Source: an uncultured Myxococcales bacterium
GTDB taxonomy: Bacteria > Myxococcota > B64-G9
Direction: 5' to 3'
DNA length: 64,000 nt
Assembly: GCA_964431605.1 (NCBI GenBank)
Contig: CAYSLH010000001.1
Span: 22,719-86,718, forward strand
In this document: piece after piece, positions 1 through 64,000 of the stretch
How the letters are laid out: the number at the start of each line of letters is the position of its first letter
How positions within the stretch are numbered: the first letter of the stretch is position 1
The notes under the pieces: model-generated
What the model saw: the letters and a program-made list of their open reading frames with translations, nothing else
What the model was told of the DNA's origin: nothing
Database searches by the model: none
Made by a program: the position numbers and the translations under genes

Positions 1-1266
1 GCCAAGGGTGGAGAGGGTTATGCCCTTTTTGGCGAAGATCTTTATGGACTTGAGCATATCGCCGTATCTAGTGGCGCCCACGTTGGCGTCTCCATCGGAA
101 CAAACGATTACTCGGTTGACACTTCCCTTGCGGAAATTCTTGCTCGCGAGCTTATAGGCAAGTTCCAGGCCTGATGACATGGCGGTGGAACCGCCGGCGC
201 TCAGATCCTCGATGGCTTGGTGAATTTCCGCCCTCTTATCCATGCCAGTCGGCTTGAGAACCTCGCGTACGTAGCCGGCGTAGGTACAAAGCGCCACCGT
301 ATCGCCCGGCTTGAGCTGATCTACCAAAAATCTCAGGCTGCGCTTTACCAGTCCGAGCTTGTCAGCGCTGTGCATGGACCCGGATGTATCCACTAAGAAG
401 GTCAGGTGAACTGGTTTGCGCGCCTTACCTTTGGCTTCCTTTCCTTTTATGCCTATTCTCAAAATGTGGAGACTCTTTTCAAAAGGAGAAGGAGCTGCCT
501 CCATATGAACCGCGAAAGGAGCATCTTTGGGAGGGGCATAGTTATAGTGGAAGTAGTTTACGAACTCTTCCGTACGCACGGCAGCAGGAGGAGGAAGCAC
601 ACCACTGAGTAGTTTTCGTCTTGCGATGGTGTAAGAAGCCGTATCTACATCGATGGAGAATGTCGACAGCCTGTCCGTGGCTGTAATCTCCCATTGGCGC
701 ACTCCATGATCCACATACTGCTCTGTGCTCGACACAGGTGGCTCTCCCGGATACAGACCTCCTGTTACAGGCCTTCCGAAGCTTTTCATTCTTTTGTGTC
801 CATACCTTGCAGACATGGGCATACTTCGCTTTTTCCTGGGCGAAGGTTTTGAAGGAGCCGCACTAAGATCATCTACGCTAGCTGAAGCAGCAACACCTTT
901 CGCTGCAACCTTTCTCTCTTCTTCTTTTGATTCAAGGGGTCTTTGTGGCGCGGGTTTGAGTTTTATATTCAGCTTTAGCTCTTTACCTTCCTGAAGTTTA
1001 ATATTGAGCTTCTCACTGCTGAATCCAGATTTTACGGCTAGCAGGGTATAACTTCCTCCAGGCAGGGAAGAGAAGAGGAACTCCCCTTTCGAATCGGTGG
1101 TTGTGCGTTTATTGGCAGGTCCTTTGAGAAACAACATGACTCCCGGCAGTGCTCTTGCTCCCGAGGTTACAACCCCTTTGATCGATGCAGAGTTTGCTGC
1201 CCACAGGCTAGGCGCAGTAAAAATCACCAATGCACCTAACAACAACGATATGGCTGTTTTTTTCAT
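1..1266 (-). CDS. VWA (von Willebrand factor A) domain protein with N-terminal signal peptide and carboxypeptidase-regulatory-like domain; 3' end outside window
   Basis: Reverse translation gives MKKTAISLLLGALVIFTAPSLWA signal, a CarbopepD_reg-like beta-sandwich (GEFLFSSLPGGSYTLLAVKSGF), then a MIDAS motif LVDTSGSM and YfbK-like VWA core. GGAGGAG RBS precedes the ATG at 1266. Confidence 0.7.
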   Translation of the reverse strand, partial: MKKTAISLLLGALVIFTAPSLWAANSASIKGVVTSGARALPGVMLFLKGPANKRTTTDSKGEFLFSSLPGGSYTLLAVKSGFSSEKLNIKLQEGKELKLNIKLKPAPQRPLESKEEERKVAAKGVAASASVDDLSAAPSKPSPRKKRSMPMSARYGHKRMKSFGRPVTGGLYPGEPPVSSTEQYVDHGVRQWEITATDRLSTFSIDVDTASYTIARRKLLSGVLPPPAAVRTEEFVNYFHYNYAPPKDAPFAVHMEAAPSPFEKSLHILRIGIKGKEAKGKARKPVHLTFLVDTSGSMHSADKLGLVKRSLRFLVDQLKPGDTVALCTYAGYVREVLKPTGMDKRAEIHQAIEDLSAGGSTAMSSGLELAYKLASKNFRKGSVNRVIVCSDGDANVGATRYGDMLKSIKIFAKKGITLSTLG

Positions 1267-1396
1267 TATCCTGCTCCTCCCTCTTGGTTATTTGACAGCT
1301 CGTATGGACGCACGAATGGAGCAAAGGATCTCACACAGGCAGAAGCAATGGCAAGAAGCATTTCAGAAAGCACCCAAATGAATACTGCAAATGAAC

Positions 1397-2053
1397 TCAG
1401 TTGGGAGCTTCTATCACGTCCACTCCGTTGGGAATCTGGAAATGAAAAGCTTCATCTTTCAAGCCCACGTTGGTTTTCATCTTGGAAAAGGTAATGCGGT
1501 TGGTGTTACCGCCAGGATCCACCACCAGGGTCTCTTTGACCCGGAAGGTTTTCTTGTCCACCACAAATATCAGTTTTGTGAAGCGAGCCTTGGTCTTGGG
1601 CAAAAGTTCCAGGGTATAAAAGTCTCCCTTGGTACCGCCTTTCGAAAAAGAGATGATAAAATCATCCACGAGTTTTCCCTTTCCCCAGAGGAAACTTACA
1701 GCAGTGGACATGCTGGAGCCGGAAAAAGATCTATCCACCATCACCTGCTCCAGTTGAGGGTCGTAGATAAACAGCGCTTTTCCATCTGCCACGAAATTTT
1801 TTGGCCTGGGTTTCATGTAATCCCATCTCATGAGACCAGGCTTTTTTACGTAGATATATCCCGAAGATACTTTGGTCCGATCAAGTGCCTTTGACTTGTA
1901 CTCCTGTCTGAAGGCTGCCTTGAAATCTTTTGTCTTTTCGTACATAGCTTGCAGTCGTGTTGCCACCTGCAGTGGTGTCAGGTCCTTTGCCCTGGCAAGG
2001 GGATTATGAAAAACCATCGCCAAAAGCAGTGCAACTGTAAAACTCTTTATCAT
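1397..2053 (-). CDS. LolA-like outer-membrane lipoprotein carrier family protein
   Basis: Signal peptide MIKSFTVALLLAMVFHNPLARA. Length and pattern are typical of the LolA/LppX fold. Start taken at the internal Met of the 251 aa ORF. Confidence 0.5.
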   Translation of the reverse strand: MIKSFTVALLLAMVFHNPLARAKDLTPLQVATRLQAMYEKTKDFKAAFRQEYKSKALDRTKVSSGYIYVKKPGLMRWDYMKPRPKNFVADGKALFIYDPQLEQVMVDRSFSGSSMSTAVSFLWGKGKLVDDFIISFSKGGTKGDFYTLELLPKTKARFTKLIFVVDKKTFRVKETLVVDPGGNTNRITFSKMKTNVGLKDEAFHFQIPNGVDVIEAPN

Positions 2054-2111
2054 GTTCTCCTCCAGCGTATCCTTAGAACACCTATTGAGACGGTGTACGC
2101 ACAGGTACAAT

Positions 2112-3437
2112 TCAATCGATGATCCGACCCTGTAGATCATAGGGATCCGCATCCGTGATCCTGACCCTGACCACCTCTCCTATGATTGCGTCTCCTGTCA
2201 TGAACGTCTGCCCATCCACCTCCGGAGCCTGGTTCCAGGCCCGACCAATCATTTCACCCTTATCAGCTATTCCTTCCACCAGTACCTCTAAGGATTTTCC
2301 CACCAGGGAACGATGATAGTCCTCGGCTATAGAGACCTGTATCTGCATAAGCTGCTTCTGTCTCTGAAGGGCAAGTTCATGTGGAACCTGTTTATCCAGT
2401 TTTGCAGCCTCGGTACCCTCCTCTGCAGAAAACGCAAACACTCCAAGTCGCTCAAACTTTGCCTCTCGGACGAAACAAGCCATACGCTCGAAAGATTCAT
2501 CCGTCTCGCCGGGAAATCCCGTCATCAGCGAAGTTCGCAACACTGCCCCTGGAAGCATTTGGCGAATCTTTCCAATAAAATCCAACATTGTCTGTGCATC
2601 CCCGCCCCTTTTCATTCTTTTGAGCACCGCTGGATCCACATGTTGCAAAGGTATGTCCAGATACGGCAATACCGTTTCATGACGCGCGATCACATCAAGG
2701 AGTCGTTTAGGCACCTTGGTGGGGAAAAGATACATGAGCCTCAACCACCATAGGCCAGCCACCCCGGCCAATTCATCCACCAGTTCGTCAAGCGATGGCC
2801 TTTTCGGTAAATCCGAACCCCATGAGGCCAGATCCTGCGCCACTAAAATCAACTCATTGGCCCCCCAGCGAACCAGATTCTCTGCTTCGGTTATCAGGTC
2901 ATCAATGGGCCTGGATCGCTGAGGCCCTCTTATGGAGGGGATCACACAAAAGGAACATTTACGCGAACAACCTTCTGCGACCTTGAGATATGCAGCACCG
3001 GCAGAAAGAGAGTTTGCCCTCGGAGTATTTGAATCCATGAGAAAAGAGTCGGCGGAATCCCCAACCAGCCTGGATCTTTTTTCCCGTTTCGTCTCCAGTA
3101 ATTCTGCCAGGTCCCCGATTTTTTCCGGGGTCACGAACAGGTCCACCTCTTCGAGTTCGTCTACAAGCCCGTCTGTGTACCTACCAGGAAGACAACCTGC
3201 GACCACAAGCTCCTTGCACCTGCCCACAGTCTTGTAAGACGAAGCCTGCATGATCGCATCCAGGGATTCCTCCACCGCTTCCCTCAGAAAGGCACAGGTG
3301 TTTACAATTATGAGTTCGGCCTCCGCAGGATCGTCAACCGCGGTCCAGCCGCGGCTTGCAAGCTGCGCCCATACCACCTCCGAATCCACTTTATTTTTGG
3401 GACACCCGAGCCCTATGAGATGAAAACGCCTACCCAC
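2112..3437 (-). CDS. rimO: Ribosomal protein S12 methylthiotransferase RimO (MiaB-family radical SAM plus TRAM)
   Basis: N-terminal MTTase domain (LIGLGCPKN), radical SAM CxxxCxxC (CSRKCSFC), C-terminal TRAM (GKSLEVLVEG...VRITDADPYDLQGR). Confidence 0.85.
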   Translation of the reverse strand: MGRRFHLIGLGCPKNKVDSEVVWAQLASRGWTAVDDPAEAELIIVNTCAFLREAVEESLDAIMQASSYKTVGRCKELVVAGCLPGRYTDGLVDELEEVDLFVTPEKIGDLAELLETKREKRSRLVGDSADSFLMDSNTPRANSLSAGAAYLKVAEGCSRKCSFCVIPSIRGPQRSRPIDDLITEAENLVRWGANELILVAQDLASWGSDLPKRPSLDELVDELAGVAGLWWLRLMYLFPTKVPKRLLDVIARHETVLPYLDIPLQHVDPAVLKRMKRGGDAQTMLDFIGKIRQMLPGAVLRTSLMTGFPGETDESFERMACFVREAKFERLGVFAFSAEEGTEAAKLDKQVPHELALQRQKQLMQIQVSIAEDYHRSLVGKSLEVLVEGIADKGEMIGRAWNQAPEVDGQTFMTGDAIIGEVVRVRITDADPYDLQGRIID

Positions 3438-3439
3438 GT

Positions 3440-4795
3440 TCAGATCTCGTATGTCTGGTCTTCGACCGCGCCAACGACATTTGTCCTGCCGTCTTTTTCA
3501 AGAGCATCCACCAGCCCGGCCGTGGAGTCGGGTTCGCCATGGTTTATGATGAAAGCTGGTTTACCCGGAAGGTGCCGGCTCCACTCCACCAACGCATTCC
3601 GGTCAGCGTGAGCGGAAAAACCATTGAGGGTCTCGATATGTGCATTTACCTTGACCTTCTGCCCATGGATGCGAACCTGTTCGGCTCCATCCACCATGGA
3701 TCTCCCCATGGTCCCATATCCCTGCCATCCCACGAACACCACTGTTGTGCTTTGCCTTTCGAGGAAATACTTCAGGTGGTGAAGGATTCGCCCGCCGGTG
3801 CACATTCCCGATCCTGCGATTATCACAGCAGGTGGACTCATTTTTTGTACTGTCTTGGAATCCTCTGCAGTAATCAGCTCCCTAAAGCCTTCGAACCTCA
3901 TGGGCGTCTTTCCATGACGAATCATGTCCCAGGTGGTCTCGTCGAAACATTCCCTGTGGCCTCGATATACATCCGTTACCCTTTCCGCCATGGGAGAATC
4001 CAGAAGCACCGGGATCTTTGGCAACTGTCCCGAGCGAATCATGTTCCCGAAGTGAAACAGAAGCTCCTGTGTGCGACCTATGGCAAAGGCCGGTATGAGT
4101 ACAAAACCACGATGCTCCACTGCGCGATGAACGATTTGCTTGAACTCCTTTACCGTGGCCTCGCGATCCTTGTGAAGCCTGTTGCCGTATGTGGACTCCA
4201 TAACCACAGTGTCCAGCGGCTCGTCGGGCCACTGGATGGTGGGATCCCTAATGATTGGTGAGTTGGGTGTTCCAATGTCTCCAGACATCAAAAGTCTCTT
4301 GTCTCCTGAACGGATCAATACGTGCGAAGACCCGAGAATATGGCCTGCGTCTTTCATCTCGATACTGATGCCTGCGCCCAGTTCCTGCACCTGGTCATAG
4401 CGCATGGCGCTTAGTAACCCGGTGGTTTTATCCACCGCTTCCTCTCCGTAAAGAGGTCCGCCATCCCATTTGGCACTAAGCCTCGCAGAATCGCGCCATA
4501 CGATGTCCGCCAACTGCCCTGTTGCAGAGTGGGCATAAACAGGTCCGGAATAACCAGCCTCCACCAATCTCGGTAATCTGCCTGTATGATCCAAATGACC
4601 ATGAGTCAATACCACTGCGTCTATTTCCCCCACTGGTATGGGAAACGGCTCACGGTTCAGCTCCTGGGCGTCGTCTCCCCCCTGAACCAACCCGCAATCC
4701 ACAAGAATATTCTTGCCCGAAGTCTGTACCAAACTGCATGACCCTGTTACCCGGCCAGCTGCACCATAGAATGTAATTTTCATTTCGGTCAACAC
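3440..4795 (-). CDS. MBL-fold metallo-hydrolase of the beta-CASP RNA-metabolising family
   Basis: HxHxDH motif (LTHGHLDHTG), beta-CASP region and C-terminal RNA-specificity-like domain; about 450 aa. Confidence 0.75.
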   Translation of the reverse strand: MLTEMKITFYGAAGRVTGSCSLVQTSGKNILVDCGLVQGGDDAQELNREPFPIPVGEIDAVVLTHGHLDHTGRLPRLVEAGYSGPVYAHSATGQLADIVWRDSARLSAKWDGGPLYGEEAVDKTTGLLSAMRYDQVQELGAGISIEMKDAGHILGSSHVLIRSGDKRLLMSGDIGTPNSPIIRDPTIQWPDEPLDTVVMESTYGNRLHKDREATVKEFKQIVHRAVEHRGFVLIPAFAIGRTQELLFHFGNMIRSGQLPKIPVLLDSPMAERVTDVYRGHRECFDETTWDMIRHGKTPMRFEGFRELITAEDSKTVQKMSPPAVIIAGSGMCTGGRILHHLKYFLERQSTTVVFVGWQGYGTMGRSMVDGAEQVRIHGQKVKVNAHIETLNGFSAHADRNALVEWSRHLPGKPAFIINHGEPDSTAGLVDALEKDGRTNVVGAVEDQTYEI

Positions 4796-4808
4796 TCGTC
4801 TCCCTTGT

Positions 4809-5768
4809 CTATACCCGAAAAGCTTCGGGTCGTTGCTGCCACCACTTCCAAGTTCGTCTTATGCCATCCGGCAACTTCACCATCGGCTTGAAGCCCACCT
4901 GCTCCAAAGCCGAAATATCAGCCCAGGTATTTGGCATCTCACCAGGCCTGGAGGGCTTGTTATCGGTGCGCAGCATGACGTCAGCCTCCGCACTCACCAG
5001 CTCCGCGACCTGCCCGACAGTCGTGGTCTCGCCTGAACCCAGGTTGATTATCCGCCATGGTGTTGGTCTGTCCAAAACCCTCAACAAACCCACCACCGCA
5101 TCGTCTACGTATATCATGTCCCTACCAACTGTCCCATCACCAAAGATGGGAAGAGGTGCTCTTTTTTCCGCAGCGCTCATGAACGCTGGAAGCATTCTCA
5201 CGGGAGACTGTCGCGGTCCGTATACGGAAAACAACCTAACCACCGAAATATTGACCGGGGTTCGCAAAGAAAACGCATGGGCACACAGTTCCATGCTTCG
5301 AAAGCTTGCACCCAGAATGCTCAACGGCTTGCCGGCTCCATCGTTTTCCGAAAATGGATAGCTCCTGCTACCACCATAGACGTGTGCCGTGCTTGCCAAA
5401 ACCAGATGCTCGGTATTGTTTCGCCTGCATGTAATCATAACGTTCAACGCGCCTTGCTGATGAAGCCTGAAAGCATCGATAGGATTGGCCTCACACAGCT
5501 GCAAATCTCGTCTCGAAGCCAAATGGACCACCGACTTGGGAGAAAACCTTGAAAACAAGCTCTGCAGTAGTTCAGGACTTGTCACATCTCCTTGGACGAA
5601 CTCGAATCGCTTGTGAGAAGCAACTTGCTCCAGCCTTGCCTCTTGCCAGCCGTCCGGCTCCTCCCTGTCCAGTGAGTCGAGACCCAACACCCTATAACCA
5701 CCTTCCAGCAGGACCTCGACCAACCTGGCGCCCAAAAAACCAGCCGCGCCTGTAACCAAAACGTTCAT
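4809..5768 (-). CDS. NAD-dependent epimerase/dehydratase (UDP-glucuronate 4-epimerase-like SDR)
   Basis: Rossmann GAAGFLG motif at the N-terminus and extended SDR layout. Adjacent to ugd. Confidence 0.75.
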   Translation of the reverse strand: MNVLVTGAAGFLGARLVEVLLEGGYRVLGLDSLDREEPDGWQEARLEQVASHKRFEFVQGDVTSPELLQSLFSRFSPKSVVHLASRRDLQLCEANPIDAFRLHQQGALNVMITCRRNNTEHLVLASTAHVYGGSRSYPFSENDGAGKPLSILGASFRSMELCAHAFSLRTPVNISVVRLFSVYGPRQSPVRMLPAFMSAAEKRAPLPIFGDGTVGRDMIYVDDAVVGLLRVLDRPTPWRIINLGSGETTTVGQVAELVSAEADVMLRTDNKPSRPGEMPNTWADISALEQVGFKPMVKLPDGIRRTWKWWQQRPEAFRV

Positions 5769-7097
5769 TCACACCCCCTTTTTGCCGCCTGACAGTGCGT
5801 CCCTGCCGATGGTCAACAATTCGAAACCCATTTCATTCATTTTTTCAGGATTGAAAACATTTCTCCCGTCGAAGATTACCTTCTGTTTCAAAGATCGAGA
5901 GATTCGATGGAAATCCGGCCTCCTAAACTCGTTCCACTCGGTGACCAACACCAGCGCGTCCGAGCCTTCACACGCCTCGTAAGAATTCGAACACCAAACA
6001 ACCCGGTCACCAAAGTGCTTTCGAGCCGTTTCCATGGCTTCAGGATCATAGGCCCTCACACAAGCCCCTGCTTCGAGTAATTCCTCCATCAAAACCAACG
6101 AAGGAGCCTCCCTGACATCATCGGTTCTTGGCTTGAACGCAAGTCCCCAAACCGCGAAAGTCCGTCCGGTAAGATCTTCACCAAACCTCGTTTTGATCTT
6201 TTTGGACAATACCCTTTTTTGCTCCTCGTTCACTTGGTCCGTCGCCATGAGCATGTTCATAGCCACTCCATGTTCCTGACCCGTCTTGACCAGTGCTCTG
6301 ACATCTTTTGGAAAACAGCTTCCGCCGTAGCCGACACCAGGAAATAAAAACGCATGCCCTACTCTTTTATCAGAACCTACGCCCAGCCTGACCTTGTCCA
6401 CATCTGCTCCCACCGCGTCACACAGCCTGGCTATCTCGTTCATGAAAGAAATCCTCGAAGCCAACAATCCGTTGGCGCAGTATTTGGTCATCTCGGCGCT
6501 TTCGTTGTCCATATAGAGAATTGGATTTCCACTACGAACAAAAGGAGCATACAGATCGGTCATTATCTCTCGAGCCCATTGTTCTTCGACCCCCATCACC
6601 ACCCTGTCCGGTCTCATAAAATCATCTACCGCGGCACCCTCCTTCAAAAATTCAGGGTTGGATACCACAGAAAATTTTTTATTCGTTTTTTTTGAGATAA
6701 GCGCCTTGACCTTTTGGGCCGTACCCACCGGAACGGTGCTTTTGCATACCACGACCATGGGCCCATCAATTGCCGAGGCAATGTCACCAGCCACCTGGAG
6801 AACATACTTGAGGTCCGCCGAACCATCGTGACTCTGTGGAGTTCCAACAGTTATGAATGCCACCTCCGCGCCATGGATTGCCCTGGAAAGTTCGGAGGTA
6901 AACCAAAGGCGTTTTTCTCTGGAGTTTCTACCCATGAGATCCGCCAATCCCGGTTCGTAAAAAGGAACCTCTCCCCTGTTCAGCCGTTCAATCCTGTCCT
7001 CATCCACATCCACCACCGCCACATGGTGGCCCGTCTCGGCAAAGCAGGTTCCTGCCACCAAGCCAACGTATCCAGCACCTACTACCGCGATTTTCAT
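5769..7097 (-). CDS. ugd: UDP-glucose 6-dehydrogenase
   Basis: MKIAVVGAGYVGL N-terminus, catalytic GGSCFPKD motif, C-terminal UDP-binding domain. Start taken at the internal ATG (MKIAV). Confidence 0.85.
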   Translation of the reverse strand: MKIAVVGAGYVGLVAGTCFAETGHHVAVVDVDEDRIERLNRGEVPFYEPGLADLMGRNSREKRLWFTSELSRAIHGAEVAFITVGTPQSHDGSADLKYVLQVAGDIASAIDGPMVVVCKSTVPVGTAQKVKALISKKTNKKFSVVSNPEFLKEGAAVDDFMRPDRVVMGVEEQWAREIMTDLYAPFVRSGNPILYMDNESAEMTKYCANGLLASRISFMNEIARLCDAVGADVDKVRLGVGSDKRVGHAFLFPGVGYGGSCFPKDVRALVKTGQEHGVAMNMLMATDQVNEEQKRVLSKKIKTRFGEDLTGRTFAVWGLAFKPRTDDVREAPSLVLMEELLEAGACVRAYDPEAMETARKHFGDRVVWCSNSYEACEGSDALVLVTEWNEFRRPDFHRISRSLKQKVIFDGRNVFNPEKMNEMGFELLTIGRDALSGGKKGV

Positions 7098-7204
7098 ATG
7101 CTGTCCTCCTCTGGTCAGGATCCCCAGTCTATGCCCGAACCAACTCTTGAGCAATGGGTTCCAGAAACATAAAATAAATATCTAATAGAGGAAAGGATGA
7201 ACAA

Positions 7205-7897
7205 GTGTGCGGCAGGTTTGCAATAGTGTCTCCAGCCAGCGAACTACAAAAGGCTTTCAAATTGGTACAAAAACCCGCAACCCCCAGTCCAAACTACAAC
7301 GCGGCTCCCGGACAGGATCTTTTCATTATACCGAATATCCTCCCCAGAGCCATCTCCATGTTCAAATGGGGCCTGGTTCCTGCACATTCAAAGGATGCCA
7401 GTATCGGTCGCAGACTCACAAACGCAAGGGCTGAGACTCTTTGGGAAAAAAATAGTTTCAAAAAGGCCATTCGTTCGAGACGATGTCTCGTTCCGGCAAA
7501 CGGATTTTACGAATGGAAAAAAACTACAGGTGGAAAAGTCCCCTTTTTCATACGTTTCAAAGACAAGAGACTCTTTGCTTTTGCAGGCTTGTGGGAGTAC
7601 TGGGAAAATGGCTCTCAACCTATGCACACTTTTACCATAATCACCACAGAGCCCAATGACCTGCTTGGCAAAATTCACAATCGAATGCCTGTCATCATGC
7701 AACCTGAGTTCTGGGATGTCTGGCTATCGGACAGAGAACTGTCACCCAACGACACCAGAGATTTGCTAAGGACCCTTGATGCAACCTTCCTGGAGGCTTT
7801 TGAAGTCTCGTCCCTGGTAAATTCCGTATCCAACAACGGCCCGGAGCTGATTCAAAAATCTAAGCCCCGACTCATGGAACAAACCTCGCTTTTCTGA
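7205..7897 (+). CDS. SOS-response-associated peptidase (SRAP / YedK / HMCES family, abasic-site processing)
   Basis: Starts MCGRF with the catalytic Cys2, has GLWEYW, and is about 230 aa. Confidence 0.85.
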   Translation: MCGRFAIVSPASELQKAFKLVQKPATPSPNYNAAPGQDLFIIPNILPRAISMFKWGLVPAHSKDASIGRRLTNARAETLWEKNSFKKAIRSRRCLVPANGFYEWKKTTGGKVPFFIRFKDKRLFAFAGLWEYWENGSQPMHTFTIITTEPNDLLGKIHNRMPVIMQPEFWDVWLSDRELSPNDTRDLLRTLDATFLEAFEVSSLVNSVSNNGPELIQKSKPRLMEQTSLF

Positions 7898-8060
7898 CCC
7901 TTATTAGAAGGTTCGAGTATAATTGCAGCCGAGATGAGTATTTCCGGCAATGCTTGACGAAATCTGTACGATAAGCGAATCTTTTGATGCTATCGAAAAT
8001 CACTACCGAGCTGATAATGATTATCGTCCCGCAACGATTAGCAAAAAAAGGAGAAAGCCC

Positions 8061-11000
8061 ATGAGCAGGTTATGTTGTATTTTGGTTGGCATCGTAACGT
8101 TATTGTCGACTTCCACTGATGTGGCTGCTCAAGTCTGTCCCGACCCCGGCTTGATTCAGTGTGGTGACAGTGTGTCCGGCGATACCTCAGCAGGTTCCAA
8201 CTTGAATTCAGCATATAGCTGCACCTCTGATTCTTATTCGGGACCCGATGCGAACTATCTTCTGATGATCGATCAATGTGTGGAGTTGACTCTCACATTG
8301 AACCCGGATTATGACGGAGCTCTTTTCGTCGTCCCCGACAGGATGGGTACGTGCAGAACAGACCAGTGCCTGACTGGTGCAGACAGTGGATTCTCGGGAG
8401 ATACCGAGACAATCCAGGCAACGGCCAGTCCAGGGTCTTACTTTGTTTCGGTGGATGGATATTTTTCTTGGAACTACGGTCCGTATACACTCGATGTCCA
8501 ATGTACGGCTCATCCGGAATGCGAAGACCTGGACTCAGATGGCTACTACGCAGACGACGGCATCTGTCCTTGCGGAAATGACTGTGTCGATACGGACGAG
8601 TCCATCAACCCGGCAGCCGAGGAAATCTGTGGAGATGGAATCGATCAGGACTGCGATGGTTCAGACTCCGAGTGCCCGGAATGTGCTCCCAATCAGACCC
8701 TATCCTGCGACACCAATTCCAGCACAGACATGGGCTCCCTAAGTAACAACATAAACTCCTGGTGTGGCTCTGGTTCAACCAACTGGAACGGCAACGAGGC
8801 TATATTCCAATTTTCTCCTCAATCGAGCGTGGGAGTGAGATTTTCCACTACGGAATCTGAAGATATCGACATCTTCGTGACCAGACCCTTTGCCGAAGGT
8901 GTCTGCAATCCACAAAATTGTATCACCGATTCCAAGCAAGACCAGGGTAATGAATCAGTGTCATTTTTTGCTTCTGCTGGTGATACCTACTATATCGCCG
9001 TGGATGGTTTTTATTCTGCAAGTCCCAACTTCGACTGGAACGCCAGCTGCTTTGATGAACAATGTAGTGCCGGACCTGAAATCTCCTGCGGCCAATCAAT
9101 CGATGGGGATACATCCACAGGTTCGAACAATCTGACGATTTATAATGGTATAACCTATGATTTTCCTGCACCGGACGATGTGCATACCTTTACAGCGAAT
9201 GGAGACATGCTGGTGTCTGTATCTATCACCTTCGGACAGGGAATCGATTTGGCTCTGTTGGTTCTTGAAGACAACGGAACCGGATGCATCCCGGAAAACC
9301 TCATCGCCGCCTCCGATCTGGTCAATGACAATATCCATGACGAGACCCTGTCTTTCCAGGCTGGTGCTGGTTCAACTTATTACATCGTGGTGGATGGATG
9401 GACCGACGGTGATCAAGGCCCTTACAGTATGAGCGTTCAATGCTCTGCCATATGTGCCAACGGGCTTGAAGACTGTAATGGTGTATGCGCCGATACATCC
9501 AGCGATGTGCAAAACTGCGGAGCTTGCGGTGTCTCTTGTTCCTTTGCCCATGGTCAACCTGCATGTGTCCAGGGAGAATGCTCTTTGGCTTCTTGCGATG
9601 ACGGATGGGAAGACTGCAACTCGGATCTTTCCGATGGATGCGAGACGCCCTTGAATACGAATGACCATTGTGGCTCATGCGATACGTCCTGCACATCTCC
9701 AGAATTTTGTTTCGACGGGTCTTGCACGGACCAATGTCCGGACGGTTTGACCAACTGTGATGGAAACTGCATTGATACTTCAAACGATGTGGCGAACTGT
9801 GGTTCTTGCTATAACGAATGTTCATTCGCTCACGCCCAGGCATCTTGCGTCCAGAACACTTGCACCATGGGATCATGCGACCCTGACTGGGGAGACTGCA
9901 ACCTGGATCAATCCGATGGATGCGAAAAGGATCTTTCCTCGGATCCTCTAAATTGTGGTCAGTGTAACAACCAGTGTAGCTCTCCCCTCGTGTGCAATGC
10001 CGGATCTTGTACGGACCAATGTCCGGACGGTTTGACCAACTGTGGTGGAGCATGTGTGGATACACTTTCCGACCTGTCCAACTGTGGAACATGTGGCAAT
10101 GTCTGCACTTTCGATAATGCTACCGGCGCTTGTCAGAACGGAACCTGTACGATCCAATCCTGTAATAGTGCTTGGGCCGACTGCGATTCCGACGCTCAAA
10201 CCGGTTGCGAGGTAGAACTGGGAACAAATGCAAATTGCACCGCCTGCGGAGACTCGTGCGTTTTCTCTAACGCCACGGGTCAATGCACTGAATCAGGTTG
10301 TCAAATGACAGGCTGCTCCGAGGGATTTGGAGACTGTGACGGACTCGAAGCAAACGGATGTGAAGCTCAGCTTGGTACCGACACAAACTGCTCCGCCTGT
10401 GGAGATTCATGCGCTTTTGCTCATGCAGATGGAAGCTGCGTACAGGGGAATTGCCAAATGGGAGATTGTTGGACAAACTTCGAAAACTGCAATTCTGACA
10501 CATCCGATGGGTGTGAGGCTGATCTTCGCTCTTCATCGAACTGTGGCTCCTGTGGCCACCAATGCCAGGCAACAGAATCTTGCGACCAGGGACAGTGTGT
10601 ATCTTCATGTCAGGACCTGGATGGCGACGGACACCTAGCTTCTTCTTGCGGCGGAGACGACTGCAACGACTATGATGCAAACTCCTATCCTGGTGCTCCC
10701 GAGACATGTGGTGACGGTGTTGATCAGGATTGCAACGGTACAGATCTTCCATGCGGCGACTGTCATGACAACGACTCAGACGGCCACCAGGACAAGGCAT
10801 GCGGCGGCGATGACTGTGATGACTCAGACGCTGCCGTTCATCCCGGCGCTTCGGAAATTTGCGGCGACGGAATAGACCAGGATTGCGATGGACAGGATAA
10901 ACCCTGTGGCGATTGTCATGACAACGACTCAGACGGCTACCAGGACCAGACTTGCGGCGGCAACGACTGTGATGACTCAAACGCTGCCGTTCATCCCGGT

Positions 11001-11318
11001 GCTTCGGAAATTTGCGGCGACGGAATAGACCAGGATTGCGATGGACAGGATAAACCCTGCCAATGTAACGACATGGACGGAGATGGCCATACTCCCATTT
11101 CCTGCGGTGGGCTCGACTGTGATGACACCAACCCATCTATTTATCCCGACGCAGAAGAAATATGCGGCGATGGTATCGATCAGGATTGCAATGGTGCGGA
11201 CATGCCATGCATGCCAGACGAAGGATGTGGATGTGCATCCACGTCCTCTTCATATCCATGGACTACGATCTTGCTTCTTGCCGGTATTTGGGAATACATT
11301 CGGCGCCGGAAGGGTTGA
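8061..11318 (+). CDS. Giant secreted cysteine-rich repeat protein with MYXO-CTERM sorting tail (3 PPC-like domains, 7 Cys-rich ~45 aa repeats, 5 MopE-like metal-binding repeats)
   Basis: AAGGAG RBS then ATG at 8061. Signal peptide MSRLCCILVGIVTLLSTSTDVAAQ. Three roughly 125 aa modules ending YYIAVDG / YYIVVDG (pre-peptidase C-terminal-like). Repeats CxDGxxDCNxDxSDGCE...NCGxCGxxC. CxDxDxDGxxxxxCGGDDCDDxxAxVHPGAxExCGDGIDQDCDG repeats. C-terminus DEGCGCASTSSSYPWTTILLLAGIWEYIRRRKG. Confidence 0.8.
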   Translation: MSRLCCILVGIVTLLSTSTDVAAQVCPDPGLIQCGDSVSGDTSAGSNLNSAYSCTSDSYSGPDANYLLMIDQCVELTLTLNPDYDGALFVVPDRMGTCRTDQCLTGADSGFSGDTETIQATASPGSYFVSVDGYFSWNYGPYTLDVQCTAHPECEDLDSDGYYADDGICPCGNDCVDTDESINPAAEEICGDGIDQDCDGSDSECPECAPNQTLSCDTNSSTDMGSLSNNINSWCGSGSTNWNGNEAIFQFSPQSSVGVRFSTTESEDIDIFVTRPFAEGVCNPQNCITDSKQDQGNESVSFFASAGDTYYIAVDGFYSASPNFDWNASCFDEQCSAGPEISCGQSIDGDTSTGSNNLTIYNGITYDFPAPDDVHTFTANGDMLVSVSITFGQGIDLALLVLEDNGTGCIPENLIAASDLVNDNIHDETLSFQAGAGSTYYIVVDGWTDGDQGPYSMSVQCSAICANGLEDCNGVCADTSSDVQNCGACGVSCSFAHGQPACVQGECSLASCDDGWEDCNSDLSDGCETPLNTNDHCGSCDTSCTSPEFCFDGSCTDQCPDGLTNCDGNCIDTSNDVANCGSCYNECSFAHAQASCVQNTCTMGSCDPDWGDCNLDQSDGCEKDLSSDPLNCGQCNNQCSSPLVCNAGSCTDQCPDGLTNCGGACVDTLSDLSNCGTCGNVCTFDNATGACQNGTCTIQSCNSAWADCDSDAQTGCEVELGTNANCTACGDSCVFSNATGQCTESGCQMTGCSEGFGDCDGLEANGCEAQLGTDTNCSACGDSCAFAHADGSCVQGNCQMGDCWTNFENCNSDTSDGCEADLRSSSNCGSCGHQCQATESCDQGQCVSSCQDLDGDGHLASSCGGDDCNDYDANSYPGAPETCGDGVDQDCNGTDLPCGDCHDNDSDGHQDKACGGDDCDDSDAAVHPGASEICGDGIDQDCDGQDKPCGDCHDNDSDGYQDQTCGGNDCDDSNAAVHPGASEICGDGIDQDCDGQDKPCQCNDMDGDGHTPISCGGLDCDDTNPSIYPDAEEICGDGIDQDCNGADMPCMPDEGCGCASTSSSYPWTTILLLAGIWEYIRRRKG
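10751..11056 (+). repeat. Near-perfect in-frame 153 bp tandem duplication (2 copies) encoding two MopE-like repeats
   Basis: Copy 1 at 10751-10903 and copy 2 at 10904-11056, with a handful of mismatches (GHQDKA vs GYQDQT; SDAAV vs SNAAV). Confidence 0.9.
11223..11315 (+). other. MYXO-CTERM-type C-terminal sorting signal (GCGC, hydrophobic helix, RRRKG)
   Basis: The last 31 codons of the giant protein match the tripartite MYXO-CTERM architecture. Confidence 0.7.
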
Positions 11319-11344
11319 TTGTAACGACCTGGAGGTAATTCAAC

Positions 11345-12229
11345 ATGAGATGGATCTTGAGCCTTGCACTCCTCATGACAACAGCCAGCCCGGCCCTTGC
11401 CTGGGACTTTATCGGTGTCAGACCCATGAGTATGGGTGGTGCACACCGTGCGTTGGTTACAGGAAACGATGCAATAATGCTGAATCCTGCCGGTATGAGC
11501 CTGTTCAAGAGATACTCCATGGAAGCGCAATACCTGGTCAAGCCAGACTGGTCCAATGAAGACGGTCCGGCAGAACACATATTCAGTACGGCCGTGGTAG
11601 ACAATCAAATCGCATCTTTTGCCACCGGCCTGGCATATACGAGGGTCGAGCGTGGAGACAGCAAAAAGGGTAACCGGTATGACATGGCTTTTTCCTATGC
11701 TTTGTCAAACAGTCTCATGTTCGGTACGAATATAAAATACCTGAATTACGATCGGGACGGTAAAAAAGATGCGGTGGATGCCGTTACCATAGACGTGGGC
11801 CTGTTGCTTCACTTCGACATTGGACTGAACCTAGGTGTAGTGGGATACAACCTGACAAACACGGCGGACTACACGGAACATCCAGTCTCCATGGCGGCGG
11901 CTGTCATGTATTCGCCCTTTCGCTCCCTTGAAATCGCCTTCGACTGGTTCATCAACTTTCAAAAACCATTGGATAGTACTGATCCAACCGGTGATAAAGA
12001 AACGGCTTATTCCTATCACTTTGGAGTAGAATATCTTCTTTTGGGACAATTTTTGCTAAGGGCCGGTTATGTCGTAGATCAGGCCAATCCCCTGTATGAC
12101 GATGAGCAGTACTGGACCGCGGGAGTAGGCTACATCAACAAGAGCATCGCCGTGGATTTCGGTTATCAAGGCTCTGTGAACAATAAGTGGAACAACACCT
12201 TCGGCGTTCTGATTAGATTGTTCATGTAG
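11345..12229 (+). CDS. Putative outer-membrane beta-barrel protein
   Basis: Signal peptide MRWILSLALLMTTASPALA with GGAGG RBS. Alternating hydrophobic beta-strand pattern throughout (YTAGVGYINKSIAVDFGYQGS) and an aromatic-rich C-terminus. Immediately downstream of the MYXO-CTERM protein. Confidence 0.5.
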   Translation: MRWILSLALLMTTASPALAWDFIGVRPMSMGGAHRALVTGNDAIMLNPAGMSLFKRYSMEAQYLVKPDWSNEDGPAEHIFSTAVVDNQIASFATGLAYTRVERGDSKKGNRYDMAFSYALSNSLMFGTNIKYLNYDRDGKKDAVDAVTIDVGLLLHFDIGLNLGVVGYNLTNTADYTEHPVSMAAAVMYSPFRSLEIAFDWFINFQKPLDSTDPTGDKETAYSYHFGVEYLLLGQFLLRAGYVVDQANPLYDDEQYWTAGVGYINKSIAVDFGYQGSVNNKWNNTFGVLIRLFM

Positions 12230-13718
12230 AGTTTTTGTTGGTAACCACCAACACATCACTCGTCTCGTCATCATCGAAAACAAGTATTATACCAGGCAGG
12301 CTGTTAGCACCAGGGCTGTAAATTTGAGCATGGGTAGTCGCCCGAAGCTCCATACTCCATACCGGCTCTTGTGAAAAACCCTTCTCGTCACCTGCAAAAA
12401 GTTGGATAACGTCAGGGGTTTTACCAGAACCTCCTCCTGCTTGGCTCAGCAAAACATCCGGCCGACCATCTCCTGTGAAATCCGCGCCAAATATTGGATA
12501 GATGCCCTTGAGTTCCTGGTTGGAACGAAAATTAACCGAGTAAGAAGAGTTGAGTATGATCTGCGGGTTTTGAGAAGGCAGCCCTTTACGACAGAGGTGA
12601 ACATAGAACTTTACATCGAGTTTGCCCGTCATCAAGACCTGCCCCATGGCCATGATTCCCATCTTTACATATGGCCGCACCAAGTCTGTTATACCGTCGC
12701 CATCCACGTCCACCGCCTTGACGAAAGCACCATAGCCATCGGAGGAGATAACCATGTCGGGCTTTTGGGGTAGAACACAACCTGCGCGGGAGAAAAACAA
12801 AAAAACATGGTTTTCAGCATTGGCGATGCCCCCCGTCGCCTTGTTGAACATTATATCCGCATGCCCATCTCCATTGAAATCAGCAGCACATCCCCTTACC
12901 CTTGTTCCTCCATGTCGTCGCTCCTTGAGGGTAATCAAACCAAAAGAACGAACCAGGTCCGGAACGTTGGGAAACTTGCCTCCTTTTCTTTGAAGAAAAA
13001 CCGAAATACTGTCTTTGGAAAAAAAAATGATATCCTTCCGACTGTCTCCATCGAAATCCATGATGTCGAACCTGGGTAACGCGATTCGAAAAAGAGATGA
13101 AAAGTCTCTGGACGACTTTGAATCCTCAACTGAAGAATACAGGCTCTCCCTTGTCGGGACCCTCATCATGGCATTGAGTCTCCACTCACTACCATGCGGC
13201 TCGTACAGGCTCAACATTCCAATGGGGACAGTTGGTAAAACTATTCCTATTTTACCTTGACCCATATCCACCAAAAGTTTGATCCGTGGAATGAAATCTC
13301 CTCCGGGCAAAGCTGCCAGGGTCATAACCCTGAGTAAACTACGCGGAGTTTTTTCCAGGACTCCACCCTTTTGTCCTTTGAGATATTCGACCCCTGATGC
13401 ACACAGCAACAGCACATCTGCCCTACCATCCCCGTCCACATCCCCAACGTCGATTCCAGCCGTATACCTTGGCAGGGACAACACCTGGTATGCCTGCTTT
13501 TTTTCAACTCTTTCTGCTCCACTATATACGGAGACTCGATGTTTCTGTTTCGGAAATATCCCCTGGCGCCAAAAAACCAAAATTTCGTTATTGCCATCAC
13601 CGTCAAGGTCAGCAGGGACTATGGAGTTTATGTGACCTGGTATCTTCAATTCCAACCTGTCCATAAAGATGCCTGATGCGGCCATGATAAAAAATACCGA
13701 GGAGATTATCCCTGTCAT
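12222..13718 (-). CDS. FG-GAP repeat protein (integrin-alpha-like beta-propeller), membrane-anchored
   Basis: Multiple DxDGDG motifs (DLDGDGNNE, DVDGDGRADV, DFNGDGHADI, DVDGDGITDL, DFTGDGRPDV). N-terminal hydrophobic anchor. Start overlaps the stop of the upstream ABC ATPase (ATGA). Confidence 0.7.
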   Translation of the reverse strand: MTGIISSVFFIMAASGIFMDRLELKIPGHINSIVPADLDGDGNNEILVFWRQGIFPKQKHRVSVYSGAERVEKKQAYQVLSLPRYTAGIDVGDVDGDGRADVLLLCASGVEYLKGQKGGVLEKTPRSLLRVMTLAALPGGDFIPRIKLLVDMGQGKIGIVLPTVPIGMLSLYEPHGSEWRLNAMMRVPTRESLYSSVEDSKSSRDFSSLFRIALPRFDIMDFDGDSRKDIIFFSKDSISVFLQRKGGKFPNVPDLVRSFGLITLKERRHGGTRVRGCAADFNGDGHADIMFNKATGGIANAENHVFLFFSRAGCVLPQKPDMVISSDGYGAFVKAVDVDGDGITDLVRPYVKMGIMAMGQVLMTGKLDVKFYVHLCRKGLPSQNPQIILNSSYSVNFRSNQELKGIYPIFGADFTGDGRPDVLLSQAGGGSGKTPDVIQLFAGDEKGFSQEPVWSMELRATTHAQIYSPGANSLPGIILVFDDDETSDVLVVTNKNST

Positions 13719-14533
13719 AACTCCACCCTCTGACCAGGCACCATGGGCGTAAAGAGCCTATGGCCCGTAATCTCGTTTACCCCAACGTAGATATCAATCC
13801 CGAAAACCTCTTTCAGATTCTTGTAAGTCATAACAGATTCCAGAGTTCCGCTGGCAGCGAGTCTTCCATTCTTCAAAAGGCAAAACTTCTCTCCAAAAGC
13901 TGAAGACAGGTTCAAATCATGCACCGCTGCCAACACGGCCACCCCGGTATTCTTTCTGATCCTGTCCACCAGGGCATATAGATCGACCTGGTGTTTTATA
14001 TCCAGGTGTGCGGCTGGTTCATCGAGTAGCAGCAGCCTGGGTTGCTGGGCAAGGGCCTTGGCTACAACAACCCTCTTGAGTTCTCCTCCTGAAATTTCAG
14101 AAATTCGTCTGGAGGCCAACTGCAACACACCCGTGTCAGCCATGGCCTGTTTCGCTATATCCAAGTCCAGCTTTTTATCAAGAGCCCATGGACCCTGGTG
14201 AGGCACTCTCCCCAACAGCACCACCTGTTGCACAGTAAACGGAAAAGCCACCTCAAATTGCTGAGGCACCACCGCTACTGTCCTGGCCAAGTCCCTTCGA
14301 TCCCACAGGTCTATGTTTTTTCCAAATATCTTCACGACCCCGCTGTCCGAGTCAAGAGCGCCGGAGAGCAATTGTATCAAGGTACTCTTTCCAGAACCAT
14401 TGGGTCCCAACAGACAACAAAAGGTCCCTGCCTCCACCACTAAGTCGACGCCTCCTAACACCTGACGCCTATCATAGGAAAAACGCAGGTCCGCAGTCTC
14501 TATGGCGTAAGGACTGCCTTGTTCTTTGTTCAT
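13715..14533 (-). CDS. ABC transporter ATP-binding protein (FecE/BtuD-like iron-siderophore/cobalamin importer ATPase)
   Basis: Walker A GPNGSGKST, ABC signature LSGGE, Walker B LLLLDEP, H-loop. Confidence 0.85.
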   Translation of the reverse strand: MNKEQGSPYAIETADLRFSYDRRQVLGGVDLVVEAGTFCCLLGPNGSGKSTLIQLLSGALDSDSGVVKIFGKNIDLWDRRDLARTVAVVPQQFEVAFPFTVQQVVLLGRVPHQGPWALDKKLDLDIAKQAMADTGVLQLASRRISEISGGELKRVVVAKALAQQPRLLLLDEPAAHLDIKHQVDLYALVDRIRKNTGVAVLAAVHDLNLSSAFGEKFCLLKNGRLAASGTLESVMTYKNLKEVFGIDIYVGVNEITGHRLFTPMVPGQRVEL

Positions 14534-14569
14534 CTATATCTCCCACTTATCCGCATCGAGCATACTACC

Positions 14570-15481
14570 ATGGACCTGGACGAGCCAATAGTGCTATCAT
14601 CCGTTGGTATGAACGGAGTTTTTCTATCTGGAGGGGGTGCTCGAGGAGCCTACGAAGTGGGAGTTCTAAAAACACTCCTTTCGGAGGGACCGCCCATCTC
14701 CATTATTGGAGGCACCTCTGTTGGCGCTCTCAATGCCATATTGGCCGCCACCGGTCAACTAGACGAGCTTACCGAAGTTTGGAACCATCTCTCGACTCTG
14801 AAGATCTGGCGTCCGCGACTGGATGTATGGAACCTGCATAAATGGCATTCATTGACCAGTACCTCCGGATTGAAAAAGCGCCTCAAGGATCGTGTCCACT
14901 GGGCCAAGATTGCACACTCTCGAATACAGGTTTTCATAAGCGCCACAAACATCAGCCTGAAAAAATCAGAGACCTTCTCGAACGCAGACATTACATACAG
15001 ACACGTTATGGCTTCATCGGCCATTCCTTTACTGTTCCCGCCTGTCCGAATAGGCAAGTATTGGTATGTGGATGGCGCCTTTTCCCTGCTGAGACCATTG
15101 AAGCCCATACTCAAGGCGGGAGCTGAACGTATTTTCACTGTATTTCTCAGCCCCAGACGCCCTCGTATCAAGAATATTTCCAACCTGTTCGATCTGTCCG
15201 ACAGGGTGTTGGAGGTAATACTGTCTTCGGCCATAACACAGGACAGGGCTCAGATTGAAAATACCAATGCAGAGATCGAAAGGCTCAAATCTTCGAATAT
15301 CGATCCGGCTCTTTTTCAGCATAAGCCATACAGACCAGTGGAGATCGTTGCCATCTATCCATCCCGAGACCTTGGAACGGTTACTTCCTATATCCGATTT
15401 TCCGGTTCGAAGGCAAAGGAACTCATCGAACTGGGAATGAGCGACTGCTACCAGGTGCTGCAACGAAAAGGGCTGGTGTGA
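14570..15481 (+). CDS. Patatin-like phospholipase
   Basis: Oxyanion GGGARG, nucleophile elbow GTSVGA (GxSxG), catalytic DGA (YVDGAF). Start codon uncertain (14519-14612). Confidence 0.75.
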   Translation: MDLDEPIVLSSVGMNGVFLSGGGARGAYEVGVLKTLLSEGPPISIIGGTSVGALNAILAATGQLDELTEVWNHLSTLKIWRPRLDVWNLHKWHSLTSTSGLKKRLKDRVHWAKIAHSRIQVFISATNISLKKSETFSNADITYRHVMASSAIPLLFPPVRIGKYWYVDGAFSLLRPLKPILKAGAERIFTVFLSPRRPRIKNISNLFDLSDRVLEVILSSAITQDRAQIENTNAEIERLKSSNIDPALFQHKPYRPVEIVAIYPSRDLGTVTSYIRFSGSKAKELIELGMSDCYQVLQRKGLV

Positions 15482-15485
15482 TTGC

Positions 15486-16559
15486 TTATCCCATGAACGC
15501 GGTTTGGTGTCGCTTCCTGAGCAGAAAAAGAAAAAACGGTCCACCGAGAAACGCAGTAATGACTCCTACTGGAGGTTCGGTGGTCAGAGGAATGAACATC
15601 AACCTCGCCAAAAGGTCCGCAAGGACGAGAAAGGCCCCCGCGCCCAGTGCTGATGCAGGTAGCAACAGTCTGTGATCAGGCCCGAGCACCAATCTGCATA
15701 AATGAGGTACGATAAGGCCCACGAAACCTATGAGACCTGATACGGAAACGGCCAATCCCGTCAGAAGAGAAGCGCCAAAAAAAACCCAAATCTTAGCCCG
15801 CTCCACATTTACTCCCAGCTGAGCCGCGCCTTGTTCACCAAGGCTCAATGCGTTCATGGCCGAGGTGTGAAAGGATAAAACTCCGATACCTATGACTACA
15901 CCAATTGCCAACAGACACAATGTGGAATAATCGGGAGAACCCAGGGTTCCCATGAGCCAGAACAACATCTCCTGGGCCTTTGTTGCCGTTACCACTGCCT
16001 TGAGGAACATGATCACCGCAGAAGCAAACGAGTTGAAAACTACCCCGACCAAAAGGATTGTGGTCGTGTGGATACTTCCCCCTACTATTGCCATTCGGTA
16101 AACCAAAACCGTCGCCACCGCGGCACCTAAAAAAGCCGCCGGCCCTTGTAAAACAAGACCGGCCCCAATACCACCAAAAAACACTATAGCTAAGGTTCCT
16201 CCCAAAGCGGCCCCCCCTGAGACGCCCATTATAAATGGGTCTGCCAGAGGATTTCTCAAGAAAGACTGAAATGCCACCCCCACCGAGCCAAGAGCCATTC
16301 CCACCAATGCCGCCAGCAGAGTTCTTGGTAACCTTAGCCAAATTACGGTCGCAGCCACAGGATTGGTGCTTGGATCCAAGGGAAAAAGATCAGAAAGGTG
16401 AACTCCACCTGGTCCGAATACCGAGCCAGCCACCAAGCAAATGCACAGAAAAAAAAGCAAGCCGACATTGACCAATAGAAATCTTTGCAATGATAACGTA
16501 TTGGTGGTGGTCTTTTCTGTCATGGACCAACATACTAACACCAGTAGACCAAGACTCAA
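15486..16559 (-). CDS. FecCD/BtuC-family ABC transporter permease
   Basis: Nine or ten predicted TM helices with the FecCD signature pattern. Convergent with the patatin gene (5 bp apart). Confidence 0.8.
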   Translation of the reverse strand: MSLGLLVLVCWSMTEKTTTNTLSLQRFLLVNVGLLFFLCICLVAGSVFGPGGVHLSDLFPLDPSTNPVAATVIWLRLPRTLLAALVGMALGSVGVAFQSFLRNPLADPFIMGVSGGAALGGTLAIVFFGGIGAGLVLQGPAAFLGAAVATVLVYRMAIVGGSIHTTTILLVGVVFNSFASAVIMFLKAVVTATKAQEMLFWLMGTLGSPDYSTLCLLAIGVVIGIGVLSFHTSAMNALSLGEQGAAQLGVNVERAKIWVFFGASLLTGLAVSVSGLIGFVGLIVPHLCRLVLGPDHRLLLPASALGAGAFLVLADLLARLMFIPLTTEPPVGVITAFLGGPFFLFLLRKRHQTAFMG

Positions 16560-16611
16560 GTTTACCGTTGGCAGCTAACGTGCTAGGTGTAATCTATCTG
16601 GAGAGAGTGGC

Positions 16612-18423
16612 ATGACGGAAGAACAATTGATATCAGCCTTTCCTGAGCTCAAAAAAATCCTGGATTCCCGTCCTGAACTTCGTGAAAGCTTCAACTTGAT
16701 CCTCTCTCACAACCTTCAGGGCTCCATGGTTCGTTACTTGACCGGTTGTTCCAGATCGACTTTAGAGACGTTCCTGGAGCAAGTGAAAAAAGTAGATCCT
16801 ATTCGAATAAAAAAACATCGCACTGCCTTGGAAAAACACACCCAACAGCACCTCGGTATCAATGACGTATTTCCTATTAAAATGGTTACTCTCGAAGAAC
16901 AAGCGAAACGTTCGGAACGCGACTACCGGACTGGAATCAAGTCCCTAAGGCAAGGCTCCATTGCGTCTGTTGCTTTTGCCGGTGGATCTGGAACCAGGTT
17001 TTTTTCACATCTATCTTCTTTGAAATCTCTCCATGGCCAAACAGGAACTGTTCAGGCCGAAAATTTTTCTCCTGATGACCCAAAGGGCGCTTTTCCCATT
17101 TCACCTGTTGGCGGTCTGAGCTTTTTCGAAATCATAATTGCAGAGGCTTTATCCATCGGGATCGAAACCGGACACCTGCCATGGGTCGTGTTTCTCACTT
17201 CAAGCGTCACTCACCAAAAAACCTTGTCTTTTCTCATGAACCGCAACATTTGGGGTTTTCCTAAAAATGGTTTCTTGTTGATTCAGCAGGCACAGGAACC
17301 CAGGTTGGACGAACAGGGAGACCTGGTGATAGCAGATACGGATGGTCACCTGGCCTGGACAGGAGATGGGCATGGTGGCGTCTACAGAGCTTTATTAGCC
17401 AAGAACGCACGGGGATCGAGCGCCCTGGAAATACTTCGATCCCACGGGGTCAAGCACTTGGTGATGCACAACGTGGACAACGCGGCTGCGAGACCGTTTG
17501 CTCCCAATAGGATCGGTTTTCATGTAGCAAAAGACTCCTTGTTTACCCTATCTGTAACTAGAAAAGTCAACCCTGACGAAAAAGTCGGCGTTCTCATGCA
17601 ATTGGTAAAATCCAATCGCACGGAGGTGGTGGAATATAATGTCATAGACAGAGAACTGGCCCACGCCACTGACCCGACCACCGGAAGGTTGATGCACGAG
17701 GCTGGAAACATCAATACCAACATCGTTTCTCTCGATGCTGTTCGTTCGGATATAGAACCTACTCTCTACCGGGGTAAGATCGTCTCTTCATCCATCGGCA
17801 AGGTATCGAGCAGCTCTCTTGAAATGCTTAACCAGCATCTTACCAGATTGCTTCCTTCAGACAGGGTCTTTGCTCTGGAAGTGAATCGTGACGAATTTTT
17901 CATGCCGACTAAGAACGTAACTGGTGATGATTCTGTTGTAACGACAAGAGAGATGATGTCTCGCAGATTTAGTAGAATGTTGACTCTTGCTGGTGCCCAT
18001 GTAGATGGTCGTGCCATATGCGATCTCCATCCTTGTTGCTCCAACGTAAAGATCCTTGAAAAAATTGGAGTGGGACCCGGTTGGCATTTGGATGCTTTTT
18101 CGCACGTTTATTTTTGTGCAGCCATGTCTACAGAAAAAGACGCTCCAGTGGTTGATGGAAATCTTTACCTGGAGAGGGGATCGAGTCTTGTGGTCGACTG
18201 CGAAAAACCTTGGGGTGAACTGAGCATGGATTCTGAAAGGCGGATTATTCAAGATTCCAACGCTGCATCCAGGTTGAAAATTGGGCCTGGCTTTAGGATA
18301 ACTCCCGGAGTCCATGTAAAAATAAAGATCGGCCCCGGCGCAAAGCTGAAAATCGGAAAAGGAATAGAGTTTACAGAAGATACGCAAATCGAACTGGGGC
18401 CTGGTCATGAGTTGGAAATCTGA
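16612..18423 (+). CDS. UDPGP-family nucleotidyltransferase (UTP-sugar-1-phosphate uridylyltransferase-like)
   Basis: AGGSGTRF glycine-rich nucleotide loop, NVDN motif and UDPGP-like core in a 603 aa protein. Confidence 0.55.
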   Translation: MTEEQLISAFPELKKILDSRPELRESFNLILSHNLQGSMVRYLTGCSRSTLETFLEQVKKVDPIRIKKHRTALEKHTQQHLGINDVFPIKMVTLEEQAKRSERDYRTGIKSLRQGSIASVAFAGGSGTRFFSHLSSLKSLHGQTGTVQAENFSPDDPKGAFPISPVGGLSFFEIIIAEALSIGIETGHLPWVVFLTSSVTHQKTLSFLMNRNIWGFPKNGFLLIQQAQEPRLDEQGDLVIADTDGHLAWTGDGHGGVYRALLAKNARGSSALEILRSHGVKHLVMHNVDNAAARPFAPNRIGFHVAKDSLFTLSVTRKVNPDEKVGVLMQLVKSNRTEVVEYNVIDRELAHATDPTTGRLMHEAGNINTNIVSLDAVRSDIEPTLYRGKIVSSSIGKVSSSSLEMLNQHLTRLLPSDRVFALEVNRDEFFMPTKNVTGDDSVVTTREMMSRRFSRMLTLAGAHVDGRAICDLHPCCSNVKILEKIGVGPGWHLDAFSHVYFCAAMSTEKDAPVVDGNLYLERGSSLVVDCEKPWGELSMDSERRIIQDSNAASRLKIGPGFRITPGVHVKIKIGPGAKLKIGKGIEFTEDTQIELGPGHELEI

Positions 18424-19918
18424 TTTCTTTTTCCTCTTACTTTGTGTTTCAGTACCTGTTGCTTCCTGCCAAAAAGACAAAACAACCCGAAATTTTTCTG
18501 ACAAAAAAAACGATGTACGTATTTTTAAAAGACTCTGTGGCTTGGAGCTGGCAGAACCATACAATGTTTCATTCAGGCTCGTGGATGATGAGATCACCAC
18601 GACGGTCCAGGGATGCACAGGATCTTTCATTTTGGGCAATCGAGCTTCCACCAAGCCCAAAAAGTGTTCAATCAAAATTAGTGGCCCTTGCGTTTCTGAG
18701 CAGAATATTTTTTCCAGGTATGGGATCAAAGATGCCGATCGGTTCAAGAAGAAATCATTAGGTGAACACCTTGTAAGCATCTCCTACCATGTGCCGGGAA
18801 GATCTTATGGTGTAATCTCCATTGAACCTGCGGTTGAGATACACAGTGATCCATACTCTTTCAGCCAGGATTCGTTGAAATTCGACCTGTCTCATATCGC
18901 AATCCTGAGAAAAAAAAATCATATCCCACTGCTTCGATCACTTGCTCCTGATGGACTGATAAAAATCGTCAACCATGCTGACACTTCGAGACGGTTTAAG
19001 TTTATTCTCGAAAACTACTCAGATGCTCTAAGCAGCATGGAACATGTAAACGTTATTACGTTCAGCTCGAAAAAGAAGGGCAAGCTTTCATATCTTCTCG
19101 AAGGAACTTTACCAGCCAAACAGTCGGCACTGATCAAAATACTTCCGAGAAAGATATACAGACCTTGGAGTTTCGCCTTTGGTGGGGATGTGAAAGACGA
19201 GATAGGTATTTTTCTCCAGCTTCTGGAGCAACTTTTACTGACTCACAGCCCTTTGTTCATTATCGAAGCCGGAGACTACACTAGAAACAGCCTGCCCAGG
19301 GAACTTCATAACTATTTCGAACGAACCAAATGGCTCCCAATTCCAGTTTACTTCGTCAAAGGGAACCATGAAATAAGGGTCCAGGGGGAAAAACACTACA
19401 GTCGGATGTTTGGGCCATCAAGGTATAGTTTTTCCTTTGATGATGTTCTGTTTGTAATCCTGGATTCGACCGACTATGGAACCAATGGCTCAGAGACCGG
19501 CTTTCGTCTTGGCAACGATCAACTTAGCTGGTTGGAAACTGTTTTGAAATCCAACAGGTCTGTGAAGTATTCGTTCGTCTCTCTCCATACTCCCCCAGTT
19601 CCTTTGCACGGCCCATCTCTCCGCCCCAGCTACCCTTCCAACATGATATCCTCAGAGGCAACTTCATTGATGGATCTATCAAAAAAATACTCGGTGACAT
19701 ACGTGCTTTCCGGTCACGCACATCTTTATGCAAGGAAAGAAATAAATGGAACCGTTTACCTCACCAGTGGAGCTGGTGGTGCAAAATTACATACCTATAA
19801 CAAAGTAGATGGGTTCGACTTAGACACAAAAAAACACCTCATGGTCTTTGAAATCACCAATTCAGGAATAAGGGAAGAACGGGTTTTTCTACCCAGAGAT
19901 AAACTACAGAGTGAATAA
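18407..19918 (+). CDS. Metallophosphoesterase (calcineurin-like) lipoprotein
   Basis: Lipobox LLLCVSVPVASC. Phosphoesterase motifs GDY, GNHE, GHAH. Overlaps the upstream gene by 17 bp. Confidence 0.7.
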   Translation: MSWKSDFFFLLLCVSVPVASCQKDKTTRNFSDKKNDVRIFKRLCGLELAEPYNVSFRLVDDEITTTVQGCTGSFILGNRASTKPKKCSIKISGPCVSEQNIFSRYGIKDADRFKKKSLGEHLVSISYHVPGRSYGVISIEPAVEIHSDPYSFSQDSLKFDLSHIAILRKKNHIPLLRSLAPDGLIKIVNHADTSRRFKFILENYSDALSSMEHVNVITFSSKKKGKLSYLLEGTLPAKQSALIKILPRKIYRPWSFAFGGDVKDEIGIFLQLLEQLLLTHSPLFIIEAGDYTRNSLPRELHNYFERTKWLPIPVYFVKGNHEIRVQGEKHYSRMFGPSRYSFSFDDVLFVILDSTDYGTNGSETGFRLGNDQLSWLETVLKSNRSVKYSFVSLHTPPVPLHGPSLRPSYPSNMISSEATSLMDLSKKYSVTYVLSGHAHLYARKEINGTVYLTSGAGGAKLHTYNKVDGFDLDTKKHLMVFEITNSGIREERVFLPRDKLQSE

Positions 19919-19944
19919 ACAAACGAAACAGGTTCAAACCTTCA

Positions 19945-21237
19945 TCATAAAAGATGCCTGGGGAGTTTCTTTGATTTTTTAGATTTTTCAACCTTCATAA
20001 CGGTCTGTTCAATATTGTTTGATATATCGGTTGATTCTACCATAAGCCATTTCCACAAAGGAACTATTTTTATTCCTGAACTGCTTCCTTGCTCATCCAT
20101 GGTCAACAACAAACCCTTTTTACATCCATACCTCGTCATTGCAGATTGCAACCTACTGATGTCTGCTTTTCCCTCTTTTACCTGGAGATCGATCATAAGA
20201 TATGCAATACCTCCGTCCCCCAATGCGAGGCCGAATCCTTTGTCAAAGCGCCAGGACCAAACCTGTTGTCCCATTCTTGAACAGTGATGATAAGTTGCTG
20301 TCAAAGCAAGGGAATAAAGGTTTTCCAGCTTTCCGTCGGCAAGTTGGGGCCATAACGCGACGGCAAGGCCCGTGTCAGACGCAAATACCAACCTGGCTGA
20401 CTGATTCGCGATCCTATTCGCATCTTCTAAGCGAGAGACCAGACTAACGAGTCCACTATCCACCAAATGATCTAAAAGCATCCTGGACTGATCCATGGAC
20501 CTGGAAATGGATCCCCTCATTCTTGCAGCAGAGACAGGTCGACCTGTGTTTTTCATTAGATAAACCGCCATAGCGGTCAATACCTTCGGTGCCCTGACTC
20601 CTTTCCTCAAGAGTACGTCTTTCAGTAAAGATGAATAAAATACCTCTATCAAGGCCTGTCTACGGCCCACAGCAAGCCTGGTGACAGGCAATCCCCCAGC
20701 TTTCAGATACTTGATGAGATAGTCACGACCCGATTCACTATCGACCTTCTTATCGGTGTAAATACTTATCCAGGAAGAGAGACTCATGGGTAAAAGCTCT
20801 TGCACGCCCAAATCCTTTATCGTTGGCCGTGCCTTGCCTGTAATACTAGCTATTGTAGTTATTCCACGCCTAATGCTCTTGAAAAGCACAGGCTCCCAAT
20901 TTTCTATTCGTTCCAGTCCATCCAGCAACAACAGCTTCGGACGTCTGTTCAATATCTCGTCCAGGTATTCATTCTTGTTTGGCAAATAGGACCATATGGG
21001 ATCTTCCAGGTCTAGAAAAATGATAGATTCTCTTGACGCTCCTCTGTGTAAATAATCCATGGCCAGGAGTCTGAGCAAGGTGGATTTTCCAGATGCCCTG
21101 CATCCTTTCACCAATAAACCTTTACTCTCTGAGAGTTTGCCAAGCGCATCCTGATTCTCTTTCCTGGGAAAAGGCCTCCCACCAGGAAACCGATCCCATC
21201 CATCCCAAAGGTGCAACAAAGAGTCCAACTTTTCCAT
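19945..21237 (-). CDS. AAA-family ATPase (AAA_14 + DUF4143 architecture)
   Basis: Walker A GCRASGKST, Walker B LLLLDGLE, about 430 aa, typical of stand-alone DUF4143 ATP-binding proteins. Confidence 0.65.
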   Translation of the reverse strand: MEKLDSLLHLWDGWDRFPGGRPFPRKENQDALGKLSESKGLLVKGCRASGKSTLLRLLAMDYLHRGASRESIIFLDLEDPIWSYLPNKNEYLDEILNRRPKLLLLDGLERIENWEPVLFKSIRRGITTIASITGKARPTIKDLGVQELLPMSLSSWISIYTDKKVDSESGRDYLIKYLKAGGLPVTRLAVGRRQALIEVFYSSLLKDVLLRKGVRAPKVLTAMAVYLMKNTGRPVSAARMRGSISRSMDQSRMLLDHLVDSGLVSLVSRLEDANRIANQSARLVFASDTGLAVALWPQLADGKLENLYSLALTATYHHCSRMGQQVWSWRFDKGFGLALGDGGIAYLMIDLQVKEGKADISRLQSAMTRYGCKKGLLLTMDEQGSSSGIKIVPLWKWLMVESTDISNNIEQTVMKVEKSKKSKKLPRHLL

Positions 21238-21310
21238 TTATCCTCCGATGTGTCGGTAGATAAACGTTAAAGCCGGAAAAGTTACCAGTCAAGGATTTCC
21301 TGCAGAATCC

Positions 21311-22216
21311 TTATGGAGCAGGATGTAACGGGTCTTGAAGAAGGGTAGCGAGTTTTTCCAGACCAATTATCAACCTTGGTCCTGGTCTGAACCACAAAGC
21401 GGAGTCAAACATGTAAACCCTGTGGTTTTTGACTGCTGGTATAACTTTCCATTTTTTCCAAAACTCCCGAACCAGTTCGGGATTCATGGATGCGCCCGTA
21501 CCAGAAGCAGATGCATCGATAATTACATCCGGAGCCAAATTTACCACCGTCTCCATGGGTACTGTTGGGTATCTTATCTTGGAAGATTCCAGAACATTCC
21601 TGGCTCCCGCCAACTCCATCATTTCGTGGGCAAAACTTCCGGAACCTGCACAAACCAGGGGCTTATGTCCATAGACCATCAAAACCCTTTTTCTCTTGTT
21701 TCCTGTAACAACTCGTGCCTGGACCCTTTTGATGCCTTCCTTCATCATTTTTATAATCTCGGCTGCTTTTTTTTCCTTGCCCAAGAGTTTACCAATGGTC
21801 TCCACAGAAATATAAACATCCGACAATCTGTAGGCTGGCAACACCAGCACTGCCACTCCCATACGGGACAGGGTCTCCATTGGGCCATGGTTGGATGCAT
21901 TTGGCACACACACCACCAGGTCCGGTTTCAATCCAAGGATCGTCTCCAGGCTCGGATCCAGGAATCCACCTGCTTTGGGAATCTTCTTTACCTCAGGGGG
22001 GTAATCATCATACCTCGTGACACCAACGATTTTTTTTCCCGCTCCCAGGGCAAAGATAATTTCCGTTAGATTTGGGGCAAGAGAAACAATCCTGGAGATT
22101 TCTCCGGCAGGACGTGCTTTGCCTATGAAGAAGGGTTTGGAATCAGGCTGTTGCGCTACCGCTGAGCCAGAGATCAACAGGACTACCAAATGTAACATAC
22201 AAATTATTGTTTTCAT
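21311..22216 (-). CDS. ABC transporter periplasmic substrate-binding protein (BtuF/FhuD-like, class III SBP)
   Basis: Signal peptide MKTIICMLHLVVLLISGSAVA, two-lobe PBP fold pattern (IVSLAPNLTEIIFALG). Belongs functionally with the ATPase (13.7 kb) and permease (15.5 kb). Confidence 0.75.
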   Translation of the reverse strand: MKTIICMLHLVVLLISGSAVAQQPDSKPFFIGKARPAGEISRIVSLAPNLTEIIFALGAGKKIVGVTRYDDYPPEVKKIPKAGGFLDPSLETILGLKPDLVVCVPNASNHGPMETLSRMGVAVLVLPAYRLSDVYISVETIGKLLGKEKKAAEIIKMMKEGIKRVQARVVTGNKRKRVLMVYGHKPLVCAGSGSFAHEMMELAGARNVLESSKIRYPTVPMETVVNLAPDVIIDASASGTGASMNPELVREFWKKWKVIPAVKNHRVYMFDSALWFRPGPRLIIGLEKLATLLQDPLHPAP

Positions 22217-22259
22217 GTGTTCCTCGTTACCAATAGTGCAACAGTTCGGCCTCAAACCA

Positions 22260-22305
22260 CAAGGGGCAAGATCATATTTTCGATCTTGCCCCTTGGTAAT
22301 CTCTT
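22260..22305. terminator. Strong hairpin (14 bp perfect stem CAAGGGGCAAGATC/GATCTTGCCCCTTG, 8 nt loop) flanked by T-rich sequence; likely terminator of comEA
   Basis: Seen directly at 22260-22295, followed by TCTTTATTATTT on the plus strand. Lies between the comEA stop and the SBP gene start. Confidence 0.5.
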
Positions 22306-22327
22306 TATTATTTACGACAATCAGCTT

Positions 22328-22666
22328 TTACTTCTTGGGATGTCTGCGTTTCGTTCTTTTTGGCGGCCGAAGGGTCGTCTCACCCTCGATGCTCAATTGT
22401 GAACGAAGTTTGTTGACCAGCTTCTTGCCTATGCCCTTGACCTTGGTGAGTTCATCAACAGATCTGAAAGGCGTATTGTTTCGAAACTCGATGATGGCTT
22501 GGGCCTTCATCGCCCCAATGCCATTTAGATACTGAAGTTGCTTGGCGCTGGCAGCATTGATATTCACTACCCCTGAAGAAGAAGCTGCAAAGGCTGTCTG
22601 ACTCATGAGCCCCAAGGTCGCCACAACCAATGCCATGGTTAACAAATTGATCAAATTTCTTTTCAT
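22328..22666 (-). CDS. comEA: ComEA-like helix-hairpin-helix DNA-binding protein
   Basis: Signal peptide, then tandem HhH motifs (NINAASAKQLQYLNGIGAMKAQAII ... VDELTKVKGIGKKLVNKL). Confidence 0.75.
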   Translation of the reverse strand: MKRNLINLLTMALVVATLGLMSQTAFAASSSGVVNINAASAKQLQYLNGIGAMKAQAIIEFRNNTPFRSVDELTKVKGIGKKLVNKLRSQLSIEGETTLRPPKRTKRRHPKK

Positions 22667-22707
22667 TTTCTTTCTCCTTTTGCTTTCTTGTCAGTTGTCA
22701 AGATCCT

Positions 22708-22899
22708 TCATGAATCACCATCAGCCTGCTTTTGCCTCGACCTGATATGCAACCTGCCATTGACAGGTAAGGCATCGAGAAAGACGTTCAACGAACCATC
22801 CCTGTTGGTAAAACATGCCCCAACCTTGATCCAGAAACTCTTGTCGAATCCTTCCTTCTCTATGATGGTATACACCTCCATCATTCCAGAACCAGCCAC
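22708..22899 (-). CDS. Small hypothetical protein (about 63 aa), weak DUF736-like resemblance
   Basis: GGAAGGGAGG RBS followed by GTG. Motif VGACFTNRDGSLNVFLDALP resembles the GAAW..RD..LSVKLDDP core of DUF736. Weak call. Confidence 0.3.
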   Translation of the reverse strand: MAGSGMMEVYTIIEKEGFDKSFWIKVGACFTNRDGSLNVFLDALPVNGRLHIRSRQKQADGDS

Positions 22900-23145
22900 G
22901 ACACACCTCCCTTCCTTTTTTTCCAATCCCAATGTTTTCTTCTTCGAGCGCTCGCACCGAAATTATATGCAACCATTGTGCCACAGTGTAAGACAATGTG
23001 CCGAAGCGGAAGGGGGCCCAATAATAGGCTTTATATTCTGGTTGGTTACAAGGTGGGTTTGACCTGGCTATTAAAAATCAAGAAACCTCCGAGTGTACAA
23101 GATCACTACATCATGTGTACGAATTTCGGACACGGATAAAACTTG

Positions 23146-23451
23146 TTAGTGAATCATGGCGTCATGGGGTTCGGGACCGGAGATATCAATTTCGCCAAAA
23201 TTTCTTTCGTACCTTGCGACATTGTCAGTCAAAGCCTTGAGCAGTCTCTTGGTGTGCTTAGGACTCGAGATAATCCTGGCTCGGACCTTTGCCTTGGGTT
23301 GCTGTGGTTGGACGTAGATAAAATCCAGTATGAACTCCGTCTCGGTATGATTTACCATGGCCAGGTTCACATAAGCACCTTGGGCTACCTCTTCGTCCAG
23401 TTGGATTTGAAGGTTCACACTCTTGGAATCCGATTTTTCTTTTTCGGGCAT
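23146..23451 (-). CDS. DUF3467 family protein
   Basis: LQIQLDEEVAQGAYVNLAMVNHTETEFILDFIYV matches the DUF3467 core. Start at the internal ATG preceded by a GAGGAGGG RBS. Confidence 0.6.
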   Translation of the reverse strand: MPEKEKSDSKSVNLQIQLDEEVAQGAYVNLAMVNHTETEFILDFIYVQPQQPKAKVRARIISSPKHTKRLLKALTDNVARYERNFGEIDISGPEPHDAMIH

Positions 23452-23632
23452 GGTGCCCTCCTCTTGTCGATAGTTTTCAACACATTGGTGCTGAATGGGG
23501 CAATCGTCAATAGGGATCTTATTGGTTTTGACTTTTAGACAAACTCTTGGGTACATTGTATCGCGTAAGATGTTATCCAATAACAACTATTACTTCATCG
23601 GGTTCAAGTGACCCGTCACGTAGGTGAGGGCT

Positions 23633-26600
23633 ATGCCAATAAAAGCCCGGGAAATTCAAAAACTCCGTAAGCGCCTTCAAAAAAAACCTTCTGACGAAGA
23701 AGCGTTTGTTCGCCTCTGGGATCATTTTGTGGCTTGCGAGGACTGGAGCGCCGCTGCAAACTTGTTGTCATCTCGGGCTGATTCCCTTCAAAAGCCAAAA
23801 GATCGGATCCGAGCACTTCTGAAGCTGGCGAACCTGATGGATGAAAAGCTTGGTGACGTAAAAGGTGCTGCAGATGTTTACCATAAAGTACTGAATCTCG
23901 ATCCGGAAAACCGACGTGCCCTGTGGGCTCTTGGAGTCTTGTACCATGACCTGGAAGATTGGGAAAAGGTCATAGAAATTTTTCTCCTTAGAATCAATAT
24001 CGCCCAGAGCCTTGAAGAAAAACTCTCCCTGCGTTCTCAACTAGCGGCAATTTACGAACAGAGACTTCAGCAAGAAGACCGGGCTCTGATGGAATACATA
24101 AGGGCAGCCCGCCTGGCTCCACAGAACGTACGCATACTGCTGAACATGGAAAAGCTGGCAACCAGAACGGATTCTTTTCGTGAGCTATTAGCTGTTTACG
24201 AAGACGTGCTGGAACGCATCGAACGAATAGAATTAAGGGTGGCATTGTATCTTAAGCTCGCCCGTCTGTATACCCTTCACCTGGACGATGAAAAAACCGC
24301 AGAAGGCTATTATAAGCGGGCACTGGAATTGTCCACTGGTAACCCAAAAATACTCTTTTCCATTTCCAACATTTACGGTGAAGAAGAAGAGTGGGAAGAA
24401 CTCATAGCAACCTACACTCAACTCATCAAGTTTGCCGAGTCTTCAAATGTCAAGTCTTGGTTGAGAAGAGAGGTAGCGCGTCTATACCACGAAGGTCTAG
24501 ACGATCCCGGCGCTGCGTTTTACGAACTCGTTCGAGTCGCTCGGTATGATCCTTCTGAAAAGGGCCTGGTACAGGATCTCATCTCCCTGGGGGTCTGTGC
24601 TGACAAACATCTTGAACTGGCAGCAGTTCTGGAAGACATCGGTCCACGCCTGGACTCAAAAGAAGATCAGCTCGAACTCTACACTCGTCTTGCTGAAATT
24701 CATCTGAAAGAGCTTCAGAACGCAGAACATGCACAAGGCGTGATTTCGAAAGCCTTAGAGGTTGATCCAGGTTATCTCCCGGCCATGTTGATAAAATTCG
24801 ACCTCTTAGAGACAGCCAGGGACTATGAAGGACTGGCCAAAGCCATCGAATCCATTTTGACGAGACAAGATCTTTCGGACGATATCGCAAAACAACTGCG
24901 TAGAAGATTGGCTCAGATATATGAAGAAAAGCTTGGCGATAGAGAACGGGCAGTAGAACTCTATCGTGAAAACATGCGGGAACAAAATCAGCAGGACAAG
25001 GGAAGCTCTCGGGAAGAGCTACTGGAAGAACTTCACAGGCGCCAAGGTACTTACGATGAGCTAATAAAGATCCTTCAAAAACGATGCGATGAAACAGACG
25101 ATCCGGAAACTCTTGCAAAGTCCGGACTCGAAATATGCGAAATCTACGAAAAACGCATGGATCAACCCCAAGAGGCCTTTGTGTCCATAGCCAACATCAT
25201 CCGCAGGGCACCGACAAATGAATCGCTCCAGGAGGAATTCTTTAGACTTGGCAGGGAATTAGGCCTGACTGAAAAACTCCGGGAAATCACAGAGGAGATT
25301 TGTCCAACTCTCCCACCTGAGCAAGCTACCGGCTTCTATATTAAAACAGCCCTCTGCCTTGAATCTGGAGGAGATCCCGATGGAGCAATCGTATTCTACG
25401 AAAAGGCCCTTTCTGCCGATCCCCTCCAACCAGTTGCATACCAAAAGCTTAGAACCAGAGCGCTAAACCATTTCATGTGGCAACGAGTCGTGGAACTCGA
25501 TCTCAACCTGGCTCTTCATCTCGATGATCCAAGAGAAAAAACAGAACTTCTTCTTACTGCAGGAGAGCTCATCGAAGAACAACTCGATGATGCAACTTGG
25601 GCCAAGGGCATATATGAGCGTGCTCTTAAAGTGAGCCCAGACAACATGGCTGCGCAAAAGGCTCTCATCAGGGTTTCAAAAAACTCCGATCAAATTTCCA
25701 CACCTCTCCATGAATCCCCTGATGATTCCCCGAAAGAAGAAATAGTCGAAACAGACATTACCGATGAAGACATAGCTGACGTGGTTGCTCCAGCTCTCGT
25801 CGAAGAGCACATGCCAGAAGATGAAACTGATGATACCACGGATGTCATCAGGATTAGAAAAACCGCTCCTGGACTGCATGATGAAGTCACTCTTGTGACA
25901 ACTCCTCCAAAAGCACCTGAACCTTTTTCTTCTTCCGAAGACAAGGAACCCACCCTCATTCAACCTCCACCAATGGCTCCAAAAGAGTCTTTGCCCTTTG
26001 ACAGCGATGACCAAATTACAAAAGAACAAGAGCCTGATGAAGAAATCGACCATTCTCCGATGGAGGAAGAACTTACCAAGCCATCTGCTTCCCTGGATCC
26101 CATCGTGGCCATCGGCGATTCGTTAAAAAAGAATCCCGATGACCTTGAAGGATGGGAAAAGCTTGCCTCTGAGATAGCTGAAAAACAGGGTGTGGTTTCA
26201 GCGTTCGATCTGTTGCTGGATGGTTGTGGGAGTGTAAAAGACGATAAGGTACTTGGAGGTCTGCTCAGGCGTTTGTCCATGATGGCTGATACCAACGCGC
26301 TCAGACTAAAGCTGGCTCACCTGCTGGAAGAACTCGAAAAAATCGATGACGCCGAGACTCTGTATCGTACCGTCATTCGCACCGAACCGGCAAACAAAGA
26401 CGCTTTGGATCGTCTGAAAGCCATGTATGAAAACAGGGGCTCTCTGGATCGCTACGACGCAATACTCACACGGACTCTCAATGGAACCGTTTCTGCTTCT
26501 GACAGGCGATCTCTTTTGATGATTAGAGCACGGATCAGAGCTGAAGAGTTGGATCGACCAAACGACGCCATTGAAGATCTAAGCCTCTTACTGTCCAGCG

Positions 26601-29431
26601 ATGATTCGGACATGGAAGCTCTTTTGCTTCTCGAAAAAATTCTCGAGACCAACGCACGATATGAAGAGCTCGTCCATACTTACGAAAAGCATCTTCCATA
26701 CTGTTTGACCGGGCAACAACGGGTAGACCTTATGTGCGCCATGGCCATAATCTATGAAAATCATTTGGCTGACGCAGATCGCGCGATTTCCCTCTATCGT
26801 ACTGCCATTGAAGAAGACCCCTGCCACTATTCCGCCCGTGATTCTCTGGTAAACCTCCTGGAAAAAAAGCGGGATTGGCTCGGTGCCGTAGATATACTAC
26901 GCGATGCCGCACAGACGATCGAGGATGAGGAAATTCTCTGCAGAATATACCTCAAGACCGGCTCTTTGCTCGAGCAACAACTACTCAGACCGGAAGAAGC
27001 GGAACAAGCTTATCGTTTAGCGGCATATGCTGACTACCCATGTCCTGAAGCCATTAGAAAATTGCTTAACCTGGTGAGGCGTTCTGAGCAATGGACTGAG
27101 TTCATTCAATTGAGCAAACGCCTCGTTCAAATCACCGATGACCTCAAGGAAAAAGCAAGGCTCTTGGTGGACATGGCAAATGTATGGCAAGATAAACTCG
27201 ATAACCAAAAAGCTGCCACACAGTGCTTTGAACAAGCCTACGAGTGTAATCCCGACAACATTGAAGCAGCCAGGCGGGTTGCGAGTCACAAGCTCAAGAC
27301 CCATAAACACGAAGAAGCTCACGAGCTGTTGTCGCACCTTACCCAACTTGGATCGCAAGAAGGGCTGGACAATAACGAATTGGCTTTACTTCAGCTAAAG
27401 CTGGCCCAAACCGCTGATGCTCTCGATAGACAACAAGAGGCTCATACTGCTTTTGAAAAAGCTCTACACCTGGATCCTCAGAACATTCAGATCAAAACCC
27501 TTTATGGTCATTTCCTGGCAAGACATGAAAAATGGAAAGAGGCTACAAGGATTTTTTTGGACTTACTCGAAAAAGACCAAAACAACATTACTGCTGAACA
27601 AGCTGCTGACTTCAGATGTATCATTGCTCAGGGATATGATAAACAGGGAGACCAACCTCTTTCGCTTGAACAATACAAACTTGCCTTGGTTGCCAACCCC
27701 TTGCACCTACCAGCCCTCAGGGCTTGTATCGATCTATCGTTTCAGTTGGGACGAATCAGAGATGCCGTGGAATACCTCAAGAAGCTCCGCACGACCCTTC
27801 CCTCCCAGGCGAGCAGAATGAAAATATCGGTGCAGATTGGAGATATCCTTGCTGAACGTCTTCATGACCACGAACAGGCTGTCAACTCATTCGAACAAGC
27901 CGTGGAAATCGAACCAAACAACATCGAGGTCCTCGAAAAACTGCGTCGTGCACTAGTTCGTTCCGAAAGGTTCAAAAGAGCGGCTCAGGTTCTCGTTCAC
28001 CTCGCGCATCTGGCCAATGATAACAGACAACAGGCAAGGTACCTTCGTATTGCTGGAGACATCTACCGGGAACGCATCGATGATGAAGACAAGGCTTTGA
28101 CCATGTACCTGAAAGCGTTCGATGTAGCTCCCTTAGACGCCAAAGCCCACGGTTCAGCAGTGAAGATTCTTTCAAGAAAACGTGATTGGAATAAGTTGGC
28201 CTCTCTATATGAGGAGCTGTTGCGACGCCTTCCTCCCCCCATTTCCGGCAAAGAAGATAAAAGAATCTCAGTTCTCTCGGAGTTGGTGGAGTTGTATCGA
28301 TACAAGCTGGAAAACAACGAAAAAGCCATTTCCGCTTGTGTCAACCTTCTTTCCATCGATCCATCTCAACTGAAAATACGAGAAGATCTGGCCAGACTTT
28401 ATGAAAAGGAGGGGCATCTCGATGACGCGATAAAAATGCATCGTAGCTTGATTGAAAACAGTCCCTTTTCGGTGGACTCATACCACGCTTTACGTCGCAT
28501 TTACGAACTCAAGGGTATGGCTGACAAAAGTCTATGCATCTGCTCTACCCTGTCTTTTCTGGACGAGGCAGATGAAGACGAAATCCAGACGATAAGGGAT
28601 AATAGGCATGCGTTAGCCATTCCAAACGGTCGGGTGCTGACAGAGTTGCAATATAGTCGAATACTATTACACCCTGCATCAGGAGGCGCACTTGGCGAGT
28701 TGCTGTCTTTTGCAGCAGATTTCGTGCGCCATCTGTTTGTGGTTCCTCACAAGGAATTCAAACTCCGTCCAAAAAATCGTCTCGATTTGGAAAAACCCAA
28801 GTCAAAGACTGCTGAAATCTTCCGTGATGCCATTGAATTCCTTGATCTTCCACCACCCGAAATTTATACCAAGTCATCGGCAATCAAAGGAATCTTAGCC
28901 GTAAACACTTCCCCTGTCTCCGTACTTTATTCCGAAGAGGCAGTGAGAAGAGCATCCATACCTGAACTGAAATTCATGATCGCACGAGCCATGGTCTTTA
29001 CCAGACCTGAGAATCTCCTTGCAGCCAGTCTCTCGGCCGGGCAATTGCGAACCCTGCTCGAAGCACTGGTTGAAGTTGCGTTTCCAGGAGAAAATCTTCA
29101 AAGTCAAGTGCCTGAAATACTCGACCTGGCAGACAGACTACGTAAGGTGGTTCCAGCCAACAAGCAACAAAGACTCAAACAGCTAACTGGGTCTTTTCGT
29201 GAACAGCAAGAAGAGTTCTCCATTCGCGATTGGCTGGAAGGAGTGGAACACACTTCTAACAGGGCTGGATTTGCTTTTTGTGGCGATCTCGAAGCAGCTG
29301 TTCAGATTCTCAAAGCAGCAAGGGTATTCAGCCCGTCCGGATCCCACAGAGCATTGATAAGAGAACTGATATTCTATTCCATTTCAGACGAATATTTCAC
29401 CCTCCGAAAAGAACTAAAAGCCTCTATTTGA
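23633..29431 (+). CDS. Giant (about 1930 aa) tetratricopeptide-repeat protein with central acidic/Pro-rich linker and non-TPR C-terminal domain
   Basis: Dozens of TPR-like 34 aa units (xxYxxALxxDPxN...). Low-complexity D/E/P-rich stretch at roughly aa 685-830. GAGGG RBS before the ATG at 23633 (the track ORF begins at GTG 23624). Confidence 0.8.
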   Translation: MPIKAREIQKLRKRLQKKPSDEEAFVRLWDHFVACEDWSAAANLLSSRADSLQKPKDRIRALLKLANLMDEKLGDVKGAADVYHKVLNLDPENRRALWALGVLYHDLEDWEKVIEIFLLRINIAQSLEEKLSLRSQLAAIYEQRLQQEDRALMEYIRAARLAPQNVRILLNMEKLATRTDSFRELLAVYEDVLERIERIELRVALYLKLARLYTLHLDDEKTAEGYYKRALELSTGNPKILFSISNIYGEEEEWEELIATYTQLIKFAESSNVKSWLRREVARLYHEGLDDPGAAFYELVRVARYDPSEKGLVQDLISLGVCADKHLELAAVLEDIGPRLDSKEDQLELYTRLAEIHLKELQNAEHAQGVISKALEVDPGYLPAMLIKFDLLETARDYEGLAKAIESILTRQDLSDDIAKQLRRRLAQIYEEKLGDRERAVELYRENMREQNQQDKGSSREELLEELHRRQGTYDELIKILQKRCDETDDPETLAKSGLEICEIYEKRMDQPQEAFVSIANIIRRAPTNESLQEEFFRLGRELGLTEKLREITEEICPTLPPEQATGFYIKTALCLESGGDPDGAIVFYEKALSADPLQPVAYQKLRTRALNHFMWQRVVELDLNLALHLDDPREKTELLLTAGELIEEQLDDATWAKGIYERALKVSPDNMAAQKALIRVSKNSDQISTPLHESPDDSPKEEIVETDITDEDIADVVAPALVEEHMPEDETDDTTDVIRIRKTAPGLHDEVTLVTTPPKAPEPFSSSEDKEPTLIQPPPMAPKESLPFDSDDQITKEQEPDEEIDHSPMEEELTKPSASLDPIVAIGDSLKKNPDDLEGWEKLASEIAEKQGVVSAFDLLLDGCGSVKDDKVLGGLLRRLSMMADTNALRLKLAHLLEELEKIDDAETLYRTVIRTEPANKDALDRLKAMYENRGSLDRYDAILTRTLNGTVSASDRRSLLMIRARIRAEELDRPNDAIEDLSLLLSSDDSDMEALLLLEKILETNARYEELVHTYEKHLPYCLTGQQRVDLMCAMAIIYENHLADADRAISLYRTAIEEDPCHYSARDSLVNLLEKKRDWLGAVDILRDAAQTIEDEEILCRIYLKTGSLLEQQLLRPEEAEQAYRLAAYADYPCPEAIRKLLNLVRRSEQWTEFIQLSKRLVQITDDLKEKARLLVDMANVWQDKLDNQKAATQCFEQAYECNPDNIEAARRVASHKLKTHKHEEAHELLSHLTQLGSQEGLDNNELALLQLKLAQTADALDRQQEAHTAFEKALHLDPQNIQIKTLYGHFLARHEKWKEATRIFLDLLEKDQNNITAEQAADFRCIIAQGYDKQGDQPLSLEQYKLALVANPLHLPALRACIDLSFQLGRIRDAVEYLKKLRTTLPSQASRMKISVQIGDILAERLHDHEQAVNSFEQAVEIEPNNIEVLEKLRRALVRSERFKRAAQVLVHLAHLANDNRQQARYLRIAGDIYRERIDDEDKALTMYLKAFDVAPLDAKAHGSAVKILSRKRDWNKLASLYEELLRRLPPPISGKEDKRISVLSELVELYRYKLENNEKAISACVNLLSIDPSQLKIREDLARLYEKEGHLDDAIKMHRSLIENSPFSVDSYHALRRIYELKGMADKSLCICSTLSFLDEADEDEIQTIRDNRHALAIPNGRVLTELQYSRILLHPASGGALGELLSFAADFVRHLFVVPHKEFKLRPKNRLDLEKPKSKTAEIFRDAIEFLDLPPPEIYTKSSAIKGILAVNTSPVSVLYSEEAVRRASIPELKFMIARAMVFTRPENLLAASLSAGQLRTLLEALVEVAFPGENLQSQVPEILDLADRLRKVVPANKQQRLKQLTGSFREQQEEFSIRDWLEGVEHTSNRAGFAFCGDLEAAVQILKAARVFSPSGSHRALIRELIFYSISDEYFTLRKELKASI

Positions 29432-29437
29432 AAACAA

Positions 29438-31159
29438 GTGCTAACGATGAAAACCAAATGGAACCTGTTTGTAGTGCTGGCTATCGTCCTTGGTATATTC
29501 GTTGTTTATGCTCCATCCATAAATCACCCTTTTGTGTGGACTGATCATGCCGAGGTGGAACAAGGCGCACTGGTACCCAAGAGCCTTCAAAACTTTCTTG
29601 ACTCTTTTACAAAACCAAAGGGTGAGGCCATGTCCACCGCTCGTTCGGCTTTTCAGTCGAAGACAAGAGGGAATAACAGATACGCTTATTTTCGGCCGAT
29701 AAAAGCGATTACATATTGGATCGATAATTTTATTGGTTCATCAAAACCTTGGTCTTTTCACCTGACGAACATTCTCATTCACATTGCCACATGCTTGTTG
29801 ATTCTATTGGTCTTTTCTTCAATAGACGGTGGTCGTTACGCCGGAGTGGCAAAAATAGCTGCTCTTATCCACGCGGTAAACCCACTCAATATCGAAGTTG
29901 TCGAATGGATAAGTGCCAGATCAGACTCCCTGATGGCCCTCTTTGTCTTATCCTCCTTGTGGTTTTCCCTCGAGGCCGGCAATAGATCTGGTTGGAGGTC
30001 CTTTGTAATGAAGGCCGCCGCCGGCATCATGGCGATTTTTGCCTTATGGTCCAAAGAATCCGGCATAGTCGCGGTACCGATTATGGCTGTGGTTGCATTT
30101 TCATTGAACTACCAAAATAATAAAAAAGCATTGGCTAGTGTTTATAATGCCTGCTGGCTACCCGGCTTGCTGGTAACTCTGGCATTGGTCTGGCGTTTCC
30201 TGATTGTCTCCGATATCAATTTATCACAATTTTCTCACAAGCACGGACTTGGGATGTGGACCATTCTTTATTTGTTCGGCCACAATCTGTGGATGAGCTT
30301 TTTACCTTCCGGCATGACTGTCGCAGATACGGTGGTGATCAGAAATGGTCCTTCTGTAGCCGCGATTGCGGGCCCACTAGTATGGATATCGTGGTTCGCT
30401 GTAGGAGTTTGGAAAATAAAAAAGCACCCATTATTGTTTATATGCTCACTTGGATGGCTACTGGCAGTGGGCCCGGTATCTCAAGCCGTTGTCCTCATCC
30501 ACCCAAGAGCGGACAGATATCTTTATCTTCCAACAATTTTTGCTGCTTGCACACTTGCATGGATATTCTTATCCCTACACAAAACCATCGCGACAAAAAG
30601 ATTTCTTTCCGTGATATCGAGTGTAACTTTTGTCTTGCTGATACTGCTTCTGGCTTTTTTATCAAGAAAAGAATCTGAAAAATGGTCAGACGAAATTCGC
30701 CTCTTCGTAGAATCTCTCATTCTTCAACCGCACTGTATCGAATGCTGGAATAATCTGGCCTATGCTCAGGCCCTGAAAGGAAACATCGGCGGAGCTGCAT
30801 ATTCATGTACTGCTGCTCTTTCCATCGACAGGAAAAAATACCGAGGAGCAAAGGACGGCTTCAGCCTTAGGTGGATCTTGAGCAAATCGCTTTTAATACA
30901 AAAAAAAGGCGCAAAAGCCGCGGCGGTCCTGGAAGAGATGATTTTTGTATTGGGACCAAATACTGGTCTTCTCAACATGTTGGCCATGGCATACATGCAA
31001 GATAAAAGACCAGCCCATGCTTTGGCTGCAGCAAACTTGGCCCTTGAGCTTTCCCCTGACAATCAAACAAGCCTTGACTTGCTAACCTCAGCCATGAACA
31101 TGGAAATCAAACTTGGATTCCCTTTGCTATTCTCTAATCCTGAAGCTTGCCAGCAATGA
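29438..31159 (+). CDS. TMTC/PMT-like polytopic membrane protein with C-terminal TPR repeats
   Basis: About 11 TM helices with a conserved HPxxW/D-rich first loop (NHPFVWTDHAEV), then C-terminal TPRs (CWNNLAYAQALKGNIGGA...). Starts 7 bp after the TPR giant. Confidence 0.65.
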   Translation: MLTMKTKWNLFVVLAIVLGIFVVYAPSINHPFVWTDHAEVEQGALVPKSLQNFLDSFTKPKGEAMSTARSAFQSKTRGNNRYAYFRPIKAITYWIDNFIGSSKPWSFHLTNILIHIATCLLILLVFSSIDGGRYAGVAKIAALIHAVNPLNIEVVEWISARSDSLMALFVLSSLWFSLEAGNRSGWRSFVMKAAAGIMAIFALWSKESGIVAVPIMAVVAFSLNYQNNKKALASVYNACWLPGLLVTLALVWRFLIVSDINLSQFSHKHGLGMWTILYLFGHNLWMSFLPSGMTVADTVVIRNGPSVAAIAGPLVWISWFAVGVWKIKKHPLLFICSLGWLLAVGPVSQAVVLIHPRADRYLYLPTIFAACTLAWIFLSLHKTIATKRFLSVISSVTFVLLILLLAFLSRKESEKWSDEIRLFVESLILQPHCIECWNNLAYAQALKGNIGGAAYSCTAALSIDRKKYRGAKDGFSLRWILSKSLLIQKKGAKAAAVLEEMIFVLGPNTGLLNMLAMAYMQDKRPAHALAAANLALELSPDNQTSLDLLTSAMNMEIKLGFPLLFSNPEACQQ

Positions 31160-31178
31160 TGGTTTATACACTATTGAT

Positions 31179-32018
31179 CTAATGAGACTGAAGTTCATCA
31201 GGTAGATCGTCGTCGAACGGAAGGAGTTTGGGAAGGTGCTTTCTTGAAAGAATAACCCTGACGTCCCTCGCATATGCTCCGTGTGGGTTGTTTTTCAAAT
31301 ACCTATGATATGCTATCCTTGCCATTCTTTCTTTTCCCATCCATTGATAAATAGATCCAGCCAAGACCCACAGCCCAGCCTTTGGACCTACTTTTTTCGA
31401 ACCCTTTTCCAAAACCCTCAATGCAATATCCTCTTTTCCCTGTTCAAACAAACACAGGGCCAGTCCATAATATCCTCCGGTATGCCTGGGACTTGAATGA
31501 ACAGCCCGTCCGAAAGCAACGGCTGCTGATTGATAATTTCCCTGCGAATACAAACGCCATCCTCTTCTCAGCAACTTTTTAGGCACCCTGGTATGAACAT
31601 GCTTTATTTTTCTTTTCTTTTTTGGCTCAACCAGTGAGACTTTCGACTCTCTATGTTTCGATTTATGTTCCGGTTTATGTTCCGATGTAACTTCAGGCAA
31701 TGATTTCTCGTCACTTAGCTTTTGTAAGATTTGCTCTGGTATGATTGATGTTTTCTTTACTAGTGAAAGTTGTGAACCAGATACATTTGCACTCTCTGTT
31801 TGAACAACATATTTGACCTTGTTGCTATCATTTGTATCCACGATGAGATAGAAAACCAGGCCCATACACAGACCTATCACTAAACCCAAAATAGCCCATT
31901 TTTTTCCCATGCCGTGTCCCAACACAACATCTGAGTCCTTCTGAGGTGCGCTCATTCTTCCTAAAAAGCTCTCGATTATCTCTTCGGGAACTTCCGCATT
32001 GATGACCATGGCATTCAT
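31179..32018 (-). CDS. Membrane-anchored TPR-like hypothetical protein
   Basis: Single TM segment (WAILGLVIGLCMGLVFYLIV), basic linker, C-terminal TPR-like helices. Confidence 0.45.
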   Translation of the reverse strand: MNAMVINAEVPEEIIESFLGRMSAPQKDSDVVLGHGMGKKWAILGLVIGLCMGLVFYLIVDTNDSNKVKYVVQTESANVSGSQLSLVKKTSIIPEQILQKLSDEKSLPEVTSEHKPEHKSKHRESKVSLVEPKKKRKIKHVHTRVPKKLLRRGWRLYSQGNYQSAAVAFGRAVHSSPRHTGGYYGLALCLFEQGKEDIALRVLEKGSKKVGPKAGLWVLAGSIYQWMGKERMARIAYHRYLKNNPHGAYARDVRVILSRKHLPKLLPFDDDLPDELQSH

Positions 32019-32289
32019 GCTGACACCTCCGGCGACTCCTGTGCCTTTTTGCGCCTTTTTACGTCTTGTTGAGTTAATGCAAGAGATGGACCGGACGAAT
32101 TTTTTTGACTAAAAAATAACTTTTTGAATTTACAGGCGTTATTACTACAAAAATACACTGATATTCATAAATGTATGGGTATTACAAAACCCACCTGGGT
32201 GAACTTTGACATGGTGCTCGAAGTTGACTGGAAACATCACCTCATGAGAATATGAGTCGAAGCTTTCAACGGGAAAAAGGGAGAAAGAT

Positions 32290-32730
32290 ATGGCTGATAT
32301 AGAAGAAACGCTGCGATTTTTTTCCAATGCACGGTTCTTACGTATGCTTGATTCCAAGGGACGAAGAAAATTACTCGCCGCAGCCCTACCCACGACATTC
32401 AATGATGGGCAGACCGTGGTCAAGGAAGGAGATCCTGGCGATTCGCTCTATATAATAGTGTCAGGTATTGCTTCAGTGGTGGCTGACAACTTCGGAGAGG
32501 AAAAAAAAGTTGCTGAGCTTACAGACGGCGCTTTTTTCGGAGAGATGGCAGTAATCACCGATCAACCTCGCTCAGCTACGGTACTGGCGCGTGGAGATCT
32601 TTCTGTGCTCAAGATCCCAAAGAAAGATGTTCTGCAGATTCTTCAAGAGTACCCTAAGGTAAAAGAAGTCGTTGCCAAAATCGGCCTGGCAAGAACCGAA
32701 GACACGATGGAGAAAATGATGGAAGACTGA
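32290..32730 (+). CDS. Cyclic-nucleotide-binding domain protein (stand-alone cNMP-binding, 146 aa)
   Basis: cNMP-binding signature GDPGDSLYIIVSG ... FFGEMAV...R.ATV. Confidence 0.75.
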   Translation: MADIEETLRFFSNARFLRMLDSKGRRKLLAAALPTTFNDGQTVVKEGDPGDSLYIIVSGIASVVADNFGEEKKVAELTDGAFFGEMAVITDQPRSATVLARGDLSVLKIPKKDVLQILQEYPKVKEVVAKIGLARTEDTMEKMMED

Positions 32731-32735
32731 CTTGC

Positions 32736-33338
32736 TTAAAGCAAGTCTTCCAACTCTTCGGCCTTTTTCCGCACGTCCATGTCCGAAGCTGTCTGACTAA
32801 TACTTCTTAGTCTCTCTTTGAGACTCGCTTTTCTCGATATCTTTACTTTCGTTGCAAGGATATCCATCATGCGCGTCATGGCTTTGCTCACAAGAGCTTC
32901 ATCTGGATATTCCAAAACTCTTACAAGAACATCCCAGTCGTCCGGCAGCCCAAAGCCCTGAACGAGTTCATCTATTGCAGCAACGAGATCAGTGGTATCA
33001 CCAGCGTCTATCACTGCCCTGATCAGCTTAAATCTGGAAGCTGCTTTTTTTCCAGTCTTAGGAATTCTTCCGCTTCCTTTTCTTCGGAGAACTCCCTTGG
33101 ACTTTTTCGTTTTCGAGGTTTTTTCAGCAACGGAATTATCTGTGGATTTACCACTCTTCTTGAGAAGTTCTCCAGCCAGACCCTGATCGAACAACCTATT
33201 CAGGTCCGCTTTGTACTTATCATACCTGGTGGAGTGTTCCCGCTTTTCCTTGCGATCACGACGATTTCTCCTTTTCCCGGAGGAACCATCTTTCCTTCTG
33301 TCTATCTCTCGCCAACTAGGCCTGTCATAAGCACCCAT
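32736..33338 (-). CDS. Hypothetical highly basic protein (Arg/Lys-rich N-terminus, helical C-terminus)
   Basis: ORF with strongly charged composition and no recognisable catalytic motif. Confidence 0.4.
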   Translation of the reverse strand: MGAYDRPSWREIDRRKDGSSGKRRNRRDRKEKREHSTRYDKYKADLNRLFDQGLAGELLKKSGKSTDNSVAEKTSKTKKSKGVLRRKGSGRIPKTGKKAASRFKLIRAVIDAGDTTDLVAAIDELVQGFGLPDDWDVLVRVLEYPDEALVSKAMTRMMDILATKVKISRKASLKERLRSISQTASDMDVRKKAEELEDLL

Positions 33339-33434
33339 CCAAACTCCTATGAATCCCTCAATTTCGATTTGTCCCCCGTGTCTTCAACTATTATAGATTC
33401 CCTTGTGGTACGTCAACCATAATTTTATCACTAA

Positions 33435-36056
33435 TCAAGGCTGCAGATTCTTTTCCTTTTTCTCCTCTGGTTCGATGTATTTTTTCCACATAGCCTTGTC
33501 CTGTTCGATTTTTCTTGCCCGTTGGACAAGATCTATTTTTTCTTCCATCTCATCTTCTTTGAATTTTTGATCCTTGAGTCTCTGGTAGATGGATTCAGCC
33601 TGATCCCACGCTCCCAACTTTTCTTCCATAAACCCAAGGCGGTATAGATAAGGAAGATAGGATGGTCGAAGCTGACAGGCTTCCTGGTAATATTTTCTGG
33701 CATCGAAATACATCTGTCTTGCTTCTTTGATTCTTCCTAATAACATCAGTAAACTTGCCTGAGATCGATCATCAGAAGAAACAAATGAACGCATCTGGGA
33801 AGCAACATCTTGCGCTTCTTTGTATCGCTTATCCCTCAAGTAAAGGTCTACCATTTTATAAGCGATGTTTGTCGAGTCAGGGATATGTGACCACCCTTGC
33901 TTGAGAACCTCTTCGGATTTTTTAAGATTTCCCTGTCTGGAAAATATCCTCGCCTGCATAATCCACCCAAAGTCGTGTTGGGGATCCACATTTACCGCCT
34001 GATGAGCAAAATCCTGAGCTTCCTTGAAATTTCCAGCATCAAAAGCCAAGCTTGAAAGTAAATCCAAGGCTTTCAACGATGAGGAGTTTTTTTCAAAAGC
34101 CATCCGGGCTGCTTTCATGGCAGCCTTTTTCTTCCCTTTCCTCCTCATAATATTCGATATCATCAGCAGAGACGATTCGTTTTTCGGTGTAGCTTCTATA
34201 ACCAAATCCGTATCCCCTGACAAAGCCAGTACCTCCTTGGAGGTAGTACTCAAAAGAGTTGGATCATACTTGGCTGCAAGCCTGTACTCTATCACCGCCT
34301 GTTTCGTAACCCCTGCCAGGAACAAAGCCCTTGCAGCCATCCTGTGAACCTGCGGCTCGGTGGGATTTAAAAACATGGAAACGGAAAGCCAATGAATCGC
34401 CTTCTTGATATTCGGGCTAATACCGCGAAGGTACGCTCTTGCCAAGACTAACTCAGGAAAATAATCCGAAGGGTGATGGTCCATCAACACACCGGCAGTA
34501 TTTCCCAATTTGCTTCCATCGTACGGTTCAGCAGGAATCCTGGTTTCTTCAAGTTTCTGTAATTTTCCAGTAAGCTTATGTAGTTCGTATCTGGAAGCAT
34601 ACCATGTGCCTGCTATTGATAAGACCAGAGCAAATCCAACCAATCCCCAAGAGCCGAATTTCGAAATTCTCCATTTCATCTCGAATTTGGTCGGTCGTCC
34701 CGCCCGGTACAGAGGCGCTGCTACAGCTACTCCCAGTAATGTAAAAAAAACCAACATGACAGCGCCTGTTTCGAGACTGAAATCCACCTGGTTTTGAAGC
34801 AAACATCCAAACAATCCCGCTAAAACTCCACCCATTGAAAACGACGTCTTAGCTCGTTTGAGTGACAGTATAAAGCTTCCCAAAAGAGTCAATATAAATA
34901 GGCCTCCAACGACTATTCCATAATCCGCCAGATACTGCAGTGTCTCGTTTTCCGCATGGGTAAAGGTGCTGTTATTCAGCAACGTCTTGTACCTGGGATA
35001 AACGGTTGCATAAGCTCCTTTGCCTATTCCTGTAATTGCATGATCTGCTATCATAGGACCCACTGCAGCCCATGATTGAATCTTTACTTCTTCTTCCACC
35101 GCGTTTATATCTCCAACGGATCTGAGTTCCGAAATGATTGAATCATAGGCCAGGTATCCTGCCACCACCAGTACTGCCGCCGTGATTGCCTGGACAATTG
35201 CTGCATGTCTCAATCGTCTCGATTTCCGGGTAGAGGCAAACACCAGTAAAAAACAAAAAGCTGCAATCAACGCCACCATGCCGCCTCTCGAAAGGGACAT
35301 GAACACACCAACTCCCATTATCAATGCCATGAATCCAAACAGTGCCCTGTCCTGCCTGCTTCTGCCAGATAGACTCAAACCCAATGAAACAGGTGCGCAT
35401 AGCAGCAAAAATCCGGAGAGGTGGTTAGGATTGATGAAAGTGGAGAAGAAAAAATCACCCGTCCTGGGTAATGGATAAAATCCAAGAATATTTTTTATCA
35501 TGAATAATTTGCTGAAAAAACCTATGAGTGCTACCACGAGACCGCTCCATGCGACAATTTTCAGCAGTCTCCTGGCCCTGTGTCGATCCCTGAAATAGTT
35601 GACCACAACCAGAAAAACAAAACTGACAGCCAATAACTTCATCAACTGCATAACGGTCGATGGAGGTGATAAACTAACAGGTCTCCATTGACCGGCAAGT
35701 TTGGTTCCAGATAAAACCTTATCATAAACATCCCAGGCACTGGGGCTGATTACCTTTACCAGCCACATTGGTAATGGAATCACCTGAAACAGAGTCCAGG
35801 CGCATGTGATCAACAACACCAGGCCCATGGGAAATATTCTAAAAGGTGCAGATCTTTTTTTCGTACGAATCAAAAGGAGAACAAACGAAAGAATGGATAT
35901 CATCAACATCACAGACGTTGTGGATACGTGAACTGTTCCCAACGCAAGAGGTGTCAATATCACAAGTGAATAGATGGATATTTCCAATGGAAGACTCGTC
36001 CTTGGTCCAAACGCGTGGTTTCCATCAGAGTGCATCTTGCGCTTTTTATAAGGCAT
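33435..36056 (-). CDS. O-antigen ligase (Wzy_C)-family polytopic membrane protein fused to C-terminal TPR domain
   Basis: About 12 TM helices with a Wzy_C-like large periplasmic loop, then a long TPR region (KALDLLSSLAFDAGNFKEAQDFAHQAVNVDPQH...). Confidence 0.65.
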   Translation of the reverse strand: MPYKKRKMHSDGNHAFGPRTSLPLEISIYSLVILTPLALGTVHVSTTSVMLMISILSFVLLLIRTKKRSAPFRIFPMGLVLLITCAWTLFQVIPLPMWLVKVISPSAWDVYDKVLSGTKLAGQWRPVSLSPPSTVMQLMKLLAVSFVFLVVVNYFRDRHRARRLLKIVAWSGLVVALIGFFSKLFMIKNILGFYPLPRTGDFFFSTFINPNHLSGFLLLCAPVSLGLSLSGRSRQDRALFGFMALIMGVGVFMSLSRGGMVALIAAFCFLLVFASTRKSRRLRHAAIVQAITAAVLVVAGYLAYDSIISELRSVGDINAVEEEVKIQSWAAVGPMIADHAITGIGKGAYATVYPRYKTLLNNSTFTHAENETLQYLADYGIVVGGLFILTLLGSFILSLKRAKTSFSMGGVLAGLFGCLLQNQVDFSLETGAVMLVFFTLLGVAVAAPLYRAGRPTKFEMKWRISKFGSWGLVGFALVLSIAGTWYASRYELHKLTGKLQKLEETRIPAEPYDGSKLGNTAGVLMDHHPSDYFPELVLARAYLRGISPNIKKAIHWLSVSMFLNPTEPQVHRMAARALFLAGVTKQAVIEYRLAAKYDPTLLSTTSKEVLALSGDTDLVIEATPKNESSLLMISNIMRRKGKKKAAMKAARMAFEKNSSSLKALDLLSSLAFDAGNFKEAQDFAHQAVNVDPQHDFGWIMQARIFSRQGNLKKSEEVLKQGWSHIPDSTNIAYKMVDLYLRDKRYKEAQDVASQMRSFVSSDDRSQASLLMLLGRIKEARQMYFDARKYYQEACQLRPSYLPYLYRLGFMEEKLGAWDQAESIYQRLKDQKFKEDEMEEKIDLVQRARKIEQDKAMWKKYIEPEEKKEKNLQP

Positions 36057-36079
36057 GGTAATAAAACCCCTTAGAATAT

Positions 36080-36919
36080 CTAACGCGAATCTAAAATTTC
36101 TTCCACTACCTTTGATACCTTAGATGTCATCCTTGTATATGCGATAAAATTTTTCTGCCTGAGATCTCCCGTTGGTGCGTATGACAGAGGTTGCCCCTGG
36201 AGATCGGTTAGTTCACACCCAGCTTCCTTTGCCACAGCATAGCCGGCAGCAGTATCCCAGATCATGGTAGGTCCAATTCTTGGATAAATCTCTGCTTGCC
36301 CTTCAGCAAGAACACATAACTTTAAAGAACTTCCTTTGTGAACCAACTCAACTTGGCCAAAATGTTTTTCAATTGAGTTAACAAATCGCTTGGTCTCATC
36401 TGAAAAATGGGATCTCGAGGCAACTACTCTTATCTTGGAAACCTCGTGACTTGCTTCGATCCTTTCAGAATTTTTACCTTTTCTTTTTACAAATGCTCCC
36501 CTTCCGGATAACGAACTCCATACAGTTTCGAGTTCCGGCGCCTGGATCACCCCCAATATTGGCGTATTTGATTTAACCAGAGCAATGTTTACGGTATATT
36601 CACCCAATTCCTTTAAAAATTCCTTCGTTCCATCTAAAGGATCCACCAGCCAAAACAATTCATCAGAAGATTTCGAAATCTCATCCTTGACCTTTTCAAG
36701 GTCTCCTTCTTCACTAAGAATTGGCAAAGAAGATATTCTCTCGATACCCATTTTGATTTCTTCGTGGGCTAGTCGATCAGCCATGGTTACAGGAGAACCA
36801 TCTATTTTGAATTCTACCCGTTCCAAGGCCCTTTGTTTGACCTCTAATATTTTTTCACCTGCTTTACATGCAATTCTTATTATCTCTGGCATGATTTCTT
36901 TAATTTGTCTCGTATCCAT
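36080..36919 (-). CDS. cysQ: 3'(2'),5'-bisphosphate nucleotidase CysQ / inositol monophosphatase family
   Basis: IMPase motifs WLVDPLDGT and WDTAAG. Confidence 0.7.
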   Translation of the reverse strand: MDTRQIKEIMPEIIRIACKAGEKILEVKQRALERVEFKIDGSPVTMADRLAHEEIKMGIERISSLPILSEEGDLEKVKDEISKSSDELFWLVDPLDGTKEFLKELGEYTVNIALVKSNTPILGVIQAPELETVWSSLSGRGAFVKRKGKNSERIEASHEVSKIRVVASRSHFSDETKRFVNSIEKHFGQVELVHKGSSLKLCVLAEGQAEIYPRIGPTMIWDTAAGYAVAKEAGCELTDLQGQPLSYAPTGDLRQKNFIAYTRMTSKVSKVVEEILDSR

Positions 36920-36987
36920 GATGTCATGGATGGTATCTTTTGAGTTCTCAGAAATCCAATCCTTTTTACTTGAAGGGCCGGCTGAAC

Positions 36988-37452
36988 ATGAAAGAAATAG
37001 AACTCAGATCCGTTGTAGAAAAAGATGCTCTAATCATTCTCAACTGGGCAAACGATCCTCTGACGAGAAGAATGTCTTTCAACACAGAGCCAATTTCAAA
37101 AAAAGAACACTCCAGATGGTTTTCTAAACAGTTAATGAGTCCTTCCAGACGTTTGTTCATTGCAACGTATCAAAAAACACCTATGGGCCTCTGCAGATTT
37201 CAACAGGTTGATTCAAAAACCTGGGAAATTGGAATCAACCTGTGTCCTGAATTCAGGAAAAGAAAACTAAGCATCCACGTCCTTATTTCCGGCTGTGACG
37301 CCATACGATCAGAATTTCCAGGTTGCAGAATAATCGCTCATACAAGGCCTGAAAATTTTCCTTTCAGATCCATTGCAAAAGCCGCTGGTTTCAAAGAAAT
37401 AGGGTCTACTTTTGTAAATAATCAAAAAGCTGTGAAGCTGGTTCTCAACTGA
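36988..37452 (+). CDS. GNAT-family N-acetyltransferase
   Basis: About 155 aa with a GNAT fold pattern (LRSVVEKDALIILNW ... IGINLCPEFRKRKL). Confidence 0.6.
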   Translation: MKEIELRSVVEKDALIILNWANDPLTRRMSFNTEPISKKEHSRWFSKQLMSPSRRLFIATYQKTPMGLCRFQQVDSKTWEIGINLCPEFRKRKLSIHVLISGCDAIRSEFPGCRIIAHTRPENFPFRSIAKAAGFKEIGSTFVNNQKAVKLVLN

Positions 37453-37456
37453 TCTT

Positions 37457-39169
37457 TCAGGCTGATTTGTCAATAAATGGTTTGTATCTAAAGATACCTC
37501 TCCAAAACAAAATAATTCCCACGAAGCTCAAAGGCACGCTCCACCACAGGTGGTGATATTGTAACAAAACAATCGAACCAACAGTGAACATCAAACCGTA
37601 TATGAGACCCACCCCGCCGATCCATGAAATCAAGATCCGCCAATCTTTCTTTTTGTTCCCAGACGACTTCCAATATCCAGGGGGATTTACTCTATCTTCA
37701 AACCTTTTTAGTACACTATCTTTTTCTGGTTTAGTAAAAAAGGTAACAGGTAACCAGACGCATAACGAAGAACCGACCACCAAAAGAGCCTTTAGATAAA
37801 AAGGGACGGAGGTCTCACTCAAAAATTCGTATAACCATATTCCCATAGCCACAATCAACGATGTTCCAAGAGCCGATATTTCACTCCAGGCGTTTATTCT
37901 CCACCAAAACCATCGGAGTATCAGCACAGCTCCTATCCCTGCTCCCATAGCCCAGACAAACTCCCATGCACCAGTTATGCTCTTGATAAACAATGCCACT
38001 ATAGCAGACAAGCAACCTAATGCCAGCATGGTAAGTTTTGATACGATGACGAGATGTCTTTGGGTTGCGTCAGATTTTATGAATCTTTTGTATATGTCAT
38101 TTACTATATAAGAAGATCCCCAGTTCAAATGTGTATCTACCGTAGACATGAAGGCTGCAAGGAAAACCGCTACAAAAAGACCTCTGAGACCAATGGGTAA
38201 TATGGCTGACATGAACTGCGGATATGCCTGTTTATTGCTTTTCAATATCCCGAGGTCTGGAAACATTACTATTGAAGCCAGGGCTACCACTATCCAAGGC
38301 CACATTCTCAACACGTAATGAGCCAATGCAAACCAGAATGTTCCAATAAGTGCATTCTTTTCATCTTTTGCCGACATCATGCGTTGTATAATGTATCCGC
38401 CTCCGTCCGCATTGTGATTGGACCACCACAATATTCCTACGAAAACAAAGAAGGTATACCAAAATGACATGGGAGCATCTGGTCCTGGAAAAAACGAAAG
38501 AACGTCTTGATGACCCATCTGGCTTACTTTTTCAATTAGTCTTTCCATCCCACCATAATGATCGGCAGCAAAAACTGCAAAAATTACCGACCCGGTCATG
38601 GCAATAACGAATTGAAGCAGGTCGGTGAATACCACTCCCCAAAATCCACCAAATAATGAATAGATCAACGCTATTGCCATACATGAGATTACTGCGAAGT
38701 TCATGGAAATATCCATAAACGAACTCAGGACCGTGGACATGGCAGCAGTAACCCACGCAAGCACAACGAAATTATATATCGTTGAAAAATATCCAGCCTT
38801 AAATGCTCTCAAGAAAGCAGCAGGTCTTCCACCATATCTAATTTCAATAAGCTCATTATCTGTCAACACCCCGGCACGTCGCCATAGCCTGGCAAACACA
38901 ACCGCTGCTAGGACATGACTGATAGCCAAAGTCCACCAAAACCAATTCCTCCATATTCCTTCCTGTCTGATGTACTCAGTGATGGCTAGGGGTGTATCTG
39001 ATGCAAAGGTCGTTGCCACCATCGAAGAACCGAGAATCCACCATGGGAGACTTCTACCGGAAAGAAAGTATTCATCCAGATTACGCCCGGCTTTTTTTGA
39101 GAATAACAGACCGATGAGAATGGAAAGAAAAACATAGATTCCCACCACGAGCCAGTCGTAAAAATTCAT
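37457..39169 (-). CDS. Sodium:solute symporter (SSS family) transporter
   Basis: About 13 TM helices, SSS signature region (GRSLPWWILGSSMVATTFASDT). Confidence 0.8.
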   Translation of the reverse strand: MNFYDWLVVGIYVFLSILIGLLFSKKAGRNLDEYFLSGRSLPWWILGSSMVATTFASDTPLAITEYIRQEGIWRNWFWWTLAISHVLAAVVFARLWRRAGVLTDNELIEIRYGGRPAAFLRAFKAGYFSTIYNFVVLAWVTAAMSTVLSSFMDISMNFAVISCMAIALIYSLFGGFWGVVFTDLLQFVIAMTGSVIFAVFAADHYGGMERLIEKVSQMGHQDVLSFFPGPDAPMSFWYTFFVFVGILWWSNHNADGGGYIIQRMMSAKDEKNALIGTFWFALAHYVLRMWPWIVVALASIVMFPDLGILKSNKQAYPQFMSAILPIGLRGLFVAVFLAAFMSTVDTHLNWGSSYIVNDIYKRFIKSDATQRHLVIVSKLTMLALGCLSAIVALFIKSITGAWEFVWAMGAGIGAVLILRWFWWRINAWSEISALGTSLIVAMGIWLYEFLSETSVPFYLKALLVVGSSLCVWLPVTFFTKPEKDSVLKRFEDRVNPPGYWKSSGNKKKDWRILISWIGGVGLIYGLMFTVGSIVLLQYHHLWWSVPLSFVGIILFWRGIFRYKPFIDKSA

Positions 39170-40257
39170 TATTCCACCTTTACCATTCCTCTATCGACCA
39201 TAAAGACTCTTTGAGGTTCAAGATCATCCATAAGAGATTTTTCCGTAGTGGTAACTATAGTCTGTCCTTGATTTCTTTTTATGATCTCGAAAAGTCTCTT
39301 TCTAACATTTGCATCCAACTCGCTGGAAACATCATCCAATAGAATTATTGGACGCTCCATTCCAAGTTCCGTCAAAAGATTCACAATGGATAATAAGAGT
39401 GCCACAGCACAAGAACGCTGTTGTCCTTGTGATCCGAATGTTCTAGCTTTCTTCATGTGTATCATTACATCCAAATCATCCATCTGTGGACCTATGGTCG
39501 TAATTTTTCGAATTTTATCCCTTTCATATATGTCCTGTAGTTTCTCAAGGAAAAATTCTGAATCAGAACCAGGTCCGTCTTTCCATCCACTGACGAATTC
39601 CAAAGATCCAGAAAGTTCACCATCGGAAATATCTTCGATTATCTCAGAAAATTTATCTTCAATTTGTTTTACCAATTCCTTCCTGTTGTTGCTCACCAAC
39701 CATCCCCACTTTGAAAGAGCGACTGTAAAAGTATGAAGTAGATGTGAATCAATTTTTTCTGAAGACAAGATCTTGTTTCTGGATTTGAGAGAAACGTTAA
39801 ATTTCTTTACTGTCTCGAGGTGGCTGTTTTTTACAAGAAAACAAGATCGATCCATAAAACGTCGCCTTTTCGACGGACCTCCTTTTATCATCGCAAGATC
39901 ATCCGGTGTGAAAGCGACCACTGCCAACTTTCCAAGATAATCTGAAATGGATTTCGACTGGTTACTTCCAATCCACATTTTTCTTCCCGAATTATTCAAC
40001 TCCAATTTCAGCTCAAGTTGAAGTCCCAAACTATTTACCATCGCACAAATTCGAGATTTCTTTTTACCGTGGGATATCATTTCTGAAGTTTTCGAATTCC
40101 TGAATGATCTGAGACTTGAAAGCATGTGAACAGCTTCCAGAATGTTAGTTTTTCCCTGACCATTGTTTCCAATGAACAGGTTCACTCCAGAACAAAGTTC
40201 TATTTTCTGTTTTTCAAGGTTTCTGAATGAGTCCAGTTGAATAGATTTGATTTGCAC
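39169..40257 (-). CDS. recF: DNA replication and repair protein RecF
   Basis: Walker A GNNGQGKTN, SMC-like signature and Walker B LLDDV. Positioned after dnaN. Confidence 0.9.
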   Translation of the reverse strand: MQIKSIQLDSFRNLEKQKIELCSGVNLFIGNNGQGKTNILEAVHMLSSLRSFRNSKTSEMISHGKKKSRICAMVNSLGLQLELKLELNNSGRKMWIGSNQSKSISDYLGKLAVVAFTPDDLAMIKGGPSKRRRFMDRSCFLVKNSHLETVKKFNVSLKSRNKILSSEKIDSHLLHTFTVALSKWGWLVSNNRKELVKQIEDKFSEIIEDISDGELSGSLEFVSGWKDGPGSDSEFFLEKLQDIYERDKIRKITTIGPQMDDLDVMIHMKKARTFGSQGQQRSCAVALLLSIVNLLTELGMERPIILLDDVSSELDANVRKRLFEIIKRNQGQTIVTTTEKSLMDDLEPQRVFMVDRGMVKVE

Positions 40258-40271
40258 TTTGAAAAATAGTT

Positions 40272-41399
40272 TTAGATTCTCATGGGCATGACGACGCAGG
40301 TGTACTTTTCCTCAGAGGTTGGTCTTATCATGCAAGGAGAGAGGTCGTCTTCAAAGGAAACCAAAACTTTTTCTGTATCTATGGAAGAAAGTGCATCTAA
40401 CAAGTATTTGGTATTGAATCCAATTGTTATTTTTTCATCTATCCCTTCGACTTCCAACTCCTCAACAGCCTCACCCAGGTCAGGATTTGAAGTCGAAATT
40501 TTAAGGCTGTCATCTTCCAATATTATTCTTATTCCCAGATTTTTATCGTTTGAAAGAATACTTATTCTCCTGAAAGAATCCATCAGTTTTTTTCTTTCCA
40601 ATGTAATCTCTATTTTCTGTTTTGATGGAATCACATGTTTGTAGTCAGGAAACTTACCATCTATAAGACGCATCACAACACTTACATTATCCATCTTGAA
40701 AATGAGATTACTCCCGTCCAATCCCATCATACACTCATTTTTCACATCATCTAAGAGTCGCTTAATTTCCAGTAAACCTTTTCGTGGAATTATCACTCCT
40801 GCTTCAGAAGAAAATCCTTCTTGCTGTTCGCAAAGTTTAGAATCCAGCATTGAAAGCCTATGACCATCAGTGGCAACCATTCTGAATTCACCATTTCCGT
40901 GTGACTCCAAGTAAGCGCCATTGAGATTATATCTGGTCTCATCATTAGAAACGGCATAACTGGTTTTTTCTATCATGTTTTTTAGAACACCAGGTTCTAC
41001 CTTGAACAATTTTGCTTTGCTTACATCGGGCAATATCTGGAAATCCTCTGGAGACATCCCCATCATTTTGTATTCTATTTTTCTACCTTCGACATTCGAC
41101 TTGATTCTTGCCCAGTGGTTATCCATTCTTTCAATGTCAACTGTTCCTTTTGGCAAGGATCTGATGATATCGTAAAGATGTCTTGCACTAATGGTTATGG
41201 ATCCAGGGGACGATACATCAGCTTCGTGTTCTCCGCTGACCCCAACCTCCAAATCAGTTGCAGTAACAACTACCCTTCCATCGCTACGTGCCTCAATGAG
41301 GACATTTGAAAGAATCGGCATGGCTGTCTTTTTCTCGACAATACCTTGAGCCCGGTACAATCCCTTTGTTAGTTCATCTGTATCGATACTGAATTCCAT
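40272..41399 (-). CDS. dnaN: DNA polymerase III beta sliding clamp DnaN
   Basis: Three-domain beta-clamp pattern (MEFSIDTDELTKGL...PILSNVLIEA). Start taken at the ATG of MEFSID. Confidence 0.9.
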   Translation of the reverse strand: MEFSIDTDELTKGLYRAQGIVEKKTAMPILSNVLIEARSDGRVVVTATDLEVGVSGEHEADVSSPGSITISARHLYDIIRSLPKGTVDIERMDNHWARIKSNVEGRKIEYKMMGMSPEDFQILPDVSKAKLFKVEPGVLKNMIEKTSYAVSNDETRYNLNGAYLESHGNGEFRMVATDGHRLSMLDSKLCEQQEGFSSEAGVIIPRKGLLEIKRLLDDVKNECMMGLDGSNLIFKMDNVSVVMRLIDGKFPDYKHVIPSKQKIEITLERKKLMDSFRRISILSNDKNLGIRIILEDDSLKISTSNPDLGEAVEELEVEGIDEKITIGFNTKYLLDALSSIDTEKVLVSFEDDLSPCMIRPTSEEKYTCVVMPMRI

Positions 41400-41438
41400 G
41401 GCGTCACCTCTATTGCACTTCGGACGACAAAACAACAT

Positions 41439-41673
41439 ACTGGTTTCTAATAATTATCTTTAAAAAGAAACCAAGTAGAAATCATAGGACCTGTTAGATA
41501 CTGGTTTTATGACACAACCTCACAAAAAAAAAGAAAAAAAAGAACACAGTTTCACGTTGATAATCTGTTCTTAACTTGTTGGAAACATGAAAAATATTTT
41601 ATCAACTTTTTTTCCACAGGGTTATTGCCTATCCTTTCCACTTTCTACTAACTTTTTTTACTTCAGTAAATTG
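41439..41673. promoter_or_regulatory. dnaA-dnaN intergenic region with DnaA-box-like TTTTCCACA (41609-41617), TTATCAACT, and an A-tract; possible oriC component
   Basis: Motifs are seen directly. The same TTTTCCACA variant occurs twice just upstream of dnaA. Confidence 0.45.
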
Positions 41674-43032
41674 TCAGAGAGAGAGTTGTCTCTTTATGGC
41701 TTCGATGATGTCTTTTACAGACTGATCTCTATCTTTGAGTTTGTCTATCTGTTGGACTGCACTTATGGCAGTGGAATGATCTTTTTTAAATTTTGAACCT
41801 ATCTCCGGAAACGTGGAATTGAGATAAGTTCTGCAAAGGTACATGGCAATTTGTCTTGGCCTTGAAATGGAACGATGCCTTCTTTTTCCTTTTATATCAG
41901 ACATGCTGATGTTGAAAACAGCACACACTGCCTTTTGAACGTCTTCTATGGAAACAGGAGATCCTGAGGTGATAATCTCTTTGAGTTCTTCTTTTGCAAA
42001 CTCCAAAGTAATGGGAACACCAAGCATGGATGACATGGCACCTAGTCTTTTTAGAGAACCCTCTATTTCTCTGATACTTGATTTCACAGACGAGGCAACA
42101 AACAAAGCTACGTCATCCGGAATATCGAGGCCTTCACTCTCAGCCTTTTTTTGAAGGATTGCTATTCTTGTTTCTATTTCCGGTGGCTGGATATCAGCGA
42201 TGAGTCCCCACTGAAATCTGGTTCTCAACCTGTCTTCCAACTCTGGAATTTCCTGTGGATTTCTGTCAGAGGTCAACACGATCTGTTTGTATGACTCGAA
42301 CAAGGTGTTGAAAGTATGAAAAAATTCTTCTTGAGTCTTAGTCTTTCCAGATATGAACTGGATGTCATCGATTAGCAAAAGATCGCAATTTGACCTGTAT
42401 TTATTTCTGAACTCATCTGTTCTGGCTGTCCTGATGGAATGAATTAGTTCATTTACGAACGTCTCAGTAGAAGTATAGATTATCCTGAATTTTCTGTGAT
42501 CAACCAGTATCCTGTGACCAATTGCGTTTAGAAGATGAGTCTTTCCAAGACCGGCTCCGCCATAAATAAAAAGAGGATTGTATGCAGTTGCCGGGTTTTC
42601 TGCCACGTTCATGGATGCAGCGTGAGCGAGTTGATTGGAAGAACCGACCACGAATTGTTCGAAGGTGTAGCGAGGATTGAGTCCTTGTTCTTTTGAAGCC
42701 TCTATTGCGGTCATTTCTTTTGAATCATCAGGTTGGTTTGGCATATTGGCCGCATTATGCATAGCCTGTACTTCAGCAGCCCGTTCAGGCATGTCAATTA
42801 TTCTCAACTGAACCACAACGTCTTTTGCAGCAACGGAAGAAAACTCTTCCTGGACTATGTCTTTCAATCCGTGGTCTTTGATCCAGTCTCTGGTAAACCT
42901 ATCTGGTACACCGAGATAGACTTTGTTATCATCACTTTCTATAAATTTCAGTGGTTTGAACCAGGTTTGATAGTTTTGGTTGCTGACTCGTTTTTCTATT
43001 GCCTCAAGTACTGCTGACCAAAGTTCTTTCAT
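41674..43032 (-). CDS. dnaA: Chromosomal replication initiator protein DnaA
   Basis: N-terminal MKELWSAVLEAIEK, AAA+ Walker A GGAGLGKTHL, sensor motifs, C-terminal DnaA-box-binding HTH (IAMYLCRTY). Start at the ATG (the track ORF begins at GTG 43044). Confidence 0.95.
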   Translation of the reverse strand: MKELWSAVLEAIEKRVSNQNYQTWFKPLKFIESDDNKVYLGVPDRFTRDWIKDHGLKDIVQEEFSSVAAKDVVVQLRIIDMPERAAEVQAMHNAANMPNQPDDSKEMTAIEASKEQGLNPRYTFEQFVVGSSNQLAHAASMNVAENPATAYNPLFIYGGAGLGKTHLLNAIGHRILVDHRKFRIIYTSTETFVNELIHSIRTARTDEFRNKYRSNCDLLLIDDIQFISGKTKTQEEFFHTFNTLFESYKQIVLTSDRNPQEIPELEDRLRTRFQWGLIADIQPPEIETRIAILQKKAESEGLDIPDDVALFVASSVKSSIREIEGSLKRLGAMSSMLGVPITLEFAKEELKEIITSGSPVSIEDVQKAVCAVFNISMSDIKGKRRHRSISRPRQIAMYLCRTYLNSTFPEIGSKFKKDHSTAISAVQQIDKLKDRDQSVKDIIEAIKRQLSL

Positions 43033-43044
43033 AGATTTCGCCAC

Positions 43045-43321
43045 TTTTCCACAACTGTGGAAAACTTATTTTGTATTTATAATACAACACCTTATAGATT
43101 AAAATTTTTACGATAAAAACAAACCTTCACACAGTTATGGGAATGAGTTTAACCGTGTCAGGGCGATGGTGATGTTAAGCAAAATCAGAAACTCATTGCA
43201 AGGGAAAAATAATAAAAATATTAATTCGACTTGACACGGAACATGTAATGTGGTTCATATTCCAGGCTTTTCAGTCTTGGCGCGTGACAAAATCAACGCG
43301 CTTGGAAAGGGGTAGTTAGTC
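43045..43321. promoter_or_regulatory. Putative oriC / dnaA promoter region: inverted pair of DnaA-box-like 9-mers TTTTCCACA-ac-TGTGGAAAA (43045-43064), AT-rich tracts; genes diverge from here
   Basis: Seen in sequence. Consensus DnaA box is TTATCCACA (1 mismatch each). dnaA<- and ->rpmH flank the region. Confidence 0.6.
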
Positions 43322-43474
43322 GTGAAGCGGACATATCAACCTAGCCGCCGTAGGCGTACAAGAGTTCATGGTTTTCTTTCGAGGATGTCTACAAGTGGTG
43401 GAAGAAAAGTAATTCAGAGGCGCAGACGTAAAGGCCGCGCAAGGCTTTCCGTCAAGCTTTCTACCAATAAGTGA
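43322..43474 (+). CDS. rpmH: 50S ribosomal protein L34
   Basis: [47 protein letters not shown] start. Confidence 0.9.
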
Positions 43475-43499
43475 GCGAACTTCGAAAGCTCTTCCTGAA

Positions 43500-43847
43500 A
43501 AGAGAACCGAAAGGTTCCCTAAAAGTTCACGCCTACTGAAGCGTTGGGAATACCTGCGTGTTCAAAGAGGTGGAAAAAAGTTACAAACCCCTGTTTTTCT
43601 TGTTCTTTATAAAAAAAATAAAATTGGGATAACCAGACTGGGAATAGCGGTGAGCAAAAAGTATGGAAACAGTGTTCAAAGAAACCGCATAAAAAGACTT
43701 GTTCGAGAATCTTTCAGGAGAAACAGACAGCTATTTCCACCGTCGTTGGACATTGTTTTTATTCCAAAAAGAATTAAGAAAACACCTGGATATTCGGAAA
43801 TTGTCGAACAGCTTGGAAAACTTCGTTGGAGGAGGAAAATAAGATGA
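43500..43847 (+). CDS. rnpA: Ribonuclease P protein component RnpA (N-terminal boundary unresolved: no canonical in-frame start)
   Basis: Frame contains [20 protein letters not shown]...[23 protein letters not shown] (RNR motif). The first in-frame ATG (43650) is far too late. A GTG at 43471 is in the +1 frame. Confidence 0.7.
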
Positions 43848-44053
43848 AATGGGTCTTTATTTTCCTTATTAGATTGTACCAGCTGTTGATTTCTCCTCTT
43901 TTAGGACAAAGGTGCAGATTCTATCCAAGTTGTTCCCATTATTCTTTAGAGAGCCTTCAAAGATATGGTTTTTTCAAAGGAAGTTATTTGGCTGTCAAGC
44001 GGATAGTTCGTTGTCATCCATGGAATTCTGGTGGCAATGATCCCGTCCCTTGA
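43844..44053 (+). CDS. yidD: Membrane protein insertion efficiency factor YidD
   Basis: [36 protein letters not shown] signature. ATGA overlap with the rnpA stop. Confidence 0.85.
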
Positions 44054-44090
44054 TTCATAAAGATTTTTCCAACTTCACAATGGTGCTTCG

Positions 44091-45785
44091 ATGGATAAGA
44101 AAACTCTTCTGGCCATAGTAATCTGTGTTGGTATCTGGCTCGTGTGGTCCATGTTTTTCATGGAGACGCCAAAGGAACCTATATCAACAGACGGTGGTGT
44201 TTCCATTAACAGTGAGAAAGTCCAAGGCGCAACAGAAGAAAAATCAAAAGGTTCTGAATTGGCGCAAGATACGGAAAAACCTCCTGAGAACCGGCCGGTG
44301 GAACAAACTGTAAATTTGAAAAATAAATTCATGGTTGCCACGTTTACCACCAGGGGCGCTGCACTAAAGAAACTCCTGTTACCTGAATTCAAGGAACGAG
44401 ACGAGAAAAAGAAGCCTGAAGAGCTTGGACCACAAAACTTGGTCTCCACATCAAATGAAAGCAAATTACCTTTGACCATAAGATTCAGGGATGAAAAGAC
44501 CTCTTTCAAGATAAAAAAATATACAGATTGGCAATTGGTTTCAAAAAATGAGAAAGAGGTTGTTTTCAGGTACTCTAATCCATCGGATCCAACGATTCCC
44601 ACCATAACGAAAAAGTTTTCCATCGAACCGAATTCCTATTCGATGAACTTAGAAGTTACTCTGGACAACAGATCTGATTCCAGCACAACAGAGCAAATGA
44701 TGGTGAATCTCTACGCCTTGTATGCCCCGTCAGTACAAACTGGCTGCGCAGGAGCTCCTTCTCTGCCAAGAACTCCAATGTGTATGAATGGAGATAATGT
44801 AATACCTTCTTCTTCTGGATGCACATCATCGGCAAAGCTCAAACCAGGCGAGGCAAAGAATGCGGAACCAAATATCAACTGGACAGCCATAAACGAGCAG
44901 TATTTCGTGCTTGCGGTTATTCCTACTGGTGTAAAGCAAAGTTTCTGTCACATCGAAGCATTGCAGGACAATTCACTGGTGTCTAGTGTTATGTATCCAG
45001 AAAAAGTAATACCACCTGGGGCTTCCGAAACTCATAAATTCGAGATTTTTGCCGGACCAAAGAGAATGTCTTTGTTGAAAAAGGTAAAAAATGGAAACGG
45101 TGGTGACTCGAAGCTTTCTGCAACAGTAGACTATGGTTGGTTTTCATTTTTATGCCACCCTATGCTGTGGTTGTTGAAGATCTTTTATTCCTTTCTTGGA
45201 AACTATGGATTGGCAATAATTCTTCTTACCATAGTCATTAAAATAGTTCTTTTGCCTTTGACCAATAAGAGCATGAAGAGCATGGCAGAGATGTCGAAAT
45301 TAAAACCGTTGATGGAAGAGCTGAAGCAAAAGTATGGTGATGACAAACAGAAATTAAACCAGGAAATGATGGCTCTTTATAAAACTTATGGAATCAATCC
45401 CATGGGTGGTTGCTTTCCCATGTTGCTTCAGATGCCAATTTGGATAGCTTTATATAGAATGTTGTATTCATCCGTCGAACTCTACCAGGCGCCTTTCATT
45501 CCTGGATGGCTTTCAGATCTTTCATTCAAAGACCCGTATTATATTTTACCGGTGGTATTGGGTGCAGCCATGTTTCTCCAACAGCACATGTCTCCCACTA
45601 GTGCTGATTCACAGCAGGCCAAAATGATGAAATATCTAATGCCCGCTTTTATGACGTTTATAATGATTAACCTACCCAGCGGATTGGTCCTGTACATTTT
45701 GATAAATTCAGTGTTGTCAATTTTTCACCAGATGTATTACAACAAGAAAACCCAAGATCAGGCTATTACCCCTGTTGAAGGTTGA
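44091..45785 (+). CDS. yidC: Membrane protein insertase YidC
   Basis: N-terminal TM, large periplasmic domain, conserved 60KD_IMP core (GLAIILLTIVIKIVLLPLT). Confidence 0.9.
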   Translation: MDKKTLLAIVICVGIWLVWSMFFMETPKEPISTDGGVSINSEKVQGATEEKSKGSELAQDTEKPPENRPVEQTVNLKNKFMVATFTTRGAALKKLLLPEFKERDEKKKPEELGPQNLVSTSNESKLPLTIRFRDEKTSFKIKKYTDWQLVSKNEKEVVFRYSNPSDPTIPTITKKFSIEPNSYSMNLEVTLDNRSDSSTTEQMMVNLYALYAPSVQTGCAGAPSLPRTPMCMNGDNVIPSSSGCTSSAKLKPGEAKNAEPNINWTAINEQYFVLAVIPTGVKQSFCHIEALQDNSLVSSVMYPEKVIPPGASETHKFEIFAGPKRMSLLKKVKNGNGGDSKLSATVDYGWFSFLCHPMLWLLKIFYSFLGNYGLAIILLTIVIKIVLLPLTNKSMKSMAEMSKLKPLMEELKQKYGDDKQKLNQEMMALYKTYGINPMGGCFPMLLQMPIWIALYRMLYSSVELYQAPFIPGWLSDLSFKDPYYILPVVLGAAMFLQQHMSPTSADSQQAKMMKYLMPAFMTFIMINLPSGLVLYILINSVLSIFHQMYYNKKTQDQAITPVEG

Positions 45786-45802
45786 AAAGAAAAGGTGTGA
45801 AC

Positions 45803-46492
45803 ATGATAAAGGAGTTTTTTGGGGACGATTTGCAGGATGCTCTTTCCAATGCGAGTAAAAAATTGGGAATTGACAAGGAATCTATCTCCTATTCAAGGAT
45901 TGAAGGAACCTTTGGTTCTGCTCTCACAGGTGAAAAGATCGGCATACTCGTAACATATGACAAGAAAGAGAAAAAATCCAAAATTCCACAAAAGTCTTCT
46001 GATTTGATGCAGGAATTTGAGAAAATAAGGAACGAACCAAGTGTTGCAACTTCATTCGTGTTGGAAAAGATACTCTCTTCCATGGGTAGCCAAGTGAACA
46101 TCTCAGTAGAAGAAAAAGAAGATTTGGTTCTTCTGTCTGTGGAATTCAAAGGAGAAAAACCTGATACAAGAAAGGGAGACATCAGGGAACTGAGGGGAGC
46201 GCTGCAATATATCATCAATCGTGTTGCAAGTGAGGGAAAAGAAAAGAGCAAAAGATACATAGTTGACTTCAATGGAGACCTGGAAGAAAGAAAGAAGAAG
46301 ATGAAAGAAATAGCCGATGAGCTTGGTTCTTTCGTACAAAAACACAAGCAACCTGTTCACGTAGAACTTATGGATTCTCAAGACAGGAGATTGTTGCACT
46401 TGGCCTTGGAGAACGAAAAAGATATTAAAACATTTTCCCAGGGAGAAGGCAGGTTTAGAGTGTTGTGTATAGAGCCGGGGAAAAAGGATTGA
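45803..46492 (+). CDS. jag: Jag/KhpB RNA-binding protein (Jag_N + KH + R3H)
   Basis: MIKEFFGDDLQDALSNASKKLGI (Jag_N) and a C-terminal R3H-like region. Follows yidC as in many genomes. Confidence 0.75.
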   Translation: MIKEFFGDDLQDALSNASKKLGIDKESISYSRIEGTFGSALTGEKIGILVTYDKKEKKSKIPQKSSDLMQEFEKIRNEPSVATSFVLEKILSSMGSQVNISVEEKEDLVLLSVEFKGEKPDTRKGDIRELRGALQYIINRVASEGKEKSKRYIVDFNGDLEERKKKMKEIADELGSFVQKHKQPVHVELMDSQDRRLLHLALENEKDIKTFSQGEGRFRVLCIEPGKKD

Positions 46493-46756
46493 AAAAGAAA
46501 AAAAAGATCGATCGGTTGAGATCCGCAGCACTGGTGAAAGTCAAATATCTCATGAACACCGGAAAAGCGGATGACGGTTTTCGTATCATTTTTGATGGGG
46601 TACTCAAGGATCTCAAGCTGAGTAGTAAAGAGGTAGATGATTTCATTGAAAAGAACAGGGAAAATCTGACCAGGCAATGCATGGAAGATGGATAATAATT
46701 TTCAGATAGTACTCAAACTCGTAATAGCCTGAATTTCTGTGATAAGAGCCTGAATG

Positions 46757-46770
46757 TTTCCACGTGGAAC
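46757..46770. promoter_or_regulatory. Near-palindrome TTTCCACGTGGAAC 22 bp upstream of mnmG start
   Basis: 13/14 match to the perfect palindrome at 48659-48674. Confidence 0.4.
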
Positions 46771-46791
46771 GTTTTATGACGTGGTAGATCA

Positions 46792-48645
46792 ATGGATCTG
46801 GATTTTGACATAGTAGTTGTTGGTGCTGGTCATGCCGGGTGTGAAGCTGCTCTTGCAGGAGCGAGAACAGGTAAAAGGGTGGCTTTGATAACGTTCGACA
46901 TCGACAGGATAGCAGAGATGTCATGTAATCCTGCAATTGGAGGCCTAGGCAAGAGTCAGATAGTAAGGGAGATAGATGCACTGGGGGGCGAGATGGGAAA
47001 GGCCGCGGATAATGCGGCGATTCATTTCAGAAGACTAAACGAAAGTAGGGGACCAGCAGTAAGAGCCAGGCGTGTTCAGTGCGACATGGGTGACTATCAT
47101 TCTTATATGTTGTCCAAATTGAAAAGCTCTGAAGGAATCCATATCATCGAGGGAGAAGTCAAAGGACTGCTGGTGGAAAACAATGCAGTAAAAGGGGTTA
47201 CTTTTTCATCGAAGGATTTTCCTGAAAAGAGTCTTGCATGTAAAACCGTTGTTTTGACGACAGGAACTTTTCTAAAAGCCATCATGTATACCGGATTGGT
47301 ATCATCCAAGGGAGGGAGGGTAAAAGATGGTAGTGCCGATAATCTCAGCGCGAACCTTGAACAACTGGGACTTTCTCTAGGAAGGCTAAAAACCGGCACT
47401 CCTCCACGACTTGACTCATCTTCCATAGATTTCAGTGAAATGGAAGCACAATATTCTGACAATGAATTACTACCATTCTCCCATGAATCCCAAACTCTTG
47501 ATTCCCGAAGAATGACTGCTGTATGCTACATGACTCGTACCAACGAGGCTGTTCATATTTCCATAAGAAAAGGACTTGACGATTCTCCTCTCTATACCGG
47601 CGTCATCAAGGGTCTTGGACCAAGGTATTGTCCATCCATAGAAGACAAGGTCGTGAGATTTCCTCAAAGATCATCCCACCAGGTAGTCCTCGAGCCAACA
47701 GATGCCACTGGAAAAATAATATACCCCAATGGGATCTCAACAAGTTTGAACCTAGATGTACAAAAAGAGATGGTCAATTCCATACCGGGTCTCGAGAAGG
47801 CAAAGATTATCGTACCTGGTTATGCCGTCGAATATGATTTCGTCTATCCCACTCAGCTATTGCATTCCCTGATGGTCAAAAAGATAAAGGGCATTTTTTT
47901 AGCCGGACAGATAAATGGAACCAGTGGATACGAAGAGGCAGCAGGACAGGGACTTTTAGCGGGAATAAACGCCTCTTTTTTCATAGATGGGGAAAAACCT
48001 CTCGTTCTTGCGAGACATGAGGCATACATAGGTGTGATGATAGATGATTTAGTTACCAGAGGGACAAAAGAGCCCTACAGGATGTTTTCCTCGAGAGCGG
48101 AGTTCAGATTATTGTTGAGAGAGGATAATGCCCTTGAGAGATTAAATCCCTATGCGAAAGCCGTCGGTCTCGTTCCCAGAGAAATAATTGAGCAACGAAG
48201 TGCCAAACTGCAACATGTTGAAAAAATAAATCAAAAACTTTTGAGCATCAAAAAAGTAGAAAAAGGTGGAAAAAGCACGATCCTTGAAAAAATCCTCCGG
48301 AGACCAGGTGTGTCGGTCGATGAAATACTAGAAGATATTTGTGAACTCGATGCACCCAGAGATGTCAGAGAAATGGTCGAGGTCAAGGTGAAGTACAAAG
48401 GTTATATTGAGCGACAAATCAGGGAAGCAAGGCAGTTGAAAAAAAGAGACGCAAAAAAGATCCCCTTGGATTTTAATTTCGAAGGCCTTTCAGGGCTTTC
48501 ATCCGAATTGCTGGAAAAGTTGAAAAAAAACAGGCCTGCCACGCTGGGCGAGGCCAAGGGGATAGACGGAATCACCCCAGCAGCTTTGATGCTCATTTCA
48601 TTGGAAGTGGATCGAAAAAAAAGAAGAGAAAATAAGAAGTATTGA
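46792..48645 (+). CDS. mnmG: tRNA uridine 5-carboxymethylaminomethyl modification enzyme MnmG (GidA)
   Basis: FAD-binding DVVVVGAGHAGCEAALA and a full-length GidA pattern. Confidence 0.95.
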   Translation: MDLDFDIVVVGAGHAGCEAALAGARTGKRVALITFDIDRIAEMSCNPAIGGLGKSQIVREIDALGGEMGKAADNAAIHFRRLNESRGPAVRARRVQCDMGDYHSYMLSKLKSSEGIHIIEGEVKGLLVENNAVKGVTFSSKDFPEKSLACKTVVLTTGTFLKAIMYTGLVSSKGGRVKDGSADNLSANLEQLGLSLGRLKTGTPPRLDSSSIDFSEMEAQYSDNELLPFSHESQTLDSRRMTAVCYMTRTNEAVHISIRKGLDDSPLYTGVIKGLGPRYCPSIEDKVVRFPQRSSHQVVLEPTDATGKIIYPNGISTSLNLDVQKEMVNSIPGLEKAKIIVPGYAVEYDFVYPTQLLHSLMVKKIKGIFLAGQINGTSGYEEAAGQGLLAGINASFFIDGEKPLVLARHEAYIGVMIDDLVTRGTKEPYRMFSSRAEFRLLLREDNALERLNPYAKAVGLVPREIIEQRSAKLQHVEKINQKLLSIKKVEKGGKSTILEKILRRPGVSVDEILEDICELDAPRDVREMVEVKVKYKGYIERQIREARQLKKRDAKKIPLDFNFEGLSGLSSELLEKLKKNRPATLGEAKGIDGITPAALMLISLEVDRKKRRENKKY

Positions 48646-48652
48646 TATTTTC

Positions 48653-49357
48653 ATGAAATGTTCCACGTGGAACAGGATAAGTGCCGTGGCGAATTTTGAA
48701 GAATTTCTCAAACGTGGTGCTGATATACTTGGCATCGAATTACAATATGATGCAATACAGCGCATCAAGATTCATAGGGAACTACTTTTGAAGTGGGCGC
48801 CAAAAGTAAACCTGACGACAGTTTTAGATCCTAAGTCCATGGCAGAAAGGTTATACCTTGATTCAGGAATTCTCCTTCCTAAAATTTCATCTCGAAAAAC
48901 TTTACATGATGTTGGAACAGGAGCGGGTTTTCCAGGGCTTGTTCTTAAAGCACTAAATCCCAAGTTGGATGTGACATTGACAGAGGCAAGAAGAAAGAGG
49001 GTCTCTTTTCTAAAAACAGTTGCAAGACAGATGGGACTCCATGATGGACTGACCATTAGATGGAGCAGATTGGGATGGGAGAAGGGGGAAGAAAAAGTTA
49101 AAAACAAATTTTGGGACGAAGTAGTGTCCAGGGCCACCTTTCCCCCGGATCTCTGGATAGAGGCGGGGAAAAATTTATTGGCTCCAGGATCACGTCTTTG
49201 GGTCATGGCAGGTCAACCCCATGCACAGGGTGATGATTCTCTTAATTGGAAAAACGAGGCGGATAAGAACCATCTTGTCTTAGAGTCACAGGAAGTTTAT
49301 CACTTACCTTTCTGTAAAAAAACCAGGTGGCTTGTGAGCTTTCGCAGAAGCTTGTAA
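48653..49357 (+). CDS. rsmG: 16S rRNA (guanine527-N7)-methyltransferase RsmG (GidB)
   Basis: SAM-binding DVGTGAGFPGL and a GidB core. Confidence 0.85.
   Translation: MKCSTWNRISAVANFEEFLKRGADILGIELQYDAIQRIKIHRELLLKWAPKVNLTTVLDPKSMAERLYLDSGILLPKISSRKTLHDVGTGAGFPGLVLKALNPKLDVTLTEARRKRVSFLKTVARQMGLHDGLTIRWSRLGWEKGEEKVKNKFWDEVVSRATFPPDLWIEAGKNLLAPGSRLWVMAGQPHAQGDDSLNWKNEADKNHLVLESQEVYHLPFCKKTRWLVSFRRSL
48659..48674. promoter_or_regulatory. Perfect 16 bp palindrome TGTTCCACGTGGAACA at codons 3-8 of rsmG
   Basis: Seen in sequence. CACGTG core. A sibling site lies upstream of mnmG. Confidence 0.45.
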
Positions 49358-49448
49358 CTTCTGTTTTTGATTGGATCAACGTATTCAGTTGTGTTACAAA
49401 AACAATCCTGTTTTGGACTGATTATTTCGAAAAAGGATATTTTTCTAA

Positions 49449-50213
49449 ATGGGTCGAATCATCGCCATAGCGAATCAAAAAGGTGGAGTAGGAAAGACCA
49501 CTACAGCCATCAACCTGGCAGCTTCTCTGAGTGTGGCTGAGCGTCCCGTGTTGTTGGTGGATTGTGATCCACAGGCAAACGCTACAACAGGCTTGGGTTT
49601 TTCCAGGGATGAGCAGCGGAGAAATCTTTATCACGTGTTGTTGAATGAATCTACCATCGACGAAGTGACAGTATTGACGGACCTGGAAAATCTCAGACTA
49701 GTTCCTTCTGATTCAAATCTCATCGGTGCGGAAGTAGAACTTGTGGACATGCAAGGAAGGGAGAGTCTCCTGAAAAATGCCCTTGAGAAAGTCAAGGATC
49801 AGTACGAATATATTATTCTAGACTGCCCCCCGTCGTTGGGTCTTTTGACCATCAATGCGTTAGCCGGTGCGGATGGAGTGCTTGTTCCTTTACAATGTGA
49901 ATATTACGCACTGGAGGGTTTGAGTTCCCTGGTTCAGACCATAGAGATGATTCGAAAAGGCTTGAATGATTCTCTTGAGATCGATGGGATTCTTTTGACT
50001 ATGTTTGATGTTCGAAACGCAATTTCTCATTCCGTGGCAAATGAAGTTAAATCGTATTTTAAAGGAAAGGTGTTCAATTCGACCATACCTAGAAACGTCA
50101 GGCTTTCCGAAGCTCCTTCGTTTGGTAAGCCGGTCATGTTATATGATCCGAGATCTCGGGGATCAGAAAGCTATCTTGCTTTGGCCAAAGAAATTCTATC
50201 ATCATCTAACTAG
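49449..50213 (+). CDS. parA: Chromosome partitioning ATPase ParA (Soj)
   Basis: Deviant Walker A KGGVGKTT. Confidence 0.9.
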   Translation: MGRIIAIANQKGGVGKTTTAINLAASLSVAERPVLLVDCDPQANATTGLGFSRDEQRRNLYHVLLNESTIDEVTVLTDLENLRLVPSDSNLIGAEVELVDMQGRESLLKNALEKVKDQYEYIILDCPPSLGLLTINALAGADGVLVPLQCEYYALEGLSSLVQTIEMIRKGLNDSLEIDGILLTMFDVRNAISHSVANEVKSYFKGKVFNSTIPRNVRLSEAPSFGKPVMLYDPRSRGSESYLALAKEILSSSN

Positions 50214-50233
50214 TTGTTTTATAAGGTGTTATA

Positions 50234-51112
50234 ATGTCATCAGCTAAAAGAAAGGCTCTGGGAAAAGGACTCAAGGCTCTTATTCCTGTAAACGAAGATA
50301 AGACATCTTCAAAGCAGCCCAGCGGGTTGTTTCAATGCCCCATAGACAAGCTCGTGCCTAACGAAAATCAGCCAAGGCAGAGTTTTGATAACTCCAAGCT
50401 GGAAGACCTAACCGAAAGCGTCAGGTCAAAGGGCGTGATACAACCGCTCGTAGTAAGAGCATTGGGTGATGGAATGTTTCAGGTCGTTGCTGGTGAACGA
50501 AGATGGAGAGCGTCGAAATTGGCAGGTCTGGAAAAAGTTCCAGTCGTGGTAAAGAACCTGTCTGGAACGGAGATGTTGGAAATTGCGCTCATAGAAAATA
50601 TTCAGCGCGAGGATCTGAATCCTTTGGAAGAAGCGGAGGCGTACCGCCAGCTCATCGAGGAGCATGGCTTGACCCAGGAAGGTTTGGCGAAACGGGTTGG
50701 AAAACAAAGGTCGTCTGTTGCCAACGCTCTTCGGCTTTTGAAGCTGCCGCAGGAGGTTCAAAAATTTTTACTTACGGGAGAACTATCCATGGGACACGCC
50801 AGGGCAATCCTTGGCGCTCAGGGACAGAGTAAACAAAAGGCTCTGGCAAGAAAGGTGGTTAGAGACGGACTGAGCGTTCGGGCTTGTGAGGAGATGGTTA
50901 GAAGCGCAACATCTCAAAAGAGCGGGCCCAAGCGAGGTTCTTTGAAACAATCAGTTCTCAACGTTACACAGAGGAGATTGGTGGAGGAGTTGCAGCGACG
51001 TTTTGGTACCAAGGTAGACTTGCAAAAGGGTCGAAAGGGTGGAAAATTGATAATACATTATTTTTCTGATGGAGAACTGGATAGGATTCTTCAGGTAATC
51101 CAGGGGAATTAA
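50234..51112 (+). CDS. parB: Chromosome partitioning protein ParB (Spo0J)
   Basis: ParB box GERRWRA and HTH (GLTQEGLAKRVGKQRSSVANALRLL). Confidence 0.9.
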   Translation: MSSAKRKALGKGLKALIPVNEDKTSSKQPSGLFQCPIDKLVPNENQPRQSFDNSKLEDLTESVRSKGVIQPLVVRALGDGMFQVVAGERRWRASKLAGLEKVPVVVKNLSGTEMLEIALIENIQREDLNPLEEAEAYRQLIEEHGLTQEGLAKRVGKQRSSVANALRLLKLPQEVQKFLLTGELSMGHARAILGAQGQSKQKALARKVVRDGLSVRACEEMVRSATSQKSGPKRGSLKQSVLNVTQRRLVEELQRRFGTKVDLQKGRKGGKLIIHYFSDGELDRILQVIQGN

Positions 51113-51114
51113 AA

Positions 51115-51624
51115 TTGGCTTTATTTAAAAAAGAAAAGACCGAACCAGAACTAACGGTGGAAAAAGTCCAAATTCCGTCTGGCCAAAATAAAAACAAGGC
51201 CGTCACCAGGAGGGAGCATACCGTGAGTCTCAAGACCGACGAGATAACAACGATTCTTGGAAAAGGATCCGAGTTCGAGGGCAAATTGAATTTTGAAGGA
51301 ACGTTACGGATCGAGGGAGTTTATTCCGGAGAAATCATCTCCGACTCGGTTCTGGTGGTTGGTGAGGGAGCCAAGGTAAATGCTGAAATCGATATTGGTA
51401 CCATTGTGGTCAATGGTCAGGTTACTGGAAACATCCGAGCAAAGCAGGGTGTGGAAATTCGTGGTTCAGGACGCGTGGTAGGTAATATCGAAACACCGTC
51501 TCTCTATATTGAAAAGGGAGTGGTTTTCGATGGAACATGTAAAATGGGCGGTGCGGGAAAAAAGGAATCGTTCATAAAAGAAGCCAAAGCAGCACCAAAG
51601 ACAGAAGAGAAGGAAAAAAAATAG
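51115..51624 (+). CDS. Bactofilin (DUF583) cytoskeletal protein
   Basis: Beta-helical bactofilin repeats (VVGEGAKVNAEIDIGTIVVNGQVTGNIRAKQGVEIRGSGRVVGNIE). TTG start 3 nt after the parB stop. Lys/Glu-rich C-terminal tail. Confidence 0.8.
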   Translation: MALFKKEKTEPELTVEKVQIPSGQNKNKAVTRREHTVSLKTDEITTILGKGSEFEGKLNFEGTLRIEGVYSGEIISDSVLVVGEGAKVNAEIDIGTIVVNGQVTGNIRAKQGVEIRGSGRVVGNIETPSLYIEKGVVFDGTCKMGGAGKKESFIKEAKAAPKTEEKEKK

Positions 51625-52131
51625 TCAGTCTTCTTCATTCTTTTTTGATCGAACCCATTCCATAAAGTGCTTTCCGCACAATCCCTTTGCGTAATTCGGA
51701 CGATCACAGCCCTCCTCAGAGCAGATTCCACCACCCCGCTTGGAGGTTTTTCTCGTGGGTTTGTTGAGGCGATTTGCTTTGGCTTCCGACAAGGTCTTTG
51801 GTGGAGGTTGTCCTAGTTCGGAAGCACGTTTTTCAGCATAACGTAATCTCTGGTAGTGTTTGGAGCAAAGCCCCCTGGCTCTGGCTGGAAGATTGCAGTC
51901 AGGTTCTGAACATGTTTTTGAAGGCTCGATACTGTTTTCCATAGGGAGAGATTTTTCCCCAGCGATGTTTTCAGACAACCCTTTTACTGATCCGGTTTTG
52001 AGCTTGTCGATAATTTGCAGGATGTTTGGAGAACTAAGGGATTTGGATATCACACTCTCGAGGCCGCGCGCTAATCTTTCAGCCAGATCCATGGCCATAT
52101 CCTGAAGTTTCTGTTCCATATTCTCTGTCAT
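51625..52131 (-). CDS. Hypothetical protein with two tandem Cys-rich zinc-ribbon-like motifs (C-x4-C-x9-C-x2-H ...)
   Basis: Duplicated motif CSEPDCNLPARARGLCSKHYQRL / CSEEGCDRPNYAKGLCGKHFMEW. Convergent and abutting the bactofilin gene. Confidence 0.45.
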   Translation of the reverse strand: MTENMEQKLQDMAMDLAERLARGLESVISKSLSSPNILQIIDKLKTGSVKGLSENIAGEKSLPMENSIEPSKTCSEPDCNLPARARGLCSKHYQRLRYAEKRASELGQPPPKTLSEAKANRLNKPTRKTSKRGGGICSEEGCDRPNYAKGLCGKHFMEWVRSKKNEED

Positions 52132-52186
52132 GTCAGTTGGTTTCCAATTTCGACTATTTTGTGAATAGTGTGGTGAAAGAACAATG

Positions 52187-52666
52187 TCAGTATTGAGTGC
52201 CCATGAAGCTGAAATACAAGTCTCTGGCCTCTTCCATCTTTTTGTACACCTTTGCCGTCACACCTGAGCAATGTTTGTCGAACTCTTCGAATGTCTTGTA
52301 GTGTTCTTCTTGCATAGCTTGTGCCTTTGCGCCCAACTCTGTATAGGTTGAACGGGTTTTTTCAATGGCATCCATTCGTTCTTTTGTGGACATCTGGGAT
52401 GTTAGATTTTTCCATTGAGCATAGAGGGTGTTCATTTGTCCTCGTCTTTGCTCGACTAGATTGGCTGTATCACGCACACACTTGTTACAGATATCATAAT
52501 TGTCTTCGACGATATCGAAGAAATCTTCAAAAGTCGACATCCAAATATCCATCATGTCCTCGAGGATTTCAGCACCCTGATCCGATTTTGATTTTTTGCA
52601 GGCACCAGAGGACAGGAACAAAGCTCCAACAGAAATTATGGTAAACATTTTAACGATCTTAATCAT
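52187..52666 (-). CDS. Hypothetical lipoprotein
   Basis: Signal peptide plus lipobox (LFLSSGAC). No recognisable domain. Confidence 0.45.
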   Translation of the reverse strand: MIKIVKMFTIISVGALFLSSGACKKSKSDQGAEILEDMMDIWMSTFEDFFDIVEDNYDICNKCVRDTANLVEQRRGQMNTLYAQWKNLTSQMSTKERMDAIEKTRSTYTELGAKAQAMQEEHYKTFEEFDKHCSGVTAKVYKKMEEARDLYFSFMGTQY

Positions 52667-52748
52667 GTGGGTTCCTCCTGCTTTTGCAATTCATCGAATC
52701 GTATATTATGCACAACAGGATTTTGGAGCCAAGATCTTATTTGAACCG

Positions 52749-53924
52749 CTATGGTCTGGTTTTTCTATAGTAGTCGATTTTATCCAGTGCCATTTTCGCC
52801 AATCTTGCAGTCTCGGCGTCAGGATTATAGTCAAAGACATTCAGCAGGTGCTGGTATGCTGCTGTGGGTTGTCCCTGTGAAAAGCGAAGCAATCCCAGTG
52901 CTAAAAAAGCCTTATCAAGGTCAGAGGAGTTTGGATTGTTTGCGATGCATGTGCGAAGCAGGCTAGAGGCTGCTCTCTCGTGACCAGCCTGTGCCAACCA
53001 GGAGGACAATGTAGCGCAACTTTTTGGATCGAGGGAAGACAGCTGTTGTTTATCTAATTTGCTCAATGCTTCGATGGCCCTGGTTGCGTCCCCTTTTGAC
53101 AAGGCTTGTTCTACCAGTAGCTTGTTGCCTGAAGGGTTTTTCTTTTCAGCGCCAAGCCGATATCTTCCAGCTTTGCTCCAAGGCCACATCCAACCAGCTC
53201 TTTCTCCCATCCAAGCTACAAGCAAGCCTGCAAAAAATCCACCGACATGAGCTCCATGAGCAACACCGCTTTGAGCGCCGAATAACATGGGAAGGAGATT
53301 GTCGAGCACAAGAAAGAATCCAAGAACAATCCTGGAAGGCAAAAGCCAAACATCAAAGAAAAAGAATATAAATACAAAAACCTTGATTTGATTTTTTGGA
53401 AAAAGGTAGAAATAAATTCCCAAAACGCCGGAGATGGCTCCTGACGCACCTACCAAAGGAGTCATGGAGTTGCCGGCCAATAAGGCAAAGCTCAAAGTAG
53501 CAAAGACGCCAGATGCCAGGTAAACAGTGAAAAACCAGAACCGTCCGAGGCGATGCTCCACGTTGTCGCCGAAAATCCATAGAAACAACATGTTGCCTGC
53601 CAAGTGCAAGATACCGGCGTGCAGGAACATGGACTCAAAAAGGTCAATCATATCAGGAGCGGCGGGTTTGAATCCGTGCAAAAATACGAACGCGTCATAA
53701 GCACTGAGCTTCATCATGGCATGATAATCATAAAGCAGATTTGGATAATACTGTCTTAGATAGCGAAGATATTGCTCCACCATGGGGTCAGAGATATTGA
53801 GAGGCGAGTATTCCAAGGGTAACGATATCAACAAGTAGATCGCCACATTAGCAGCGATCAAGCTCCAGGTAACCCAAGGAGTGAAGTTTTTTGGGTTTGG
53901 AGAGTCACCTATGGGAAGAAACAT
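52749..53924 (-). CDS. Rhomboid-family intramembrane serine protease fused to C-terminal TPR domain
   Basis: Rhomboid catalytic motifs GASGAISG (Ser) and AHVGGF (His) within a 6-7 TM core, then a TPR tail. Confidence 0.75.
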   Translation of the reverse strand: MFLPIGDSPNPKNFTPWVTWSLIAANVAIYLLISLPLEYSPLNISDPMVEQYLRYLRQYYPNLLYDYHAMMKLSAYDAFVFLHGFKPAAPDMIDLFESMFLHAGILHLAGNMLFLWIFGDNVEHRLGRFWFFTVYLASGVFATLSFALLAGNSMTPLVGASGAISGVLGIYFYLFPKNQIKVFVFIFFFFDVWLLPSRIVLGFFLVLDNLLPMLFGAQSGVAHGAHVGGFFAGLLVAWMGERAGWMWPWSKAGRYRLGAEKKNPSGNKLLVEQALSKGDATRAIEALSKLDKQQLSSLDPKSCATLSSWLAQAGHERAASSLLRTCIANNPNSSDLDKAFLALGLLRFSQGQPTAAYQHLLNVFDYNPDAETARLAKMALDKIDYYRKTRP

Positions 53925-54350
53925 GTTTTATTTTCCTGTAACCAATTGATGATTTTTATCAAGATTTTCCAGTTTTGACATACAGGTAGGTATTTAGCAA
54001 ATTGAAACATGCCTGGCTAAAGCCATGACAGAAAAAAATCTAATCTTTCAAAACTTCATTCATGGCCCTTAGAACTGCCTTGATTTCACTTTTTGTATCT
54101 GGGTCTACATTTTGCAGATCTTTTTCTTCATCGAAATTCCAAGCACCAAGTTCCGAGCGAATCCTGTTTTTGGATTCCTCATCACCCTCTCTTGTCTCAT
54201 TACGTATTTTTTCGTACATGAGAAGAACTTTCCTCGCAATACCATCAGTAGACTGAGCTTTTTCGAGAAAGTCCCTAGTGACACCCTGACGTCTGAGTAT
54301 AAAATCGTCAGCCAGGTGTTGAAGTCCTTCGCTTTTGTTGGAGACGACTT

Positions 54351-54782
54351 CTAGTTTTTTTTTTCCGTCTCGGTTGTAGATGCTTCTTTTTTTTCAGAGG
54401 ATTCAGTGGCTTTTTGCTGTTCTGCTTGTTCTTTTGCTATGGTCTGGCGAACCTCGTCCATGTCCAACTCTTTGACCTTTGTGATAATCTCCTCCAAGGC
54501 TTGTGGCGGCAAGGCGCCTGGCTGGAGAAAAATGAGGATGCCTTCGCGGAAGATGCCCAGAGTGGGAATGGACTGTATGCCAAAAGACGCAGCAACCTCT
54601 GGCTGTGCTTCAGTGTCGCATTTGGCAAAAACCATATCAGGATGCTCTTCTGAAGATTTTTGGAATGTTGGTCCAAACATTTTGCAAGGGCCACACCATT
54701 CAGCCCAAAAGTCGATGAGCAGGAATTCACTCTCGTCTATGGTTTTTTGTACATTTTCCTTTGTAAGTTCAATAGTTCCCAT
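54351..54782 (-). CDS. Thioredoxin (WCGPC) with Lys/Glu-rich tail; a 103-codon startless ORF follows in the +1 frame after an A10 run
   Basis: Active site FWAEWCGPCK. Stop TAG is immediately preceded by (A)10 at 54354-54363. The downstream frame stays open to 54040. Confidence 0.85.
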   Translation of the reverse strand: MGTIELTKENVQKTIDESEFLLIDFWAEWCGPCKMFGPTFQKSSEEHPDMVFAKCDTEAQPEVAASFGIQSIPTLGIFREGILIFLQPGALPPQALEEIITKVKELDMDEVRQTIAKEQAEQQKATESSEKKEASTTETEKKN

Positions 54783-54898
54783 GTGCTTCTCCTAAAAGTT
54801 AGTAGGTCGAAAAGAATATATGAACGATTTGTCTTATTTGCAACCCCCCGGGACGTTACTATGAAAGAAAAGAAGAGCCGTTTATAAAATTCTGCGCC

Positions 54899-56359
54899 TT
54901 ACAAGCATACTGGTAACATTACCATGTGAGAGGTGCTTTGGCAGGTTTTTCCATCAGGGCATGGGTGTTCAATATCGCAGTATGCCCTGCAGTAATATTC
55001 AAAAGGATCGGAAGTATTTGGTTCCAATACACAATCAAGACCAGGAGCACAAAATTGGGTCATATCACTACAATCATCGCCTTCCTGCAGAGAACCAGGC
55101 ATCCAGCATTCGGTGGTTCCAGCCTCTGGGTCTGAGTAGTAGCATGCAGATTCTTCACCAGAGCATCCAGTCTGTAAAATTGGATCGCATCCGGGTCTGC
55201 ATACACCCCATGAGGTACCCAGTTCTGGCCAGGCCCAAACACAGTGTTGATCAGGCGAGGTACATTCCGATGCATTTTCGCAGTAACTTACGCAGGTTCC
55301 ATCAAGACAGATCAATCCAGCCTGGCAATCGGAAGAAGAGCAGTCTCCCCCTTCCTGTACATTCCCTGCAGGCAGACAGAAAAACACTCCGAAGTTTGAC
55401 ATGGTGCAGCGCTCGCCCTGTTCGCAGCCTTCAGCAGGTGGTTCACACGTGGCACAATGGGCTGTGCCGTCCTGAGGTTGCTGGCAAAACTGGTTTGATT
55501 CGGTACAATCTTGGGAGTCCCGCCAATATTTACAACTGTCAGCTCCTAGTTCACAACGTTGGATGGTAAACAAGTTACATCTTAGAGCATCCACCGTATC
55601 ACATTCATCGGTGCAGCCTTGCTGGCAGACAGGAACATCGCCTGAGTCGTCACAGTGTTTGTTGTCAGCTGCACAGTCAGTGGTATCGGCCCAATCAAGA
55701 CAACCCGAGTTGTCAGCGGTACATGTCTGGATAACATCACCTGAACACCTGAGGTCTCCTGCGGTATCACACTTGTTTACACATTCCTGGTTACAGACAG
55801 GAACATCGCCCGAGTCGTCACAATGTTCGTTGTCAGCAGCACAGTCAGTAGTGTCCGACCAGTCCAAACAGCCGGCGTCATCAGCGGCGCATGTCTGGAT
55901 AACATCCCCCGAGCACCTGAGGTTCCCTGCGGTATCACACTTGTTTACGCATTCCTGGCTACAGACAGGAACATCGCCCGAGTCGTCACAGTGTTTGTTG
56001 TCAGCTGCACAGTCAGTGGTGGTGGCCCAAACAAGGCAACCATCCTGACCTTCTTTGCAGGTTTGCAGCTTATCTTCAGAACATCGTGTTTCACCCTGTT
56101 TGTTACACATGTCCACACAGACACATTGACCCGAAGAACAAGTACGATTTCCATCACACGAATCTGTTTGTGTCCACACCAGGCAACCGTCTGCGTTCAT
56201 GGAACATGTCTTGACGGATTTCAGGTCTGAGGAACATTTCGTCTCATCTATTTTTTCGCAAGGGTTTTGTATTCCCAGACATTTGTCTTGCTCGTTGCTT
56301 GTACCACAGGAGATTTCTAAAAATGAAAAACCAACGAACAGGAGAATAGACAGTTTCAT
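54899..56359 (-). CDS. Cysteine-rich repeat lipoprotein (56 aa repeats CVNKCDTAGxLRCSGDVIQTCxADxxGCLDWxDTTDCAADNxHCDDSGDVPVC)
   Basis: GGAGG RBS then ATG at 56359. Lipobox FLEISC. At least 4 Cys-rich repeat units, and a C-terminal Cys-rich domain. Confidence 0.65.
   Translation of the reverse strand: MKLSILLFVGFSFLEISCGTSNEQDKCLGIQNPCEKIDETKCSSDLKSVKTCSMNADGCLVWTQTDSCDGNRTCSSGQCVCVDMCNKQGETRCSEDKLQTCKEGQDGCLVWATTTDCAADNKHCDDSGDVPVCSQECVNKCDTAGNLRCSGDVIQTCAADDAGCLDWSDTTDCAADNEHCDDSGDVPVCNQECVNKCDTAGDLRCSGDVIQTCTADNSGCLDWADTTDCAADNKHCDDSGDVPVCQQGCTDECDTVDALRCNLFTIQRCELGADSCKYWRDSQDCTESNQFCQQPQDGTAHCATCEPPAEGCEQGERCTMSNFGVFFCLPAGNVQEGGDCSSSDCQAGLICLDGTCVSYCENASECTSPDQHCVWAWPELGTSWGVCRPGCDPILQTGCSGEESACYYSDPEAGTTECWMPGSLQEGDDCSDMTQFCAPGLDCVLEPNTSDPFEYYCRAYCDIEHPCPDGKTCQSTSHMVMLPVCL
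55628..56035 (-). repeat. In-frame 168 bp tandem repeats (about 2.4 copies at DNA level; copies start at 55628, 55796, 55964)
   Basis: Units align with only scattered substitutions. Each encodes one 56 aa Cys-rich module. Confidence 0.85.
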
Positions 56360-56416
56360 AAAAATTCCTCCAAATTGAAAAGGAGATGTTACCTTATCCA
56401 CGATGGCAAACAATGA

Positions 56417-57916
56417 TCAATCCCTCATGGAAAAAATGGTAAATACATGATCATCGACCTTAGCGCAGAAAGCCTTATGGTGTTGGTTTTCGACCAGTAC
56501 TTCACAATTGTCTCCAGCAATTTGGATAACCTGGATCAAATCGAATGCTTTTGCAAGGCTTATATCCAGGGCCTTGGCTGCTGCCTCTTTTACCGTCCAA
56601 ACTCGGACGGCAGCTTCAGTGGCGCCTAATACTGATTTTGAAACCAGTTCTTGTTCTTTCTTGCTAAGAAATAACCTTGAACTCCTGATCACTTTTTCCG
56701 AGAGCATTTCCACGTCGATCCCGATGGGGTATGGGCTGGAGACGGCAATTGCAAAGCGAGGATCATGAGATGCAGCACAGTACCTGGCAGAATCATCTGA
56801 AGATGATAAGATTGGATGAACAAGATCTTCGGCAAGGGTCTCGATTTTCGAACCAGGAGTGCTCCAGTCATCAGATAGCTGTCGTGTCAGAAGTTTCAAG
56901 GCTATCCTGGCACTTCCAAAATCTCTGGCCCTTTTAGGTCCCAAATTACTCCAACGTTTTTTTTCATGGCTCGTAAATATGTAATCATAAAAATCGCACA
57001 TGGAATCCAGGTCCAGGACTGTCAATCCGGTACACACATCTCGCAACCTGGCGAGGGGATCTTCAAGAGAGTCTTTTCGTATCCACTCAGCGGGAGTGAT
57101 CCTTCCAGACGAAACATCCCTGAACTCTGTGTCCATGCATGCTTCTGCCAGGATGCCATCTTTGCGGAAGATGAAGATGTGGAAAAAGAGAGTTTCTCCT
57201 TTTTTCCCTGCAGGAAGGATTCGGCACCAGTATTTTTCACCTGTTTTGCAGGGTGAGTTTACAAACCTCTCCCCGTATCCCACGGGAAAGGTCAGCAATC
57301 CTTCGTACCTTTGTCCCCAGGCGCAAGCTAAGTGGAATGCTCCATCGAGGACGAAAACATTGCCTAGTGGGCCCCAAGGTGTGCGATGTTCGGCCGCGAA
57401 AATTTTCGCCACGGCTCCTGCCTCAGATAGAAAAACAGGTCCGGTAACATTTTGAAAAGAAGGTCCAAATGGAACCAGATCCTTATAGAGTTTTTGTGAC
57501 GAAAACCTTATTCCCACGCCCTCCAGGGCGACAGCCCTTTCTTTGAGAAGGTCAACAGGATCATGAGTACTCGCCTTAGTGCTGGAACCAAAACTTACTT
57601 CAACATGCTTCAGTGTTCTGCTAATTCCTGTTTTTCCAGCTTTTGTGTGAGAGAGCAGATTAGCCTTGATTGCATTTTTAGTTGGATGCAACTCCACAGA
57701 AGCTTTTACAATTGAGGATTCGGGAGGCAGGGGTAGAAACCGGTTGAATCTGGCATTGTGTGAAAACAAGACATTCGGTGGATTTGCGATATCTGACGCA
57801 CAGGTGGCCAAGTATTGAATTGATTCAACCGCTGGAAGAATGGATTTCCCCTCGAATTTATGATCCCTCAAATAAGGGGAGTTGGGGATGTCCAAAGGAA
57901 TTTTTTTTTGGTTCAT
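56417..57916 (-). CDS. Fusion protein: N-terminal PKS-type double-hotdog dehydratase-like domain + C-terminal AcpS/Sfp-type 4'-phosphopantetheinyl transferase
   Basis: HxxxGxxxxP motif (HKFEGKSILPAV) and downstream DxxxH (LDGAFHLA) typical of PKS DH. C-terminal PPTase motifs GIDVE and WTVKEAAAK. ATGA overlap with the upstream thioesterase. Confidence 0.65.
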   Translation of the reverse strand: MNQKKIPLDIPNSPYLRDHKFEGKSILPAVESIQYLATCASDIANPPNVLFSHNARFNRFLPLPPESSIVKASVELHPTKNAIKANLLSHTKAGKTGISRTLKHVEVSFGSSTKASTHDPVDLLKERAVALEGVGIRFSSQKLYKDLVPFGPSFQNVTGPVFLSEAGAVAKIFAAEHRTPWGPLGNVFVLDGAFHLACAWGQRYEGLLTFPVGYGERFVNSPCKTGEKYWCRILPAGKKGETLFFHIFIFRKDGILAEACMDTEFRDVSSGRITPAEWIRKDSLEDPLARLRDVCTGLTVLDLDSMCDFYDYIFTSHEKKRWSNLGPKRARDFGSARIALKLLTRQLSDDWSTPGSKIETLAEDLVHPILSSSDDSARYCAASHDPRFAIAVSSPYPIGIDVEMLSEKVIRSSRLFLSKKEQELVSKSVLGATEAAVRVWTVKEAAAKALDISLAKAFDLIQVIQIAGDNCEVLVENQHHKAFCAKVDDHVFTIFSMRD

Positions 57917-58419
57917 TGTTTAGCGGATTTTTCAGTTATGGGATTTGGGAATGTCTCCCAGGTTTTTACCGTAATGGGATCCACCGCCGTTGGCTTTCCC
58001 TTTTCGTTCAGAGCGCAATGAAGAGTATGTCCAATACAAACCAATTGGTTAGTCTCTGCGTGGATGATGACATATTCGAACTTGACCCGAACTCTCTCCA
58101 GATCGGCTGGCCTGGTGTGAATGAGCATGGGGCTGTCATATTTCAGTGGAAGGAAGTATTTCAATCCCAGGTCAACGATGGGATAGATGTAACCTGAGTC
58201 TTCTACCTGAGAGTATGGAAATCCTATGTCCCTCATCAACGAAGCGCGTCCCAACTCGAAGTACCTGAGATAATTTGCATGATATACGATTCCAGACCTG
58301 TCCGTGTCAGCGTATAGCACGCGATTGAAAACTTGATGGTATACCAAGCCAGTGGTTTTATCTTTAACAAACCTCTTGTCGCCGTTATGGGTCACAGGTA
58401 CAAAAGGAGGAGGTCGCAT
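57913..58419 (-). CDS. Hotdog-fold acyl-CoA/acyl-ACP thioesterase (4HBT/YbgC-like)
   Basis: YADTDRSGIVYHANYLRYFELGR matches the 4HBT catalytic region. 168 aa. Confidence 0.7.
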   Translation of the reverse strand: MRPPPFVPVTHNGDKRFVKDKTTGLVYHQVFNRVLYADTDRSGIVYHANYLRYFELGRASLMRDIGFPYSQVEDSGYIYPIVDLGLKYFLPLKYDSPMLIHTRPADLERVRVKFEYVIIHAETNQLVCIGHTLHCALNEKGKPTAVDPITVKTWETFPNPITEKSAKQ

Positions 58420-58421
58420 TT

Positions 58422-59687
58422 TTATACACCTTTGAATATTACGCAGCAGTTGGTGCCGCCGAATCCAAACGAATTGGACAAGGCAATCTCAACATTCGCT
58501 TTCCGTGGTTTGTTGGGCACCACATCAATGTCGGAAAGAGAAGGATCTTGCAAGTGATTGACCGTGGGTAGAATTATACCTTTTCTCATTCCCTCGATGG
58601 TCAAAGCGGCTTCAATGGCGGCCGAGGCACCTAGGGTATGGCCAAGCATGGACTTATTGGACGAGACAGGAAGGTTTTCCAGGTGTGGACCAAAAACCTC
58701 CCTGAGGCAATTGGCTTCTGTGGAGTCACCTCTTGGTGTGGATGTTCCATGGGCGTTTACGTAGTTCACATCTGAAGGAGAGATATTCGCGTCATCCATA
58801 GCGTCTCTCATGGCCTTTATGATGGTAGGAGCGTTGGGTTTGGTGAAATGATATGCGTCCGATGTCCACCCGATGCCCAAAACTTCGGCCTTCGGTTCTA
58901 ATCCATGAGCCTTTAGGGCATCTTCAGAAGCCAGGAGCACCACACCTGCGCCTTCGCTGAGCACGAATCCCTTTCTGTCAGAGGAAAAGGGGCGCGATGC
59001 CTTCGTTGGATCATCTACTGCCCTGTCACCTTCCTTTATTTTTATGGTAGCGCCCATGTTTGCAAAACCGTGGATTATCTCGGGGAGAATGGGTGTGTCC
59101 ACGCCTCCTGCCAACACGAAGTCCTGGTCTCCGTCCCGAATCAATCTGGCTCCTACTCCAATGGCATGATTGCCGGACGCGCAGGCTCCTTGAGGAGAAA
59201 AATTGAGTCCCTGGAATCCCAGGAGCATTCCCGCTTTTCCAGCTGGTAAATTCCCACAGAGGTTCGGCAGAAGGTATGGGCTGACCCGGTTGGGGCCCTG
59301 GTGTTCGAGAGCTTCCACGGCCGCCCGGTATGCATCGTGACCATTGAGGGCGGAGCCGATGAGGGAGGCTGTTCTTGGTGCTATGTCCGGGGTGATTTCC
59401 AACTTGGCGTCAGCAAGGGCATCCTTACAAACAGCCACGGTCAACAGGACAAAAGAAGCGTTCCAATTATAGACTTCTTTTTGTGAGGTGAACTCTTCGT
59501 CCAAAGGATCCCAATCAGGGATTTCCCCCACAACGTCGCACGGGCTTTTCACCTTGCACCTTGTAACTTTTCTGAAACCGGCCTTTGCTTTCATGGCATT
59601 TTGCCAGGTTGTCTGAAAATGCCGCCCAAGTGGAGTGGCGACAGCATATCCGACTACGAAAACTCTTCTGTTCAAAGGCGCCCTCAT
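58422..59687 (-). CDS. Beta-ketoacyl-ACP synthase (FabF/KASII-like, Cys-His-His triad present)
   Basis: Active-site GACASGNHAIG, His motifs NAHGTSTPRGD and MLGHTLGAS, C-terminal FGFGGTN. Confidence 0.85.
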   Translation of the reverse strand: MRAPLNRRVFVVGYAVATPLGRHFQTTWQNAMKAKAGFRKVTRCKVKSPCDVVGEIPDWDPLDEEFTSQKEVYNWNASFVLLTVAVCKDALADAKLEITPDIAPRTASLIGSALNGHDAYRAAVEALEHQGPNRVSPYLLPNLCGNLPAGKAGMLLGFQGLNFSPQGACASGNHAIGVGARLIRDGDQDFVLAGGVDTPILPEIIHGFANMGATIKIKEGDRAVDDPTKASRPFSSDRKGFVLSEGAGVVLLASEDALKAHGLEPKAEVLGIGWTSDAYHFTKPNAPTIIKAMRDAMDDANISPSDVNYVNAHGTSTPRGDSTEANCLREVFGPHLENLPVSSNKSMLGHTLGASAAIEAALTIEGMRKGIILPTVNHLQDPSLSDIDVVPNKPRKANVEIALSNSFGFGGTNCCVIFKGV

Positions 59688-59720
59688 TGGGCTTCTCCTG
59701 CAAGCGTTATGGAGGATGAA

Positions 59721-61010
59721 TTATGCCACCGGGCCAAGAACCACACAAGCATTGCATCCACCGAATCCAAAAGCATTTTTTAGAACCCAGCGTGGTTCAT
59801 ACTCCACCGCATGGTCAAAAACATTAACTAACCCAAGTTCCTTGTCTGGACTAAGATTGATGGTGGGGGGCAGTGTTTTTCTTTCCATGGATTTTTGCGC
59901 CATCACTAATTCTATGGCGCTCGAAGCGCCCATGCAGTGACCAATGAGCGATTTATTTGCCGTAATGATTGGATGATTTGAACCAAAGAGCTCTAATATG
60001 CTTTTTGCTTCAACCGAATCTCCTACCTTCGTGGATGCGGCATGGGCGTTTATGGCACTGATGTCAGATGGGCCTATGCCGGCATGTTCAATTGCTTGAG
60101 CCATGCATCTTGTGACAGTGACTTGGTTTGGCGCCACGAAATGATGGGCATCAGAAGTCATGGCCCATCCTGCAACGGTTGCTAGTGGTGTCAGGGAGTG
60201 TTCTTTTGCAAAGTTTTTGCTACAGATTATTATGGCTGCCGCTCCTTCGGATATTACAAAACCTCTGCGATTGGAAGAAAAGGGGCGACTGGCTGAAACC
60301 GGCGGCTCAGGTTGGTCTTTTTTTGTCCTGTACGCTCCGTTCATGGTGGCAAATCCTGCCACGATGGGTTCCACCAACGGGAAATCCACTGCCCCGCAAA
60401 TTGCCACGTCTGCCATGCCTGCCTGGATGAACATGGCTCCGGTTATTAGAGATGTGCTTCCAGTGGCACATGCGGTAATGGATGTGGTGATGGGTCCGGT
60501 GGCTCCGGAAAGAATGGAGACTTTTCCCGCAACCATGTTAATGCATGAATTTGGATTGACGAATGGATGTGGAAGTTTTCCCTTTTCTCTCAGTTGTCTG
60601 TCTGCGAAAAGAACAGCGTCGAGACCACCGATAGCGGTAGAAAAGGTGGTGGCCACTCTAGGTGAAATCTCTGGGCTGATTTCCAGCTTGGCTTGTTTCA
60701 AAGCTCGATGAACCACGAGAAGGGAGTGTTTGAATACTGGAGAAAACCAGTGAGCCATCTTGCGTGGCTTGAGGAATTCGTATGAACTGGTATCAATATC
60801 CGGCACCTGTCCTGCAATGGTCACAGGAAAAGTTTCAGGGAGCGTAAACCGGGTCAATGGCCCAATACCACTTTTACCTTCCTCGGCATTGTTTATCTGC
60901 TCTTCGATCTGTGTTCCCAATGGGGTGAGCATATCCATGCCCACTATGACAGGACGATTATCCATAAGAAAAAGTAGCCTACCAGGGGAGGAACCTGTAT
61001 AGCTTGGCAA
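59721..61010 (-). CDS. Second beta-ketoacyl-ACP synthase paralog (active-site Cys retained, so not a CLF)
   Basis: TACATGSTS (Cys), NAHAASTKVGD, LIGHCMGAS, FGFGGCN. Start uncertain (60962 or 61010); overlaps the rSAM gene end. Confidence 0.8.
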   Translation of the reverse strand: MPSYTGSSPGRLLFLMDNRPVIVGMDMLTPLGTQIEEQINNAEEGKSGIGPLTRFTLPETFPVTIAGQVPDIDTSSYEFLKPRKMAHWFSPVFKHSLLVVHRALKQAKLEISPEISPRVATTFSTAIGGLDAVLFADRQLREKGKLPHPFVNPNSCINMVAGKVSILSGATGPITTSITACATGSTSLITGAMFIQAGMADVAICGAVDFPLVEPIVAGFATMNGAYRTKKDQPEPPVSASRPFSSNRRGFVISEGAAAIIICSKNFAKEHSLTPLATVAGWAMTSDAHHFVAPNQVTVTRCMAQAIEHAGIGPSDISAINAHAASTKVGDSVEAKSILELFGSNHPIITANKSLIGHCMGASSAIELVMAQKSMERKTLPPTINLSPDKELGLVNVFDHAVEYEPRWVLKNAFGFGGCNACVVLGPVA

Positions 61011-61977
61011 ACATTTCGTAAACGGTGATCCAGTTTTGGAGATCTTTTGTCGATTGCATGTGGGCGCGTTTGTTTACCATCACCCAACTCATATGTGCCG
61101 CACCGTCCATGCAGGTCGAGCAGTCTCTTGTTTGAGAGGTACAACAGCGGTGAGTGGTTTGAAGGTCAGATGCCCATCTGATGAATCGTATGAGGCGTTT
61201 GGGCTGCGGATCCCTCGTATCCCAGTTAATGGATACGGAGGGACACTCTTTCCATCCGAACTTTCTGCCCAGCATGGTCTGGGTGGTGAGTACTTCATGA
61301 TAGTAGTGCGAAGAAATGACGGTCCGGGGATACTTGATCAACATCTCGTCCATTTCTTCCCTTGCCTGTTTGAGTTGGTCTTGTGTCCAACTAAAGCCAT
61401 CCACTCCTTCGTCGTTGGAAAGAAGCTGCATGTGCACTTTCAAACCGCAGTCGTCGATCCGTTTTACTATGGGTTCGATGGAACCGAGTTGTCTGGGAGA
61501 AATGGTAAACAGGTAGTAAGTGTAGTCATCACCCTCGTAATTTTTGGAAGATATGGCAAACGTGTCTTTTCCCCTGAGCTTTTTTTCCACTTCGGGATCT
61601 CCCCAAAGAGAGATACCCACCATCATGTCGGGAAACTTTTCCCTGTCTACTTTGATGAGCCCGTTGGTGGCACAATATGTTGGCAACCTATCGTAAAAAG
61701 CCGCCACACGATCCAGATACAGGGTTGGCTCTCCTCCGATCAGAATTGCCAGGTTGACACCGCGTTGGACTTCTTTATCTATGAATTCTTTCCATTTTTC
61801 CACGTCGTCCTGTTCTTGTGCAGCCTTGTGTTCACCAGAAGAGAAGAAAAAGCAACCCTTGCAGCGAAGGTTGCACTTGTTGGTCACATCGTAGATGGAT
61901 GAACGAATATTCAGTTTGGAAATTCGCTTGTATCTTTCATACCACTCTTTGTCCAAAAGAGAGCTAACAGTTTTCAT
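60979..61977 (-). CDS. Radical SAM protein (CNLRCKGC) with Cys-rich C-terminal region
   Basis: CxxxCxxC at about residue 37, then GGEPTL. C-terminal CC..C..C cluster (RCCTSQTRDCSTC). AGGTGA RBS. Confidence 0.8.
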   Translation of the reverse strand: MKTVSSLLDKEWYERYKRISKLNIRSSIYDVTNKCNLRCKGCFFFSSGEHKAAQEQDDVEKWKEFIDKEVQRGVNLAILIGGEPTLYLDRVAAFYDRLPTYCATNGLIKVDREKFPDMMVGISLWGDPEVEKKLRGKDTFAISSKNYEGDDYTYYLFTISPRQLGSIEPIVKRIDDCGLKVHMQLLSNDEGVDGFSWTQDQLKQAREEMDEMLIKYPRTVISSHYYHEVLTTQTMLGRKFGWKECPSVSINWDTRDPQPKRLIRFIRWASDLQTTHRCCTSQTRDCSTCMDGAAHMSWVMVNKRAHMQSTKDLQNWITVYEMFAKLYRFLPW

Positions 61978-62027
61978 CTGGTCACCTGTTTGTATCTTGT
62001 TTCCTTCGAGTTTAATTTTATCATCGG

Positions 62028-63143
62028 CTACACGGGTACGAGGTCGAATCCGGGAGGAGGTACCAATTGCGATTGGAGATTCTCATCCTTTTCGTATCCC
62101 ATCACCCATACGGCCAAGTAAGTATCTACATAGTCGAGCCACGCTTTGAAATGTTGCGGGTCTTTTGCATGTCCATGGAGCCTGGCGGTCACAACTGCTG
62201 AACCAGCAGCATAATGCCTGCAATCGGCACAATCCGTATCAGGAACACAGCAGGCTACACCTCGATCCCAGTTCAGATCGGTCCTGTATTGTCTGAAAGA
62301 TCTCCCCAACCCTATGTGGGTGGATGGATTCATGCGGGGATAAGGACATTTATACAGAGCATGCAAGCCCTTTCGATGTGTATGAACCACGGCGGAATAT
62401 GGAGAAAAGAGCACGTTTTCTGGGTAGCGTTTCATGAGTTCCATCATGGAGTTTCTGGTCGCAACCAGTGATTGTTCATCGTGCCTAAGTGGTCCATCAT
62501 ATCCCACAGTAGAAGAGAACATGTTGAATGTCACTTTGAAATCATGTTGTGCCAACAGTCGCACTACCTCATCAGCTTCTGCAATGTTTTCCCTCGTATA
62601 GGTAAAGACGAAAACTGCCCTGTCATCTCCCTCGTAGTTTTCCATCTGCCTGACGAGGAGATCCTTCGCTCGTCTGATCTTCTGGCTGGTCTCGTCGTTT
62701 CCCCACACGGAGATGTGAATCTTGTATCCTACGGACCGGGGGATGTGCTTTACTCCATTTGTCGCAATACTTCCCAGAGGCATTTCTTCATAACACACAT
62801 CGAGCAGGTCCGGCACCAGGGCTGGTTCGGCTCCAGCCAGTACCACATACGTGATACCTCTGGCTTTTTCCTGTCTCATGAGAGCGCGCCAGGATTCAGT
62901 CTCCCTGTTCTCCTTGGCGAACTGCTTTTCTCCTTCGAAATAATAACAGCCGTCACAACGAATGTTACACCGGTTGGACATGTCGTATGTAGATTCTCTC
63001 AGAAAAAAGTATTTTCGGACTTTTTCCCATCTTCGGCGGACAGGGTCTTGCTCGAGCAACTGGGAGAATTTCCACTTTTGTCCAGCTTTGCCCGGGGGCC
63101 TAAAGTCCAACAATTCGCCTGTAGCTTGAGAGGATCCAGACAT
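62028..63143 (-). CDS. Radical SAM protein paralog (CNIRCDGC) with Cys-rich C-terminal region
   Basis: CxxxCxxC and AGAEPAL. C-terminal CCVPDTDCADC. Paralogous to the 60979-61977 gene. Start set at the first ATG (the track begins at TTG 63209). Confidence 0.75.
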   Translation of the reverse strand: MSGSSQATGELLDFRPPGKAGQKWKFSQLLEQDPVRRRWEKVRKYFFLRESTYDMSNRCNIRCDGCYYFEGEKQFAKENRETESWRALMRQEKARGITYVVLAGAEPALVPDLLDVCYEEMPLGSIATNGVKHIPRSVGYKIHISVWGNDETSQKIRRAKDLLVRQMENYEGDDRAVFVFTYTRENIAEADEVVRLLAQHDFKVTFNMFSSTVGYDGPLRHDEQSLVATRNSMMELMKRYPENVLFSPYSAVVHTHRKGLHALYKCPYPRMNPSTHIGLGRSFRQYRTDLNWDRGVACCVPDTDCADCRHYAAGSAVVTARLHGHAKDPQHFKAWLDYVDTYLAVWVMGYEKDENLQSQLVPPPGFDLVPV

Positions 63144-63196
63144 TTGGTTTTTACCTGGATAACGCTGTTTGTGACATATTTGGATTGACTGAAACG

Positions 63197-63433
63197 TCAG
63201 TCCATACAATCTTTGATGTACTTGGCGATGAGACGGACGTTCTTGAGTTTCGGATAATCATCTTCGTCGATGGTTATGGAGTATTCGTCCTGCAGCACAA
63301 GCACCACCGCAGTCAGATCCATGGAGTCGATTCCCAATTCATCGACCAGGTCCAGGTTCTTGTCAAAAGATTCTGGAGTGACATCTTCCAGTTTGAGTTC
63401 TTCAATGATAATTTGCGCTACCCGGTTTTCCAT
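63197..63433 (-). CDS. Acyl carrier protein
   Basis: 78 aa, LGIDSMDL phosphopantetheine attachment motif, acidic helical protein. Confidence 0.8.
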   Translation of the reverse strand: MENRVAQIIIEELKLEDVTPESFDKNLDLVDELGIDSMDLTAVVLVLQDEYSITIDEDDYPKLKNVRLIAKYIKDCMD

Positions 63434-63623
63434 GGTGTCTGATTCTAGCTTCATCGCAGTTGCTTCCATTGCTATACCTCTCCGTGTATCAGTTACCAAT
63501 TCGTTGATTTCCCCGTAACGTTCTCGCCTAACATCAATCTAGTCACCCTGTCAAGCTATTCACGTTTTGTACATTTGACGGCAATAGCATGTTTTTATTT
63601 CAAAGGAGACATCTGGTCCCTTC

Positions 63624-63989
63624 TCAGCCTACTTCCATCCTGCCGTCACCAACCCTTTCTCCTTGTCTGTTGATCTCGAACTTCACTGAATATAGCGAGT
63701 TTTTTTCCGATTCGTGGGTGATTTCACACCGGACTTCAATGTGTTGACCGGGCAGGACAAGACTCCTGATCCTGCTTTTGGGTATGGTCTTCAGATGCAG
63801 GTTGGGCTTCTTTGTCGAAAGTCTGACCAGGTTCAGTACGATATAGATGATGGCCAGCGCGGGAAGAATGGGTTTTTGGGGAAAATGCCCGTCAAACCAG
63901 GGAGAATCAGAAGAAAGGCTCAAGTCGGTCGAAAACGAGTTTTTCCCAACTTCTTTGATTTTCATGTCAGGTTGCCAGGAAGATGTCAT
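63624..63989 (-). CDS. FabZ/FabA-like hotdog beta-hydroxyacyl-ACP dehydratase
   Basis: FDGHFPQKPILPALAI catalytic His motif. About 115-120 aa. Confidence 0.7.
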   Translation of the reverse strand: MTSSWQPDMKIKEVGKNSFSTDLSLSSDSPWFDGHFPQKPILPALAIIYIVLNLVRLSTKKPNLHLKTIPKSRIRSLVLPGQHIEVRCEITHESEKNSLYSVKFEINRQGERVGDGRMEVG

Positions 63990-64000
63990 GGCTTGATTCT

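Follow-up and report, generated by a model that had tools for sequence, protein, structure and literature searches.

A thioredoxin gene that stops directly after a run of ten adenines, with an open frame continuing behind the stop, raises the question of whether the downstream frame is expressed as an extension of the thioredoxin, and by which route. The locus lies in the window, which denotes the whole stretch of 64,000 nucleotides of DNA that was analysed. The original prediction placed the run (A10) at 54354-54363, described the continuation as a 103-codon startless open reading frame (ORF) in the +1 frame, and named three options, namely, two isoforms made by slippage, a homopolymer sequencing error or a recent pseudogenising indel. 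The feature is real and was found in the predicted place, and several of its details are corrected here. The gene is on the minus strand and the run occupies the positions in Table 1. The continuation is the -1 frame in frameshift nomenclature, being reached by the addition of one A, and it comprises 104 codons with an ATG at 54219; only its first 45 codons (54220..54354) are devoid of ATG, GTG and TTG (ORF list). Ribosomal frameshifting of the -1 type was absent from those options and remains a live alternative to transcriptional slippage.

Table 1. Coordinates of the features of the thioredoxin (trx) fusion locus in the window.
Feature	Position	Strand	Remarks
trx 0-frame ORF	54351..54782	minus	ATG 54782 to TAG 54353..54351; 143 aa, WCGPC
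A10 homopolymer, candidate recoding site	54355..54364	minus (T10 on plus)	from the sequence
0-frame TAG stop, one codon past A10	54351..54353	minus	overlaps -1 frame CTA GAA (Leu-Glu)
-1 frame, first 45 codons after A10	54220..54354	minus	linker end and invariant motif (GLQHLADDFILRRQGVTRDFLEKAQ...)
Rest of C-domain and TAG (54042..54040)	54040..54219	minus	publicly called 59-aa ORF P0001, internal Met
Entire C-domain coding region, -1 frame	54040..54354	minus	104 codons and stop; LEVVSNK...EVLKD
trx expression signals	54783..54843	minus	pattern matches only: AGGAG at 54793..54789, 6 nt ahead of the trx ATG (sequence); sigma-70-like TTGCAA-17-TATATT at 54843..54815, upstream of trx (consensus scan)

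The run is the sole homopolymer of at least 10 nt in the 64 kb window, where about 0.26 A10/T10 runs would be expected by chance (estimated from 46% GC). Its placement, rather than its mere presence, exceeds chance, given that it marks the junction of two frames that rebuild a contiguous family and is conserved in relatives. Lysine is encoded in the window by 637 AAA and 370 AAG codons, so an uninterrupted AAA run is not dictated by the protein sequence. In the 0 frame the run reads GAA AAA AAA AAC, which places both A_AAA_AAA and A_AAA_AAC in phase as heptamers for -1 frameshifting. Its length is in line with the homopolymers of about 8-9 or more that are found at the frame junction of slippage genes (PMC1088944, PMC3711429). 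One extra A conceptually joins both frames into a 247-aa product (roughly 245 aa had been anticipated) consisting of thioredoxin (Trx), a disordered linker and a helical domain. No promoter- or terminator-like site was detected between the trx stop and the C-domain in a consensus scan, and no Rfam match was found between the two frames.

The upstream product has the Trx fold and the WCGPC active site of a TrxA-type thioredoxin. It matched Pfam PF00085 (E=7.6e-24) and scored 96.6 bits against TIGR01068, just below the cut-off of 96.8, with WCGPC at residues 29-33. The Trx fold in the AF2 model had a pLDDT above 88, and solved thioredoxins matched this domain at a TM of about 0.9 (Foldseek). The product ends in a C-terminal helix (DMDEVR...), followed by a Lys/Glu-rich stretch with TETEKKN as its last residues (ORF list), and stand-alone thioredoxins (135-146 aa) that share the helix and have an acidic tail were common in the homologue search, such an architecture being present in many bacteria. 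On standard decoding, the predicted short isoform is this 143-aa thioredoxin.

Eighteen uninterrupted proteins, 246-300 aa long (P0003, P0004, P0005, P0007-P0011, P0013-P0017, P0020-P0023 and P0124), aligned with the conceptual fusion from end to end at 40-59% identity and 99-100% coverage. All invariant columns of the family alignment (WC.PC, DM, D..LRRQG..F, Y, E and RA) are present in the fusion, and D..LRRQG..F is invariant in the 19 sequences. Judged by this alignment, the conceptual fusion is a full-length member of a family with a Trx-linker-helical-domain architecture. The other members are annotated merely as 'thioredoxin' or 'hypothetical protein', derive from Deltaproteobacteria/Myxococcales metagenome-assembled genomes (MAGs) and differ from the window gene, with the exception of L018, in having one uninterrupted frame, mostly genomes of 56-70% GC, and Pro/Ala-rich linkers without an A-run. 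The comparison with orthologs, proposed in the original prediction as its own test, thus came out in favour of the fusion, which is contiguous in all 18 relatives. These include the positional orthologue P0003, behind which come a rhomboid gene (389 aa) and a gene of 157 aa in the same order as in the window, where a rhomboid protease gene follows the trx-fusion locus. The fusion is the family norm, and A10 is located at the junction of the two frames that make up this fusion.

When 1.84 billion representatives were searched exhaustively with HMMER, the C-domain matched only Trx fusions or their fragments. With the C-part alone as the query, a word-indexed search returned just the 59-aa fragments, and the contiguous homologues surfaced only with the conceptual fusion. 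Pfam and NCBIfam searches of the downstream peptide and six full-length relatives yielded nothing besides thioredoxin, and the C-domain had no Pfam family, no PDB-sequence match and no specific fold match. When modelled alone by AF2, the domain (about 95 aa) was all-helical (pLDDT 84.2, pTM 0.75) and is predicted to be a small helical bundle. The full fusion was modelled at a pLDDT of 87.4, with a disordered linker at residues 132-152 that spans the candidate recoding site; the gain or loss of a lysine there would therefore be harmless.

A likeness to the co-chaperone YbbN/CnoX had been proposed for the fusion. Both have an N-terminal Trx fold and a helical C-terminal domain, and the size of about 250-285 aa is shared. 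In contrast to YbbN/CnoX, the C-domain matched neither TPR nor any other Pfam family, the linker is long and disordered, and the PDB alignment covered only the Trx domain: among the 50 best matches listed by Foldseek for the full AF2 model, none was a two-domain match, and about 102 residues of plain thioredoxin were aligned. E. coli CnoX is devoid of CxxC, whereas the window protein carries the canonical WCGPC. Membership in YbbN/CnoX was rejected because the C-domain is not TPR and two-domain structural similarity to solved YbbN is missing.

The same junction was recovered in relatives. Exactly ten A's, followed by AAY TAG and the -1 continuation KKKLE, occur in the window, L004, L011 and L007/8/9, which are four diverged lineages of the window's clade; the split clade is known from only these four sequence lineages, all metagenomic. 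The linker around the run has diverged among them through substitutions and a 15-nt indel, and the sole change at the stop site, C/T at 54354, alters the amino acid in neither frame (AAC/AAT, Asn; CTA/TTA, Leu). In a distant second clade, L020/L021/L022 also carry A10 (ACC GAA AAA AAA AAG ATG...TAG), and their C-domain lies in the -1 frame, whereas their sister L018 has the same A10 but in frame; the frame difference between L018 and L020 is located outside the run. The codon phase (GAA AAA AAA AAN) is identical in both clades, and the heptamers are A_AAA_AAC in the window, A_AAA_AAU in L004 and L011, and A_AAA_AAG in L018 and L020. Altogether, each of 13 assembled contigs from six sequence lineages in two clades contains A10; these contigs derive from several assemblers and archives (ENA, JGI, NCBI MAGs and Logan), with raw reads possibly common to some of them. 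The identical A10 sequence is also present in other public assemblies of the window's strain (ENA, JGI and Logan).

Locus scans of genomes and metagenomes detected one locus each, and the genome match L005 is a contig end without the junction; the odd first 98 nt of L005 had no BLAST match among the sequences of this analysis. P0018/L010, nested in the window's clade, has neither A10 nor the downstream C-domain, so the long form would be dispensable in at least one lineage, although this contig has a length of only 706 bp and 1.5x coverage. Three assemblies of a Myxococcales MAG lineage break off 12-29 nt past A10, and the C-domain contig is without the D..LRRQG segment; the long form of this lineage is therefore not reconstructable. 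P0123/L012 and P0134/L019 were considered as further split genes and rejected as scaffold N-gap artefacts rather than frameshifts.

On balance, the locus is probably one two-domain gene in which a conserved A10 recoding site yields two isoforms, most likely via transcriptional slippage, with a -1 ribosomal slip on the same A10 possibly contributing. The frame of a gene for thioredoxin, disordered linker and helical domain would be deliberately broken within the linker. Standard transcription and translation would halt at the TAG and give the short form, and some expression events would bring the downstream part into frame and give the 247-aa fusion. The likeliest route would be programmed transcriptional realignment, in which RNA polymerase slips on the T10 template and adds one non-templated A. 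Runs of 8-9 or more are substrates for RNA polymerase slippage (PMC1088944). The features expected of a slippage gene appear to be combined here, namely, the run length, a run conserved while its flanks vary, and a downstream frame that is homologous and selected. From the sequence we infer that slippage occurs, at some level and in some proportion of transcripts, and that both isoforms are used.

A two-isoform gene whose shift is mainly translational, through -1 programmed ribosomal frameshifting (PRF) or ribosome sliding on poly(A) at A_AAA_AAA or A_AAA_AAC, is possible but rather unlikely. Proper X_XXY_YYZ heptamers stand in the 0 frame in both clades, and these in-phase heptamers with the same run phase mean that ribosomal frameshifting could be the main route. 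In L018 and L020 the last heptamer is A_AAA_AAG, the most efficient motif in E. coli and the one used for -1 PRF in E. coli dnaX; in the window clade the heptamer is directly followed by a conserved TAG, and this adjacent 0-frame stop might help. PMC4363877 indicates that ribosomes can slide on iterated AAA codons. A stimulator was sought without success: for five sequences, folding of the 100 nt downstream of the run resulted in z values of -0.40, -1.08, -0.31, -1.54 and -1.49 (-0.3 to -1.5), the structures differed per lineage, and an upstream SD-like (GGAGG-like) element was not conserved. The missing stimulator lowers the probability of -1 PRF but does not exclude it, as there are proven cases such as IS1, whose A_AAA_AAC works without an established stimulator (PMC4066793). 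Nevertheless, all six lineages retain three A's beyond the need of a heptamer, and RNA polymerase should slip on a run of ten A/T in any case (PMC1088944), so that heterogeneous transcripts are to be expected with or without a ribosomal shift. The combination of a full run of ten A's in six lineages with no significant or conserved RNA structure fits polymerase slippage.

The substitution patterns show that the downstream frame is maintained. Between the window and L004, the downstream frame had a pS of 0.99 (saturated) and a pN of 0.16. The startless 45 codons alone had a pS of 0.85 and a pN of 0.20, with 15/3/30 differences by codon position and omega above 1 in both other frames, and for 54040..54219 pS was saturated and pN was 0.14. 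Omega was 0.13 for L004 versus L011, and 0.094 for the C-domain in the second clade when the in-frame and out-of-frame versions were compared. By these measures, the downstream -1 frame, startless segment included, is under purifying selection, in agreement with the conservation on which the original prediction depended. An inactivated gene is hence very improbable. According to that reading, the fusion was broken up by a frameshift that arose in an ancestor within a hypermutable run, and the 143-aa thioredoxin is the only product, the C-part being dead or in decay. The short form does have a normal stand-alone architecture, L010 lost its C-domain within the clade, and public gene callers see two separate ORFs. 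However, the downstream frame has remained without a stop or indel while synonymous sites became saturated, its pN is only 0.14-0.20 along its length, omega is about 0.09 in the second clade, and the run is exactly 10 in every lineage though homopolymers are mutation-prone. The selection figures of the two clades largely refute this reading, and a recent pseudogenising indel was rejected on the saturated synonymous sites with a pN of 0.16 and the second-clade omega of 0.09.

Little credence is given to two separate proteins, with the downstream frame translated alone from the internal ATG at 54219 (59 aa) or by non-canonical reinitiation past the trx stop. A GAGGA lies 11 nt upstream of this ATG, the 59-aa ORF is called in two lineages, and a GTG is found just ahead of the domain in L020. 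The GAGGA, however, is not conserved; it is absent in L004 and L005 and was lost by synonymous changes in relatives. The Met at 54219 is an internal residue in the contiguous homologues and is replaced by R, L, F, I or N in some of them (family alignment). Purifying selection also acts on the 45 codons before the ATG, which encode the invariant D..LRRQG, and half of the domain would thus be missing from a 59-aa product. Neither a standard nor a near-cognate start is conserved ahead of this motif (ATG, GTG, TTG, CTG and ATT in the window clade), and the domain was never found as a gene of its own, with short matches arising only from frameshifts or N-gaps.

DNA-level phase variation, with A10/A11 flips turning the long form on or off, or a homopolymer sequencing or assembly error, is highly unlikely: poly-A tracts slip in replication too (PMC3711429) and three assemblies of one lineage break soon after the run, but all 13 contigs of the six lineages have exactly 10 A's with no difference in tract length among assemblies and neither an A11 nor an A9 consensus, the in-frame A10 of L018 was assembled normally, and L018 and L020 differ in frame because of a change outside the tract. 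Sequencing error was accordingly rejected on the 13 contigs and six lineages. Among the three options of the original prediction, two isoforms by slippage is thus the favoured one.

Recoding by transcriptional slippage at the trx-fusion locus can be compared with known systems. Transcriptional slippage is known at A9 in Thermus thermophilus dnaX and at T9 in Shigella mxiE (PMC1088944). In mxiE of Shigella flexneri, as at this locus, two overlapping ORFs are joined at a homopolymer, a non-templated nucleotide is needed for the longer complete protein, and standard decoding gives the short product (PMC1088944). By contrast, mxiE encodes an AraC-type activator and has T9, whereas the present case is a thioredoxin fusion with A10 whose short product would be a complete enzyme, and the evidence for it is comparative. 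The dnaX tau/gamma system likewise has a poly-A site from which one gene gives long and short isoforms (PMC1088944, PMC3711429), and related organisms have either an in-frame version, in which a slip gives the short form as would apply to L018, or a two-ORF version, in which a slip gives the long form as would apply to the window and L020. Ten A's are typical of the dnaX genes for which transcriptional realignment was inferred (PMC1088944, PMC3711429), and the Chlorobi-type two-ORF dnaX has A10. The proteins are unrelated, and E. coli dnaX possesses a stimulatory stem-loop and SD, none of which was found here.

Ancient poly(A) frameshifts in the insect endosymbionts Blochmannia and Buchnera are reportedly maintained by selection (Wernegreen et al., 2010, cited in PMC3711429). 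Such frameshifts resemble the window locus in that a homopolymer frameshift is kept across diverged lineages, the downstream frame is under purifying selection and expression is restored by slippage. They differ in occurring in AT-rich, repair-poor reduced genomes, where they are viewed as tolerated damage; the window has 46% GC and a free-living (Myxococcota-like) source, the run is at a domain boundary, and the short product would be complete.

To our knowledge, only a handful of bacterial cellular gene families show conserved recoding, phage and insertion sequences being left aside, namely, prfB, dnaX, mxiE and other Shigella T3SS genes, copA and a few more. No report of this case turned up in literature searches on thioredoxin with transcriptional slippage or programmed frameshifting, and 'thioredoxin' is absent from the main text of the GeneTack survey (PMC3711429). 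The present case would add a thioredoxin-fusion family to conserved bacterial recoding, in which the default product is a complete enzyme and the domain-extended version needs a slip. In public gene calls the locus appears as a 'thioredoxin' and, separately, a meaningless 59-aa 'hypothetical protein', and annotation consequently misses half of the conserved domain together with the invariant motif. The occurrence of the same tract in and out of frame in sister lineages would provide a natural experiment on the evolution of isoform ratios.

More tentatively, and with some doubt, the A10 may be a selected device for setting the isoform ratio of an undescribed thioredoxin system, in which the cell would need both free Trx and Trx tethered through the novel helical domain, with its invariant D..LRRQG, and docked onto a specific partner. 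The docking partner might be the co-located rhomboid/TPR membrane protease. As part of the same proposal, the default isoform would have been flipped in evolution by 1-nt changes beside the tract, as between L018 and L020 or between the contiguous relatives and the window, with the tract itself kept. If this is true, and if slippage becomes more or less frequent with, for example, nucleotide pools, temperature or the speed of transcription, the targeting of a redox enzyme would be set by transcriptional fidelity.

The product of the trx open frame was a bona fide thioredoxin (PF00085, E = 7.6e-24; active site WCGPC). Its TIGR01068 score of 96.6 bits lay 0.2 below the curated cut-off of 96.8, and NCBI-style annotation would therefore give no equivalog name to this gene (54351-54782, minus strand). 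The gene ended with the codons ACG GAA AAA AAA AAC TAG, and the A10 within them was the sole run of at least 10 bases in the whole window. The original prediction had recognised this run, although it was placed one base off (54354-54363), and had assigned the downstream frame to +1; the frame gained by adding one base is −1. Counted from the Leu codon right after the run, this frame comprised 104 residues (LEVVSNK...EVLKD) rather than 103 startless codons, and only the initial 45 codons were free of ATG, GTG and TTG; an ATG at 54219 opens a 59-aa ORF annotated as P0001 by public gene callers.

Positions of the thioredoxin locus and neighbouring features in the window
Feature	Position	Strand	Basis or remark
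trx ORF, 143 aa	ATG 54782 to TAG 54353..54351	-	open frame
AGGAG	6 nt upstream of trx ATG	-	sequence pattern
sigma-70-like TTGCAA-17-TATATT	54843..54815	-	pattern scan
A10 run (T10 on plus strand)	54355..54364	-	sequence
second open frame (−1)	54393 to stop 54042..54040	-	reached by adding one base
rhomboid protease (PF01694), 391 aa, C-terminal TPR-like extension	52749-53924	-	directly follows trx/C-domain locus
504-aa protein gene, immediately upstream of trx	54899-56413	-	N-terminal hydrophobic segment
parA-parB-bactofilin cluster adjoining gidB, few kb from trx	~49449-51624	+	L001 gene calls

Three more A/T runs, each of 9 bases, were found in frame at 18910-18918 (+), 13019-13027 (T9, minus-strand gene) and 57901-57909 (minus-strand gene), their hosts being 517-aa and 512-aa open frames and codons 3-6 of a 499-aa ACPS-domain gene; all are long enough for RNA polymerase slippage, and none of the three breaks a frame. 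An A9-G-A8 tract (CAAAAAAAAAGAAAAAAAAG) at 41524-41541 lay outside every open frame of at least 80 aa. The 504-aa protein contained at least three near-identical Cys-rich repeats of ~55 aa (C..GD.RCSGDVIQTC.AD..GCLDW.DTTDCAADN.HCDDSGDVPVC), with no Pfam match recorded in the public gene call. The placement of parA-parB-bactofilin beside gidB is familiar from Myxococcus, and genes for a ketoacyl synthase, a 4HBT thioesterase and an ACPS-domain protein occupied the opposite side.

The downstream peptide alone matched no Pfam or NCBIfam model, and a word-indexed search with it returned two 59-aa fragments and nothing else, namely P0001 and a second one at 75% identity. One extra A in the run joins both frames into a conceptual fusion of 247 aa, close to the ~245 aa proposed originally, and this query retrieved ~18 uninterrupted proteins of 246-300 aa, covering 99-100% at 42-57% identity (BLAST; 40-59% in the alignment). 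In these homologues the Trx domain is followed by a 'DMDEVR' helix, then by a low-complexity linker that varies among them, and finally by a ~95-aa C-terminal domain (C-domain) in which D..LRRQG..F, Y, E and RA are invariant; the D..LRRQG motif falls within the startless part of the −1 frame of the window. In an exhaustive HMMER search of 1.84 billion cluster representatives, the C-domain occurred only in Trx fusions or their fragments. The homologue P0003 (267 aa), encoded in a MAG of 70% GC, has a rhomboid gene (389 aa) and then a gene for 157 aa behind it, in the order of the window, which makes it a positional orthologue whose frame is unbroken. The outcome named as refuting the original prediction, a stand-alone thioredoxin in orthologues or a lack of downstream conservation, was not observed. 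N runs (scaffold gaps) within otherwise contiguous members (L012:400-430 and L019:445-460) yielded false split gene calls, namely P0123 (59 aa) and P0134 (109 aa), which resemble true frameshifted loci in database searches.

The nearest relatives, 83-85% identical in the Trx core, end like the window (...AESEKKN* and ...PEAEKKN*). The related loci L004, L011 and L007/L008/L009 (the last three from the Myxococcales MAG lineage GCA_027031935.1) all carry the signature G-A10-Y-TAG-AA and continue in the −1 frame as KKKLE...; the one difference inside the signature, C/T at 54354, changes the amino acid in neither frame, and the linker has diverged on both sides of A10, with a 15-nt indel. Three assemblies of the GCA_027031935.1 lineage break 12-29 nt past A10 (L007:3422-3464, L008:3422-3451 and the end of L009). 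The C-domain sits on a separate contig of the same MAG (L005), with its frame open to the contig end; L005 lacks the D..LRRQG segment, and its opening 98 nt (L005:1-98) are unrelated sequence for which no match was found. P0018 (L010:222-706) falls inside the split clade and shares 83% identity in its Trx core; it ends ...EEKKED with only A6, has neither A10 nor C-domain, and is followed by a different ORF. The long form has apparently been lost here, as judged from a contig of 706 bp covered 1.5x.

A profile search using the C-domain alignment retrieved P0135, encoded on L020, L021 and L022 (two NCBI MAG assemblies and one Logan assembly). The Trx frame there reads ACC GAA AAA AAA AAG ATG ACG AAC GCG TAG, with A10 in the same codon phase as in the window and the C-domain in the −1 frame. 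In the sister protein P0010 (L018, 261 aa), A10 is in frame (ACG GAA AAA AAA AAG CCT...). The 1-nt (mod 3) frame difference between L018:2088-2873 and L020:1-624 lies outside the run, where GAACCCGTAG-like repeats form a variable region immediately 3' of it. Between P0010 and P0135, the C-domain gave dS 0.26, dN 0.025 and omega 0.094, and a rough NJ tree built on the Trx core places this pair far from the window clade, among contiguous fusions. The dnaX pattern is matched, as a slip would yield the short form with the in-frame arrangement of L018 and the long form with that of L020 and the window. A10 was read in all 13 contigs, spanning six sequence lineages, two clades and both frame arrangements, with some 'independent' assemblies possibly sharing raw reads. 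From this support, entirely comparative and metagenomic, we interpret A10 as a recoding site of the mxiE/dnaX poly-A type, conserved within a gene for a thioredoxin fusion; the literature searched on recoding in thioredoxin genes contained no report of this case.

Three routes would each give the fusion, namely, RNA polymerase inserting one A, a −1 ribosomal frameshift, and ribosome sliding on poly(A). The proposal that slippage lets both isoforms be made gained comparative support, and we lean towards transcriptional realignment as the main route. With ten A's, the run clearly exceeds the polymerase slippage threshold of 8-9 (PMC1088944), and dnaX genes with 10 A's are inferred to use transcriptional realignment (PMC3711429). 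Ribosomal −1 shifting is a live alternative and a possible, less probable main route: codon phase is alike in both clades, with A_AAA_AAA plus A_AAA_AAC/U or A_AAA_AAG in phase, the 0-frame stop directly adjoins the heptamer in the window clade, and the A_AAA_AAC of IS1 functions without a known stimulator (PMC4066793). However, three A's beyond the need of a heptamer are kept, no significant or shared RNA structure was detected 3' of the run (z −0.3 to −1.5), and no SD-like element is conserved 5' of it, all of which were counted for the transcriptional route. The two routes are not mutually exclusive.

The downstream frame is unlikely to be translated independently: the 59-aa product would miss half of the domain, including the invariant motif, the GAGGA before its ATG is erased in relatives by synonymous changes, and no start or near-cognate codon is conserved ahead of D..LRRQG. 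Phase variation of run length is not supported, given the uniform A10 across contigs. The downstream frame is conserved between the window and L004 (Nei-Gojobori), with pS 0.99 (saturated) and pN 0.16 for the whole C-domain; the startless 45 codons gave pS 0.85 and pN 0.20, with 15/3/30 differences by codon position, and omega >1 in the other two frames. Omega was 0.13 between L004 and L011. So old a pseudogene would have decayed, and the recent pseudogenising indel suggested originally was therefore rejected, A10 being kept in diverged relatives. A neutral homopolymer would change length or gain AAG, since lysine in the window is encoded by AAA 637 times and AAG 370 times. Sequencing error, likewise suggested, was rejected because assemblies of the same strain from ENA, JGI and Logan show an identical A10, which also recurs in relatives.

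The AlphaFold2 model of the fusion (19-sequence alignment, pLDDT 87.4) predicted a Trx fold, a long helix (108-128), a disordered segment (132-152) and an all-helical domain (154-246); the C-domain modelled alone reached pLDDT 84.2 and pTM 0.75. The recoding site falls within the disordered linker, and the exact junction lysine count should therefore not matter. The suggested likeness to YbbN/CnoX did not hold, as the fusion has no TPR, no two-domain structural match and a canonical CxxC. The short isoform resembles many stand-alone 135-146-aa thioredoxins with the same helix and acidic tail, e.g. in Streptomyces, which makes it plausible that this isoform functions alone. The rhomboid/TPR gene lies immediately downstream in the window and in the related loci L005 and L016, and this synteny is absent from L013, L014, L018 and L020. 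By inference, the C-domain may be a docking or oligomerisation module that would tether an active thioredoxin to a partner, for which the product of the rhomboid/TPR gene is a candidate.

Follow-up and report, generated by a model that had tools for sequence, protein, structure and literature searches.

The present analysis reveals that a dehydratase (DH) fold of the polyketide synthase (PKS) type and a phosphopantetheinyl transferase (PPTase) genuinely reside on one polypeptide, as the initial annotation of the window (the whole 64,000-nucleotide stretch of DNA analyzed here) had proposed, and that this fusion is recurrent and evolutionarily labile. The gene (56417-57916, on the minus strand, as are all window features given below) is one uninterrupted open reading frame of 499 codons plus the stop codon (56417-56419), and the active sites of both halves are intact and conserved. 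The protein is likely a bifunctional, free-standing didomain, whose PPTase would prime the acyl carrier proteins (ACPs) of its operon and whose DH would carry out dehydration, the two being fused mainly for co-expression and co-inheritance.

The two domains divide the chain differently from the 350 and 130 residues originally allotted to them. The PKS-type double-hotdog DH occupies residues 1-282 (57071-57916) and is followed by a short interdomain linker of ~8 residues (residues ~283-290; 57047-57070). The C-terminal ~210 residues (~291-499; 56420-57046) form a complete, two-lobed 4′-phosphopantetheinyl transferase of the Sfp type. Homologues respect the same boundary: stand-alone DH homologues end at residue ~280, stand-alone PPTase homologues match from residue ~276-288 of the window protein, and full-length homologues comprise ~500 residues. 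In the family alignment, the junction lies at an identical position in all fused members, and the linker region is variable and gapped. The predicted structure of the two-domain protein has a pTM of 0.90; pLDDT goes down to ~79-88 in the linker region, and residues 267-288 lack regular secondary structure.

Two neighboring genes joined through an assembly or frameshift error could in principle mimic such a protein. The chance of this being an artefact is practically nil, since the fusion recurs across independent assemblies: the identical protein is called as a single gene on an ENA contig and on a Logan contig, and the in-frame fusion is present in 43 genomes and in at least 66 clusters at 50% identity. 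The search for the same fusion in other genomes was thus successful, with the fused form accounting for 43 of the 73 family members in the genome scan and a DH-only form for the other 30. NCBI automatic annotation names such proteins "polyketide synthase dehydratase domain-containing protein." Hence, the earlier description of the architecture as nonstandard holds insofar as the fusion is genuine, but not in view of its recurrence and of its precedent in the enediyne PKS (PKSE). A literature search for a discrete DH-PPTase didomain gave nothing relevant.

Fused and DH-only proteins are interleaved in a neighbor-joining tree of the DH domain, which carries no support values and leaves the number of loss or gain events uncertain. 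The DH-only proteins stop at the domain boundary (~280), with no PPTase reading frame behind them, and they occur in an otherwise identical gene cassette. This interleaving, together with the stop at the domain boundary, indicates that the PPTase is a dispensable add-on. Two other candidates for fusion, L070 (1014 aa) and L048 (389 aa), were rejected, as both have a stop right after the DH domain.

In the predicted structure, the N-terminal ~280 residues adopt the double-hotdog fold, as in the PS-DH families (PF14765/PF21089), in agreement with the initial annotation. The domain search bore out the proposed assignments only in part: PF01648 was matched at 47.5 bits (cut-off 25; E=2.2e-12), but PF14765 was not reported, and PF21089 scored 17.9 bits against a Pfam gathering cut-off of 27. 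Because the window protein falls under the Pfam gathering score, it is assigned as a DH on the basis of predicted structure and profile alignment. Precomputed PF14765/PF21089 matches exist for many homologues, and the family profile matches solved PKS DHs at E=2e-6. Judged by its sequence, the window DH is a divergent PS-DH member. All four DH motifs (HxxxGxxxxP, YGP, DxxxQ/H, and LPFxW-like) align to those of 5hst, 7zmf, and 8qk4. The HxxxGxxxxP motif (HKFEGKSILP, H19-P28; 57833-57862), which aligns with the catalytic His motif of MlnB, PksJ, and BGC11 DH, contains the catalytic His19, found in 73/73 family members. The DxxxH motif (DGAFH, D191-H195; 57332-57346), aligned with DxxxQ of solved PKS DHs, contains the catalytic Asp191, likewise present in all 73; H195 is retained in 72, the single exception being Q. 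Y144 is also invariant (73/73).

The C-terminal domain is equally well equipped. Both of its halves match the AcpS fold, giving two tandem ACPS-like lobes (a pseudo-dimer). A partial or degenerate PPTase of 130 residues was ruled out, since the domain has both lobes and conserved catalytic residues. The two PPTase motifs quoted initially were found, as were both DH motifs, and they lie inside a well-folded PPTase domain. GIDVE (G399-E403; 56708-56722), aligned to GIDIE of Sfp, supplies the Mg2+-binding Asp401 and Glu403, corresponding to Sfp D107 and E109; WTVKEAAAK (W440-K448; 56573-56599), aligned to WSMKESFIK of Sfp, supplies Glu444 and Lys448, corresponding to E151 and K155. Furthermore, H384 aligns with Sfp H90. 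These five residues, along with W440 and K443, are kept in 42 of the 43 fused members, and K341 and R345 in all 43. NCBIfam matches of the window protein are to generic PPTase families only. Its PPTase clade counts 158 representatives at E<=1e-30, versus 27,947 at E<=1e-3, and includes stand-alone cousins of ~232 aa (L072, L074, L075, and L077). No other PPTase was found in the 64-kb window.

The DH-PPTase gene ends a conserved cassette of the order (ACP)-hotdog DH-ACP-rSAM-rSAM-KS-KS-YbgC TE-DH(-PPT), which occurs whole or in part in ~70 fetched loci of Desulfobacterota, Myxococcota, and Spirochaetota. In the window, it comprises a small FabZ/ApeI-like single-hotdog dehydratase (63624-63989; PF07977/PF22818); ACP2 (63197-63469; PF00550; serine motif DSM), a probable PPTase substrate; two radical SAM enzymes, rSAM_A (62028-63143; 371 aa by the gene caller) and rSAM_B (60979-61977; 332 aa; PF04055); two FabF-like ketosynthases, KS_A (59721-61010; start at 60965 by the gene caller) and KS_B (58422-59687), both with an intact Cys-His-His triad; and a YbgC/4HBT hot-dog thioesterase (TE) (57913-58419; PF13279/PF03061, TIGR00051 above cut-off). 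The neighboring ACP originally placed at 63197-63433 is therefore real, its end being extended by the gene caller. ACP1 (serine motif DSI) lies just beyond the window end, at 3675-3917 of L081, an extension of the window cassette that is 99.96% identical to the window. rSAM_B is very strongly conserved (75-84% identity and constant length among the best 120 of 1876 clusters), and a homologue is found in the culturable Desulfosarcina widdelii. No acyltransferase (AT) or FabH-type loader is present in the core cassette.

The stop of the TE overlaps the start of the DH-PPTase gene as ATGA, and in most of the fetched loci the TE immediately precedes the DH(-PPT) gene. The exceptions include L002-type loci, in which a KS, a PlsC acyltransferase, and a B12-rSAM are inserted between TE and DH-PPT. 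The PlsC acyltransferase and B12-rSAM of such relatives suggest a modified fatty acid for membrane lipids. Other large open reading frames are seen near the cassettes of some relatives. An A9 homopolymer just past the DH-PPTase start codon is remote from the point where the two domains join. Scanning for promoters and terminators in the vicinity of the gene yielded no excess over shuffled sequence. As a whole, the cassette looks like the orphan cluster type called "ladderane-like" by genome mining.

A plausible scheme may be drawn from the conserved residues and the gene neighborhood. The DH-PPTase would be the last product of a type II (discrete-enzyme) fatty-acid/polyketide-like operon. Its PPTase would use CoA and Mg2+ to attach the 4′-phosphopantetheine arm to the serine of the operon's own ACPs, the candidate targets being ACP2 in the window and ACP1 just outside it. 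The DH, via His19 and Asp191, would dehydrate ACP-bound 3-hydroxyacyl intermediates made by both ketosynthases, with a ketoreductase provided from elsewhere. The fusion would most likely serve to keep a dedicated ACP primer co-expressed and co-inherited with the pathway, the product of which is probably a fatty acyl chain that is modified by radical SAM enzymes and destined for membrane lipids.

The initial annotation had gone further, envisioning that the fusion physically couples carrier-protein priming to chain processing. DH and PPTase would then constitute one rigid ACP-docking platform, on which fresh holo-ACP is handed straight to chain processing or the DH recruits apo-ACP for the PPTase. 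The high pTM of a two-domain protein with a linker of ~8 residues points to a defined interface between the domains, all fused members share one junction position, and the fusion persists across many lineages; the predicted structure thus hints at a fixed interdomain arrangement, so that functional coupling may be possible after all. However, the interleaving of fused and unfused proteins in the DH tree, and the DH-only forms in an otherwise identical cassette, argue against obligatory coupling. Since repeated losses or gains of the PPTase module have left the rest of the cassette unchanged, mechanistic coupling is probably not the case. Furthermore, as priming takes place once per ACP and dehydration in every cycle, there would be no kinetic reason to channel. 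The coupling claim is unsupported, and we consider true mechanistic coupling unlikely. Another suggestion, also improbable in our estimate, is that the DH-PPTase forms the self-priming scaffold of a widespread anaerobic "secondary lipid synthase," in which the pair of radical SAM enzymes modifies the ACP-bound acyl chain. It appears similarly doubtful that this radical SAM chemistry is new for ketoacyl lipids and that the rigid didomain, where it is kept, is needed for assembly or activation of the complex. If this were true, the fusion would give Rosetta-stone access to a new lipid pathway, along with a ready tool for heterologous ACP activation.

Two further readings concern the individual halves. 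The N-terminal domain could combine the DH fold with a role other than simple dehydration, for instance that of an enoyl isomerase, a cyclase/product template, or a chain-length-specific DH working beside the small FabZ-like DH, as with the two DH types of PUFA synthases; ACP priming would remain the task of the PPTase. Enoyl isomerases usually have no catalytic Asp, and in pyran synthases the DH dyad is missing. In contrast, the catalytic His, the catalytic Asp, and all four canonical DH motifs are found here with next to no variation, so such a role seems rather unlikely. Alternatively, the PPTase might load the starter by transferring acyl-phosphopantetheine from acyl-CoA onto one apo-ACP, with the adjacent TE editing misloaded ACPs. 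To our knowledge, no natural pathway depends on starter loading of this kind. Such loading would compensate for the missing acyltransferase, FabH, and CoA ligase in the core cassette, which has two distinct ACPs. It would also fit with the translational coupling of the TE to the DH-PPTase, and acyl-CoAs can serve as substrates of Sfp-type enzymes in vitro, a property used in PMC10139942. However, the idea is purely speculative, DH-only cassettes would have no loader, and housekeeping FabD and FabH could do the same work; hence, we regard it as very improbable. A bifunctional didomain with a dedicated ACP primer remains our preferred reading.

Because the fusion is found again and again among anaerobic bacteria, is frequently lost, and is not without precedent, it represents a modest variant rather than a new principle. 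The concept of carrier-protein priming is unchanged, as integrated PPTases are already known from enediyne PKSEs and fungal fatty acid synthase (FAS), and the one described here is evolutionarily optional. The value of the fusion is that of a marker and tool: it points to the dedicated PPTase of an orphan cassette (ACP, two radical SAM enzymes, two KSs, and TE) that is very widespread among sulfate-reducing and syntrophic Desulfobacterota, Myxococcota, and Spirochaetota. Heterologous reconstitution of the cassette would want the cognate PPTase, which is here attached to the DH of the pathway. Besides, the polymorphism between fused and unfused forms provides a natural experiment on the conditions under which a pathway requires its own PPTase.

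The closest known systems include anammox "cluster I" (amxACP, amxFabZ, amxFabF2/FabFmut, PDH, and B12-rSAM) and the look-alikes in Desulfotalea and Geobacter (Rattray et al. 2009). Ladderane-type orphan clusters have been reported in Desulfobacterota and Myxococcota (PMC2649909, PMC9902471). The window cassette shares with them a dedicated ACP, a small FabZ-like DH, two FabF-like KSs, and radical SAM enzymes in one operon, and a B12-rSAM is also found in relatives of the window cassette (L002). In the anammox FabF pair, which is KS/CLF-like, one partner has a mutated triad (bioRxiv 10.64898/2026.05.19.726425), whereas the triads of both KS_A and KS_B are intact. The two radical SAM enzymes of the window have no B12 domain, and neither the window cassette nor its L081 extension has a gene for a B12-rSAM or a phytoene-dehydrogenase-like protein (PDH). 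Membership in the anammox ladderane cluster I was ruled out on the intact triads and the absence of PDH and B12-rSAM from the window, and the likeness remains thematic. Orthology of the two radical SAM enzymes to Kuste3342/3343 and DP1853/1855 gained no backing from the homologue search, in which the best 120 proteins bore only generic names. A DH-PPTase is not reported in the papers on ladderane-type clusters, the word "phosphopantetheinyl" occurring 0 times in Rattray et al. (PMC2649909).

With the DHs of trans-AT and cis-AT PKSs (MlnB, CurJ/K, PksJ DH1, and MAS-like DH), the window DH shares the double-hotdog fold and the HxxxGxxxxP, YGP, DxxxH/Q, and LPFxW-like motifs at an identity of 12-18%. 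Those DHs are embedded in modules, whereas the window DH is part of a free-standing protein in a type II system. Similarly, group II PPTases such as Sfp, PcpS, EntD, PptT, and AASDHPPT stand alone, while the window PPTase sits behind a DH and falls in a discrete clade of its own.

An architectural precedent is the enediyne PKSE, which carries KS-AT-ACP-KR-DH-PPTase on one chain (PMC9992847) and works with a discrete hot-dog-fold thioesterase (PMC3107222). In SgcE, CalE8, and DynE8, acting with the thioesterases SgcE10, CalE7, and DynE7, respectively, DH and PPTase are parts of one self-priming polypeptide. In both systems, the C-terminal PPTase directly follows the DH, and the counterpart of the PKSE thioesterase is the 4HBT/YbgC gene that directly precedes the DH-PPTase gene and overlaps its start. 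In contrast to the six-domain type I megasynthase, the window protein is a 499-aa didomain, with KS and ACP encoded by separate genes, and the host phyla and accompanying radical SAM genes also differ. With regard to direct kinship, no megasynthase occurs among the best 150 PPTase-clade representatives, the longest of which has 553 aa, and no enediyne PKS model is among the NCBIfam matches of the window protein. Given this size limit and the generic PPTase matches, the likeness to PKSE appears to be architectural, and convergent or very distant.

The α subunit of fungal type I FAS likewise has a C-terminal phosphopantetheinyl transferase (PPT) built into the synthase that it primes, and the second lobe of the window PPTase matches this PPT region. 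The fungal PPT consists of one AcpS-like lobe located after the KS in a subunit of ~1,880 aa, which builds a 2.6-MDa barrel, whereas the window PPTase is a two-lobed Sfp-type domain following the DH in a 55-kDa protein.

The DH-PPTase gene occupies window positions 56417-57916 on the minus strand as one ORF of 499 aa. The protein was found identical, as a single gene call, on an independent ENA metagenome contig (L081, 99.96% identical to the window across 17.6 kb) and in a Logan assembly. All four motifs quoted in the initial annotation are present: HKFEGKSILP (residues 19-28), DGAFH (191-195), GIDVE (399-403), and WTVKEAAAK (440-448). At its 5′ end (57895-57916, minus strand), the stop codon of the preceding thioesterase gene and the start codon of DH-PPTase overlap as ATGA, and an obvious Shine-Dalgarno sequence is absent. 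A run of nine A residues follows the third codon; such a homopolymer could be slippage-prone.

Pfam placed ACPS (PF01648) on residues 397-491 well over threshold (47.5 bits, E = 2e-12), and PKS_DH_N on residues 12-80 below it (17.9 bits; cut-off 27). NCBIfam returned weak matches to EntD-, HetI-, and AusB-type PPTases. An AlphaFold2 model, built from an alignment of 28 family members, was confident (pLDDT 91.9, pTM 0.90), including its interdomain geometry as judged by the same pTM. The top PDB matches of this model in Foldseek were PKS dehydratase domains only, including MlnB, CurJ/K/H/F, MAS-like PKS, PpsC, and several trans-AT dehydratases (E values 1e-12 to 1e-15, target-normalised TM 0.65-0.75, ~280 columns). 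When the profile of the DH part was aligned with solved trans-AT DH domains, the His motif, YGP, DxxxH/Q, and the LPFxW-like motif were all in register. Thus, Foldseek and the profile alignment agree on the N-terminal double hotdog that had been proposed. In the profile of residues 284-499, each half separately matched AcpS-fold chains and Sfp was matched across both, placing the PPTase motifs inside a folded domain. The initial annotation had divided the chain into 350 and 130 aa. The model, the profiles, and the natural boundary instead give a DH of residues 1 to ~282 and a full two-lobed Sfp-type PPTase of ~210 residues. This boundary is marked independently by natural DH-only homologues, which end at residue ~280, and by natural stand-alone PPTase homologues, which match from residue ~276-288.

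Conservation was assessed in 73 family members from the genome scan, the PPTase residues being scored in the 43 fused ones. H19, Y144, and D191 never vary, and 72 of the 73 have H195, the exception being a Q that still fits DxxxH/Q. All 43 fused members have K341 and R345, and 42 of the 43 have H384, D401, E403, W440, K443, E444, and K448; the fused-PPTase residues aligned with H90, D107, E109, E151, and K155 of Sfp. Because the catalytic residues are near-invariant across the family, both active sites are under purifying selection.

The remaining 30 of the 73 members are DH-only. They stop a few residues past a conserved 'MRDVSGGR..PP.W' motif, with no PPTase ORF behind their genes. In a neighbor-joining tree of the DH domain, the two forms are intermixed: the fused L020_F is sister to the DH-only L053_S, L044_S and L057_S (DH-only) fall among L005_F and L010_F (fused), and L060_S (DH-only) groups with L018_F and L024_F (fused). 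The junction position is the same in all fused members. The simplest reading of this tree, drawn without support values, is that the fusion is old and that the PPTase module was lost repeatedly thereafter. We also ran an exhaustive HMM search of 1.84 billion representatives with the PPTase-domain profile. Only 158 proteins scored E ≤ 1e-30, versus 27,947 at E ≤ 1e-3, which marks a discrete clade. Among its best 150 members, a full DH lies upstream in 66, a partial N-terminal region in 31 (probably truncated ORFs), and 53 are stand-alone or fragments; none exceeds 553 aa. These counts and lengths indicate that the fusion, which the initial annotation had called unusual, is common in its niche and that the clade is distinct from megasynthase-embedded PPTases. 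Stand-alone PPTases of ~232 aa, 38-45% identical to the fused module, occur in four related loci (L072, L074, L075, and L077; match at ~9500-10600 in each). They divergently adjoin a different hot-dog thioesterase, with a KS also in L072 and L077, and tblastn found no rSAM-cassette genes near them. They may serve another FAS-like cluster or act in trans for DH-only cassettes.

The DH-PPTase gene is the last in a tightly packed minus-strand operon. It is preceded by genes for a small FabZ/ApeI-like hotdog DH (63624-63989), an ACP (ACP2, 63197-63469), two radical SAM enzymes, rSAM_A (62028-63143) and rSAM_B (60979-61977), two FabF-like ketosynthases, KS_A (59721-61010) and KS_B (58422-59687), and a YbgC/4HBT hot-dog thioesterase (TE, 57913-58419). 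A second ACP gene (ACP1, 80 aa, DSID motif) lies directly upstream of the hotdog gene, just past window position 64000 (L081 3675-3917), with two ABC-transporter genes ahead of it on the same strand in L081. The two ACPs differ, each carrying the serine motif DS(I/M)D. An intact Cys-His-His triad is present in both KSs (58422-61010, minus strand). No PPTase other than the fused one was found in the window, and neither a ketoreductase nor an acyltransferase in the cassette (window plus L081 extension); therefore, these functions must be supplied from elsewhere.

Behind the DH-PPTase gene, after a 57-nt gap, lies a gene for a Cys-rich protein of ~486 aa (54899-56359, minus strand) with a hydrophobic, lipoprotein-like N-terminal leader and no Pfam match. 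A tandem repeat at 55626-56021 (168-bp unit, 2.4 copies, 87% matches) encodes its 56-aa Cys-rich modules. L001, the closest relative, also has this protein behind its DH-PPTase gene (69% identity), and tblastn found it in no further locus among those fetched. Elsewhere in the window (~36000-51200), gidA, gidB, parA, and parB homologues (46792-51112, plus strand), a cumulative GC skew minimum at ~40-44 kb, and a GC dip to 0.38-0.41 across 36-46 kb suggest a chromosomal replication origin.

The genome scan found relatives in 161 stretches, from which 80 loci were retained. Most of these belong to Desulfobacterota (Desulfobacterales, Syntrophales, and others), and some come from MAGs of Myxococcota and Spirochaetota; at 60% identity, a 'Myxococcales' MAG is the nearest. 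With each window gene as a tblastn query, the order hotdog-ACP-rSAM-rSAM-KS-KS-TE-DH(-PPT) was recovered, whole or partial, in ~70 of the 80. Across these loci, identity to the window is 70-77% for rSAM_B in most and mostly ~55-70% for the KSs. It is only 30-40% for the DH-PPT gene, making this the fastest-evolving cassette member. Conservation of rSAM_B is far above that of the other cassette genes, and its length is essentially always 332 aa. Its best 120 of 1,876 90%-identity clusters share 75-84% identity with the window copy, span Desulfobacterota, Spirochaetota, and others, including cultured Desulfosarcina widdelii and Smithella, and carry generic 'radical SAM' names only. Several loci (including L002, L004, L008, L013, L016, and L050) have extra genes between TE and DH(-PPT) by tblastn. 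In L002, the one insert annotated (6275-9947), a KS gene, the third of that locus, is accompanied by genes for a PlsC-type acyltransferase (PF01553) and a B12-binding radical SAM protein. An insert of this type suggests that the fatty acyl chain is modified and bound for glycerolipids. It ties the cassette to glycerolipid assembly and to the anammox-type B12-rSAM.

Most likely, the C-terminal domain transfers phosphopantetheine from CoA to the ACPs of its own cassette, and the N-terminal domain uses His19 and Asp191 to remove water from 3-hydroxyacyl intermediates bound to ACP, a task that the small FabZ-like DH may share. Since the PPTase can be dropped without other change to the cassette, the best explanation of the fusion is that it keeps a dedicated ACP primer co-expressed and co-inherited with the pathway. 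Obligatory channelling between priming and dehydration is less likely: priming occurs once per ACP molecule and dehydration in every elongation cycle, so coupling would bring no obvious kinetic gain. The confident interdomain geometry may reflect a functional interface. Of the interpretation first put forward, the single-chain fusion of two genuine folds stands, and an obligatory physical coupling of priming to chain processing is the less likely part, the PPTase being evolutionarily optional.

The fusion recurs in nature, is dispensable in evolution, and holds no mechanistic surprise. Of greater interest is the orphan cassette with its radical SAM pair, to which the fused PPTase would give a useful experimental entry. 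A literature search across 8 million papers returned nothing relevant on a discrete DH-PPTase didomain, and homologues bear automatic database names only, e.g., 'polyketide synthase dehydratase domain-containing protein'. The architecture is an undescribed form of a known theme, a PPTase fused to a PKS catalytic domain. Among characterised systems, the enediyne PKSE comes nearest: a self-phosphopantetheinylating chain of KS, AT, ACP, KR, DH, and PPTase (PMC9992847) whose partner is a separate hot-dog thioesterase (PMC9992847; PMC3107222). The window shares the DH-then-PPTase order and has an adjoining hot-dog TE; in contrast to PKSE, it uses discrete proteins in a type II system. We rejected PKSE membership, as DH-PPTase is a 499-aa protein beside separate cassette genes rather than a megasynthase, and neither NCBIfam nor the best 150 PPTase-clade representatives revealed close sequence kinship to PKSE. 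Fungal FAS alpha is another precedent for an integrated PPTase.

As to the cassette, Rattray et al. described clusters syntenic between Kuenenia and deltaproteobacteria (PMC2649909), and antiSMASH labels clusters of Desulfobacterota and Myxococcota, product not known, as 'ladderane' (PMC9902471). Anammox cluster I proper was rejected, both KS triads being intact and the window being without PDH and B12-rSAM genes. Whereas the anammox pair amxFabF2/amxFabF-mut is KS/CLF-like, the window cassette has two full-triad KSs. Judged by the published descriptions, it appears to belong to the class covered by the Rattray and antiSMASH-'ladderane' clusters.

Follow-up and report, generated by a model that had tools for sequence, protein, structure and literature searches.

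A paralogous pair of radical SAM proteins in a fatty acid synthase-like operon conserved across three bacterial phyla

Related systems and layout of the locus

The presence of radical SAM genes in clusters of the fatty acid synthase (FAS) type has been a topic since 2009, for anammox bacteria and Deltaproteobacteria (PMC2649909). The arrangement of two tandem radical SAM proteins (here rSAM-A and rSAM-B) in a lipid operon therefore has more precedent than the original prediction implied, although this pair is of a different family. The anammox ‘ladderane’ FAS clusters and our operon have in common radical SAM genes, a dedicated ACP, a FabZ-like dehydratase, and paired FabF homologues. Unlike in the anammox clusters, no phytoene-desaturase homologue was seen here, the carriers are not anammox bacteria, and the catalytic triad, which amxFabFmut lacks, is intact in both ketosynthases (KS) of the operon. 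The anammox radical SAM genes compared were kuste3342, kuste3343, kuste3608, and kuste2803 (Rattray 2009, Javidpour 2016, Dietl 2023), the first two by their N-terminal ~128 residues alone (Javidpour 2016 S2 Table). Kuste3342, kuste3608, and kuste2803 are of the B12 type, whereas rSAM-A and rSAM-B have no B12 domain. The kuste3342 N-terminus is 40-46% identical to a separate B12-radical SAM protein that is encoded in 53 related loci and absent from our window (the whole 64-kb stretch of DNA analysed), and the kuste3343 N-terminus matches rSAM-B at ~35% identity over ~70 residues around CxxxCxxC (E~1e-6 to 1e-7). Orthology of the pair with kuste3342/kuste3343 was rejected on these N-termini, as kuste3342 matches the B12-radical SAM neighbour and kuste3343 matches only partially. 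The ‘ladderane-like’ cluster type has already been noted in silico, while the family of the pair is uncharacterised; no publication on either the family or its product was found.

Aryl polyene (APE) clusters share with the operon discrete ACPs, paired KS, a 4HBT thioesterase, and the lack of an enoyl reductase, and ApeI/ApeP-like hot-dog dehydratases occur in both cluster types. Also as in APE clusters, extended loci of Desulfobacterota add a KR and LolA-like/MMPL export genes. APE clusters are not known to contain radical SAM genes. Compared with them, the window lacks an exporter, a KR, and an aryl-activating ligase within 64 kb, its KS1 is not a chain-length factor, and the operon type instead has a PS-DH-PPTase fusion and PlsY. 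The window operon was rejected as an APE cluster, given that its sole APE-type dehydratase is ApeI-like and under the cut-off and that both KS have the catalytic Cys. Radical chemistry on unactivated lipid carbons, as proposed here, is represented by Tes/GDGT-MAS, Mss, GrsA/GrsB, Gms, HpnH, Jaw5, and Ted. Among these, GrsA/GrsB exemplify a division of positions between two paralogues, and Ted, a radical SAM desaturase of inert lipid carbons, is a precedent for oxygen-independent desaturation (bioRxiv 10.1101/2025.10.20.683597).

We confirmed the rSAM-A and rSAM-B ORFs where the original prediction had placed them, and the independent gene calls of the contig give the same lengths. The length of rSAM-A is counted from an ATG; the mechanical ORF begins at a TTG at 63209. 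The genes of the conserved core are as follows.

63624..63989, minus strand: DH1, a small hot-dog dehydratase of 121 aa, FabZ/ApeI-like, with GHFPxxPxxP; opens the core
63197..63469, minus strand: dedicated ACP, 90 aa, with a DSMD phosphopantetheine site (Pfam PP-binding, E=7.7e-9)
62028..63143, minus strand: rSAM-A, a radical SAM protein of 371 aa (Pfam Radical_SAM 29.5 bits, exactly at cut-off)
60979..61977, minus strand: rSAM-B, a radical SAM protein of 332 aa
59721..60965, minus strand: KS1, a FabF-like ketosynthase of 414 aa (Pfam ketoacyl-synt N and C domains)
58422..59687, minus strand: KS2, a FabF-like ketosynthase of 421 aa (Pfam)
57913..58419, minus strand: 4HBT/YbgC-type thioesterase, 168 aa (Pfam 4HBT_2, E=7.5e-14)
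56417..57916, minus strand: fusion of a PKS-type dehydratase and an Sfp-type 4'-phosphopantetheinyl transferase (PPTase), 499 aa; closes the core

The operon order is dehydratase, ACP, rSAM-A, rSAM-B, KS1, KS2, thioesterase, and dehydratase-PPTase fusion. From the ACP gene through the PPTase fusion, the genes are spaced by gaps of 2-53 bp or overlap, the start of the fusion overlapping the thioesterase stop by 4 bp. The ACP gene lies 53 bp upstream of rSAM-A and KS1 starts 13 bp past the end of rSAM-B; hence, the pair is embedded between ACP and KS genes, as had been predicted. DH1 scores 26.7 bits with both Pfam FabA (cut-off 23) and Pfam ApeI-like (under the cut-off of 28.5), and its NCBIfam FabZ scores are far under cut-off. 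The thioesterase matches NCBIfam TIGR00051 with 87.8 bits against a cut-off of 68.7. The fusion protein matches Pfam ACPS (E=2.2e-12) and, weakly, PKS_DH_N, and contains HxxxGxxxxP; PS-DH was called on its orthologues. A discrete ACP, a PPTase, KS genes, dehydratases, and a release enzyme are thus encoded together, as in a type II FAS/PKS-like assembly line. The window’s own cluster has no PlsY, KR, ER, or exporter in the 64 kb.

Cysteine motifs and fold class of the pair

rSAM-A and rSAM-B are 29% identical over 309 residues (BLASTP), and the E value of 4e-42 places their relationship far beyond chance. The paralogy originally proposed is borne out, and the matching motif pairs CNLRCKGC/CNIRCDGC, GGEPTL/AGAEPAL, and HRCCTSQTRDCSTC/ACCVPDTDCADC are all present. 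Each protein has two Cys-rich regions.

62946..62969, minus strand: rSAM-A CxxxCxxC (C59, C63, C66), predicted SAM-binding [4Fe-4S] site
62220..62252, minus strand: rSAM-A C-terminal CCVPDTDCADC (C298, C299, C305, C308), with upstream C266 the presumed auxiliary cluster site
61852..61875, minus strand: rSAM-B CxxxCxxC (C35, C39, C42), invariant
61243-61245, minus strand: rSAM-B upstream C245, which joins C278, C279, C286, and C289 in the presumed auxiliary site
61111..61146, minus strand: rSAM-B C-terminal CCTSQTRDCSTC (C278, C279, C286, C289), presumed auxiliary cluster site

The rSAM-A CxxxCxxC is invariant in 105 aligned sequences and occurs in all 66 A-family members, and so does the Cys upstream of the C-terminal motif in the latter set. 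C298, C305, and C308 are likewise invariant in the 105 sequences, with C299 at ≥90%. The C-terminal motif of rSAM-B is invariant in 128 sequences. All 128 close A and B homologues keep eight Cys, arranged as CxxxCxxC plus C-x30-36-CC-x5-6-C-x2-C, and retain the GGE-type motif region. In the wider family, represented by 66 full-length members of 50% identity clusters, 94-97% have Cys at the positions of C278, C286, and C289. Across the family, the pattern reads C-x20-37-(C)C-x4-7-C-x2-C, with a four-Cys C-terminal core. The extra C-terminal Cys noticed in the original prediction are therefore conserved throughout the family, and this is consistent with an auxiliary Fe-S site. A single fully ligated cluster would require fewer than the five conserved C-terminal Cys.

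In SPASM/twitch enzymes, Cys around a β-hairpin and a helix hold auxiliary [4Fe-4S] clusters, one in twitch and two in SPASM domains, and the auxiliary cluster serves as an electron route. The nearest folds to the pair are enzymes of this type, including SkfB, anSME, SuiB, CteB, and ChlB; the top Foldseek matches of rSAM-A are SkfB, SuiB, CteB, and BlsE. SkfB, SuiB, CteB, and anSME are auxiliary-cluster enzymes of oxidative reactions, which we counted for an oxidative reading. Both AF2 models are confident, with pLDDT values of 91.7 (rSAM-A) and 91.2 (the other model). rSAM-A is composed of a disordered N-terminal stretch of ~13 residues, a (β/α)6 core, a C-terminal Cys domain, and a tail of ~25 residues; CxxxCxxC sits in a partial (β/α) barrel core, as in the radical SAM superfamily. 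In the rSAM-B model, short strands at 267-268 and 275-276 are followed by a helix at 292-300. Identity to the SPASM/twitch structures (SkfB 6efn, anSME 4k36, SuiB 5v1q, CteB 5wgg, BtrN, and MoaA) is only 14-20%. The pair further differs from the solved enzymes in its Cys spacing, in having no Pfam SPASM match and no RRE or other peptide-recognition domain at the N-terminus, and in its gene context, which is ACP and KS rather than peptides, sugars, or cofactors.

The original prediction had suggested SPASM, DUF3463/HpnH, and B12-binding as candidate classes. None of these agreed with the domain searches: rSAM-A, rSAM-B, and 40 relatives gave no Pfam match to SPASM (PF13186), DUF3463/HpnH, or B12-binding (PF02310), even at E≤1, and no HemN-type match. 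The Tes/Mss model NF045702 (NCBIfam) was not matched at cut-off. In the NCBIfam search, no family came near its cut-off for rSAM-A; the matches, confined to the N-terminal core, had 15-34 bits where the cut-offs are 131-855. The C-terminal domain of the pair falls outside all Pfam and NCBIfam models. rSAM-A has 2047 homologues, the best of which are ~70-75% identical.

Conservation of the operon and its neighbours

Relatives occur in at least 545 species-level genomes, of which 80 were examined. The order DH-ACP-A-B-KS1-KS2-TE-DH_PPT is kept in nearly all of these 80 loci, which span Myxococcota, Desulfobacterota, and Spirochaetota. Carriers are mostly anaerobic and include sulfate reducers, syntrophic degraders of fatty acids and alkanes, spirochaetes, and Myxococcota. 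Of the proteins in the operon, rSAM-B, always 332 aa long, shows the highest conservation, with ~77% identity where the others have 30-70%. A DH1 homologue lies directly upstream of the ACP in most loci, and the ACP is 60-90% identical in syntenic loci. The Cys-His-His-Lys residues of KS1 are kept in 66/66 orthologues and the catalytic residues of KS2 in 56/56.

Aside from the main order, the wider family adjoins ACP or KS genes in three differently ordered arrangements, which makes four in all. In a divergent lineage (L084), whose A and B proteins are 48% and 35% identical to those of the window, the A-then-B order beside KS and ACP genes persists, which indicates an old A/B duplication. A-like singletons adjoin an ACP in Reinekea-like and Pyrinomonadaceae loci. 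rSAM-B occurs without rSAM-A in L027 and L038, and its linkage to KS1 survives where the locus is only partial (L038). No ACP gene adjoins the members of a third family clade, from Alphaproteobacteria and Desulfamplus. The A and B subfamilies, in contrast, are found in lipid-gene contexts, and for them neither of the outcomes named as refuting in the original prediction (a C-terminal Cys pattern that is not conserved, or homologues always outside such contexts) was observed.

Of 51 loci, 33 encode PlsY downstream of the operon, 27 of them directly next to it, and one locus (L088) additionally has a FakA/DegV fusion, PlsC, and FabD. The extended neighbourhood in Desulfobacterota contains LolA-like, MMPL, polysaccharide-deacetylase-like, KR, and ApeP-like DH genes. 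Neither the window nor the Myxococcota loci contain the exporter genes.

Candidate reactions and product

The best overall explanation, which we judge about evenly poised between right and wrong, is that rSAM-A and rSAM-B are non-redundant, belong to an undescribed radical SAM family within the SPASM/twitch branch, and oxidatively modify an ACP-bound acyl chain whose product goes to membrane lipid. Each protein probably holds two [4Fe-4S] clusters, the SAM-cleaving one at CxxxCxxC and an auxiliary one in the short C-terminal hairpin-helix domain. The setting would be a self-contained type II FAS/PKS-like line that includes a dedicated ACP, a PPTase for loading it, two KS that are catalytically competent, two dehydratases, and one thioesterase. 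Most likely, the pair acts on an acyl intermediate attached to the neighbouring ACP. In each enzyme, the 5'-deoxyadenosyl radical would abstract a hydrogen atom from the substrate, and the substrate radical would be resolved oxidatively with the auxiliary cluster accepting the electron. The outcome would be either oxygen-independent desaturation to a C=C bond or closure of a ring by an intramolecular C-C bond, and of the possible reactions we favour such an oxidative step on the ACP-bound chain. rSAM-A and rSAM-B would differ in target position or chain length. The thioesterase would release the finished acid, which in most lineages may then enter glycerolipids via PlsY; one variant also encodes a fatty-acid kinase, PlsC, and FabD.

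The recurrence of the operon in hundreds of species suggests that the pair makes a modified membrane fatty acid, and the PlsY gene after the operon in 33 of the 51 loci points to a membrane glycerolipid product. As the window’s cluster has no PlsY, the membrane-lipid destination rests on other lineages. A more specific claim, possible but doubtful, is that the pair represents the first cobalamin-independent radical SAM enzymes from bacteria to form, free of oxygen, a double bond or carbocycle at a defined position among unactivated carbons of a growing ACP-bound chain, giving an unrecognised class of unsaturated or cyclic membrane fatty acids shared across the carriers.

The LolA-like, MMPL, polysaccharide-deacetylase-like, KR, and ApeP-like neighbours in Desulfobacterota resemble aryl-polyene export and would therefore point to an outer-membrane polyene, not a phospholipid acyl chain. 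We consider it unlikely that the operon product is such a specialised non-membrane metabolite (aryl-polyene-like, an outer-membrane-anchored or secreted polyene/polyketide) tailored by the pair, although DH1 matches ApeI-like, many Desulfobacterota loci have ApeP-like DH, KR, LolA-like, MMPL-methyltransferase, AMP-ligase, and glycosyltransferase genes, no enoyl reductase is among the annotated subset of conserved neighbour families, and antiSMASH ‘ladderane’-type BGCs have been reported in Desulfobacterota and Myxococcota (PMC9902471). The immediately adjacent PlsY of 27 loci and the PlsC, Fak, and FabD of L088 argue against it, as do the lack of exporter genes in the window and Myxococcota loci and the catalytic Cys in both KS, unlike in a KS/CLF pair; ~77% identity across phyla is also unusual for secondary metabolism. 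That only one member of the pair is catalytic, with a structural or substrate-presenting partner like a chain-length factor to a ketosynthase, is quite improbable. rSAM-A was recorded as always beside rSAM-B, the A-then-B order is kept in distant lineages, and the amxFabF2/amxFabFmut heterodimer of the anammox cluster is a precedent; however, both presumed cluster-site Cys sets and the GGE-type region are intact in 128/128 sequences, A-like proteins occur alone with an ACP, and rSAM-B occurs without rSAM-A in two loci.

Among radical SAM enzymes, LipA and BioB carry auxiliary clusters and modify chains derived from fatty acids; the auxiliary sites of the two consist of three Cys plus Ser/Arg. 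A similar insertion of sulfur into the ACP-bound chain at two carbons, with a sacrificial auxiliary cluster, would suit the dedicated ACP, KS genes, and thioesterase, which are expected for a small acid product. It is nevertheless very improbable, as the fold neighbours are SPASM/twitch enzymes rather than LipA or BioB, the four to five Cys at the presumed auxiliary site would suggest a fully ligated, non-sacrificial cluster, and PlsY adjacency suits a lipid better than a cofactor. Methylation or methylene insertion (cyclopropanation), which the original prediction had listed, is highly improbable: the pair and 40 relatives have neither a B12-binding domain nor a HemN-type match, 332-371 aa leave little space for a second SAM or cobalamin site, and extended clusters have the separate B12-radical SAM gene (53 loci) for any such need. 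In its favour, radical SAM methylases of lipids are known, and the HemN-like Jaw5 cyclopropanates PKS-bound enoyl intermediates (PMC13459092). Finally, the fold matches SkfB, SuiB, CteB, and ChlB are RiPP enzymes, but we give hardly any credence to the pair being peptide maturases in a coincidental lipid-gene context. The intergenic gaps of ≤53 bp mean that no precursor gene fits in the operon, proteins of only 332-371 aa have no RRE/peptide-binding N-terminal domain, and the synteny with ACP/KS genes holds in nearly all of the 80 loci and in other arrangements.

If the pair does modify an ACP-bound chain, it would represent a new oxygen-independent route to functionalise fatty acids, in environmentally important and mostly anaerobic bacteria. 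The proposed double-bond or ring chemistry is close to that long postulated, but never demonstrated, for ladderane biosynthesis. An undiscovered lipid class would then be predicted in the carriers, and may serve as a biomarker for anoxic settings. The operon would also be a more tractable experimental model for radical SAM enzymes in FAS-type clusters than the uncultivable anammox bacteria; cultured carriers include Desulfosarcina variabilis, D. widdelii, and Hydrosulfovibrio ferrireducens.

The radical SAM pair and its gene run

The window's final 8 kb carry a row of minus-strand genes. Pfam and NCBIfam scans identify the operon genes, in transcription order, as follows:

63989-63624, minus strand, small FabZ/ApeI-like hot-dog dehydratase (DH)
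63469-63197, minus strand, acyl carrier protein (ACP)
63143-62028, minus strand, radical SAM protein rSAM-A, 371 aa
61977-60979, minus strand, radical SAM protein rSAM-B, 332 aa
60965-59721, minus strand, FabF-like ketosynthase (KS1)
59687-58422, minus strand, FabF-like ketosynthase (KS2)
58419-57913, minus strand, YbgC/4HBT thioesterase (TE)
57916-56417, minus strand, PKS-type dehydratase fused to an Sfp-type phosphopantetheinyl transferase (DH_PPT)

The original prediction placed a paralogous radical SAM pair at 60979-63143, between ACP and ketosynthase genes. Both ORFs were confirmed there, and their lengths agree with the gene calls made on the contig's public copy. The ACP gene ends 53 bp before the pair, and KS1 begins 13 bp after it. 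BLASTP aligns rSAM-A and rSAM-B with 29% identity across 309 residues; the E-value of 4e-42 is far beyond chance, so the two are indeed paralogues. Both carry a CxxxCxxC motif near the N-terminus (CNLRCKGC and CNIRCDGC) and share the C-terminal block CC-x5-6-C-x2-C. From the ACP gene through the PPTase fusion, genes either overlap or are separated by 2-53 bp. On the same contig, a second ACP, an ABC ATPase, and a 284-aa protein are encoded upstream, past the window's end. A consensus promoter/terminator scan of 54.5-64 kb returned matches at chance level only, and hence says nothing on the operon boundaries.

Cysteine pattern and fold of the family

For rSAM-A, rSAM-B, and 40 relatives, the only Pfam/NCBIfam matches are to the generic Radical_SAM and Fer4_12 families. 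The more specific classes that had been put forward, SPASM, HpnH-like DUF3463, and B12-binding, gave no match in any of these 42 members, even at E<=1. The NCBIfam matches of the pair are all far under cut-off and confined to the N-terminal core. The extra C-terminal cysteine clusters of the original prediction, in contrast, are borne out by conservation. Eight cysteines are kept in 128/128 close homologues: three in CxxxCxxC, one located 30-36 residues ahead of the doublet, and those of CC-x5-6-C-x2-C. Across the wider family, sampled by 66 full-length representatives, the four-cysteine core C-x20-37-(C)C-x4-7-C-x2-C is retained, with three C-terminal positions being 94-97% conserved. In the predicted model of rSAM-B, the cysteine motif comes after two short strands and before a helix, a layout like that of twitch domains. 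From these features we infer that the C-terminal site of each protein probably holds one auxiliary [4Fe-4S] cluster and leaves one spare cysteine. A literature search found no characterisation of the family or of the operon. The pair represents a radical SAM family not characterised so far, whose predicted C-terminal cluster domain is undescribed, while the fold class is a familiar one.

Conservation of the operon and breadth of the family

Detectable homologues number 1882 for rSAM-B and 2047 for rSAM-A. The best 120 of the 1882 rSAM-B matches, with hosts in Desulfosarcina, Smithella, Syntrophaceae, Spirochaetes, and other taxa, are all exactly 332 aa long except one of 335 aa, and, the query's own sequence aside, are 75-84% identical to it. 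When each species was represented by one genome, at least 545 genomes had a relative; the closest is a Myxococcales MAG with 94% identity, which makes a Myxococcota origin of the window probable. Co-occurrence with the ketosynthase pair across genomes, proposed as a check, was found: the order DH-ACP-A-B-KS1-KS2-TE-DH_PPT is retained in the best 80 loci wherever the contig is long enough. Compared with the window proteins, orthologues in these 80 loci are ca. 77% identical for rSAM-B, 70% for rSAM-A, 70% for ACP, 68% for KS2, 60% for KS1, 58% for the thioesterase, and 30-40% for both dehydratases. With the highest value in the operon, rSAM-B is its most constrained protein.

The order has three kinds of exception. 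Two loci, from a Desulfatibacillaceae genome (L027) and an uncultured deltaproteobacterium (L038), carry rSAM-B and KS1 (region around 10001-12500), but the 10 kb upstream contain no rSAM-A, ACP, or dehydratase gene; past KS1, the genes of L038 are unrelated to the operon. The missing part may have been lost or may sit at another place in the genome. In several Spirochaetota/Leptospirales loci (L009, L010, L013, L014, L032-L034, and L059), 2.5-9 kb of inserted genes part KS1 (at ca. 11.0-11.3 kb) from KS2 (at 13.5-20 kb). In three loci a 193-aa ORF lies between the radical SAM genes (L088 9107-9688, L004 ca. 9448, L005 ca. 9455), for which the locus annotation records no Pfam family. Overall, the genomic context of the pair is robust and widespread.

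We then inspected more distant relatives. At 50% clustering, rSAM-A and rSAM-B each fall into essentially one cluster, and 137 cluster representatives, many of them fragments, match at E<1e-30. In one metagenomic lineage (L084), an A-like gene (48% identical) again precedes a B-like one (35%), and the two adjoin two ketosynthase genes, an ACP, and a third ketosynthase. This arrangement indicates an old duplication, an old A-then-B order, and retention of both copies. A variant cluster (L088; rSAM-A 68%, rSAM-B 69%) also contains a FakA/DegV fatty-acid-kinase fusion, PlsC, PlsY, and FabD. A Reinekea-like polysaccharide locus has an A-like singleton directly next to an ACP; in Pyrinomonadaceae, such a singleton adjoins a ketosynthase and an ACP. 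In the Pyrinomonadaceae locus (L089), the ORF at 2333-2719 lies after the A-like gene, in the position anticipated for a B-like one; its translation, read by eye, resembles a transposase fragment, and this operon may be disrupted.

A third clade, from Alphaproteobacteria and Desulfamplus, is ca. 28-30% identical to rSAM-A and rSAM-B alike, and has P450, B12-radical SAM, MBOAT, or TauD genes nearby and no ACP neighbour. The original prediction of a lipid-gene context for homologues therefore stands for the A and B subfamilies, where the ACP/ketosynthase link appears in four gene arrangements, but does not extend to the entire family. Third-clade singletons occur in Marinicauda algicola (L083 8549-12776), an Erythrobacter-like genome (L086 4179-10168), and Desulfamplus (L087 4877-10869). 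Their neighbour sets are a cytochrome P450 with a 537-aa B12-radical SAM protein; a P450 with MBOAT and TauD; or two large radical SAM genes with a lipid A acyltransferase-like gene. In these partly aerobic bacteria the clade may serve another kind of lipid tailoring, likewise uncharacterised.

Proposed chemistry, product fate, and related clusters

The nearest folds of rSAM-A and rSAM-B are auxiliary-cluster enzymes. Such enzymes abstract a hydrogen atom and then pass one electron out via the auxiliary cluster, resulting in a net two-electron oxidation; anSME and BtrN catalyse dehydrogenation, and SkfB, SuiB, and CteB form cross-links. By analogy, each protein of the pair would oxidise an ACP-tethered acyl intermediate, either introducing a double bond or forming a C-C bond within the chain, and the two would differ in the site or chain length at which they act. 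We consider it rather probable that they serve a dedicated FAS-like line as ACP-linked tailoring enzymes; an oxidative step on the tethered chain is the most economical proposal for what they do there, though a tentative one. GrsA and GrsB, two paralogues with different regiochemistry, offer a precedent, and so does Ted, which desaturates inert lipid carbons by radical SAM chemistry (bioRxiv 10.1101/2025.10.20.683597). Methylation or methylene insertion, among the reactions first suggested for the pair, is unlikely because neither protein has a B12 or HemN-type module. Insertion of sulfur into the chain is possible but disfavoured, the fold neighbours and the cysteine count both speaking against it. 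A role as RiPP maturases was rejected, since the operon leaves no space for a precursor gene and the proteins lack a peptide-binding domain. A 2026 review of lipid-modifying radical SAM enzymes covers Tes, Mss, Gms, GrsA/B, Gmm, Cds, HpnH/J/P/R, and Jaw5 as well as hypothetical ladderane enzymes (PMC13459092); none of the reviewed enzymes is homologous to rSAM-A or rSAM-B past the core.

FAS-type clusters with radical SAM genes have been described in Kuenenia and Deltaproteobacteria, with kuste3342 and kuste3343 as an adjacent pair (Rattray et al., PMC2649909); expressed in E. coli, these two proteins were not detectable (PMC4790861). We compared their N-terminal fragments, as given in the S2 Table of PMC4790861. 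The kuste3342 fragment (128 aa) is 40-46% identical to a B12-radical SAM neighbour present in 53 loci, which is thus the counterpart of this B12-type anammox enzyme; the kuste3343 fragment resembles rSAM-B around CxxxCxxC only (ca. 35% over ca. 70 aa), a generic likeness. On these fragments, orthology with kuste3342/kuste3343 was rejected: the window pair is not the anammox pair, and the anammox cluster has a component in common with extended Desulfobacterota clusters. The ketosynthases differ as well. The anammox amxFabF2/amxFabFmut is a KS/CLF-like heterodimer (bioRxiv 10.64898/2026.05.19.726425), whereas here Cys-His-His-Lys is retained in 66/66 KS1 and 56/56 KS2 orthologues, with motif identities read from the alignment and residue numbers, set by an E. 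coli FabF reference, approximate. As its catalytic residues are fully conserved, KS1 was rejected as a chain-length factor. antiSMASH 'ladderane' BGCs with no known function are also reported in Desulfobacterota and Myxococcota (PMC9902471). Radical SAM genes inside FAS-type clusters are a known, unsolved theme, and our finding is not categorically new.

All ORFs of the loci were clustered and representatives annotated. Aside from the B12-radical SAM gene, recurrent neighbours are a membrane polysaccharide-deacetylase-like protein (33 loci), a second ACP (26), KR (22), a LolA-like protein (20), an ApeP-like dehydratase (19), an MMPL-methyltransferase (12), FabA (12), and an AMP-ligase (8). Of the 51 loci with enough sequence, 33 have PlsY downstream of the PPTase fusion, in 27 immediately adjacent. 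By way of a fatty-acid kinase, PlsY, and PlsC, a released fatty acid can reach phosphatidic acid, as is known from PlsX/PlsY/Fak systems; with the thioesterase, these make up a coherent route, which suggests that the operon product is a membrane glycerolipid acyl chain. The main rival is an exported product of aryl-polyene type, as the LolA/MMPL/KR/ApeP neighbour set recalls aryl-polyene export. None of the B12-radical SAM, KR, PlsY, LolA-like, MMPL, FabA, and AMP-ligase genes occurs within the 64-kb window, which makes the Myxococcota version a minimal core. The B12-radical SAM protein is ca. 450 aa long (L002 6634-7986), and its gene, with a second ACP ahead of it, is present ca. 3-5 kb upstream of rSAM-B in most Desulfobacterota and Spirochaetota loci but not in the window.

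Directly downstream of the window's operon, 54899-56413 (minus strand) encodes a predicted secreted protein of 504 aa (486 aa from ATG) with several near-identical Cys-rich repeats (...CAADNKHCDDSGDVPVC.QECVNKCDTAG.LRCSGDVIQTC...) and no Pfam match. The closest Myxococcales MAG (L003) has a copy with 69% identity after its operon; L006 has a 32% match at another position, and the other loci have none. Farther off, the window's ca. 36000-46000 region has a GC content of 0.38-0.41 versus 0.44-0.53 in the rest, and may be a compositionally distinct segment.
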